From contig JBITNC010000002.1 in assembly GCA_050084985.1 (NCBI GenBank), positions 62,001 through 126,000 on the forward strand: a DNA stretch of 64,000 nucleotides, read 5' to 3'. The DNA is from Nageia nagi (lineage: Eukaryota > Plantae > Pinophyta). The translations under genes and the position numbers were made by a program. The notes under the pieces are model-generated. The model worked only from the letters and a program-made list of their open reading frames with translations, had not been told where the DNA came from and ran no database searches. Positions 1 to 64,000 of the stretch are shown here, one piece after another (the first letter of the stretch is position 1; the number at the start of each line of letters is the position of its first letter).

Positions 1-17
1 TTTTCGCTATCTTGACA

Positions 18-1706
18 ATGGCCCACAATAATCAACGGATCGCCTCACGAATTGGGTCCTCGAACCCTCTCTCCCATGGCGATCACCAACAATGCACTCC
101 AAGCAAACGGTTGAGGGCAGAGACCGGTGAACCAGTTCCTGTGGCTGCGCCTCTTGCTATCTATGATAACAACACCCAACGAGGCAAGTTCTTTCCTGCC
201 CATGGCCCTTCATCCTTACCTGCTGACTTGGAGCGCACCCTACACCTTTTGAATGAGCGATTGAGCAAGATTGAAGGAGCCACGCGTATCATGGATGAGG
301 CCACTGATAATAGGTTCTGTAATGTGAGCGAACGATTGGAGCGGATTGATGAACGTTGTATGGATCGATTCGAGTTGCTATCCGTCCAGTTGCAACATGT
401 CATCCGTGCTCTCCCCTCCACATCGAGTGCGCCACCTCCACAAAATGATACCTCTGCTCTTCAACCTGGCACTTGCTCACAACCACAACCTGCCAACGCC
501 CCTCAACCTCCTCCGTCTACCACGCAACCGCACAGGCCACAAGAACCTCGCATTCATCGCGAGCCACAAGAACCCTGCTCCCCCGATCGTGATGTTGATG
601 GAAATGTGGAAATGGCGGATGGCATTGGAAATACTGAACCTCCATCGCGTGTTGGAAATGTGGATGATTCTCATAATGCTAGAAACTCTGAAACTCCATC
701 GCACGTTGAGGTATTCCCTTCACCAATCGCTGTTTTGATCAATGCCTCCTTTGATGAATACAAGCGACGCTGCTTGCAGGCTGAGCGCTCGCACAACTAC
801 GTTCTCAAGCTGAAGAAGCATAAAGAGGATGGCACTTTACCAAAGTGTTTAATGATTAAAGCCCCTAAAGTCACCATCAATGATGATGAAGGAAATGCAG
901 TCTTCACCACTTGCCTGGAGTCTGCGCAACGTACAGCGAACATGGAATTCCTAAAAGGCATGATCACAGGAATGGAGAAAGCAGCCTCCAATCATAAACT
1001 AGCGATCATTGCCGTTACAAATTCCTTCAAAACAACATTGAGGGATGCCATCTCTGTTGTGGAAAATGCTAACGTGATAGAGTCTCACTCCATTCCTTCG
1101 ACGGGATGGTTTGAAGCTGCAGTAGCTTCTTATGGAAATAAATGCACTCAATGGATGCTGCAACATGTCCTTAAGAAAAGTGCCCAAGAGAGTGCTGCTG
1201 CTGCTCGTCAAGAAGCCCATGATACGGCCCAAGAGGAGGCTGATCGGATGCCCACCGAAGCCTCAGTTGCTCAACTGATCAACAAGAATTTTCAATCCTT
1301 GCAACATTCCATCCAGCAAGAATTGAAGGAGATCAAAGCTTTCGTTGGTTTCAAACCTTCTGCTCAACAGCCTGCAAAGAAAAAGAAGGCCAATAAAGTA
1401 AAAAACACCCAAGCTCTGCCAAAAAACGGGAATGGATCCGGGGACCTTCCCCGGAATACCACTTCAACTGTCTCTGGACAGTTGCCATCAAAGCCAAAGT
1501 ATAAATCCCGAAAGAAGCAGATGCCTGCCCAATCTGCTGGGCAAAGTGGTGGATCCAACGTAAACATTTCTGCCCCCCAGAAAGCAGCAACCCAACAAAC
1601 CAACACATCCGGTGGCAAGAGGAAACGAAGGCGCAACAGGAAGAAGAAGAGCGGCCAAAACTTGCAGAATACCAACAAGTCTGCAAACGCCAACGTTTCC
1701 GGATAA
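18..1706 (+). CDS. PLE ORF1 protein (predicted coiled-coil segments, Pro-rich linker, basic NLS-like C-terminus)
   Basis: Open frame from ATG at 18 (MAHNN); KKKKANK and KRKRRRNRKKK tracts; homologous to decayed ORF1 of element B (GSSNP, GTLPK..IKAP..TIND.E, LIN). Confidence 0.8.
   Translation: MAHNNQRIASRIGSSNPLSHGDHQQCTPSKRLRAETGEPVPVAAPLAIYDNNTQRGKFFPAHGPSSLPADLERTLHLLNERLSKIEGATRIMDEATDNRFCNVSERLERIDERCMDRFELLSVQLQHVIRALPSTSSAPPPQNDTSALQPGTCSQPQPANAPQPPPSTTQPHRPQEPRIHREPQEPCSPDRDVDGNVEMADGIGNTEPPSRVGNVDDSHNARNSETPSHVEVFPSPIAVLINASFDEYKRRCLQAERSHNYVLKLKKHKEDGTLPKCLMIKAPKVTINDDEGNAVFTTCLESAQRTANMEFLKGMITGMEKAASNHKLAIIAVTNSFKTTLRDAISVVENANVIESHSIPSTGWFEAAVASYGNKCTQWMLQHVLKKSAQESAAAARQEAHDTAQEEADRMPTEASVAQLINKNFQSLQHSIQQELKEIKAFVGFKPSAQQPAKKKKANKVKNTQALPKNGNGSGDLPRNTTSTVSGQLPSKPKYKSRKKQMPAQSAGQSGGSNVNISAPQKAATQQTNTSGGKRKRRRNRKKKSGQNLQNTNKSANANVSG
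1421..1455 (+). promoter_or_regulatory. -1 programmed ribosomal frameshift signal
   Basis: A_AAA_AAC heptamer 1421-1427 in ORF1 codon phase (CCA AAA AAC), then hairpin TCCGGGGA-CCT-TCCCCGGA 1437-1455; the -1 frame is the RT frame; conserved in element B. Confidence 0.85.
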
Positions 1707-3625
1707 ATCTATGGGGCGCGGTGGTGGATCCAAAACAGTTTGCCCTCATCATTTTCTCAAGAAAATTACCTTCTGATATTGACCTTCGGATTACTAATTT
1801 TGTAATCCATAATCTGTCAAGTAGAAGGCTCAGTTATGAGGATAAAAAATTGCTTGGTTTGGGAATCAAATTCATCCCACGTCCACCACCTATGACTGAA
1901 GATCTAATGCATGTTGAATTTCGGGCTTTTATTCGAAAGCTCAGACTTCGTGCATACTTTGGACCTGATCCAGTTTTATCTCCACAACCTGATGCCAGGC
2001 CTGATCTTCAACCTTTCTTTGGCATTTTTCCCTTCAAGATTCCTAAGTCTAATTGGAATCCCATAGAGGTGCATCATGAATTGGAGGCTATCATACGGGA
2101 AAGCGAAATTGAGTTCAAGGAGCGCATCTCGCACTGTGATTTCACCAAGCTTCCTCCCCTCCCAAGGAGATTTCTCCGAAGTCTGAAGCTTCTTCGCAAG
2201 GATCGCAGCATCATCATAAAACCAGCTGATAAAAATCTGGGCCTTTATGTCATGGATAAATCCTGGTATGTCAATGAAGGGCTTAGGCAACTCTCTAATG
2301 CTGCTGTTTATCTCAAGGTTTTGGAGGTACCTTGGCGCCTGATCTGGAATAAGCTCAACCATTTCATTGGCCTATCAGAATTACTGAAGCCCATCAGGAG
2401 CTTTCTGCTCAAGAACTTGGCTTCCAAGGGACGCCCATGCGCTTTCTTCTTGCTGCCAAAGATTCACAAGCCCCTCCTTGTGGGTAGACCAATTTGTTCT
2501 TACTCGGGATACATTCTTGAACCAACCTCCAGATTGTTGCATTCTCTTTTGCTGCCTGTCCTCATGAAATAAGAAACGCACCTGAAGGACTCTGTCTCCC
2601 TCTTACGTGATCTTTCCTCCATGAGGCTTCCTACGGACTGTTGGCTCTTCACATTTGATGTCGAATCTCTTTATCCAAGTATTCCAACTGATGCTGGACT
2701 ACACGCCCTCCGTAGTACACTAGCAGCTTTCCTTGCCGATAATAATCTCCACGTCTCCCTCCTGGATATCATCATAGGACTGGCAGAATTAGTTTTGACA
2801 GAACACTATCTTGAATTCGATGGGGGAATTTATCGGCAAATCCGTGGTACAGCGATGGGGTCCAACTTCGCCGTGGTTTATGCTTGCTTATTCCTGTGCG
2901 AGCTTGAAAGACATGTGTTTCAACATATTAACCTGGCGAATCTGCTGTATTTCAAAAGATATGTAGATGATGCGTTTGGGATATGGGTGGGCTCCAAAGA
3001 CTCTTTGCAAGATTTTTTTGAACGTTACCAGATTGTCTTCCCAGAGATCAATATCACGCCTTGTGTGTCTCAGCTCTCTGTTGACATTCTTGATATAACA
3101 TTCTTCAAAGGTGAAAGTTTTGCTTCCTCTGGCATCCTGTCCACGAAGTTGTTTCAAAAACCTCTGAATGCGTATCAATATATCCCTTTCATTTCCTGGC
3201 ATCCTCTTCATCAGAAGAAAGCATTTGTTGTCAACGAGCTACGAAGGTATCTGCTGAGAGAATCACATTCAAGTGGTTTCATGGAGCTCAAGAAAAATTT
3301 CTTTCTTAGATTGAGGGCCAGAGGATACCTAAGGGGATTTCTGCTTCGTTGTTTTAGCAAAGTTACTTGGAGAGATAAACAAGAGCTTCTTTCTCGCCTT
3401 CATACAATTCGAGGAAGAAAACGGACCCCCCTGGTTTTCAAGCTCGACTTCAGCACTTCAGCGAAGGACTTAGACTTGGGGGTTTTCCTAAACCCTAAAC
3501 TCCATAGGCGTTGCCAAGAAGTTCCGGCTCTTACTTGCATCCCTCCTCCTATAATTTGCTGGCGAAATCCAAGAAAGCTTGGATCATTTCTGATACGAAG
3601 CAGATTTCATAGTTCAAATACTTAA
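1427..3625 (+). pseudogene. PLE ORF2: putative Zn-finger plus Penelope-type reverse transcriptase, two premature TAA stops (1502, 2570)
   Basis: Motifs IKPADKNLG, LPKIHK, GRPI, FDVESLYPSI, GTAMGS, RYVDD, LDITF; both TAAs align to Gln CAA codons in element B. Confidence 0.9.
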
Positions 3626-4067
3626 ATATTTAAATATTTAATTTTAATCATAGATTAAATACTTAAATATTTAATTTTAATCATTTTTCAATTTTTTTAA
3701 AAATTGATTTTTAAAATTGATTTTTTTTAAAATTGATTTTTGATTATTAATATTAATGATTTTTAAATGATTATGTTAATCATTTTTAAATGATTTTATT
3801 AATCATTTTTAAATGATTTCATTAATCATTTTTAATCATTTTTATTACTAAATATTTAAATATTTAAATATTTTAATATTTATGGAAGAAATTTCACATG
3901 GATGAAGTGGAAAGTAAAAGGTGTTTTCTCACTTCGTCCTCACTTGAGAATAGGAGCTGAATGGTTTTCCTCATGTTGTCTTCTTGTGCAACTAAAAAAC
4001 CAACAAATCTCTCCTTTTCTCCTATTTATTTGACATAATTTCATTGTAAAACCATTCCAAAGTGCAA

Positions 4068-4109
4068 GTGCAACTGATGAGGCTTAATGAGCCGAAACTA
4101 GTTTTGCAT
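4068..4109 (+). ncRNA. Minimal type I hammerhead ribozyme (element A 3' UTR)
   Basis: GTGCAA-CTGATGA-GGCT taatg AGCC-GAAA-CTAG-TT-TTGCAT: intact core, stems I and II, palindromic stem III, GUU cleavage triplet. Confidence 0.85.
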
Positions 4110-4227
4110 GCAACCTTTGTAAGTTTTTGTAATTTTCCATTAATGAAAATTGCAAATTATTTTTCTTTGATTTTTGTCAATCTTTCAATTCTGATGTTGA
4201 ATTATTGAAAGCAGCCAGTCATCTGGT

Positions 4228-4395
4228 AAATTTTTTATATAGTCTTAAATTTTTTATATAGTCAAAAAATTTTTATATAGTCTTAAAATTTTTTATATAG
4301 TCTTAAATTTTTTATATAGTCTTAAATTTTTTATATAGTCTTAAAATTTTTTATATAGTCTTAAATTTTTTATATAGTCTTAAATTTTTTATATA
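4228..4395 (+). repeat. ~21-bp tandem repeat (AATTTTTTATATAGTCTTA[A]), ~8 copies, at 3' end of element A
   Basis: Direct reading. Confidence 0.9.
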
Positions 4396-4800
4396 ACCTA
4401 AACCTAAACCCTAAACCCTAAATAACCCTAAACCCTAAACCCTAAAACCCTAAAACCCTAACCTAAACCCTAAACCCTAAACCCTAAACCCTAAAACCCT
4501 AAACCCTAAACCCTAAACCCTAAACCCTAAACCCTAAACCACCTTAAAACCCTAAACCCTAAACCCTAAACCTTAAACCCTAAACCCTAAACCCTAAACC
4601 CTAAACCTAAAACCCTAAACCCTAAACCTCTAAAACCCTAAACCCTAAACCCTAAACCCTAAACCCTAAACCCTAAACCCTAAAAACCCTAAAACCCTAA
4701 ACCCTAAACCCTAAAAACCCTAAACCCTAAACCCTAAACCCTAAACCCTAAACCCTAAATCCCTAAAACCCTAAAAACCCTAAAACCCTAAACCCTAAAC
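4396..4800 (+). repeat. Telomeric repeat tract (CCCTAAA)n
   Basis: Plant telomere motif, C-rich on + strand. Confidence 0.97.
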
Positions 4801-5458
4801 CCTGAACTACATCGGCTTTGCCAACAAGTTCCCGCTCTGCAATCCCTTCCACTCCCGATCGTGTGCTGGCGCAACCCAAGAAAATTGGGTAGTTTTTTGA
4901 TGAAGAGTAGATTTGATTAATTAATTAATTATTAATTAATTAATTAATTAATTATTAATAATAATAATTATTAATAATTAATAATTAATATTTTTTAATT
5001 ATTAATTATTAAATAATTATTTATTAAATATTTTTTATTAAATATTTTATTGTAATAGGTTGGCATACGATTAACGGTGCCAACACGATTTGTATTGAAT
5101 TGTCAACACGGTTTGTAATGAATTGGCATACGGTTATCGGTGCCAACACGGTTTGTAATGAGTTGGCATACGGTTATCGATGCCGACACGGTTTGTATTG
5201 TAATGTGTTGTGGGTTTCAAGAAACCATAACCCTAATTAGGGTTTTTGTGTTTCTTTTATATATGTAAGGTTATGTACGAGTTTTCTCATAGAGTGCAAC
5301 TGATGAGGAGTAAATCTCCGAAACCGGTCTTGCACAGCTCTTTGAGAAGTAATTATAGAATTTTCCTTGAATTTTTTCTATAATATTGTTCAATTTCCTT
5401 ACATCTTTTTTGGAAGCTGCCGAGTGTTTTTCTTAATTTTTTAAGTAACCCTAATTTT
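4792..5458 (+). repeat. 5' pseudo-LTR (5'-truncated tandem copy of element B 3' end)
   Basis: Near-identical to 9643-10265; starts inside RT codons LNPELHR. Confidence 0.92.
5294..5335 (+). ncRNA. Minimal type I hammerhead ribozyme (element B, 5' pLTR)
   Basis: GTGCAA-CTGATGA-GGAG taaat CTCC-GAAA-CCGG-TC-TTGCAC; GUC cleavage triplet; flanks extend stem I (TTCTCA..GAG / CTC..TGAGAA). Confidence 0.92.
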
Positions 5459-5470
5459 TCTGAATACACG

Positions 5471-7845
5471 ATGGCCACCAAAAATTCTATTTCCGCTCGA
5501 TAAGAAGGATCTTCGAATCCTTCGACATCAGGCGGCCCACAACAAATTGTTCCTGCAGAGAATAAAAGATAGAAGTTCGAGGATGGAGTTATTCGTAACA
5601 CTGAAGCGCGCTCGCACCAGTTAGCGCTCCAGGGATCTGCAGCAGATACCGAGCAAGCTATTATAATCGGTACTCCAAATGAACCAGGGCACTCCAAAGA
5701 TCACTCTTTTATCCAGATCCAGAAAAAGCTACAACGAGTTGATCATTCATTTCAATACATGGAGGAGAAAATGAAACGCATGGAGGAAGTGGCGGATAAA
5801 CGGTATGAGGAATATATAGATAGAATGGAAAGAATGGAGGAGAGAGCCACCGATCGTTACGAAACCATAACGGTTCAGATCCAACATGCACTCATGAGGT
5901 TGGGTGCGTTCGCACATACACAGGGTGCAGCTCATCATGACATGCAAAGCTCGCAGAATGAAGAAGGGTCAGGCGTGGACAGAGTGCCAGCCACTCCATT
6001 CACCAACCACGACGTTTTTGAAAATGTCACTCCTCCGGTTCACGTTTGCGTGCATGGTGCGGGTGCAGTCCACGATTACATGCAGGGTGCAGGTACAGTA
6101 GGTGCCAACATCAATGCATAGTCCCTCCATGACGTAGCGCAGCTCATGCAATCCCACGACGTAGCGCAGCCCATGCAATCATGCGTTCCTCCTTTTCAAA
6201 ATGTGCACGATGTTTTAAACGCGCACGATGTTCTTCAAAACACGTCCGTTGACCATGCACATGCTCCACGATTCCAAAACGCATCCGATCTTCCACAGCA
6301 GGCGACGAACGTGACTGGAGAACTACGTCAGGTATTGGATCCCACCCGTTATGCCACGCACGCGATACATACCACGTCTGCAGCTGCCCAGACCCAGCGT
6401 GCGACAGTCCAACGTCGCCATTTCATGCATGACAGGGAAGGGGTCGGGGATGGAGAACCAAATCGTGCGGAAGGAGATTCAAATCGTGCACGAGTGAATG
6501 AAGATCGAAATAATGGAGATAACGGAGGACGACCCCATCACCACCACAGAATATGGAAGAAGATGTGCCTCCAGTTAATGAAGAGCTGCCTTATCCCACA
6601 TCCATTGCTTCCCTCATTTCTGCATCGTTTAATGAATACAAGCGACTATTTTTGCAAGCAGAGAGGTCCGAGGATTATGTAAAATGACTGCGCCTGCACA
6701 AAGATAATGGAACTTTGCCAAAAATTCTGCAGATCAAGGCGCCCAGTCTCACCATCAACGACGGAGAAGCTCAAGCTGCCATGAGCTCCGCCTTTGATGA
6801 AGTGCAGAGAGAAGCTAATCAGTTATTTTTAAATGCATTTATATCTAGCATCGAGAAAGCTAATGCTAATCATCTCCAGTTAGTACCGGCTACCGTCTGA
6901 GCTTTCTCAACAACTCTGAATGAAGCCATTAATGCTGCACTGCAGATTCTGTATATCGGGACTTTTTCCATTCCATGGGAAGAATGGAAAATAGCAGCGC
7001 AAAAGAAGTTTGATGAGAAATGTAATAACTGGCTGCTAAGTCATTCACTCCGGAAAAGCGCCAGAGAATAAGCTGAGCTAACTCGGTAGAAAGCTCAGGA
7101 TGCTGCAATGAAGGAGGCTGATCAGTTGCCAACCGAACCCTCCATCAACAGACTCATCAATGAAAAAGTCAATCAAGCTGTTTCAGCTCTTCAGAAGGAG
7201 ATGCGCAAGCTTTTTGAACACAAGCCAAACGCTTCTAAAAAGAAGAGTCAACAACAGCAACAACTTTAGCAGAATATACCTCCTCCTAAGCAACAACAGA
7301 AAAAGAAGCAGCAACAGCAGCAGCAGCAGTCGAAACAGCAGAAGGTACCTTTGGTAAAAAGGCAACAATCGAGGTAGCAGCAGTATCAGCAACAGAAGCA
7401 ACAGCAACTGAGACAGCAGCAACAGCAGCAGAAGCAACAACAACCGAGACAACAGCAGAAGCAACAACAAGAGTCGAGGTCAAAAAACGGGTTTGCTTCC
7501 AGGGACCTTCCCCGGAATGCCATCTCCACTGCTTATGGACCATCGCAATTTGCGAAAAAGTCCAACCCTCGACTGATGAAAGAGCCTGTCCGATTTGCTG
7601 GACATCCTGGTGGCTCAAGGCACACCACCCGCTCTGTGATCCCCAGTTGGCAGAACCCTCATTCAAAAGGGTTAAGAGGAGAACCCTACAGCAACAGCAC
7701 AGGGTATCCTCGAGTTCACAGCAGCAGCAGCAGGCCACCTCGCAGGATGAATCCTCTGCAGAACTACAACTTCAGTAGACCCTCCAGCAACAGGTTCCCA
7801 GATCGCAGAGTCCATTGGCCGATGGAAGAACCCGCTTCAGGATAA
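5471..7845 (+). pseudogene. Decayed PLE ORF1 of element B with poly-Gln expansion
   Basis: ATG at 5471 (MATKNSISAR*EGSSNP); fragments align to element A ORF1; several C>T-type stops and frameshifts; CAG/CAA tract ~7245-7470. Confidence 0.8.
7482..7517 (+). promoter_or_regulatory. -1 programmed ribosomal frameshift signal (element B)
   Basis: A_AAA_AAC 7482-7488 in ORF1 phase (TCA AAA AAC); hairpin TTCC(A)GGGA-CCT-TCCC(C)GGAA 7497-7517. Confidence 0.85.
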
Positions 7846-9771
7846 ACTCCTGGGGGGTGGTGATCAAGCCTCGTCTTCTTGCTCTCGTGTACTTTTCTCA
7901 AAAAACGGCTGCGGAGATTGATAATAGGATTACCAATCCGGTAATCCATAATCTCTCCCACCGTTATTTAAGTTGCGATGACCTGAGGCTTCTAGGCTTG
8001 GGTGTCAAGTTTATTCCACGACCACCACCCATGACTGCTGACAAGATGCGTTTGGAGTTTAGAGCATTTGCTCGAAGACTTAGGTTGCGTGTCTTTTTTG
8101 GTGCCAAAGATGTAAACAGGGAAGCTGAAAATTGTCCAGAGCCAAGATATCAACATGAGCTTCTACCTTTCCGAGGAGTGTTTCCCTTCAGTATGCCGAA
8201 GCCATGGTGGAATCCGTAGGAAGTAAATATGGATCTTGAAGAAGTAATTCGGAAGGGAGAGAGCATGTTTGTGGATCTGCTTTCTCGGTGCTCTTTTGTT
8301 AAGCTTCCTCCACTCCCGCGCGGACTTATGAGAAGCCTAAAGCTTTTACGCAAAGATTCCAGCATCATCATCAAGCCGGCGGATAAGAATTTGGGCCTTG
8401 TATTTCTTGATCGATCCTGGTATGTTTCAGAAGGATTAAGGTAACTTTCTGATGAGAAGGTTTATTGCAGGATTGCAGAGGTTCCTTGGAGGTTGATATG
8501 GCACAAGCTGAAGTACTACATCGGGCAATCAAAACTCTTCAAAGGAATTGAGGGTTTCCTTTTGAAGAATCCAATTTCCTGTGCGCGTCCTTGCGCTTTC
8601 TTTTTGTTGCCCAAGATCCATAAACCCGTTCTGGTAGGAAGGCCCATTTGTTCTTACACGGGATATCTTCTTGAACCTGCATCCAGATTGTTGCATTCAC
8701 TTCTGCTGCCTGTATTACTTAGCCAAAAATTTCATCTCAAAGATTCTCTCACCTTGCTCAAAGAAGTCTCCGTGATTCAAGTCCCGCAGAGTTGCCTCCT
8801 CTTCACATTTGATGTTGAATCACTTTACCCAAGCATCCCCACACAGGTTGGACTTCAGGCACTCCGGATTATGCTTTCTACTTTCATGATACAGAACGGG
8901 CTCGACATGGGTTTGTTTGAGCTTATCATCAGTTTGGCAGAGTTAGTTCTCACTGAGCACTATCTGGAGTTTAATGGAGGAATATTTAAGCAAATTCGAG
9001 GGACAGCAATGGGAAAGTAACTTTGCCGTGGTTTATGCCTGCCTCTTCTTGTGCCATTTGGAGATGCAGGTTATCGAAAGCTTTGATGACTCCAATTTGC
9101 TATATTACAAGAGATATGTGGATGATGCTTTTGGTATCTGGACAGGTTCTGAAGAAACTTTGCAGGATTTCTTCAGACATTATCAGAGTATTCATGCGGA
9201 AATTAAGATTACCCCTGTTGTCTCCTATTCGGAAGTGGACATTCTGGATGTTACTTTCTTCAAAGGAAGGAATTTTGATATTACTGGAGTTCTTTCTACA
9301 AGGTGCTTTCAAAAACCATTGAATGCCTATCAGTACATTCCATACAGATCTTGGCATCCTCTGCATCAGAAGAGATCATTTGTTATCAATGAGTTACGAA
9401 GGTACCTACTCAGAGAGTCAGATCCTGCAGGCTTTTTGGAGCTGAAGAAGAATTTTTTCCGCAGACTTCGAGCAAGAGGTTATCCAACCAAGTTTCTACT
9501 CTATTGTTTCAGCAAGGTCACATTGGGAGATAAAACAGAGCTTCTCTCTCGTTTGCAGTCAACTACTCGAGGGGGAAAGAGGACCCCCCTTGTCTTCAAG
9601 CTTAACTTTAGCAAATCTGCTAAAGACTTGGACTTGGGGGCTACCCTAAACCCTGAACTACATCGGCTCTGCCAACAAGTTCCCGCTCTGCAATCCCTTC
9701 CACTCCCGATCGTGTGCTGGCGTAACCCAAGAAAATTGGGTAGTTTTTTGATGAAGAGTAGATTTGATTAA
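7488..9771 (+). pseudogene. PLE ORF2 (putative Zn-finger + RT) of element B, with stops and one frameshift
   Basis: IKPADKNLG, LPKIHK, FDVESLYPSI, GTAMG/SNFA (extra A near 9015), RYVDD; TAG/TAA at ~7776, ~8217, ~8442. Confidence 0.9.
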
Positions 9772-10099
9772 TTAATAATAATAATAATTATTAATAATTA
9801 ATAATTAATATTTTTTAATTATTAATTATTAAATAATTATTTATTAAATATTTTATTGTAATAGGTTGGCATACGATTAACGGTGCCAACACGATTTGTA
9901 TTGAATTGTCAACACGATTTGTAATGAATTGGCATACGGTTATCGGTGCCAACACGGTTTGTAATGAGTTGGCATACGGTTATCGGTGCCGACACGGTTT
10001 GTATTGTAATGTGTTGTGGGTTTCAAGAAACCATAACCCTAATTAGGGTTTTTGTGTTTCTTTTATATATGTAAGGTTATGTACGAGTTTTCTCATAGA

Positions 10100-10141
10100 G
10101 TGCAACTGATGAGGAGTAAATCTCCGAAACCGGTCTTGCAC
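10100..10141 (+). ncRNA. Minimal type I hammerhead ribozyme (element B, 3' pLTR)
   Basis: Identical core to 5294-5335. Confidence 0.92.
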
Positions 10142-10239
10142 AGCTTCTTTGAGAAGTAATTATAGAATTTTCCTTGAATTTTTTCTATAATATTGTTCAA
10201 TTTCCTTACATCTTTTTTGGAAGCTGCCGAGTGTTTTTC

Positions 10240-10883
10240 TTAATTTTTTAAGTAACCCTAATTTTTTAAGAAACCCTAATTTTTTAAGTAACCCTAATTT
10301 TTTAAGTAACCCTAATTTTTTAATTTTTTAAGTAACCCTAATTTTTTAAGTAACCCTAATTTTTTAAGTAACCCTAATTTTTTAATTTTTTAAGTAACCC
10401 TAATTTTTTAAGTAACCCTAATTTTTTAAGTAACCCTAATTTTTTAAGTAACATTAATTTTTTAAGTAACCCTAATTTTTTAATTTTTTAAGTAACCCTA
10501 ATTTTTTAAGTAACCCTAATTTTTTAAGTAACCCTAATTTTTTAATTTTTTAAGTAACCCTAATTTTTTAAGTAACCCTAATTTTTTAAGTAACCTTAAT
10601 TTTTTAAGTAACCCTAATTTTTTAAGTAACCCTAATTTTTTAAGTAACCCTAATTTTTTAATTTTTTAAGTAACCCTAATTTTTTAAGTAACCCTAATTT
10701 TTTAAGTAACCCTAATTTTTTAAGTAACATTAATTTTTTAAGTAACCCTAATTTTTTAAGTAACCCTAATTTTTTAAGTAACCCTAATTTTTTAAATAAT
10801 TTTTTAAGTAACCCTAATTTTTTAAGTAACATTAATTTTTTAAGTAACCCTAATTTTTTAAGTAACCCTAATTTTTTAAGTAA
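10240..10883 (+). repeat. 18-bp tandem repeat TTTTTTAAGTAACCCTAA (~35 copies) carrying the telomere core AACCCTAA
   Basis: Direct reading. Confidence 0.93.
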
Positions 10884-13800
10884 CTCAGCTCTAGTTAACC
10901 CTAACGCTCTTATCAAATGACGTGGCCATCCAACGGTTTGCTGTAGGCCTTGTGGGTTGATCCCACATGCGCTAGGCTATAATGCACCCTTGTCCATATA
11001 AGGCGTTCCCACCACCTAAAGCTTTGCCAATCGTGGTTTTGAGCTATTGGCACGTTTTCCCCTGCAAAAACTCCAGAGTTAAGCAGGATGATGCGGGAGC
11101 AATCCAGAGATGGGTGACCGGTCGGGATGTCCCGGTGTTGCACCTTCATCTTCAACTCCACGTACTAACAAATGCTTAGAAGTGGTGTCGAACCCTGCTC
11201 GGACACGTGCCCCAGGAAAGCTGCCCCATTTACTCAGCTCTAGTTAACCCTAATGCTCTTATCAAATGACATGGCCATCCAACGATTTGCTGTAGGCCTT
11301 GTGGGTTGATCCCACATGCGCTAGGCTATAATGCACCCTTGTCCATATAAGGCGTTCCCACCACCTAAAGCTTTGCCAATCGTGGTTTTGAGCTACTGGC
11401 ACGTTCTCCCCTGCAAAAACTCCAGAGTTAAGCAGGATGATGCGGGAGCAATCCAGAGATGGGTGACTGGCCGGGATGTCCCGGTGCTGCACCTTCATCT
11501 TCAACTCCACGTACTAACAAATGCTTAGAAGTGGTGTCGAACCCTGCTCGGACACGTGCCCCAGGAAAGCTGCCCCATTTACTCAGCTCTAGTTAACCCT
11601 AATGCTCTTATCAAATGACGTGGCCATCCAACGGTTTGCTGTAGGCCTTGTGGGTTGATCCCACATGCGCTAGGCTATAATGCACCCTTGTTCATATAAG
11701 GCGTTCCCACCACCTAAAGCTTTGCCAATCGTGGTTTTGAGCTACTGGCGCGTTCTCCCCTGCAAAAACTCCAGAGTTAAGCAGGATGATGCGGGAGCAA
11801 TCCAGAGATGGGTGACCGGCCAGGATGTCCCGGTGCTGCACCTTCATCTTCAACTCCACGTACTAACAAATGCTTAGAAGTGGTGTCGAACCCTGCTCGG
11901 ACATGTGCCCCAGGAAAGCTGCCCCATTTACTCAGCTCTAGTTAACCCTAATGCTCTTATCAAATGACGTGGCCATCCAACGGTTTGTTGTAGGCCTTGT
12001 GGGTTGATCCCACATGCGCTAGGCTATAATGCACCCTTGTCCATATAAGGCGTTCCCACCACCTAAAGCTTTGCCAATCGTGGTTTTGAGCTACTGGCGC
12101 GTTCTCCCCTGCAAAAACTCCAGAGTTAAGCAGGATGATGCGGGAGCAATCCAGAGATGGGTGACCGGCCGGGATGTCCCGGTGCTGCACCTTCATCTTC
12201 AACTCCACGTACTAACAAATGCTTAGAAGTGGTGTCGAACCCTGCTCGGACACGTGCCCCAGGAAAGCTGCCCCATTTACTCAGCTCTAGTTAACCCTAA
12301 TGCTCTTATCAAATGACGTGGCCATCCAACGGTTTGCTGTAGGCCTTGTGGGTTGATCCCACATGCGCTAGGCTATAATGCACCCTTGTCCATATAAGGC
12401 GTTCCCACCACCTAAAGCTTTGCCAATCGTGGTTTTGAGCTACTGGCGCGTTCTCCCCTGCAAAAACTCCAGAGTTAAGCAGGATGATGCGGGAGCAATC
12501 CAGAGATGGGTGACCGACCGGGATGTCCCGTGCTGCACCTTCATCTTCAACTCCACGTACTAACAAATGCTTAGAAGTGGTGTCGAACCCTGCTCGGACA
12601 CGTGCCCCAGGAAAGCTGCCCCATTTACTCAGCTCTAGTTAACCCTAATGCTCTTATCAAATGACGTGGCCATCCAACGGTTTGCTGTAGGCCTTGTGGG
12701 TTGATCCCACATGCGCTAGGCTATAATGCACCCTTGTCCATATAAGGCGTTCCCACCACCTAAAGCTTTGCCAATCGTGGTTTTGAGCTACTGGCCGTTC
12801 TCCCCTGCAAAAACTCCAGAGTTAAGCAGGATGATGCGGGAGCAATCCAGAGATGGGTGACCGGCCGGATGTCCCGGTGCTGCACCTTCATCTTCAACTC
12901 CACGTACTAACAAATGCTTAGAAGTGGTGTCGAACCCTGCTCGGAACACGTGCCCCAGGAAAGCTGCCCCATTTACTCAGCTCTAGTTAACCCTAATGCT
13001 CTTATCAAATGACGTGGCCATCCAACGGTTTGCTGTAGGCCTTGTGGGTTGATCCCACATGCGCTAGGCTATAATGCACCCTTGTCCATATAAGGCGTTC
13101 CCACCACCTAAAGCTTTGCCAATCGTGGTTTTGAGCTACTGGCGCGTTCTCCCCTGCAAAAACTCCAGAGTTAAGCAGGATGATGCGGGAGCAATCCAGA
13201 GATGGGTGACCGACCGGGATGTCCCGAGTGCTGCACCTTCATCTTCAACTCCACGTACTAACAAATGCTTAGAAGTGGTGTCGAACCCTGCTCGGACACG
13301 TGCCCCAGGAAAGCTGCCCCATTTACTCAGCTCTAGTTAACCCTAATGCTCTTATCAAATGACGTGGCCATCCAACGGTTTGCTGTAGGCCTTGTGGGTT
13401 GATCCACATGCGCTAGGCTATAATGCACCCTTGTCCATATAAGGCTTCCCACACCTAAAGCTTTGCCAATCGTGGTTTTGAGCTACTGGCACGTTCTCCC
13501 CTGCAAAAACTCCAGAGTTAAGCAGGATGATGCGGGAGCAATCCAGAGATGGGTGACGAGCGGATTCCCGGTGCTGCACCTTCATCTTCAACTCCACGTA
13601 CTAACAAATGCTTAGAAGTGGTGTCGAACCCTGCTCGGACACGTGCCCAGGAAAGCTGCCCCATTTACTCAGCTCTAGTTAACCCTAATGCTCTTATCAA
13701 ATGACGTGGCCATCCAACGGTTTGCTGTAGGCCTTGTGGGTTGATCCCACATGCGCTAGGCTATAATGCACCCTTGTCCATATAAGGCGTTCCCACCACC

Positions 13801-15414
13801 TAAAGCTTTGCCAATCGTGGTTTTGAGCTACTGGCGCGTTCTCCCCTGCAAAAACTCCAGAGTTAAGCAGGATGATGCGGGAGCAATCCAGAGATGGGTG
13901 ACCGGACGGGATGTCCCGATGCTGCACTGCGCCCTTCATCTTCAAAATCCACGTACTAACAAATGCTTAGAAGTGGTGTCGAACCCTCTCGGACACGTGC
14001 CCAGGAAAGCTGCCCCATTTACTCAGCTCTAGTTAACCCTAATGCTCTTATCAAATGACGTGGCCATCCAACGGTTTGCTGTAGGCCTTGTGGGTTGATC
14101 CCACATGCGCTAGGCTATAATGCACCCTTGTCCATATAAGGCGTTCCCACCACCTAAAGCTTTGCCAATCGTGGTTTTGAGCTACTGGCGCGTTCTCCCT
14201 GCAAAAACTCCAGAGTTAAGCAGGATGATGCGGGAGCAATCAGAGATGGGTGACCGACCGGGATGTCCGGTGCTGCACCTTCATCTTCAACTCCACGTAC
14301 TAACAAATGCTTAGAAGTGGTGTCGAACCCTGCTCGAACACGTGCCCCAGGAAAGCTGCCCCATTTACTCAGCTCTAGTTAACCCTAATGCTCTTATCAA
14401 ATGACGTGGCCATCCAACGGTTTGCTGTAGGCCTTGTGGGTTGATCCCACATGCGTAGGCTATAATGCACCCTTGTCCATATAAGGCGTTCCCACCACCT
14501 AAAGCTTTGCCAATCGTGGTTTTGAGCTATGGCACGTTCTCCCTGCAAAACTCAGAGTTAAGCAGGATGATGCGGGAGCAATCAGAGATGGGTGACCGCC
14601 GGGATGTCCCGTGCTGCACCTTCATCTTCAACTCCACGTACTAACAAATGCTTAGAAGTGGTGTCGAACCCTGCTCGGACAGTGCCCCAGGAAAGCTGCC
14701 CCATTTACTCAGCTCTAGTTAACCCTAATGCTCTTATCAAATGACGTGGCCATCCAACGGTTTGCTGTAGGCCTTGTGGGTTGATCCCACATGCGCTAGG
14801 CTATAATGCCCCTTGTCCATATAAGGCTTCCCACCACCTAAAGCTTTGCCATCGTGGTTTTGAGCTACTGGCACGTTCTCCCCTGCAAAAACTCCAGAGT
14901 TAAGCAGGATGATGCGGGAGCAATCCAGAGATGGGTGATCCGATCGGGATGTCCCGGTGCTGCACCTTCATCTTCAACTCCACGTACTAACAAATGCTTA
15001 GAAGTGGTGTCGAACCCTGCTCGGACACGTGCCCCTAGGAAAGCTGCCCCATTTACTCAGCTCTAGTTAACCCTAATGCTCTTATCAAATGACGTGGCCA
15101 TCCAACGGTTTGCTGTAGGCCTTGTGGGTTGATCCCACATGCGCTAGGCTATAATGCACCCTTGTCCATATAAGGCGTTCCCACCACCTAAAGCTTTGCC
15201 AATCGTGGTTTTGAGCTACTGGCACGTTCTCCCCTGCAAAAACTCAGAGTTAAGCAGGATGATGCGGGAGCAATCCAGAGATGGGTGATCGGCCGGGATG
15301 TCCGAGTGCTGCACCTTCATCTTCAACTCCACGTACTAACAAATGCTTAGAAGTGGTGTCGAACCCTGCTCGAACACGTGCCCCAGGAAAGCTGCCCCAT
15401 TTACTCAGCTCTAA

Positions 15415-15523
15415 TAAACCCTAAACCCTAACCTTAAACCCTAAAACCCTAAACCTAAAACCGTAAACCTTAAACCCTAAAACCTAACCCTAAAACCTAA
15501 ACCCTAAACCCCAAACCCTAAAC
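15415..15523 (+). repeat. Short degenerate (CCCTAAA)n tract inside satellite 1
   Basis: Direct reading. Confidence 0.93.
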
Positions 15524-16654
15524 TCCAGTACTAACAAATGCTTAGAAGTGGTGTCGAACCCTGCTCGGACATGTGCCCCAGGAAAGCTGCCCCATTTACT
15601 CAGCTCTAGTTAACCTAATGCTCTTATCAAATGACGTGGCCATCCAACGGTTTGCTGTAGGCCTTGTGGGTTGATCCCACATGCGCTAGGCTATAATGCA
15701 CCCTTGTCCATATAAGGCGTTCCCACCACCTAAAGCTTTGCCATTCGTGGTTTTGAGCTACTGGCACGTTCTCCCCCTGCAAAAACTCCAGAGTTAAGCA
15801 GGATGATGTGGGAGCAATCCAGAGATGGGTGACCGATCGGGATGTCCCGGTGCTGCACCTTCATCTTCAACTCCACGTACTAACAAATGCTTAGAAGTGG
15901 TGTCGAACCCTGCTCGGACACGTGCCCCAGGAAAGTTACCCCATTTACTCAGCTCTAGTTAACCCTAATGCTCTTATCAAATGACGTGGCCATCCAACGG
16001 TTTGCTGTAGGCCTTGTGGGTTGATCCCACATGCGTTAGGCTATAATGCACCCTTGTCCATATAAGGCGTTCCCACCACCTAAAGCTTTGCCAATCGTGG
16101 TTTTGAGCTACTGGCACGTTCTCCCCTGCAAAAACTCTAGAGTTAAGCAGGATGATGCGGGAGCAATCCAGAGATGGGTGATCGGTCGGGATGTCCCAGT
16201 GCTGCACCTTCATCTTCAACTCCACGTACTAACAAATGCTTAGAAGTGGTGTCGAACCGTGCTCGGACACGTGCCCCAGGAAAGCTACCCCATTTACTCA
16301 GCTCTAGTTAACCCTAATGCTTTATCAAATGACGTGGCCATCCAACGGTTTGCTGTAGGCCTTGTGGGTTGATCCCACATGCGCTAGGCTATAATGCACC
16401 CTTGTCCATATAAGGCGTTCCCACCACCTAAAGCTTTGCCAATCGTGGTTTTGAGCTACTGGCGCATTCTCCCTGCAAAAACTCCAGAGTTAAGCAGGAT
16501 GATGCGGGAGCAATCTAGAGATGGGTGACCGACCGGGATGTCCTGATGCTGCACCTTCATCTTCAACTCCACGTACTAACAAATGCTTAGAAGTGGTGTC
16601 GAACCCTGCTCGGACACGTGCCCCAAGAAAGCTGCCCCATTTACTCAGCTCTAA

Positions 16655-16804
16655 TAAACCCTAAACCCTAAACCTTAAACCCTAAAACCCTAAACCTTAA
16701 ACCCTAAAACCGTAAACCCTAAACCCTAAAACCCTAAACCCTAAACCCTAAAACCCTAAAACCTAAACCCTAAAACCCTAAACCCCAAACCCCAAACCCT
16801 AAAC
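16655..16804 (+). repeat. Short degenerate (CCCTAAA)n tract inside satellite 1
   Basis: Direct reading; same breakpoints as 15415-15523. Confidence 0.93.
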
Positions 16805-17599
16805 TCCACGTACTAACAAATGCTTAGAAGTGGTGTCGAACCCTGCTCGGACACGTGCCCCAGGAAAGCTGCCCCATTTACTCAGCTCTAGTTAACCCTA
16901 ATGCTCTTATCAAATGACGTGGCCATCCAACGGTTTGCTGTAGGCCTTGTGGGTTGATCCCACATGCGCTAGGCTATAATGCACCCTTGTCCATATAAGG
17001 CATTCCCACCACCTAAAGCTTTGCCAATCGTGGTTTTGAGCTACTGGCACGTTCTCCCTGCAAAAACTCCAAAGTTAAGCAGGATGATGTGGGAGCAATC
17101 CAGAGATGGGTGACCGACCGGGATGTCCCAGTGCTGCACCTTCATCTTCAACTCCACGTACTAACAAATGCTTAGAAGTGGTGTCGAACCCTGCTCGGAC
17201 ACGTGCCCCAGGAAAGTTACCCCATTTACTCAGCTCTAGTTAACCCTAATGCTCTTATCAAATGACGTGGCCATCCAACGGTTTGCTGTAGGCCTTGTGG
17301 GTTGATCCCACATGCGCTAGGCTATAATGCACCCTTGTCCATATAAGGCGTTCCCACCACCTAAAGCTTTGCCAATCGTGGTTTTGAGCTACTGGCACGT
17401 TCTCCCTTGCAAAAACTCCAGAGTTAAGCAGGATGATGCGGGAACAATCCAGAGATGGGTGACCGGTCAGGATGTCCTAGTGCTGCACCTTCATCTTCAA
17501 CTCCACGTACTAACAAATGCTTAGAAGTGGTGTCGAACCCTGCTCGGACACGTGCCCCAGGGAAGCTGCCCCATTTACTCAGCTCTAGTAAACCCTAAA

Positions 17600-20500
17600 C
17601 CCTACGATGGCTCATATCCTTACCTCGAGATGCATGCCAGATCTCCTCCAAAGTGACTGAGCTCTCGGACATATTCCTTGGTAAGCATGCTTGCTCGTCT
17701 CATACTGCTCACCTAGAAAAGATCATTCAAATAAACCCTAAACCATTCAAATACTATGAGGTACGCTGTGAGACTTGAGCAATAATCCCACATGCACAAC
17801 CTGGCTAGCGCCTATGGGATATATAATGCACAATATACACCTAAAGCTTTGCCAATTGGGGTGTAAGAGTTGTAAGGGTGTAAATCCCGAAAATAGTGCT
17901 AAGACGGACGTCCGAACACTATTATTCCCCCCATATTAACAAATGCTTAGAAGTGTTGCGTGCAAAAACATTCCCATGTGGCCCCATTTCCTACCTCGGT
18001 AAGCGTGCCCAGCCATAGAGCCTGCTCACCTTATGCCTCGAAATGCTGCCCCTTCCTAGCCCCCTCGATATTCGTGCCTCTGCAATAGCAAGCCCACCTC
18101 AAATTTCTGCCAAAGACTAAGCCACCATAGGTGCCTTACTACCAAAAATGGTAGATTGTCTTAGTGGAACCCCTCTCACCTCGATATGCATGACAATGCC
18201 CTTACTTGTGCAAGCCTCGAGTTGCATGTGCCACCATACTGTGAGAGCCTTAGCTGCCTACGATGGCTCATATCCTTACCTCGAGATGCATGCCAGACCT
18301 CCTCCAAAGTGACTGAGCTCTCGGACATATTCCTCGGTAAGCGTGCTTGCTCATCTCATACTGCTCACCTAGAAAAGATCATTCAAAGAAACCCTAAACC
18401 ATTCAAATACTATGAGGTACGCTGTGAGACTTGAGCAATAATCCCACATGCACAACCTGGCTAGCGCCTATGGGATATATAATGCACAATATACACCTAA
18501 AGCTTTGCCAATTGGGGTGTAAGAGTTGTAAGGGTGTAAATCCCGAAAATAGTGCTAAGACGGACGTCCGAACACTATTATTCCCCCCATATTAACAAAT
18601 GCTTAGAAGTGTTGCGTGCAAAAACATTCCCATGTGGCCCCATTTCCTACCTCGGTAAGCGTGCCCAGCCACAGAGCCTGCTCACCCTATGCCTTGAAAT
18701 GCGTGCCCCTTACCTAGCCCCCTCGATATTCGTGCCTCTGCAATAGCAAGCCCACCTCAAATTTCATGCCAAAGACTAAGCCACCCACAGGTGCCTTACT
18801 ACCAAAAATGGTAGATTATCTTAGTGGAACCCCTCTCACCTCGATATGCATGACAATGCCCTTACCAGTGTAAGCCTCGAGTTGCATGCCACCATACTGT
18901 GAGAGCCTTAGCTGCCTACGATGGCTCATATCCTTACCTCGAGATGCATGCCAGACCTCCTCCAAAGTGACTGAGCTCTCGGACATATTCCTCGGTAAGC
19001 GTGCTTGCTCGTCTCATACTGCTCACCTAGAAAAGATCATTCAAATAAACCCTAAACCATTCAAATACTATGAGGTACGCTGTGAGACTTGAGCAATAAT
19101 CCCACATGCACAACCTGGCTAGCGCCTATGGGATATATAATGCACAATATACACCTAAAGCTTTGCCAATTGGGGTGTAAGAGTTGTAAGGGTGTAAATC
19201 CCGAAAATAGTGCTAAGACGGACGTCCGAACACTATTATTCCCCCCATATTAACAAATGCTTAGAAGTGTTGCATGCAAAAACATTCCCATGTGGCCCCA
19301 TTTCCTACCTCGGTAAGCATGCCCAGCCACAGAGCCTGCTCACCCTATGCCTCAAAATGCGTGCCCCTTACCTAGCCCCCTCGATATTCGTGCCTCTGTA
19401 ATAGCAAGCCCACCTCAAATTTCATGCCAAAGACTAAGCCACCCATAGGTGCCTTACTACCAAAAATGGTAGATTATCTTAGTGGAACCCCTCTCACCTC
19501 GATATGCATGACAATGCCCTTACCAGTGTAAGCCTCGAGTTGTGTGCCACCATACTGTGAGAGCCTTAGCTGCCTACGATGGCTCATATCCTTACCTCGA
19601 GATGCATGCCAGACCTCCTCCAAAGTGACTGAGCTCTCGAACATATTCCTCGGTAAGCATGCTTGCTCGTCTAATACTGCTCACCTAGAAAAGATCATTC
19701 AAATAAACCCTAAACCATTCAAATACTATGAGGTACGCTGTGAGACTTGAGCAATAATCCCACATGCACAACCTGGCTAGCGCCTATGGGATATATAATG
19801 CACAATATACACCTAAAGCTTTGCCAATTGGGGTGTAAGAGTTGTAAGGGTGTAAATCCCCAAAAATAGTGCTAAGACGGACGTCCGAACACTATTATTC
19901 CCCCCATATTAACAAATGCTTAGAAGTGTTGCGTGCAAAAACATTCCCATGTGGCCCCATTTCCTACCTTGGTAAGCATGCCCAACCACAGAGCCTGCTC
20001 ACCCTATGCCTTGAAATGCATGCCCCTTGCCTAGCCCCCTCGATATTCGTGCCTCTACAATAGCAAGCCCACCTCAAATTTCGTGCCAAAGACTAAGCCA
20101 CCCACAGGTGCCTTACTACCAAAAATGGTAGATTATCTTAGTGGAACCCCTCTCACCTCGATATGCATGATAATGCCCTTACCAGTGCAAGCCTTGAGTT
20201 GCATGCCACCATACTGTGAGAGCCTTAGCTGCCTACGATGGCTCATATCCTTACCTCGAGATGCATGCCAGACCTCCTCCAAAGTGACTGAGCTCTCGGA
20301 CATATTCCTCGGTAAGCGTGCTTACTCGTCTCATACTGCTCACCTAGAAAAGATCATTCAAAAATACCCTAAACCATTCAAATACTATGAGGTACGCTGT
20401 GAGACTTGAGCAATAATCCCACATGCACAACCTGGCTAGCGCCTATGGGATATATAATGCACAATAACACCTAAAGCTTTGCCAATTGGGTGTAAGAGTT

Positions 20501-21030
20501 GTAAGGGTGTAAATCCCGAAAATAGTGCTAAGACGGACGTCCGAACACTATTATTCCCCCATATTGACAAATGCTTAGAAGTGTTGCATGCAAAAACATT
20601 CCCATGTGGCCCCATTTCCTACCTCGGTAAGCGTGCCCAGCCATAGAGCCTGCTCACCCTATGCCTCGAAATGCATGCCCCTTACCTAGCCCCCTCGATA
20701 TTCGTGCCTCTGCAATAGCAAGCCCACCTCAAATTTCATGCCAAAGACTAAGCCACCCACAGGTGCCTTACTACCAAAAATGGTAGATTATCTTAGTGGA
20801 ACCCTTCTCACCTCGATATGCGTGACAATGCCCTTACCAGTGTAAGCCTCGAGTTGCGTGCCACCATACTGTGAGAGCCTTAGCTGCCTACGATGGCTCA
20901 TATCCTTACCTCGAGATGCATGCCAGACCTCCTCCAAAGTGATTGAGCTCTCGGACATATTCCTCGGTAAGCCTGCTTGCTCGTCTCATACTGCTCACCT
21001 AGAAAAGATCATTCAAATAAACCCTAAACC
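17600..21030 (+). repeat. Subtelomeric satellite 2, ~658-bp unit, ~5 copies
   Basis: Equivalent ORF starts at 18552, 19210 and 19869 give the period; shares blocks with satellite 1. Confidence 0.95.
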
Positions 21031-21583
21031 CTAAACCCTAAACCCTAAACCCTAAACCCTAAAACCCTAAACCCTAAACCCTAAAACCCTAAACCCTAAA
21101 CCCTAAACCCTAAACCCTAAACCCTAAAACCTAAACCCTAAACCCTAAACCCTAAACCCTAAAAACCCTGAACCCTGAACCCTTGAACCCTGAACCCTGA
21201 ACCTTGAACCCTGAACCCTGAACCCTCAACCCTTAACCCTCAACCCTCAACCCTTAACCCTCAACCCTCAACCCTCAACCCTAAACCCTAAACCCTAAAC
21301 CCTAAACCCTAAAAAAAAAACCCTAAAAAACCCTAAAAAAACCCTAAACCCTAAACCCTAAACCCTAAACCCTAAAACCCTAAACCCTAAACCCTAAACC
21401 CTAAACCCTAAACCCTAAACCCTAAAAACCCTAAACCCTAAACCCTAAACCCTAAACCCTAAAACCCTAAAAACCCAAAACCCAAAACCCTAAACCCTAA
21501 AACCCTAAACCCTAAACCCTAAACCCTAAACCCTAAAACCCTAAACCCTAAACCCTAAACCCTAAACCTTAAACCCTAAACCT
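21019..21583 (+). repeat. Telomeric tract (CCCTAAA)n with CCCTGAA/CCCTCAA variant block
   Basis: Direct reading. Confidence 0.95.
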
Positions 21584-33904: not shown

Positions 33905-36900
33905 CAACCATCATGCATACCATCCATTCTTATAGGTGACTTTCACTTCTCAAGCTACCACTCTTTCTTGGATTTCTCTTGCATTTTTGGTACCCAAAAT
34001 TTTTTTATATTAGCCTTGAAAATACCTTTTCCAAACTTTCTCAATCCCACTCAAATTTTCATTCCAACCTTGTGATGATCTTTGTTGACATTCCCACATA
34101 TAGAAGCTAAGTTTGTAACATTGTTAGAATCATTAGCAAGAAAATAAAGAGAGCCAACCTTGTCTCTTCTAGTAATAATTATAGAATATTTAGACACTTC
34201 CAATTCTTATTACCAATGCAACCATATGATCTTCATTATCAAGTTGACTTGTTGAATTGAGATTCCTTTTTAATTAGGAATGTGCCTCATGTTCTTGAGT
34301 ACCCACTATTTTTCATTAGGTAACAGATCTCTACTTTACCCATACTAACTATAATGCAAAGATGATCATTACTAATTTCACATGTACAAAATTTCTATGA
34401 CCATACTCAATAAAATAACCCATGTGAGAAGTAGCATGACAAAAAGCACCTGAATATAAATCCTAATAGTCATTATGCATGCCAAGAGATAATATAAAAG
34501 CCTCTCCAATATATTCACCAATCATGTTAGCATCATAATTATTACTTTGATTTTTTTGCTTTGTTTATCATTTTGTTTTTCAAACCAACAATCTCTTTTA
34601 ATATGTCCCCTTTTTCACAATACCAAAAATTCATCACCTTCCCTTTGTTTTCCTTTATTCTCAATAATAAGTGCACCAAAATGACTATAAGTCTCCACTA
34701 TAGTCTTTCTTCACATGTCCTCACTACGTAGTATTCCAACCACATCATCAAACTCTAGCTTATTATAATATTAAATGGAGATACTAAATACCATCACTAA
34801 ACCATTCCAAATATATGATAATGAACATAGTAGTAACAAGGCCATTACCTTATCCTCAAACTTAATCTTTACTAAATGCAATTAATTTGCAATCATATTA
34901 AACTCATTTACATGTTAAAGAATATATCATCCTTCTATCATTTGCATATTGAATAATATTTTTTTTAAATAAACCTTGTTTGTAGCTTATGGTTTTTCAT
35001 ACATTTTAGTAAATTTATTCATTATATCCTTTTTATTTTTCTCATTTGAAATATTGAAAGCTACACTAGCACTCAAGCACAATCTTACCACTCCCAAATT
35101 CTTTCTATCCAAAAAATCCCAATCCATATCATCCATGTCCATTGGCTTACTCTTATCCTTCTCTCCAAGAAGAAGTAAAAGATATTTTTGTTAAAGATAA
35201 TCTTCAATTTGTATTTTCCAAAACCCAAAGTTACTACCATAAAATATTTCAATTCTAATCCTTCCATCCTCCATTTCTCCTATTTGATTCAAAATCTATC
35301 CAACCTTTCTATTAAGTGCACCCAACAAAAAAGTATATCTCTAATACCAATTTTTAGGATTTGACTATAAAATAAAATAGTTTTTCCTTGAGAAATTACT
35401 AAAATTGAATAAGGTTGAAATGCCTAAACAAGATAACAACAAATAAACCAAGTATACAAAGGATAGGAGCTAAGTTTTCACTTAATTCACTTGATGTGAG
35501 CTATATCCACCAAGGATATTTCAATCCTTGATTCACCATGAATCATCTAATTCCTCCAAGAGTCACATTAGTAGCATAACCTTGCTACAAAATCTCTCTT
35601 TGTAGTACAATAGATCCTCACTAACCTTGATACAAAATCTCTCTTTGTAGTACAATAGATCCTCACTAACCTTGATACAAAATCTCTCTTTGTAGTACAA
35701 TAGATCCTCACTATAAAGTATCAATCTCTCTCTAACCTAACTTGCATCAAATTACATAATCTCACATAAACCCTATATTACACATTACAACCTTAAATGC
35801 CTCAATTTATAGGAGAGTTACCATTCATATTTGATCTCAAAATGGTCAAGGAATATGTCACATAATATCCCATATTGATTGTAATCCCTAACTATGAAAT
35901 TAAAGAATCACAAAGAGTGTATTTAACTTCCCAAAATGGAGTATAATGCCCTCTATTTTTTGATTAGCATGCATCAAATCGGTTAGCATGCTATGATCAT
36001 CCCCCTAAAGATTGACTAATATTCTAGCACCCATAATGATCATTCAATGATCAACCTACCAGTTGGTTGATTGACATGTCAATCTTGCATGATCAACCCT
36101 ATGAGTATTAGTCAAAAATAGAGTCTTCAAAATCTAAATATTCATCTATGATCAGGATTATACCCAATAATATCCCACATGGATACTGATACAATGCACT
36201 CCACTACACCAAGGTATTGGAAGATTCTTACTATGGCATTTTAATTCATGAGACCAACCAAAATTAAGAAATCTCCTAATTTCTCCTTTATCTAGCATAC
36301 ACAACCATGATGTACACCATCCATGCCCATAGATGATTTGCACTCCTCAAGCTCCCACTCTTTCTTGGATTTCTCTTATATTTTTGGTACCTACATTTTC
36401 TTTGTGTTACCCTTGGAAACACCTTTTTCAACCTTTCCCAATCCTACTTAGCTTTTCATTCTAACCTTATGATGACCTTTGTTGACATTCCCACCTATAA
36501 AGGTAAAGTCCACAATATTTTTAGGAGAATTAGTAAGCAAATAAAGAGATCCAACCATGTCCCCTCCAACAATAATTGTATAACCTTTAGATACAAGTTC
36601 CAAGTGTTATTATCGAATGCAACCATGTTATCTTTATTATCAAGTTGACTTCCCGAAATGGAATTCCTTTTGAATTTAGGAATATGCCTCATATTCTTGA
36701 GCACCCACCATTTTCCATTAGCTAGCATGATCTCTAGTTTACCCATACCAAATATCTTGCAAAGATGAACATTAACTAATTTCACATGTTCAAAATTTTC
36801 ATGAACATACTCAATAAAATATCCCTTATGAGTCTAAGTAGCATGATAATAAGAACCTAAATCTAAAACCCAATAATATTTATTCACATCAAGAGATAAT

Positions 36901-38340
36901 ATTAAAGCCTCTTCAATATATTTACCAACCTATTAGCCTCATGATTATTACTTTGATTTTATTTTCTTTCTTTATCATTTTGTTATTTAACTTAGAATCT
37001 CTTTTAAGATTTCTTTATTTTCTACAATACTAACAATCCATTTTTATTTTTTACCTTTGGAGTCACATTCATGATTCCCATGATTTTGAGATTCATCACC
37101 TTCCCTTTGTTCCTTGTTTCTCAACAAGGAGTGCACCAAAATGACTAGAATTTTCCATCATGATCTTTCTTCTTATGTCCTTACTAAATAGTATTCCAAC
37201 CATATCATTAAACACTAGCTTGTTAGAATATGAAATGGAGTTACTTACTACCATCACCCATCTATTCCATCTATTTAGTAATGAACATAGTAGTAAGAAG
37301 GCCCTTACCTAATCCTCAAAATTAATCTTTATTGAATGCAACTAACTTTTAATTATATTAAGCTCATTTACATGTTTAAGAATATATCCTCCTACCATTT
37401 GAAGCTGATGGTTCTTCATACATTTTAGTTAATTTATCCATTACACCCTTTTTAGTTTTCTCATCTATAATATTGAAAGCTACACTTTCATTCAAGAACA
37501 ATCTTACCACTCCCAAAGACTTTTTATCTAAGAGATTACAACCCACATCATCCATGTCCATGGGCTTACCCTTATCCTTCTCTCTAAAGGGAAGGTAAAG
37601 GTCTTTTTGGTAGAGATAGTCTTCGATTTGCATTTTCAAAACCCAAATTCCTACCATAAAATCTTTCAATCATAATCCTTCCATACTCCATTACTCCCAC
37701 TTGATTCAAAATCTCTCAGACCTTTCTATTAAATGGACCCAACAAAAAACTATAGCTTTGACACCACTTGTTAGGTTTTAACTATAAAATAAAATATTTT
37801 TCTTGAACAATTAAAACTTGAAAAAAAATTCAAATACCCAAACAACATAACAATAAATAAACCAAGCATACAAATGAGTGGAGACAAGGTTTCATTTGGT
37901 TCACTCAATGTGAGCTACATCCACCAAGAAACTTTCAATCCTTGACTACACATTACAACCTCAACCCCCTAAATTTATAGAAAAGTTACCATTCACATTT
38001 GACCTCAAAATGGTCAAGGAATTTGTAATATAACATCCCATACTAATTGTAACCCTTGATGATGAAATTAAGACATCATGGAGAGTGTGTTTGTCTTCCC
38101 AAAATGGAATATAGTGTCCTTTATTTTTTGATCATCCTGCATCATACCAGTTAGTATCCCATGATTAGTCCCCTAAAGATCAACTAATATTCCAGCACCT
38201 AGAATGCCCCTTCACTAAATAACCACTAATTGGATGATTGACATGCCAATCCTACACGATCATTCCTATGAGTAATGATTAGAAATAAAATCTTCAAAAT
38301 TTGAATCTTATTCAATGAAGATTAGGCTCCATACCCAACA
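33905..38340 (-). mobile_element. Tandem LTR-internal-LTR-internal array of a gag/protease-only copia derivative
   Basis: LTRs ~37770-38340 and ~35352-36170; degenerate Met PBS at ~37756-37767 and ~35338-35349; gag (KMQIEDYLYQKDL..YEEPSASN) and protease-region remnants twice; no IN/RT/RH. Confidence 0.75.
35581..35712. repeat. 45-bp tandem triplication within LTR
   Basis: CTTG(C/A)TACAAAATCTCTCTTTGTAGTACAATAGATCCTCACTA x3. Confidence 0.9.
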
Positions 38341-40106
38341 CTAAGGGGATGTGTTTTTTAGAATGTGGTATGTCAAACTTAGGAATGTATTAGTTAGATT
38401 GTAGATGAGGTTGAGGAGAATATGGTAGGTGATCAAATACTTAGCTTAATATGGAAGGTAAATTAATTGTAGAAGTGTGAGGACTTGATAAGGTTGGTTG
38501 AGGAAAATAAGGAGCTTTATTAGGTATAAGATCATTTTTTGTTAATATGTGTAATGGGACATTGTTATTAAGCAACAAAGTATCCAAAAAATATCTATGT
38601 TATAGAATGTGTATATGTGTGTTAGGGTTACAAATAGTTTGAAGTTCCACTTATGGAATAATTCCTACAATTTAATAATTACAATTAGATATAATATTTT
38701 AATGCTCATTATCATCTTCGTTGTCAATTCCAATCCTAGATTTTTATATTCATATTTATTATAATTTACTCTATGTTCATAAAGAAATTTGTTTTTAACT
38801 TTTAACATGACAATTCATCTAAGGCATAAGATCTTTAGGTATCTTAGGCATGCAAAATTATCTAGGGGTTGTAAATAAGAATTTTCAAATAAAATATATA
38901 CATCACAATCATATGAGGATTATAAGGAATTTATATTCACCAATATGTTTGATGTAGAAATTGAAATTGACTAACGAAACCTAGCTAATTAACACATTAT
39001 ACTATGACAATCAATAGTGAAATAATGTAAATGACATAGCTTTGTTAGACAAAGAATTGTAGAAATAAAAATATCCTAATGAAATTTAGAGAGCATTTTT
39101 ATTACTAGCTTGAGGTATATAGGCCTAAAGATTATGGTAGATCTCCAATAATGCTATGATAATCTTTCCAAATATCATTAAAAAAAATTAATTATCTTCC
39201 TATATGAATCTAGATGTGGGTTTTAGGTTTTCTTATACCTTCTATTGATTATGATATACAAAATAGTGTTTGAAAAATCAACATAACCTTTGTAAAAGAG
39301 GGGCTCTTTGATGGATGAAGTCCCCTTAATAACAATTGAATCCTACTAAGTAAAGAAAAAATTGATTCCCAATACCTTAATTGGATGGGTGTTTGCATAT
39401 AATGTTGAATTTTAGAAAAAGAATTTTATGGTGTTGAATTTTAGAAAAAGGGCTTTATCAAATATCATATCGCACTATTGAACAAATTTTCGATGCTTCA
39501 TATAGATGAACATTATCTTGTAATGTTAAACTTTAGAAACGTAACAATTTTTTATCAATATTGAATCATATGATTGAATAATTTCCTAGATAGATGTTAT
39601 CATGTACTATTGAACTTTAGAAAAGCTACAAATGAAGAGTTGAGAAAAATTTAAATATGCTTTATCTTTAAAATGTTTCATCCTTTAAAATTACAAATTA
39701 TGCAAATTTAAAACATTATATTATTACTTATAAATATTATTAACAAAGTTGAATTCCAAGAAATGGATCCATGAAAAAACATTAAAAAATTGAACATGAT
39801 TTATTTTAACTCATAATCTATGATTGTTAAAACAGAAGAAAAAAAAAAAAAAAACTTCAAACATCATTAACAAAGAAAAAAAAAAAACTTTTAAAAAACA
39901 ACCCAATAATTTAAATCTTGACATTTTCTCAAAAGCTGAAAGGTTCGAACCCTTAACTGAATGTGTTATAAACCCCACAAATCTACCTTGTTCATCTAAA
40001 AAAGTACCATTTAAAGGATATTAAAACCCTTTGCCAGCTTAAAGCGGTTCATAACATTGATTCTAAAAACATGTCCATAATATACTCACCATCAAGCAGG
40101 ATGTAT

Positions 40107-40460
40107 TTATTTCTTTCCCAAGAGTGCTTTTTGAAGCCAGCCTTGGGCATCATTCATTAAGGAGGGACTGAGTCTGAGCATGAGAATACAGAACTCCTCC
40201 TCGTCCACAACACCATCACCATTAAGATCTCCCGCTTCAATCATGGCTCCAAGCTCATCCTCGCTCATCCTCTCCATCTCCAAAAGACTCGCGTTCTTCT
40301 TCAAACTCTGCAACGTTATCACCCCACTCTCTGAATCCGCTAGAAGCCGGAAGCCATTGCAGAGCTCCCCCATGAATTTCTCTTCCCCCAACTTCTCTGC
40401 CATCACCGGCAAAAGATCCTTAAATTCTTCTTCCACGCTCTCTTCCGCTTTCTTTGACAT
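40107..40460 (-). CDS. KIC: EF-hand calcium-binding protein of the KIC/PBP1 family (intronless)
   Basis: DLLPVMAEKL..ELCNGFRLLAD..VITLQSLKKN..GDLNGDGVVDEEEFCILMLRLSP..DAQGWLQKAL matches the KIC/PBP1 pattern; first ATG at 40460 (track start is GTG); TATA-like box ~40522-40531. Confidence 0.9.
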   Translation of the reverse strand: MSKKAEESVEEEFKDLLPVMAEKLGEEKFMGELCNGFRLLADSESGVITLQSLKKNASLLEMERMSEDELGAMIEAGDLNGDGVVDEEEFCILMLRLSPSLMNDAQGWLQKALLGKK

Positions 40461-41689
40461 GGTCTCCACCCTCTGCCAGAATTGCTTGATTTACGATGAG
40501 ACTAAGTTATGAATTCCAGGCAATATATAAATCCCGAAGTGGCCTACATCGGAATGCAAGTCGAGGTCAGGAGGGAGACGTGCAATGCATAATTTATTAA
40601 GGGAAGAAGAAAAGAGGAAGGTGCCTCTGCCTACTTCACAGAGGAGGAGGCTTCCGAGAAACTGGTATAATTTTGTCAATTTTGTTTGTCAGCACCGCCA
40701 GCATGCTGTCATATGGATAATCAAGAAAGGTTTAACTAGCATAGCTCTGTCGATACAGTGTTTGTTTTTTCTCTGGAAAGTGCAAGAGTAAAGTACCTGT
40801 CTATTTACTCATGGATGAATGTCACCAGATAGTACCTGTCTATTTACTCATGGATGAATGTCACCAGAAAGTGCCTGTCTTTCTTATGGATGATTTGATC
40901 TCCTTGCATGCTCATTTACAAGACTATTTTAATCGGTAGATGTGGTATTGATTTATTTTATTTTATTTTATTTTTTGAAAATATGGTGAAGAATCAATTA
41001 AGAATCATATTTATACTTTCCATCGGATAGTGTATTGGTTTAAGCTTTAATTCTTTTTTAGTTGGTCTAAGGTTAATATTACAATAGTTGTTCCAAGTTG
41101 TTATAGCTTGTTACAAGTTAACTACAGTACTAGTAGTCTTGAGGGGATTTTTATAACAATTTACCTTATAATTCAATTAAAAAAAATTCAAAAATTATAT
41201 ATTATTTAGGTTTATTGTTTCATGTAGTAGAAACATGAAAGTTTTAAACTCTTTTCATAAGGTGTTAGTATTAATATGAAAATGAAATGAAATTCTATAT
41301 CCCTCATTTTCTTTTTAATAACTAATTTTCTTTATTAAAAGATATAGTATTTAGTACTTGGAAAAGCTTCCCATAATTAAAAGAAAGGGAAATATCTTAA
41401 AAAAAATGGATGCAATGGATGTGGGATTTCAATTATCGAAGAAATATACATCTCAATATATATTTAAATTTTTTATAAAATAATATTTGATAATAATGTT
41501 CTTACATAAAAAAATTCCTTAATAAAAAATATATCATGAGTATTTATACAATTAATATTATTAAAAAATATAATAGAATTAAAATGGTAAAATGAATGAC
41601 CATCAACTAATAAAAGTAACAAAGAGTCCTCATGGTTCAAATAATGCTCAATAAGAAAGTAAATATTTAATGTAAGCTACAAGATTATT

Positions 41690-42960
41690 AGTAATTGGTG
41701 TTCTATCACCTTGTTGAATGTGAGCTACACGATTATCACTAAAGCCTTAGCTCTATGTCTTTGGCCTTTGCTACGACAAATTATCAAAATTGATATATTT
41801 TGGATAATGCATTAAATGGGTTTGTCTTACTCATCAGAACATCTTGTTCATTAAGATTGATTTTGAGAAGGCTTATGATAGGATAAGTGGCATTTCATTC
41901 TTGCAATGCTTCAAGATATTGGTTTGGGTTAGATTTCATATTTCAACTACCACACTTCATTTCAACTATGAGTGTTTTTTCAAGATACCTTTTCCATCCC
42001 ATCCTTTAATAATTCTCAATCAAAGGCTATTGGGATTTTTCGTTCAATATGCCAAGGATGTCATGAACTTATAGGTTTGTCATGTGTTAGTTATTGAAGC
42101 CTTTGGCTACCTTCTTGCAAACCAAGTTTCTCATGGTTTAGTAAAGGGTATTTCTCTCCCTAATAATCAAGGATAACTTGTTAATGGTAATTTTGATGAT
42201 GATTCATTCTCAACCACTCTAGAAGATGAGAAGTTGCTCATATATGCCCTCCATATCTTAGATATTTTTTATAAAGCATCTAGTTCTAGTATGCAATGGT
42301 GATAGATAAAAAATTATAGGTAATCACCTTTTCTAATGCCAAATTGGCTTGAAAATTTTAATGGAATTGGATTCAGCCAATAGAAATTTTTAAATTCCCA
42401 AGTATCCCATCTACTTTCCACAACACACCTTCTCAACTCTAGGAAGCAGTCCAACAAAAAGTGGAGAAGAAGTTAGAATATTATTTCATGAAGAAGCTTT
42501 CCCTAAAAGCATGTATCAAATATGCTCAACAAGTTAAGTAACCACCCATTTTTATTATTCTTATTATAAGATACAATCATGTTATCTCAAGTTGGAGAAA
42601 CTTTTACAATATTTCCTCTAGGCTAGTTTTATATTGAAAAAAGACTTTATCTAAGTCACTTGAGATGTTTTTTGCCTTCCTAGATCAAACATGGGATGGA
42701 TGGACCTTTTATTTCAAAAATAAGGGAATAATTCTTTATGTTAAATGGATAATTTAGGCACTCAAAGGTTTCAAATCTTGGAATGTTCTAGTATGGCATT
42801 TCATCTCCTTAGGAAAGTTGCTTACTCATTAGGCTTAGAAGGGTATGTGTACTTTCCCTCCTCGATGATGTCCCTAGTTCCAATAAAAATTCTAGGCTCA
42901 TTTGTAATTTGAAGTATTTGGAAAGCATGGGAGCAACTCAAGCCATAGGTTTCAATTAAA
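41690..42960 (+). mobile_element. Decayed LINE (L1-like) RT fragment
   Basis: IKIDFEKAYDRI, RQGC-like and (F)ADD-like remnants; many stops. Confidence 0.75.
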
Positions 42961-45879
42961 AGGAGAGGGATTTCATAAAAGTTTCTTTATTAATCTTCAT
43001 AATGTTTGGTTTTTAGTTACAATAATCCACTATTAGGGATTCCCTATGGATTAGATTCAATTGGTACATGCATAATGTGTCAAAAACTTTTCCTTATCAT
43101 GGAAAAAGGACAATAATGGGTTTAAAACTCATCTTTTAGTACAAGATAGTCCTCAAATAGTATAAGTTTTACTCTAGACTTGTATTATGACTTGAATTAT
43201 TATATCACTATCAAGTGATCTCTTATTAAAATTGTTAACTCTTAGCGATCAATCTTATGAGAGTAATCACTATGTTCAACTCAACTACTTAGCTTGTCAA
43301 GTTATTAAGTTTTGAGATCCTTTACATTCATATTACTTTCTTAGTATCATACATCAATGCTAGTTTTTATAAGATTATTTTCTCTATCTCAATATGTTAT
43401 CATATACTACATAACTTGTAAACAATTTTATCTACCTTCATAATTTCAATTGCATTTTCTTATCAAATACATGAAAGGATACCAATTCCATGAACATAAA
43501 TAAGATTATTATATATTCTACTTGTAATATTGATCCTCTACTTTAGAATGATCTCATAAGAAAAATACAAAACAAAGCATAGGAAAAATAGATGCTTCTC
43601 TTTATTGATATATCAATCCTTATTACAAAGTACATTTTAGTTTCCAAAGATGTAAAAATGAGACTCTCCTTCCAATTTAAAGTACCATTGAGAGATTACA
43701 AAATTGTGACTATTCGACTACATTGACCTTTCACATTCTATAGCATTTTAAATGCTTATTAGCATCTTAACTATTAAAATTTTATTCTATGAAAAATAAG
43801 TGAAGGAAGGTTAAATGAAAAACTTAAATTCAATTACAACAAAATGAAAATCAACTAGCCTATATAAAAATTAACTATTCTCCTACAAAATGTGCAATTA
43901 TTCTTCAAACCACTCATTTGATATTGTTAACCTTTTCACTTATGTCATCTATAATATAATTAGACAACTTCTTTAGGACAAGCTTGATGTCATAATGCTT
44001 TTTCATGATTTGATTATCTAGCTCCTTTATCACTTGAACCAACTTTCATAACTTCATAAGCCATACAATGAATCCATTGTAGGTATGCATATAAATACCA
44101 TAATGAATTATCTAAAGGTATTCATTTTGCAATAAATTCTCCACCTTCCTCTTTACTTCCTTTTTAAACCTACTTTTTTCTTTCAAGGTGGAATTCTCTT
44201 TGAAATATGATAAAGTAATGAATACCAATGCATTCATGGTATTAATATATTTCATTCAATACTATTTTAAAAAGATGCATTTTTTGGCCACCATGGCCAT
44301 CCATTCATAGAAGAAGAAGAAATTATCACATTTCTTATGCTTGATATTATTCTTTTCTTTTCCTCACAACTTTTTTTTAACCTCTTTGATTGTTTCTAGA
44401 TGAGTAGACCATCATTATATTAAAAATGCACCATAAGCCTCATCAAATGCTTTCAAGATATCATTAAGAGGAGTAGAAAAACCTATTTTAACACCCTCTC
44501 TATTGTAAATATTCAACTTCAAATTTTTTAGGCTTGAATTGATATTTATTACCTATTTGTTTTTTGCATGTTCCTCCCTTATATATTTCTTCAACTCTCT
44601 AATTATCTTATTATACTTATTGCTTAGTTCTTACATGCACTTAATGGTGGATTATCCTATATAATCCACCCCATAAAACCAATTATGTACATTATATAAG
44701 TCTTGCATTACAACTTGGTATTATTCCTATGCATATAAACTCTTCACATATGAAAATAGCTTCTTAATGGATAAATGTTCAAACTCAACATATACAAAAT
44801 TTCAATATCATTTTGGAAAAAACCTACACTTGATGATGATGGGGGCTTCTCTTCTTTATGATCACTCATTTCTTGCAAACTCTTCAAGTAATTTTCTAAA
44901 ATAATACCTTTCAACCAAGTCACTATGTTTAGATGTTCAAATGTTTTATCAATTTTCTTTTTGAGTTTTATGAATTTTTAGTGGAAGTTTTTGAGGTATT
45001 CTATCAACACTACTACTTGTTACTTCACTTTTTGTAGTTTATATAAGAACTTCTTGCTCCATTTTGTCTTCCTTTTCTTCCTCTTCAAATTCAATTGAAA
45101 GACTATAGGATTCCAAATTATCGAGCATTGAAAAGGTTTATCATTATTTGATTATATTAACTCACCTTTCTCCTTAAATTCATCTTCAATGATTGCCACC
45201 TCTTTATCATCATTTGTGATTTTGGTACTCCCTTCATTATCATATTCAATATCGTTTCTTGAACTAATAGAGCTACTTAAGCTCTATAATCCACATTATT
45301 TATTATCACTCTTTTTTCTTTAACTATCATTGCTTCCTCCCTCTTTAGGGTAATACCTTAAATTATCTTAGATCATGGTTCATTTTAGCCATGACTATTC
45401 ACTAATAACATAATTTTAGAAATTCTAAAAATTTAAATTGGTGAATTTTCGGGTTATAATAACACCCTTAATGCCAAATTTTTTTATTTTTAATTTTTTT
45501 CTAACCTAGGTCACCAATTCAAATTAATATTTTAAATTAAATTTTTTATTTTTTTGCTAATATTTTGAAATAATAAATATATGACTTCAGATTGAAATTA
45601 TAAAATATTATTTATATTTCGATTAAATCACCCAATATAAATACCTTAATCTAAATTTGATACTTCCATTGCTATTTCTTTTTGGATTTCCTTTGAGCAA
45701 CCATATCAACATAAGATCTTAATATAGTTGCAATAATTGGTGAAATCTTATTCCTAGTTTTATTATTTTTCATAATATTTATAGTTGTATTTATAATATG
45801 CAATCATGTGAAGGCATGTTTTTCATTAATTAAAAGCATTTTTTCCACCAAATGGAGGCAGAATGAGATTGAATGATGG

Positions 45880-46200
45880 TATTTATCTTTGGATGGTGGC
45901 TTCTACCTCTAAATGGTAGCAAATGCCTTCGAACAATGGCATATACCTCTGAATGACTACTTTTGCTTTCAAACAACAATATCTTCTTTTGAATGGTGGC
46001 ATTTTCCTCTAGACCATGGCATATGCCTCTAAACAATATCATACTACCTTCAGATGGTAGCATATTACCTTTAGATGGTACCATTCTACCTTCAAATAGT
46101 AGCAAAGGTTCGGATGGTAGCATGCCTCCAAATAGTAGTAGAATTCCACCATCTAGTAGTAAAATGCTACCATCTGGCGCATTCTACCTCCAAATGGTGG
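45880..46200. repeat. Degenerate ~21-bp repeats with palindromic core CTACC(TTCAGA)TGGTAG
   Basis: Direct reading; lies next to a hAT remnant. Confidence 0.75.
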
Positions 46201-46639
46201 TAGCATCAATTCAATTTCTTTCTAATCTTCTTTCATTTGGTACAATATTAAAATTTTTGATTCACATGTTAGTTGCAGATACTATGGATTCTAAGAACAA
46301 TAGAAAAAGGGGGATGAAAAAAGGTATATTATCTTATTTTGTTAATAAATAGTCATAAAATGAAAGAACTCAATATGTATCATTAATTAATACATGTACT
46401 TATCTTACTTATCTATAATATTTAATATAATACATGCAATTCTAAATTTATTATCTTTGATATATTTAAAATATAATATGAATATTAATTATAAGAGATA
46501 TCATTTTGTCTTTGATATGTAGAAAACCTCAATAATCATGTACCACCTGATGATAATGTTTTTGTTGCAATTGATGTACAACCACTTACGATTGAGTACC
46601 CTACAAATAGACCACCTCCACATGATGATATTCTAACAC

Positions 46640-48840
46640 ATCTATGAAAAAAATGTACAAATAAATCTATAGAAAAAAATTGCAAGTTGAAAAGAAAAAG
46701 AAGCGTAAAATGGACTATTGGAACAATTTTTTAGGTTGATTGGGAAGAAAACTATCCATTCATTGAACCGATTGACCTTAGTGATGGAAATGATCCAACA
46801 AAATGCAAATGTAAGACATGTTTTTGTGCAACAAAAAGAGAACATCAAATGAATTAAAAATAAATACATTCTAAAAATATTGTGGTAAATTATATTACAA
46901 CAAAATATATGAAAATGGATAAACAATTAAGTGTTGCAAGGATAAAACTTAAGATGAGTGCAATCACTTACGATATTAGAATATGAGAAGTACATGAAGG
47001 AAAAGCAAGATCTATAAGAGAAAGGTGGAACACTATAAACACATTTTGAAAAAATTACTGATGCAAAAAGGTAAGTAAAATTTACTCAATTTTGTACTAT
47101 CTTCCATATTCTTAAATAGGGTAGGCCTATTTCTAATTTTAAAAATTTTAAAGTTTTATATCAAAGAGTTGGATTACAAAATATACCGCAAAAACATTAA
47201 TCAGAGACAAGTTCTTGGGAAATGGAAAAATGTTTATCAATGGTTGAGATTGATAGTTTATAATAAAATGTTAAAAAATCATAATTTATTTCACTTTCAC
47301 TTAATGAAGTTACAATAGTGGATAATGCTTCATGGATTTGCATGCATGTATACACTTTTCAGAGTAATTGTAGGACACCACATCTAGTGAATATTCATAA
47401 AATGGAAGAAAATTGCAATGTAGAAAATCTTTACAAATTAGTTATTTCTAACTTAAAAGATTGTTTTATAATGGATGATTATGAAATTACTACAAAATTG
47501 ATATGTATTAGAGCAAATAGTGCATCAATAATGCAAGGTAATTGAAATGGTATTTATGCTAGATTACATACTATAGTTTCTCCATAGATGATTCCCATTC
47601 ATTGTATGGCACATAGAATGAACCTTACATATAGAATTGTTAGCACTTTTATAACTGTAACAAAAGTGGAAGAGCTTATTTGTGACTTGCATACATATTT
47701 TGCAAGAAGCCCAAAAAAATATATGGAGTTAAAAAATTTCTCTGTTGGAATAACTTACGAAAATAAGCTTTTAAGATCTATTGATACAAGTAGGATTTCA
47801 TTGTATGAACTAAAAAAAAAGTTTTTCTTGAATATCCATCTTTAATTGGTTATATGTTTGAACACCACAATGCAATTGATAAAAAAAAATATTTACCATT
47901 CCATTTGATAGATTTTCAAATATTGTTGACATTATGAAAAATTCCATTTTGAAATCATATATGATTTTATATCTTTGAGAAAATGAGTATCTCTATTTTT
48001 GGATATGCTTTATACAAGTGAAGATAGTTTTCAAGGTCTTTTATTTCAAAGATGGAAAACTTTGACAAATGTTAAAGATCCAAATAATTTTTTGAAATTT
48101 AATATCAATGATTATATTTGTGTAGACATGAAAGGAAAGTTGATACCATTTCATGTTCAAAATATAGAAGGGATTTGGTTGGAGCAGAATATGAAGATGA
48201 ACTTGTAAATCATATTTTTTATAATTGTATTTATGATACATTGATTAATTTAAAAAATATTTCTACAACCTTAGCTAATGAAATTCATTAATGCTTTCAA
48301 ATAGATGATTTACTTGAATCAATGGCTATTGTGAACCCTAAATTTTGGAATACAAATAATGGTGAACAGTTAATTCATGATTTATTTTGTAAAAATATGG
48401 TAATTCTTCGATCATATTTTGGTAAATATATAGAAGTAAATGGACTAAAAGTTAATGGCATTTTAAATAAAGAGTTATTAAAAAAATAAGCCAACTATTT
48501 TGGACTTGTTATATTTGATCAATACTCTTTATTATCAAAACCAACAAAAAATGGTGCCATTAAACATCTTTGGGTAAAACTTTATCCAAGTATAGTTCTT
48601 CAACATAGTATCAGTGAGTATCTTAGATTATATGAATTATGTAAAATAATGATTTTGGATTCTGTTGAAGATAAAAGAGTATTCAGTGCTTTATCTTTTC
48701 TTAAATACAAGCTTCGAAATAAACTAGAAAAAAACTTGGATACGTGTATTAGATTATATGTTTTACCTTATATTATGGATTCTTTTCCCATAAAAAGGGT
48801 AGTGAATATTTGGTTTCTATTGCATAAAGGAGAGGTTTAG
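46640..48840 (+). pseudogene. Decayed hAT-superfamily transposase (ZNF862-like)
   Basis: SLSLNEVTIVDN, IPIHCMAHRMNL (CxxH) and SVEDKRVFSALSFLKYKLRNKL (hAT dimerisation) remnants. Confidence 0.8.
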
Positions 48841-51800
48841 ACAATCATGAAGAAAAGGCTCCAATAGAAACTTGCATACCAATACAAAAGAAATGCCATA
48901 ACAAAACAAGTTGTCGAAGGGTTTGAATTTGAAATTCCTGACTAGAACAAATTGCTGAAGGGTTCAAATTTCAAATACTTGTAGTTATGTATCTTCCATT
49001 TGGTTAATCAAATTTGTTACATGTTATTATTGACTTATAATTTAATTTAATATTTTTATTTTTTTTTACAAAGTATTTGTTACATGTTATTTTTGTGTAA
49101 ATTATTTTCTTATAACATTGAAATATTTTTGGAAGCCATTTTAAATTAAATATTTTCATATAAACTACTTGAATAAACACAATATTTCAAACATAGCATA
49201 ACATTAAACCATAACATAAAATTCCATAACATTTAACCATAACATTAAATTTCTTTAACATTCAATCATAAATGAAATTCCATAACATTCAACCATAACA
49301 TCAATTTTTTTAACAATGTTAGCATTCAACCATAAAATAAAAATAATATTAAAACATAGTAATGAAAATATCAAGAGTATTAAAAATAGTCTTAAACCAA
49401 AGTACTTTAAACCATAAAAGTAGTCTCAATAGTAATTTAAACCAAAGTAGTCTCAACAATAAGAAATCAAAGTAGGATGACTCTCCTCCTAAACCCTCTA
49501 ATGAAAGACCAATAACAATGGCTACTTCGATAAGATTACATAATATATCTCATTCTAATATAGATGCATTATCTAATAAAAGAAAAATCAGATCAACAAT
49601 TGTTTTCTCTTTCCATAAGATATTTGGATCAAGTTGATGCTCCTTGATTGTCAAAATATAATAATTATTCATTTTTCTTAATTGATCGATTTCATATTTC
49701 ATTTAAATGGTCATACTCAGACTTGTTTTTGTAGTTTTCAAATGAATCTTAAACATTTGAACATATTTTATCAATTTATCATACCTCACTCGCATTCAAA
49801 TAACAATATAGAAATATTAAAACTCATGAAATTTATATTTTTTAAGCATAAATAAAAATATGTAAAGATTGGAAATTACATTGTTACCTCAACTTGTTCC
49901 ATTTGGGCCTTTGTAATCTTTACCAATTTTTTTTTATCTCTTAACTAGAGGTTATAATAAGCTTGAGCTTATGCATTTAAATTTTTCAAATGGTTACACA
50001 TAATACTCATTACATTATCATCATATCCACTTTGCACATTGATTGAACCCACTTGTGCTTGGGCCATTAAATTTTCTATTTTGGTAGGTTCATTCTCAAC
50101 CAATTTATATAAATAATCCCATTGAGAATGATTGTAATAAAAGTATTGATTTCCTTTATCAATGATTTGGCCCATACTTCCCACGTATTTAAAGTATTGA
50201 TGTTATCTAGTACAATGCCATTTAGTTATACTAAATGCTTTCCAAGTTAAATTCAAACATTCAATTTTATCTTAAACTAGTATAATTTATCATTGATAAG
50301 TTCATCTTAACTCATACTAAAATAATGCATTATCTTTAATATTCATAAGTGCAAGTTAAAATCAAATCATCAATCATTTATTCAAGCTTTGTTCCTATTT
50401 TCCCTTGAGCAAAAATCATTAAGTATTCAATCCTATCTTATAAGTTTTATCTATGTTTAGATATTTAATTTCTTAAAGTCAAACAACATTCATTCAAGAT
50501 AAATGAATTTTCCTTTAACTTAATTTACAAAATATCCATCCACAAGTTTGAAACATAAATTTTAGCCTAAAATGGGGAAACCCACCCAAACTTTCATTCA
50601 AATGGTAACTCACTGTGGTGGCCATAGCCATCTATACTACACCATTACAATACTTTTATCATTTAAAAATAAATCATGTTTACAACCATGGCTTTAGATC
50701 CATTTTTCTTTGAAAATTACAATAATGCCATATGAGCCATTCTTCGACTCTAAAGGTATAACATAAAATACTAAAGCTTCTTTCTCTAGATTTCTAAATA
50801 ATACAACAAACCATAGCCTATATGCTTTCCATAAAAGATTACATTTTTTTCTTCTTCTTTCTTGAGTATAAAGACTATTCAACAACATAATACCCATTAT
50901 AGTATTCACTTAGAATTATCTTCATATTGTAACATGAAAAAATCTTAGAATAATCCTCACAACTTTATATATCATGAACATATACAAATACCATAAATCA
51001 TATTTTACTTGTCTACTCATAAAAGAATTAGTTTACTAAAATAATATTTTCAAAACTAAATCTGAAATAATAAATAGTCAATTAAGAACTACACTTGAGA
51101 TAAATCAAATCCAAATTTAATTATTTACTTTAAATAAATTTCAGATTCCAAATAAGTAACTTATATATGCATGATCAAATTTTTCAACTTTCACATGGAG
51201 AATACAAAATACAAATATTAATAATCCATGATCATGAAGCTTATTCTCTTCATTCTTTGTATGGATGTAACTTACTTTCTTCATGCATATCCCTTTTTTT
51301 AATATTTGTCCTTCCAGAATATGTTTCTCATGCACAAAAATGAATGCTAAAGTTTTTCATTAAATTAGCAACACTTTCTCATGTTTATTTGTTTCCTTTT
51401 AAAAATTTCATCCTCAAACTATACTATGCAAACCAAAAATCTATTTCTTCTTTTTTGGAAGAACATTGAACAAACATTCAATTTATCTCTAAAAATTCTA
51501 CAATTTGAAATTTCAAATATTTTTCTAAAACCTTAAGCACTTACGATTTAATTTTAGAATGCTCTTATGCTAACGTAAAATTACCAATTAAATACAAACT
51601 TGTTCATAATGGATATGGATAACTCCAAGTTTATGCTAGAAAAGTTCTGACATCTAAAAGTATAATTTCTCTCAAAATAAACTTTGGAAACTCATGGGTA
51701 TTTATTAGATTCATTCTAGAAAAAATAAGGCAAGAAAAACTAAATAATAATCTTCAACATGGGTGCAAGGATTTAACTAGAATCATGGTAATCACATGCA

Positions 51801-54800
51801 CATACAAAACCCTTTAAGAGATTTAACTTGCATGCCCAAACTACATGTTGGCAACATTCAAGCTTAAAAATGATAAAGTACTTTATGCACCATTAGGCTC
51901 ATGTGTAGGCTTTTCACTGCAATGTTCATATTCAAGAATGCAAACTAATAGAGAAACTATGGCACACCCAAAGGGGTCTACATATGTGACTAATTGACAT
52001 TCCACATATTCTTAATAATGTATGGATTTATAATACAACCAATACATGTATGGGTTTATAATAAATATAATGCAAATAATAAATGTATGGGTTTATAATA
52101 AATATAATACAAACAATACATGTATGGATTTATAAAGTCACACTAATACATCCATAACTAATTAATTATCCATGATCATAATAAAAAGTATTTATAACTT
52201 GAACCAAGGTTAAAGATCCATGTATACAATATATGCATAGATGTATCACTCAAAGATAATCAAAATGCATAAAATGCAATATCTCATTTAGTAATCCAAT
52301 GCATTCTAATCATTAATCAATTATTTGATTTAGTTTAACAAAATATGGTTATTACATAAAAATACTTGGAATATTATAATTTTGCATTATGGTAAGATAG
52401 TGTAAGTATGTAAAAATCACATTTTATGAATTCTATAGTGTCGCTTGGTCATTTTTTATCACATGTCATTATTTGGGGTCTATTGTCAAATTTGTCCATG
52501 TCTTAAATAAAACCAAAGTAGTTTATAATCAATTTGTTTTCCACCCAAACAAACCAAAAGAAGGCTCACATATTCAAATTAAAGATTGTGCACTAACAAA
52601 GCTACTCAGCCATGTTAGCCCACTTTTGTCTCCCACTTTGAATTTGGGGTCCACCACCTTGAATTTGCTCTCCTCCACATGAAGGCTAGGCCCACCATTT
52701 TTAGTTTGGAGTGGGTCATTTTGAAAATTCAAATTCTGGTCTCTCTCTCTCTTAAGCATGCATCCAACATCCATGGCCATTGGGATCATAGTCTCCAACC
52801 AACTTCAACTCCTCCATTTGAGCATTCTTCCTATCCATGGTCTAAAGCATACTCTCAAACAAACAACACACAATAGCATGCTCTTGGTAGGTTCTTGAAT
52901 TTGTTTTGTAGGATTGGAGCAAGCAAGAGGAGTATAAGGAATCAAAGATCAATATCCTTTTTGTACATATCATTTATTGCATTTTTGTGTGCATATAGTT
53001 TAGTTTCACTTATCATTTTATCAATCTTAATTTTGTATCTTAGGCATTTTCCAGCTTTCTATCACCTATTTGATTATGGGATAAGGGATCTACTTTCTTT
53101 CAAGGAGATTTCACATCTCTTCTTGAATGCATTCTAGGGTCTTAAGGGACTAGAATGTTGAGATCCCTGCTAACACTTGTTTTCTTGCAAGTTCAAGCTA
53201 TCATCCATCCATCAAAAATGTCTAATACAAGCAACATTTTAGACATTGCAAAGTGAGCATATTTGAAGACTCTACATGGTTTTTATATGCTTAAACAATG
53301 GTGATCATGGTGGGACAAGTCCCTTGGTCCATTTGAGCTCAGCTTGGAGGAGTTTTCTAAACTTTTCTCTCTTTGGTGGGTGTTGTTTTTGACCCTTTCT
53401 CTTGTTGTTTTCAAGTATTTCCTATCACTAAAACATGTTGGTTGTTTCAAGGAATCACCTTAGAGTTGAAGCAAATCATATTTTAAAAGAATTGGATTTT
53501 AAAAATTTAGATTTTGAAAGTTCAAAATTTTATCATATTGTGTCTAGCTCCAACCCTATAATTAGATGATAGCAATCCACTATCACATTTTACTATAAAA
53601 TTTGAAGTGTCCTTTATACAAGATGTGTATGTACACATTTAAAATTATTTTATTATCATTATAATTTAACTTTGAGTGCACTTATGGTTGTTCATACAAC
53701 TTTTGATTGTTTAGATGATTGGCATAATCATTCCTTTTTGGACAATTTTTGAATCAGAGCTTTGTAACCATCATTTTGAGCATTGAACATGAAGCAAGAA
53801 GGAACATTCTTGGGCAAGTAAACTTTTGAATTTATTTTAACATCTTGTCAATACTGTTTGGTTGCTCTTTTCATATAGGACTACCATTTATCATTAGTGA
53901 AATATTGCATTGCATTTTGGTTGGGAGTGTTGTATTTTCACATCAAAGTCTACTTTGGTGCATAAAATTAACATTTGTGAACAAGGTTTCCTTTGCCTTG
54001 GATATTATTTGTTGAGTGCATCAAAATAATTTCCATCTTGCATTATCCTTCATTTCAAAAGAAAAAAAATTATTGCTTTAGCATCCTTGGGGTGGGAGTA
54101 GTCTAGGTGGGGCCCATGAAGAAAAGGTTTTTAAAAAAAAACTTCTTTTGTTACTTTTTGATTTTACAGCCATAGAAAAAAAATCACTCAAAATGAAGCT
54201 AAAATGCAAAATTTATTTTGGTTTTAATTTTACTCTATTTTAGAGCAAAATTTTATCCAGAAAAACACTAAAAAATTCATAAAATATTCTACATAGCTCC
54301 AAAAAATCTAAATTTTGTTGTGTATCTTAATTATACCATTTTTCACCCCCATGTAAATTTTTACATCCTAATTCCTCCATCTTCATATAGTTCCTCAACA
54401 TAACTACCAAAATTTATTTTCCCCATTCACCATATTTTAGCCACAAATCCCAAATTACTATATCGATGCCTTGAAAATGACTTTTTTGTGATTTATTCCA
54501 TTTTAAATGTCTCATTATGCTAATCCTTTTGATATATAATACCCATGGTCTTTTCTTTTAGTCACAAATTTCAAAAAAAAAAATCAAAATTTCATATGGG
54601 AGGTGTAATTGCATTACATCATCATGCTAGTATTGCATTTCATATTTAATTTCTCGTACTTAAAGTCCTCACAAGCCTAGGGAGTGACTAGGGTACATGG
54701 ATTTCATCACCATGGCCTAACCCTTAGATTTGATCACCAAGGTGGGAGCCCCCCTCTATTGGCCAGCCGTAGATAGAGGTACTTGAGATACTCATGCAAA

Positions 54801-56139
54801 ACGTTCCACACCCCTAGATATTGAGCCTTACCTAAAAACATTTGACTAGAATCATCTCTAGGAAAACTAATAAGAGTCTAGAATTTACATTACATTAAAA
54901 TTCATATCATTAAAAAGATAAAGATTCAATTGAACAAGATAAACACCATTACTATCTATCACCATTGCTCATTCATGTAGCTTTATCTTTGAAGTGATCA
55001 TGTAGGATGTTTGTCAATTAGTCTTACATTACATCATAATCAAAAATAAAAAAATAAAATCAAAAATAAAAAATCATTGTAGGTTTGGTGTTTCTCTTGT
55101 TTGGCACCATTGGGCATTTTTGATTTAGTAATCATGTTTTTTCCTATTATTCCTTGGTACTTTCATAGGGAGCCCTACATGAGAATAAACATCTCTAAAT
55201 CAAATGAATCAAAATAACAACAAGAGCACAATCAAACACCAAGTCTAGATCATGAGTCACCCCATCAACCTAGTCACCTTAGTCTAGGCAATTATCCTTT
55301 GAATCATGTGTCTTATCCTTCTTGTCATTCTAGTCCTTTGTGTCATTCTCATTCTTCTTATTGTCATCCTTGTCATTCTCATCATTCTTCATCTTATCAA
55401 GCCATTATGCCTCTTAATTATCAATTGGCTAGTGAAGTCGAGTCAATTCATATGTCTCACAACATTCCTCCTTCTATCAAGAATCAGTTTCTTAATGATC
55501 CCATTGTTCAAAAAGTTTTGTCTAAATTCTTTGAATAATTTATCCTTAAAAATCATGTTGGTAAAACCGTTTATCCTTCTTTTCCTCAAGAAGTTATTCA
55601 TTTTCATAATCCTTATCTTAGTTATCCTCCTTCTTGTATCGACACTTTACCCTTTATTGCAACATGTCAAACCGAACCTTATCCTCAAGTCCAACCAACT
55701 ATGTCTCCTAGTTTGTCAAAGTCTTATGTCATACAACCCAAGTCTTTAGTCATTTATCATGATTTAGGGCCTAATCATTGTTCCCTTTCATCAAGGGATA
55801 TAAAATCAAGCCAAATTCAAGTCCAAGGTAACTTTTAACAAGCAACCTCCCAATCCTCTCAAAGGAGGAGTATTTCTCCTTTTGTCATGCATTCTTCATC
55901 ATCATCAAGTCAAGGATACACAATTCAAATGGATCAAACCCAAAGATATTTTATCCCCAATTGAACATCGAATCAACCATTAGGACATAATAAGCAACAA
56001 TCATATCAATCAAAGAGCAATATCAATGTCAAAGCAATCAAATTGATGAATCTACTTCACACTCTACTTCATATGATGAAGTATTAAAGAAATTAGACAC
56101 TATGGAACAAATTCTCAATGATCAAGGCAAGTTGAGACT

Positions 56140-57085
56140 ATCATATAAATCAATTTGTCATGAACCAATCCATCCTTTGATTCCCATCAAGATCTTTCCT
56201 TACAACCTTAAAGCTCCTAATATAGACAATTTCAAAGGAAAATAATATCCTAAAGCCATCGCATACAGTTTAAACATTCATGTTACAAATTTGCCCATGA
56301 TGATGTTATCATGTTACAAACTTTATCCATGACTTTGGGAGATTAGCATTGGATTGGTATAACAACTTTTCACAACATAGCATCTTCTCCTCCGAACAAT
56401 TTGTTAATCAATTTTTGAATTATTTTGCCATAAACATAAGGAGAAGATCATCAATCATGGACTTGCTAAACATACATCAACATCATGATGAGTTGATCAA
56501 TGATTATGTGGAAATATGGATAACAATTAAGATAGACTTTCCATACTCCCTACCACATGATGAGCTTATCAACATTTTTGCCAAAAGCTACAACAAACAA
56601 ATATCCTCCATCTTGGAAATACAACAACATAAATATTTTGAGGATGTTTTATCAAAAGCAAAGCATATTGAAGAGGTCAAAGTCAAAATGGGAGAAATCA
56701 AATTACATGCCAAAAATCATGATCAAAATTGATAACATAATCATCATCACCAAACATATCATGAGCAATCAACAAGTCAATCATCATATGAAGCATATAA
56801 ATCAACATCAACTCATCAACCTATCTTATGATAAAAAAAGCCAAGGCCAAGAAGATATTTCACTCCTTTGGGGGACTCTTTATCGGACATTTTATTGAAG
56901 TTATTAGAGATAAATCTTTTGACATTATCCCTAATCAAGCAAAGTCAGAAGCATCATCAAGACCTTGGTATGAGGTGAATACATTTTACAACTATCATAG
57001 GCAATGTGGACATGACACCAATCAATGCATGTGATTGAAGAATGAAATACAAGATCTTATCAATAATGGACTAGTAGCAACATAA
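56140..57085 (+). mobile_element. Decayed Ty3/gypsy gag
   Basis: ALDWYNN..FVNQFLNYF retrotransposon-gag core and YNYHRQCGHDTNQC..LKNEIQDLI knuckle. Confidence 0.7.
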
Positions 57086-60000
57086 GTCAATCTCATCATC
57101 TAATCAATAGTTAGAATCAATCAACAATCAATTGCCTAATCATAGTCAAAACAACCAATGATAGAAGTGGATTTATCATAACCTTTATTGCATGAGTCAT
57201 TTAACATGTGTCCATCCTTGAAAATCATTTTTATTTGGTCAAGTTAAGCATTTTTATCAATTTTCATTTTATCATTCTATCATTTTTGTACCAAGAGTCA
57301 TATGCCTGCATGCTACGGATACACTTGGTAGGCCCATGAGACTATGATCACAACATCCCATTAACTCTATCCTTTGGCATATCATGAGTCCTCAATACAC
57401 CATCAGCTTGGTCCTTTGGTGTGTCATGAGTCCTTGATACACCATCACCTTATCATGTTTCTTCCTTCTTCACTATGTATCAGTCTTTGTATCATTATGT
57501 TATCTTTTGTCAATCCTTATCATCACATCATTTTTATCCTTTTTACTCATCTTGTTTCCTTGAGTTGAGGTTGTTGGACATTATATTTGATCTAAAATGA
57601 AGCAAGAATAGTCCTAAACATGAGTGGAAATCATCCTTGTGCTCACAAATCGCCCTCATAATCTATTCATTTGCCTCCAAGTCAAGTCCAGTCAATTCAT
57701 AATCATAGTCATTACCAGTGCATAAACCAAGTCAAACTTGGTATAAACCAATCTTTCTAAGCCAAATCAACCTAACTTAATTAAGCCAAATTGAGTCAAT
57801 TAACCCAAGTTGAATTCAAACCCAATACAAAACCATCAAACCATCGAGCCAAAGAGGATTAGTAAAAACATTTAGTCACATCTAATCATTTATTTTTATT
57901 TGCATGAGTCTTATTTATGTTCATGTTCATATTTGTATTTTCTTTGTGATGTCAAGTTTTGATTTATCTTCTATCATTTTGTCAAAAGCTCAAAGCATAC
58001 CCACTGACAACCTCATGCTATCTCAATGAGAGAGCACATGGTCTATTAGTAGGAATGCTTCAAGCTTACTTCATAAGTCATGTCATTTGTATTTAAGTCA
58101 CATGCTTTGCATTGGCTTTAGTCATGTGGGACTTTTAAATAAGTTAGGTCACAATCATTCAAATGGTCTATTAGCTATTTGAATGATTTGCATGGTCTGT
58201 GTAATGTCTTTTTATCATTTATCATTTATCATTCATCATTTTGGTCATTTTTGACTCTTTATCACTTTGTCATTTTGTTATTTATCATTATTTATCACTA
58301 TTAATCATTTCTATCATTGGTCATTTGTCATTTATTGTTTATCTTTGTCATTTTTATTTTATTTTATTTTATTTTTATCAATTATCATTTTATCATTTAT
58401 CATTGGTATAAGCATCGTATGCATACGTGCTACAGTTGTATGCTTGGTAGGTCTACGTACCTACAGTTATCTACCCTTCATTTGTTGGGGCAAAGCAAAA
58501 ATCATTTATCTTTTATCATTTTTATTTTTATCCTATCTTTTGTTATTCATCATTTCTATTAGTCATCTTTCTTATCATTTTTCATGTGTCATTTTTCTCA
58601 CTTATCATTTTGATCATTCTATCATTTGTCATTGTTGTCTTTGCTCATTTTTATCATTTATAATTTATCACTTGTCATTATTATCATTCATTATTTTTAT
58701 CATTTATCTTCATCATGTCATTAAACATTATGCTTTGTTTTATTTCATTTACAAAATAAAATAACAAAATATATCAAAAATATTTCTTTTTTTATTCATG
58801 TCTTTTGTGGTTGTACATTAGTATGATGGTGAATATGTACATTCATCCATCTATGGTGTTACATCTATCATCTAGCATTATAGAACACCTCATCCAATCT
58901 TGTGAATTTTTTTTTTCTCTTTAAACCTATGTTAATTGGTCTTGTGGGACTTCCTTAACCTTAGGACTCATAGCTTGTGCTGATTGAACTTGAGATGGTT
59001 CAATCCTGTCCATCACTTCCTTTGCTCTCAAGGCATCTAGTGTCACCTTGGGAATGTGAATCTCATGGTGGAGAAGGACATTCTTGTATGTGACTACCCT
59101 TCTCCTCCACCTCTCTCTTTCTTGTCAAACCTTGATTCAAATATTGCTAGCCTCCTATTATATATTCTTTATCAATCCCTTTGTATTTTTCTTTTATTTT
59201 TATTTCTTCACCAGAAATTCATCCCACTTTACCAATAGTTCATCTTGCTTTGCCAGTAGTTCATTCCACTATGTCAATAGTTCTTTTTACTTTGCTAGCA
59301 ATTCATCTCACTCTAGTAGCAGTTCATTCTGCTCTACCATCAGTATGTTCCATGACTATTTGTAGACCATTATGTGTTATCAATGCATGTCACATTGATT
59401 ATCCATCATCATGATATTTGCCCTCATCTTGATTAGTTCCTCTCTAAGTTTTCCATTCTTAATGCCTACCAGCATCTTTGCCTCTTCATTGGTGCTCATG
59501 GGAGTACTTCCCATGCTTACACCTTTGTCATTTTTCATCCCTTTGATATGGGTTTCCTCTTGCTTGGAATCCATGTTTGGTTAGTCTATCTATCTTTTTA
59601 TCCTAGTTCTCTCATCTTGTTTAATAAGCCATGATAAATAGGAAAGATCACATAGTGTATCCACCATGAATCAATCTTGTCTATCTATGTAGTTGCCATA
59701 GATATATCACTCATTGTATCCTATCCATCCATAGTGTTTTCATTTGTATGCCCCTCAATAAGTTTCACATGCCCACCAGTATTTCCACACATTTATCCCT
59801 CATCATGTTCTTTACACATCCCCATTATTGTTATCATCATTATCCTTGTTACATGTCTCTAGTCCATCCCTTTAATCCTTGTCAGCCCATACCATGTCAA
59901 TGTCTCTTCATCCCTTCCTTTTTATCATTCAAACCATAGCCATTCAAACCCACATGTTAGTACAAGATTCATGTTTTTGTGAATCTTTTGTCTCAACCAT

Positions 60001-61724
60001 TCATATTCATGGTATCCCATTGTCGCCATCATTATCACTTATCCATTTTGCATACCCTAGGTACCATATAATCCCATGTGACCTTTGTTGTTTATCATGG
60101 CTTATTCTCATCCTTCCTTTCTTTTAGCATTCTATTTTTGTCCTTCATTCTATCATGGATTCCTCTCACTTTTTTACCATCTTGAGTGTGCTTCAGGATG
60201 GCATAGTCTACCATGGTTTTCATGTCTTTTTGGTTGGGCACTCTTGTTTTGCCCTTGAGTCCCTTTTTATGACATTGACTTGCCTTCATTCATGTGCAAC
60301 CTAAAAATTACCTTGAGATTTTCATGATTCATCACCTCTAACATGTCGATCATGTTCACCTCTTCTTATTGCTACTAAGTCATCCTGATTGGATGTGGCA
60401 TGTCATGGTGTACACCCCATTCAATCCCTTCCTATTACAATTGGTGCACTATGTTGGTCCACCATCTCTACATTTGTGGGAGTATTTTGAGCTAGTCACT
60501 ATTGCTTGGGAAATATGTGTTCATCACCTCCAGTGGTCATATGGCTATGCATTCCATGTCATTCATCATGGTGGAGATTATATACTTCATCATCGCTTCT
60601 CCTTCCTATGTCATTTTCCACCACTATCACATCAATTACTACTTTAGTTGAATTTGTTCGATTCTAGCTCTTTGGATGATTCTAGTTCATCTAACTCAAA
60701 CATCTAGTTGCCTAACCATGTGTCAAATGCATCGTAGTGGCTACCTACTGGGCTTGTCAATGGGAATCTTTCTTTTTGCATGTGTCACCCATCTAGGCTT
60801 ATTAATGGGAATCATCTTTTGTTTTAATATAAATCATTATCATTTTGTGTTTCATTGTCTTTATCATATGAATGCATTTTTATTTTCTTTGACCATTCAA
60901 TCAAATGGTCAAGTATCTTATCTTATCATTCTTTTGCATCACTATTGTTTGATCTATGTCATTCATTTTCACTTATGATCGATGATCTAGATTGCCTAGT
61001 GTGCCTTTATCTTTGTATTTGATCATGTGGTGTCTATCTTCATCTTCAATCATTTTTAGGAAATTCTATCAGTTTCTTGACATTCACTATCATTCTTCTC
61101 CCTTTTTCTTCTATCCTACTTCAACCATAAATCGAGTCCTCTTTGACAGTATTGATCCTAACATCCCAAAGGAGGTCTTACATGGTCGCATTCATGGTCA
61201 TGTCATTCATTATGCCTGCACTTCTCTATAGACCACTCTTCATTAGAATGTCATCCACATTCAAATAGATCAATTCAACCATCGATACATAACTTTATTC
61301 ATTCATGAACTGGATGATGTAGACCATTTACGTATTTATTATAGATAATATCTATCACCCAAATTGGATGTGGAAGGTCATCCTATACTATCCATGGGAC
61401 ATGATGGTCTTATACCTCTTAGAGTTTGTAGGTTCTTTGACATTGCATCCTCAAGAGCACTATCACCCATTCATCATCATGCACACAATTTGGTAACATG
61501 ATCTTCACTAGGAGTCTATCTTTCAAACATAGTTAGTTCATGAAGATAATTAGTGGGTATTATACCCATATTTCAATATCCTATGCTACTTCCATCAACC
61601 ATGTGCATGATTCTCTTTAATCAACTGAGCTCGTCTATCAACCCTTCGAGCTCACCAGCCTTTGAACCTGAGAGCTCTACTTCTAGCTCTTCTAACCTCG
61701 TCAATGGTTCAACATAGTCATCAG

Positions 61725-62211
61725 TGTTAGAATTTGTAATGTAATATTATGTAATATTTCTCTTTAATATAAATTCACTTAATACTTAAAGTATCATTAG
61801 ATACCTTAAAGTATTAAGGGAATACAAATAGTAGAAGGAGAAAATAGGTATGAGTTTAAAAATAAGTAACAGATTAAAAATAGAAAAAAGATTAATTATA
61901 GAGTGGGTTTCTTCTTATAAAAAGAGAAGAAACCTCCCCTTCTCTAGTTACACAATTGTAATGCAAGCTTTGCTATAGGTTTAGAGTGTGGGAGAGAGAA
62001 GAGATTTTGTAAGAGAGGTCCTTGAGAATAAGAAGATCTTAGTTAGTAGATGTACTCCAAAGGAGGGAGGAACCACTTTATATCTTGTGTTATTTATGTG
62101 ATTGGATTTAGTTATTATGCTACTATGTTGATGTTAGAAGTATCTTCTTAAGATCTTAAGAGATTAGAAGTTAATTTATAAAGGGTTAATTTCTTCAAGT
62201 GGTATCAGAGC
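61725..62211 (+). mobile_element. LTR followed by tRNA-iMet primer binding site
   Basis: LTR-like segment ending TTCA at 62197; TGGTATCAGAGC at 62200-62211. Confidence 0.7.
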
Positions 62212-62852
62212 TTTTCTTGGAGGCTTCGCTTTAGCATCTTTGAAGGTCATTCCTCTTCTTTTTCCATCTATGTTGTTGAGGTGAAAGGGTTTAAAGGTAT
62301 AATTTCCCTCCTACCTTGTCCATTCATCAAATTTTGCCTTATTACTAACATTTTTGGTTCCTTGATTATAAAGTTTAAATTTAGCAAAATTTGATTAAAG
62401 AAGATAATATATCATTGGTATACTAACATGTTGGTTTAATGTTATGTTATTGCTATGCATTATTTGAGTTTATTAGTTGCAATTTTTTTAAGTAAAATTA
62501 CCTAATATGTAGCAATAATATGCAATTTTTTTTAGTAAATTTGCTTAAATTTAGTAATAATATGTTATTATAGCTTAATTTTTCAAATCTTTACTTAGTG
62601 TAAAGATAGTTAAAAATTTTGCAATTTCTTTACTATAATTTTAGTATTGCAATTTTTTTACAATGCTTGAAAAATTGTTGCATGTATGCAATACTACATG
62701 CAAAATCTTATGGTTTAAAAATATAATTATATAATTATATATATATATATATATTAAATAAAAAAAATATTTCTTTTTTGGAATTTTTTATATTTCTATT
62801 TTATTATTATTATTATTATTATTAAATACAAATAATAATAAAATAAAAAAGT

Positions 62853-63020
62853 AACCCCAAGGGGGCATGTAGCTCCCAAGAGGGTGCACATAACCTCAAG
62901 GGGGTGCCTAGCTCTTGAGGGGGCATGCAACCCTCTAGGGAGTGTGCAACTCCCAAGGGGGCACGCTATCCCTAAGGGGGTGTGCAGACCCCAATGGGGG
63001 TGCATTGTTCCCAAGGGGAT
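62853..63020. repeat. ~19-20-bp GC-rich repeats with CCC(AA)GGG palindromic core, ~9 copies
   Basis: Direct reading. Confidence 0.7.
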
Positions 63021-63025
63021 CACCT

Positions 63026-63294
63026 TGTTATGAACCGTTACACCAAAAGGTTGACCTGTTAGTGAATTCGTACACCCAAGATCTTAACATTCCACCATGC
63101 TCTGCATTCGACATCCTCGAAGGCTCTCACTTGTGGTGGCTCTCACTCTAGTCTTCTCTAGGTAGCCCTTTCCATAGTAGCTCTTTTCAGAGATTCGAAC
63201 TTGGGACGTATGGCCTGCTCTGATACCAAATGTTATGAACCGTTACACCAAAAGGTTGACCTGTTAGTGAATCCGCACACCCAAGATCTTAACA
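63026..63294 (-). mobile_element. 269-bp TRIM with 64-bp LTRs and 5-bp TSD
   Basis: LTRs 63026-63089 and 63231-63294 (TGTTA..TAACA, 2 mismatches); TSD CACCT 63021-63025 / 63295-63299; minus-strand PBS TGGTATCAGAGC 63217-63228. Confidence 0.92.
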
Positions 63295-63332
63295 CACCTC
63301 CATTCCATCCAGTTTAAAATAAAAAAATAATT

Positions 63333-63335
<3 letters not shown>

Positions 63336-63382
<47 letters not shown>

Positions 63383-63387
63383 TTTTG

Positions 63388-63426
<39 letters not shown>

Positions 63427-63453
63427 TTTATTTATATTTATATTATTTTAAAG

Positions 63454-63538
<85 letters not shown>
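63336..63538. repeat. (AT)n microsatellites
   Basis: Direct reading. Confidence 0.95.
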
Positions 63539-63547
<9 letters not shown>

Positions 63548-64000
63548 TTTTTCTTAAAGGGGGAGAATTTGTTTTGAGGGGTATTATTATTTTTAAAATA
63601 GTTTTAAAAGGGGGAGATATATTTTTTTCTTTCTTTTTAAACTCCTCTTTGGAAGATTTTTATTTTAGAAAGGTGTGTTTTTTTTTTAAGGAATGGACTA
63701 TTTTTAAGTAGTTCTTTATTTGCTAATATTATCTTTTTACATTAAGTGCAAGTTATTTTAGGGATTTTTTTAGCATGCCATTAAGATAAAGGTGCATTAA
63801 TTATGCATAGTTTAGTAATTTTATGCATGGATTAATGTTAGTTAATTATGCATGAATGGATTAATGCTATGTATGCATAGATTAATGTTGTTTTATTTTA
63901 ATGCATGTTTTTTGCTCACATGTGGTTGGATAATTTTTTATTGTCCTAATGCATATTGTTAAATGGATAATTTTTTTAATGCATGGTTTATTATTTTGAC

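Follow-up and report, generated by a model that had tools for sequence, protein, structure and literature searches.

Results

Organization of the two elements

The window, a stretch of DNA of 64 kb, starts with two Penelope-like elements (PLEs), A and B, which fill positions 1-10884. Both lie on the + strand, which is the C-rich telomere strand, and they are arranged head-to-tail with a 411-bp (CCCTAAA)n tract between them (Table 1), as the original prediction had it for two divergent two-ORF PLEs. Elements A and B share 69% identity in the reverse transcriptase (RT) DNA, 66.5% in the RT protein and 42% in the ORF1 core, and hence represent two families. Each consists of ORF1, an A_AAA_AAC site, ORF2, a minimal hammerhead and a terminal tandem array of 18-19-nt units. 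The 5' end of A is probably located to the left of the window start, and a true chromosome terminus would lie outside the DNA examined.

Table 1. Coordinates of the features within the window
Feature	Position	Strand	Remarks
Element A ORF1	12-1706	+	564 codons, open within window
A, candidate -1 ribosomal frameshift site	1421-1454	+	in-frame slippery heptamer A_AAA_AAC (1421-1427)
Element A ORF2/RT	1397-3625	+	-1 frame; in-frame TAA stops 1502-1504, 2570-2572
A 3' UTR, minimal type I hammerhead ribozyme motif	4068-4110	+	core pattern, Rfam, fold
A terminal tandem array (TAAATTTTTTATATAGTCT) x 8.8	4227-4395	+	directly adjoins telomere tract
Telomere tract (CCCTAAA)n between A and B	4397-4807	+, C-strand	about 56 units, 88% matches
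5'-truncated B copy (pseudo-LTR)	4808-5447	+	92.5% identical to 9643-10266
Element B full-length body	5448-10240	+	5' UTR, ORF1, slippery site 7482, ORF2/RT, 3' UTR
B hammerhead, 3' UTR of full copy	10100-10142	+	
B terminal tandem array (TAATTTTTTAAGTAACCC) x 39	10241-10884	+	
349-bp satellite and 658-bp satellite	10883-21030	+	interrupted by C-strand telomere tracts 15415-15523, 16655-16804
Two more C-strand telomere tracts	21018-21582, 23897-24517	+	flank AT-rich triple unit
Inverted (TTTAGGG)n tract	24518-24818		palindrome with preceding C-strand tract (24196-24818)

The ORF1 of A encodes an N-terminal coiled coil, a conserved all-helical core and a basic tail, and its predicted structure shows four long helices (pLDDT 77.6). 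It has homologues in the ORF1 of B (42% over 231 aa), in the N-terminal part of Cryptomeria P0125 (36% over 302 aa, E 1e-47) and in Ginkgo P0110; neither a Pfam family (E<=1), nor a fold match, nor a match in a large protein search was found. In A, an 8-bp GC-rich hairpin lies 9 nt past the slippery heptamer (z-score -2.7), and the in-frame heptamer is kept in B together with its flanking sequence. In both elements the RT frame equals the ORF1 frame minus 1, and from the sequence A_AAA_AAC may function as a -1 frameshift site. The ORF2 of A begins with a conserved Cys/His motif (GPSPE.H..CLWT...ACPICW..WW), followed by a PLE RT with a DKN motif and the thumb.

The hammerhead motif of A matches Rfam Hammerhead_HH9 in a 101-nt search (19.9 bits, E 0.005, below the gathering score), and helices I and II are present in its fold. 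Between A and B, helix II differs by compensatory changes (GGCU/AGCC vs. GGAG/CUCC). The core CTGATGAG..CGAAAC occurs three times compared to 0.01 copies expected by chance. All three cores are found on the same + strand as A, B and all five telomere tracts up to 24517.

What remains of the truncated B copy is the final ~36 codons of the RT and the 3' UTR, together with a hammerhead at 5294-5336 and a single 18-nt unit, which is homologous in position to the terminal array of A. At its 5' end the copy passes into the telomere tract, with ACCCTAAACCCT, a telomere-like dodecamer located inside the RT gene, at the junction. Every unit of the terminal array of the full copy contains AACCCTAA, which matches the telomere repeat over 8 nt, and the junction of this array with the 349-bp satellite shows 2 nt of microhomology.

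Both A and B are pseudogenes, dead copies of which neither is intact, and the proximal copy B is much more decayed than A. Two stops interrupt the ORF2 of A. In B, ORF1 (5759 to about 7500) has at least eight stops and a frameshift, and ORF2 (about 7440 to 9771) has three stops (7776, 8217, 8442) and one frameshift near 9014. Such a gradient is expected if additions are distal, with the younger elements outermost.

Absence of an endonuclease

Neither ORF1 nor the two halves of the RT gave any Pfam match at E<=1. We also used a PLE-specific endonuclease (EN) profile made from seven PF01541-tagged homologues, which recovers 34 EN+ proteins among the 328 fetched. Its best E-value was 1.1 when all six frames of the complete window were searched piecewise with every filter switched off. 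The C-terminal alignment demonstrated that the RTs of A and B stop 5-8 residues past the linker motif CWRNPRKLGSFL..SRF, and A, B and their plant homologues taken together end 5-12 residues past it. In EN+ PLEs the aligned segment is the linker AYRRNKNL.DLLVRAKL, past which these proteins run on for 130-170 residues of GIY-YIG. Thus, A and B are endonuclease-less PLEs, and the RT indeed ends past the thumb as had been predicted.

GIY-YIG is likewise absent in 80 of 80 related metagenomic loci. The DKN motif was present in 74 of the 79 EN- rows, and DKG in all 24 EN+ rows. The RTs of A and B lack the IFD, with 63 aa between motifs A and B as in canonical PLEs, and a direct reading of ORF2 showed no CxC motif.

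Relatives of A and B

An RT phylogeny, which the original prediction had proposed as a check, was made with plant and EN+ PLE proteins. Elements A and B group as sisters within a clade of Cryptomeria and Ginkgo proteins; Selaginella and Closterium branch off more basally, and the EN+ PLEs lie across a 100% branch. The closest relatives are therefore seed-plant proteins, in agreement with the probable seed-plant host lineage that had been proposed.

Of the 80 metagenomic relatives, 21 loci have telomere repeats that read as the C-strand along the RT sense strand and none has them as the G-strand, and the hammerhead core was in sense at 53 loci and antisense at three. All six relatives with two copies have them head-to-tail, five with telomere repeats between the copies. 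The telomere-linked strand pattern is thus a property of the family.

Satellites and inner boundary

Proximal to the PLEs, the satellite domain provides a subtelomere-like context. Two satellite/telomere blocks of this domain, at 15521 and 16802, share the same junctions, which indicates that part of the interleaving arose by duplication and not by separate additions. Further inward, the AT-rich triple unit contains a hammerhead-like core and (AAAAATTTTAAACCA)n arrays. The inverted tract forms the inner edge of the repeat domain and is followed by ordinary AT-rich DNA with plant-type copia/gypsy fragments.

Much of 1-20 kb has a GC content of 39-52%, compared to 25-33% beyond 26 kb, and the join at 24517/24518 is a perfect-type palindrome of simple repeats. 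Both would fit an assembly artefact or contaminant, in which the telomere palindrome would mark a misjoin between a GC-richer repeat block (1-24.8 kb) and AT-rich DNA of the host. We regard this as very improbable. A false join of two true ends would give (TTTAGGG)n(CCCTAAA)n, the reverse of the observed order. Moreover, the telomere repeat is of plant type, the nearest PLE relatives are gymnosperm proteins, and the copia/gypsy fragments of the proximal DNA are of plant type.

Discussion

Telomere-attaching Penelope-like elements are known from rotifers, fungi and a spike moss. Our data make it probable that the region is a relic subtelomeric array, now or formerly at a true chromosome end, built by serial terminal additions of endonuclease-less, Coprina-like PLEs alternating with telomerase. 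The mechanism that we propose is the one published for Athena and Coprina (PMC8557442; PMC13159263). The element RNA would encode ORF1, a basic protein with coiled-coil and helical regions, and, past a -1 frameshift, ORF2 with the Cys/His motif and the RT; it would be processed by the hammerhead ribozyme in the terminal repeat. Its 3' region, with the telomere-like core of the 18-19-nt unit, may pair with the exposed G-rich overhang of a deprotected end, or with another free 3'-OH there. The RT would then copy the RNA from this primer, so that an endonuclease would not be needed. The new end, often 5'-truncated, would be re-capped with TTTAGGG by telomerase, and the next element may attach. 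The outcome would be a head-to-tail chain with the sense strand being the C-rich strand and younger elements distal.

The junctions are in line with this model, since the 3' array of A adjoins (CCCTAAA)n and the truncated B copy is capped by telomere repeats at the internal ACCCTAAACCCT. The prediction of a multi-family telomeric PLE lineage that alternates with telomerase therefore holds with respect to the two families, their orientation and junctions as expected from attachment of the 3' end to a G-rich overhang followed by re-capping. Present activity is not supported by the sequence, as both copies are pseudogenes and the telomere tracts are all degenerate (80-91% matches), which means that nothing in the array is recent.

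The 3' array of B meets a satellite and not a telomere tract, and the inverted tract has no place in a simple terminal-addition model; both are counter-points to it. PLEs could instead have inserted into a pre-existing interstitial array of telomere-like and satellite repeats, primed by free 3'-OH groups where the G-strand repeats were broken or nicked or where a fork had stalled in them. The orientation would still be fixed by pairing of the telomere-like 3' units with the G-strand. The degeneracy of all telomere tracts, the mere 2 nt of microhomology at the junction of B and the inverted tract at the inner edge would fit such insertions, and endonuclease-less PLEs with internal targets are known, e.g. 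PLE-X in 28S rDNA (PMC8557442). Nevertheless, we consider this origin unlikely. The 411-bp telomere tract caps the truncated B copy right at its truncation point, as expected from telomerase healing of a free end and unexplained by internal insertion, and the greater decay of B relative to A is consistent with elements added one after another on the distal side.

Alternatively, subtelomeric recombination or duplication, by unequal exchange or break-induced replication between ends, may have shuffled PLE fragments, satellites and telomere tracts and produced most of the interleaving. The shared junctions of the two satellite/telomere blocks, the 92.5% identity of the upstream partial B with the 3' part of the full B copy and the palindromic telomere tract would all be accounted for. 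As a main cause it is quite improbable: with only 69% DNA identity A and B are not duplicates of one another, and PLE insertion typically yields partial tandems (pseudo-LTRs) of this kind (PMC8557442). The uniform strand bias and similar chains in unrelated metagenomic relatives also favour an insertion mechanism.

Among known elements, A and B are close to the Coprina clade (Coprina Cc1, Pc1/2, Pt1, Sm1/Sm2 of Selaginella moellendorffii and Coprina-1_Alen of Ascochyta lentis). We call them Coprina-like, with membership in this clade judged by proxies. Coprina elements also lack GIY-YIG and have the DKN motif and a thumb. They carry a hammerhead in a partial-tandem terminal repeat and are flanked by telomere repeats, their sense strand being the C-rich one (PMC13159263; PMC8557442). 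At fungal chromosome ends they have telomere repeats on both sides (PMC13159263). The RTs of A and B cluster with a Selaginella protein, and Coprina-1_Alen has two ORFs with a coil domain. Coprina differs in its host group, A and B being closest to Cryptomeria and Ginkgo proteins. It is usually described with one ORF, whereas A and B have ORF1 and ORF2 linked by a conserved -1 slippery site, and it has a short telomere-complement repeat stretch in place of the 18-19-nt array (9 to 39 copies) at the 3' end.

Athena elements (Terminons) of bdelloid rotifers are endonuclease-less as well, with two ORFs, of which ORF1 encodes a coiled coil and the RT ORF is reached by a frameshift. They have a hammerhead beside C-rich repeats and form telomere-interleaved head-to-tail chains in which telomerase caps 5' truncations (PMC8557442). 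In contrast to A and B, whose RTs fall in a streptophyte clade, Athena, compared here by description, is reported as rotifer-specific and basal among PLEs (PMC8557442). Its giant multi-gene unit is absent in A and B.

The EN+ PLEs, namely the conifer Dryad, Penelope/Poseidon, Neptune and Nematis, share the PLE-type RT, hammerhead, pseudo-LTRs and the linker motif, which is placed where the ORF of A and B stops. They differ by a C-terminal GIY-YIG and DKG, neither of which A or B has, and by genome-wide insertion. Chlamys PLE-X of Selaginella and Chara are endonuclease-less streptophyte PLEs with canonical hammerheads (PMC8557442). Unlike A and B, which are flanked by telomere repeats, they have an IFD and a CxC motif, with a 28S rDNA target in spike mosses. 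HeT-A/TART/TAHRE of Drosophila are functional analogues only. They form head-to-tail terminal arrays with 3' ends toward the centromere and variable 5' truncation, but are non-LTR elements in a host without telomerase. The telomerase repeats interleaved in the A/B array indicate that the element supplements the telomere instead of replacing it.

Overall, the original prediction of a retroelement-assisted chromosome-end system, in the sense of activity or host benefit, finds no support in two dead copies among degenerate tracts. We take A and B to be selfish telomere-niche elements and saw no evidence for a host-serving maintenance system. The architecture, thought to be undescribed, is not new either, because head-to-tail chains of endonuclease-less PLEs interleaved with telomere repeats already define Athena and Coprina (PMC8557442, citing Gladyshev & Arkhipova 2007) and recur in five of the six two-copy metagenomic relatives. 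Endonuclease-less PLEs of seed plants are undescribed in the searchable literature. The novelty lies in the host group, which appears to be a gymnosperm-like seed plant.

Results

The reverse transcriptase (RT) genes of A and B, the two Penelope-like elements (PLEs) at the start of the window, contain the PLE RT motifs ADKN, FDVESLY, RGTAMG and YVDD. At E<=1e-3 we found 15,096 matching representatives, and the sets of 101 and 174 homologues carry the PLE-associated Pfam tags PF28514/PF26215. The most similar proteins all come from uncharacterised gene models, namely those of Cryptomeria japonica (57-61%), Ginkgo biloba, Selaginella moellendorffii (about 45%) and Closterium. Using the RT of A as tblastn query, only three RT-bearing stretches were detected in the 64 kb, namely A, B and, at 4795-4914, a short piece of B. 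Three hammerhead cores, all on the sense strand where 0.01 would be expected, add a further PLE hallmark at the motif level. Their predicted folds display helices I and II, and in a short-range search the Rfam family HH9 scored 19.9 bits, which is under its gathering score. The Rfam search at E<=1 over 26 kb missed the hammerheads and returned only spurious miRNA matches to a telomere palindrome.

Features of elements A and B and of the telomere-type tracts in the window
Feature	Position	Strand	Remarks
A ORF1	12-1706	+	open, 564 codons
A RT frame (ORF1 minus 1)	1397 to 3625	+	in-frame TAA at 1502, 2570
A predicted minimal hammerhead	4068-4110	+	within AT-rich 3' UTR
A 19-nt tandem array	4227-4395	+	abuts telomere tract
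(CCCTAAA)n tract	4397-4807	C-strand on +	
B terminal array	10241-10884	+	39 copies of TAATTTTTTAAGTAACCC, each containing AACCCTAA
(CCCTAAA)n tract	15415-15523	C-strand on +	
(CCCTAAA)n tract	16655-16804	C-strand on +	
(CCCTAAA)n tract	21018-21582	C-strand on +	
(CCCTAAA)n tract	23897-24517	C-strand on +	
Inverted (TTTAGGG)n tract	24518-24818		closes repeat domain

Comparison of A with B gave identities of 69% for the RT DNA, 66.5% for the RT protein and 42% for the ORF1 core, and by sequence the two are distinct families that share one layout. Both have an in-frame A_AAA_AAC heptamer with a conserved GC hairpin downstream (A, 1421-1454; B, 7482-7515) as well as a conserved Cys/His peptide, GPSPE.H..CLWT...ACPICW..WW, in the -1 frame upstream of the RT. 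The slippery heptamer, the hairpin and the conserved peptide together point to a layout of ORF1, a -1 frameshift, and a Cys/His motif plus RT, so that a -1 frameshift is probable in both elements. At the TAA in the -1 frame of A at 1502, B has CAA. The ORF1 core is conserved in homologues from Cryptomeria (P0125; 36%, E 1e-47) and Ginkgo (P0110). It belongs to no Pfam family and found no match among 5.8 billion proteins and no usable match in the ESM Atlas. The structure predicted by AlphaFold consists of four long helices, for which the PDB matches are to generic coiled-coils only. We infer that ORF1 encodes a Gag-like or chaperone-like protein.

A and B are both dead. Window position 1 falls inside A, whose 5' end lies outside the window. 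The full copy of B is heavily decayed, with at least eight stops and a frameshift in ORF1, stops at 7776, 8217 and 8442 in ORF2 and a frameshift near 9014. The 5'-truncated partial copy of B (4808-5447) is 92.5% identical to the 3'-terminal part of the full copy at 9643-10266, and the hammerhead cores at 5300 and 10106 are identical; this partial-plus-full tandem is the usual pseudo-LTR of PLEs. A near-double telomere unit is present in both RT genes (CCTAAACCCTAAAC in A, 3488-3501; ACCCTAAACCCTGAAC in B, 9644-9658 and also 4797-4808), where it encodes a conserved L-N-P. This is precisely the point at which the truncated B meets the telomere tract, at ACCCTAAACCCT, a dodecamer within the RT gene encoding T-L-N-P. 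The 3' end of B adjoins a satellite and not a telomere tract. Each B hammerhead is preceded, at a distance of about 60 nt, by a palindromic telomere-like 16-mer, AACCCTAATTAGGGTT (5228-5243 and 10034-10049), which has no counterpart in A.

No GIY-YIG domain was found in A or B by Pfam search. A profile of this endonuclease (EN) was derived from seven PF01541-tagged homologues, using their EN tails. It recognises 34 EN-bearing (EN+) proteins in the homologue set and gave nothing in the window, searched in six frames with filters off (best E 1.1), or in 80 related loci. In the alignment, A, B and the homologues from Cryptomeria, Selaginella and metagenomes terminate 5-12 residues past CWRNPRKLGSFL..SRF, which corresponds to the linker AYRRNKNL.DLLVRAKL of EN+ PLEs, where the EN+ proteins run on into GIY-YIG. 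The domain is not matched because the ORFs stop just past the linker motif, and A and B are EN-less at either end. The original prediction had described two divergent EN-less PLEs in the same orientation, with a C-rich sense strand, an intervening (CCCTAAA)n tract and an RT that ends without GIY-YIG, and all of this is borne out by our data.

Two RT trees were built from A, B and their EN-less and EN+ homologues, one of 103 rows under LG+G4 and a quick mixture-model tree of 51 rows under LG+C20. In both trees A and B are sisters (99-100) and nested among Cryptomeria sequences (92-95), followed by Ginkgo (95-98). Selaginella branches off first within a 99% clade containing A and B, Closterium is outside that clade, and all EN+ rows lie across a 100% branch. 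Of the RT phylogeny suggested with the original prediction, these trees cover the EN+ split and the nesting with Cryptomeria and Ginkgo. Together with the telomere repeat, which is of the plant type, the trees are consistent with a gymnosperm-like seed plant as the source of the DNA.

The N-terminal motif reads DKN in 74 of 79 EN-less rows and DKG in all 24 EN+ rows. The spacing between motif A and motif B is 63 aa here and 58-65 aa in canonical EN+ PLEs, which leaves no room for an IFD, and no C-x-C motif was read from the sequence of ORF2. Chlamys/PLE-X elements, in contrast, have a CxC motif and, between RT3(A) and RT4(B), an IFD that adds 20-40 residues, whereas Dryads and other EN+ PLEs have a C-terminal GIY-YIG with a CCHH motif and DKG. 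Membership of Chlamys/PLE-X is therefore excluded by the 63-aa spacing, and membership of the EN+ clades by DKN, the lack of GIY-YIG and the tree position.

The repeat domain takes up the initial 24.8 kb of the window, and its telomere tracts are all degenerate (80-91% matches). The DNA past it is AT-rich with 25-33% GC; inward of the domain (28602-30924, 56349-56732 and 40107-40469) we found decayed copia/gypsy fragments (Pol_BBD, Retrotran_gag_2, Retrotrans_gag) together with a minus-strand EF-hand exon. The last two tracts form a (CCCTAAA)n(TTTAGGG)n palindrome at 24196-24818, centred at 24517/24518, which might be read as an end-to-end fusion or as a false join of two ends. Its strand order, however, is the reverse of that in either case, and both readings were rejected. 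The palindrome, which also draws spurious sub-threshold Rfam matches (MIR9486, mir-879), does not fit into an account by terminal addition.

A 349-bp satellite (10883-17598) begins where the 3' array of B ends, with 2 nt of microhomology at the junction. Every unit matches 5S rRNA full-length but weakly (13.6-14.4 bits, E 5.6-9.1), well under the gathering score; GUUAAGC and GAUGGGUGACC are kept, and the satellite may be a decayed 5S derivative. TTAACCCTAA is present in each unit. In both cases where satellite blocks meet telomere tracts (15413-15523 and 16653-16804), they do so at an internal AACCCTAA motif, and after both tracts they resume at an identical unit position, AACTCCA(C)GTACTAAC. 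If each block had been added in the fashion of a PLE, this would imply separate events; yet the distal junctions at 15521 and 16802 are identical, which argues for duplication of a telomere-plus-satellite module, and duplication has thus also shaped the array. Three copies of an AT-rich unit, each about 450 bp long, occupy 21584-23902. Each copy terminates in (AAAAATTTTAAACCA)n, and the final array adjoins a telomere tract. Of the three, the best shows CTGAAGAGTCCTTAATGGACGAAA at 22166, a core resembling that of a hammerhead, in which helix I is not evident; the other two are degraded. Judging by these motifs, the unit could be a non-autonomous, retrozyme-like PLE passenger.

In the 80 related loci, which were obtained from metagenome contigs, we counted telomere-type repeats at three or more units. 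The RT sense strand carries the C-strand in 21 loci and the G-strand in none, while the hammerhead core is sense in 53 loci and antisense in three. All six loci with two RT copies are head-to-tail, five of them with telomere repeats between the copies. Strand bias and chain pattern are therefore a property of the family. In loci L015-L023 and L033 (ERZ10344xx contigs), head-to-tail chains have short (CCCTAA)n between the units and a (TC)n tract adjoining the hammerhead, and the host repeats are of the TTAGGG type. Three PLE gene models of Cryptomeria japonica (P0001, P0005, P0125) share one unplaced contig of 29,437 bp, which suggests that this conifer holds a similar chain. In Ginkgo, ORF1-like sequence is fused to the RT within a single gene model in Gb_40217 (1305 aa) and Gb_11119.

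Discussion

In A and B the sense strand is the C-rich strand, the 3' end points towards the centromere and telomere repeats adjoin the elements, as is characteristic of EN-less PLEs. In outline, the published model for such elements proposes that the 3' region of the RNA pairs with the exposed G-rich overhang and that the RT extends the chromosome end, after which telomerase re-caps the new, often truncated end and the cycle repeats (PMC8557442; PMC13159263). The anatomy of A and B matches this model. Three features of the array fit a serial distal addition of elements: the 3' array of A sits on a telomere tract, a telomere tract caps the truncated copy of B, and decay is much more advanced in the proximal B than in the distal A. 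A host role in keeping chromosome ends, which had also been proposed, was supported by none of the tests run.

The placement of A and B fits Coprina, with membership assessed by proxy rather than against Coprina or Athena reference sequences. Their RTs group with Selaginella LOC112343723 (99% SH-aLRT). The Selaginella members of Coprina are Sm1 and Sm2, and its other reference sequences are Cc1, Pc1/2 and Pt1. The published model of the Coprina element is drawn with the DKN motif, and Coprina is usually distinguished from Athena by its single ORF (PMC13159263). A and B differ from Coprina in this respect, as each has a pair of ORFs that overlap, with a -1 slippery site conserved between the elements; Coprina-1_Alen is a published two-ORF exception. 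The two-ORF, coiled-coil and frameshift layout is shared with Athena as a resemblance only. Since A and B are placed in a streptophyte clade, it is unlikely that they belong to the RT clade of the rotifer Athena elements.

The architecture had been thought to be undescribed. This is not the case, as it is the one that defines Athena and Coprina. A and B depart from it in minor features, namely the presence of two ORFs and a conserved slippery site, and the length of the terminal arrays of 18-19-nt units. What is apparently new is the seed-plant host: no EN-less telomere-associated PLE of seed plants was found in the searchable literature. A 2025 review cites only Selaginella for telomere-associated PLEs in plants (PMC12477314), and in the genome papers of Cryptomeria and Cupressus 'Penelope' appears in repeat tables only.

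Taken together, the observations could be read as the trace of an ancient telomere-attaching EN-less PLE lineage, passed on vertically within the streptophytes (charophyte, lycophyte, Ginkgo, conifers, Nageia), in which an RT of the Coprina type goes together with an ORF1 and a -1 frameshift laid out much as in Athena. In gymnosperms the lineage would still be active and would share the building of chromosome ends with telomerase. The 18-19-nt arrays would come from repeated copying of one short stretch of template by its telomerase-related RT, and the lineage would also mobilise hammerhead-bearing non-autonomous units, such as those at 21.6-23.9 kb, onto chromosome ends. As a whole, we consider this reading rather improbable.

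Telomere-associated transposons are considered rare in plants. The order in the RT trees resembles the host phylogeny, from Closterium, Selaginella and Ginkgo to Cryptomeria together with the Nageia genome. If vertical descent is true, EN-less PLEs would have occupied the ends of plant chromosomes from a time before the origin of land plants and would persist in seed plants, and some conifer 'Penelope' annotations would not be horizontally acquired Dryads. Gymnosperms would then offer an opportunity to examine the coexistence of telomerase with an RT related to it. In practice, EN-less PLE arrays mark subtelomeres, and they may explain why chromosome ends are hard to finish in large gymnosperm assemblies.
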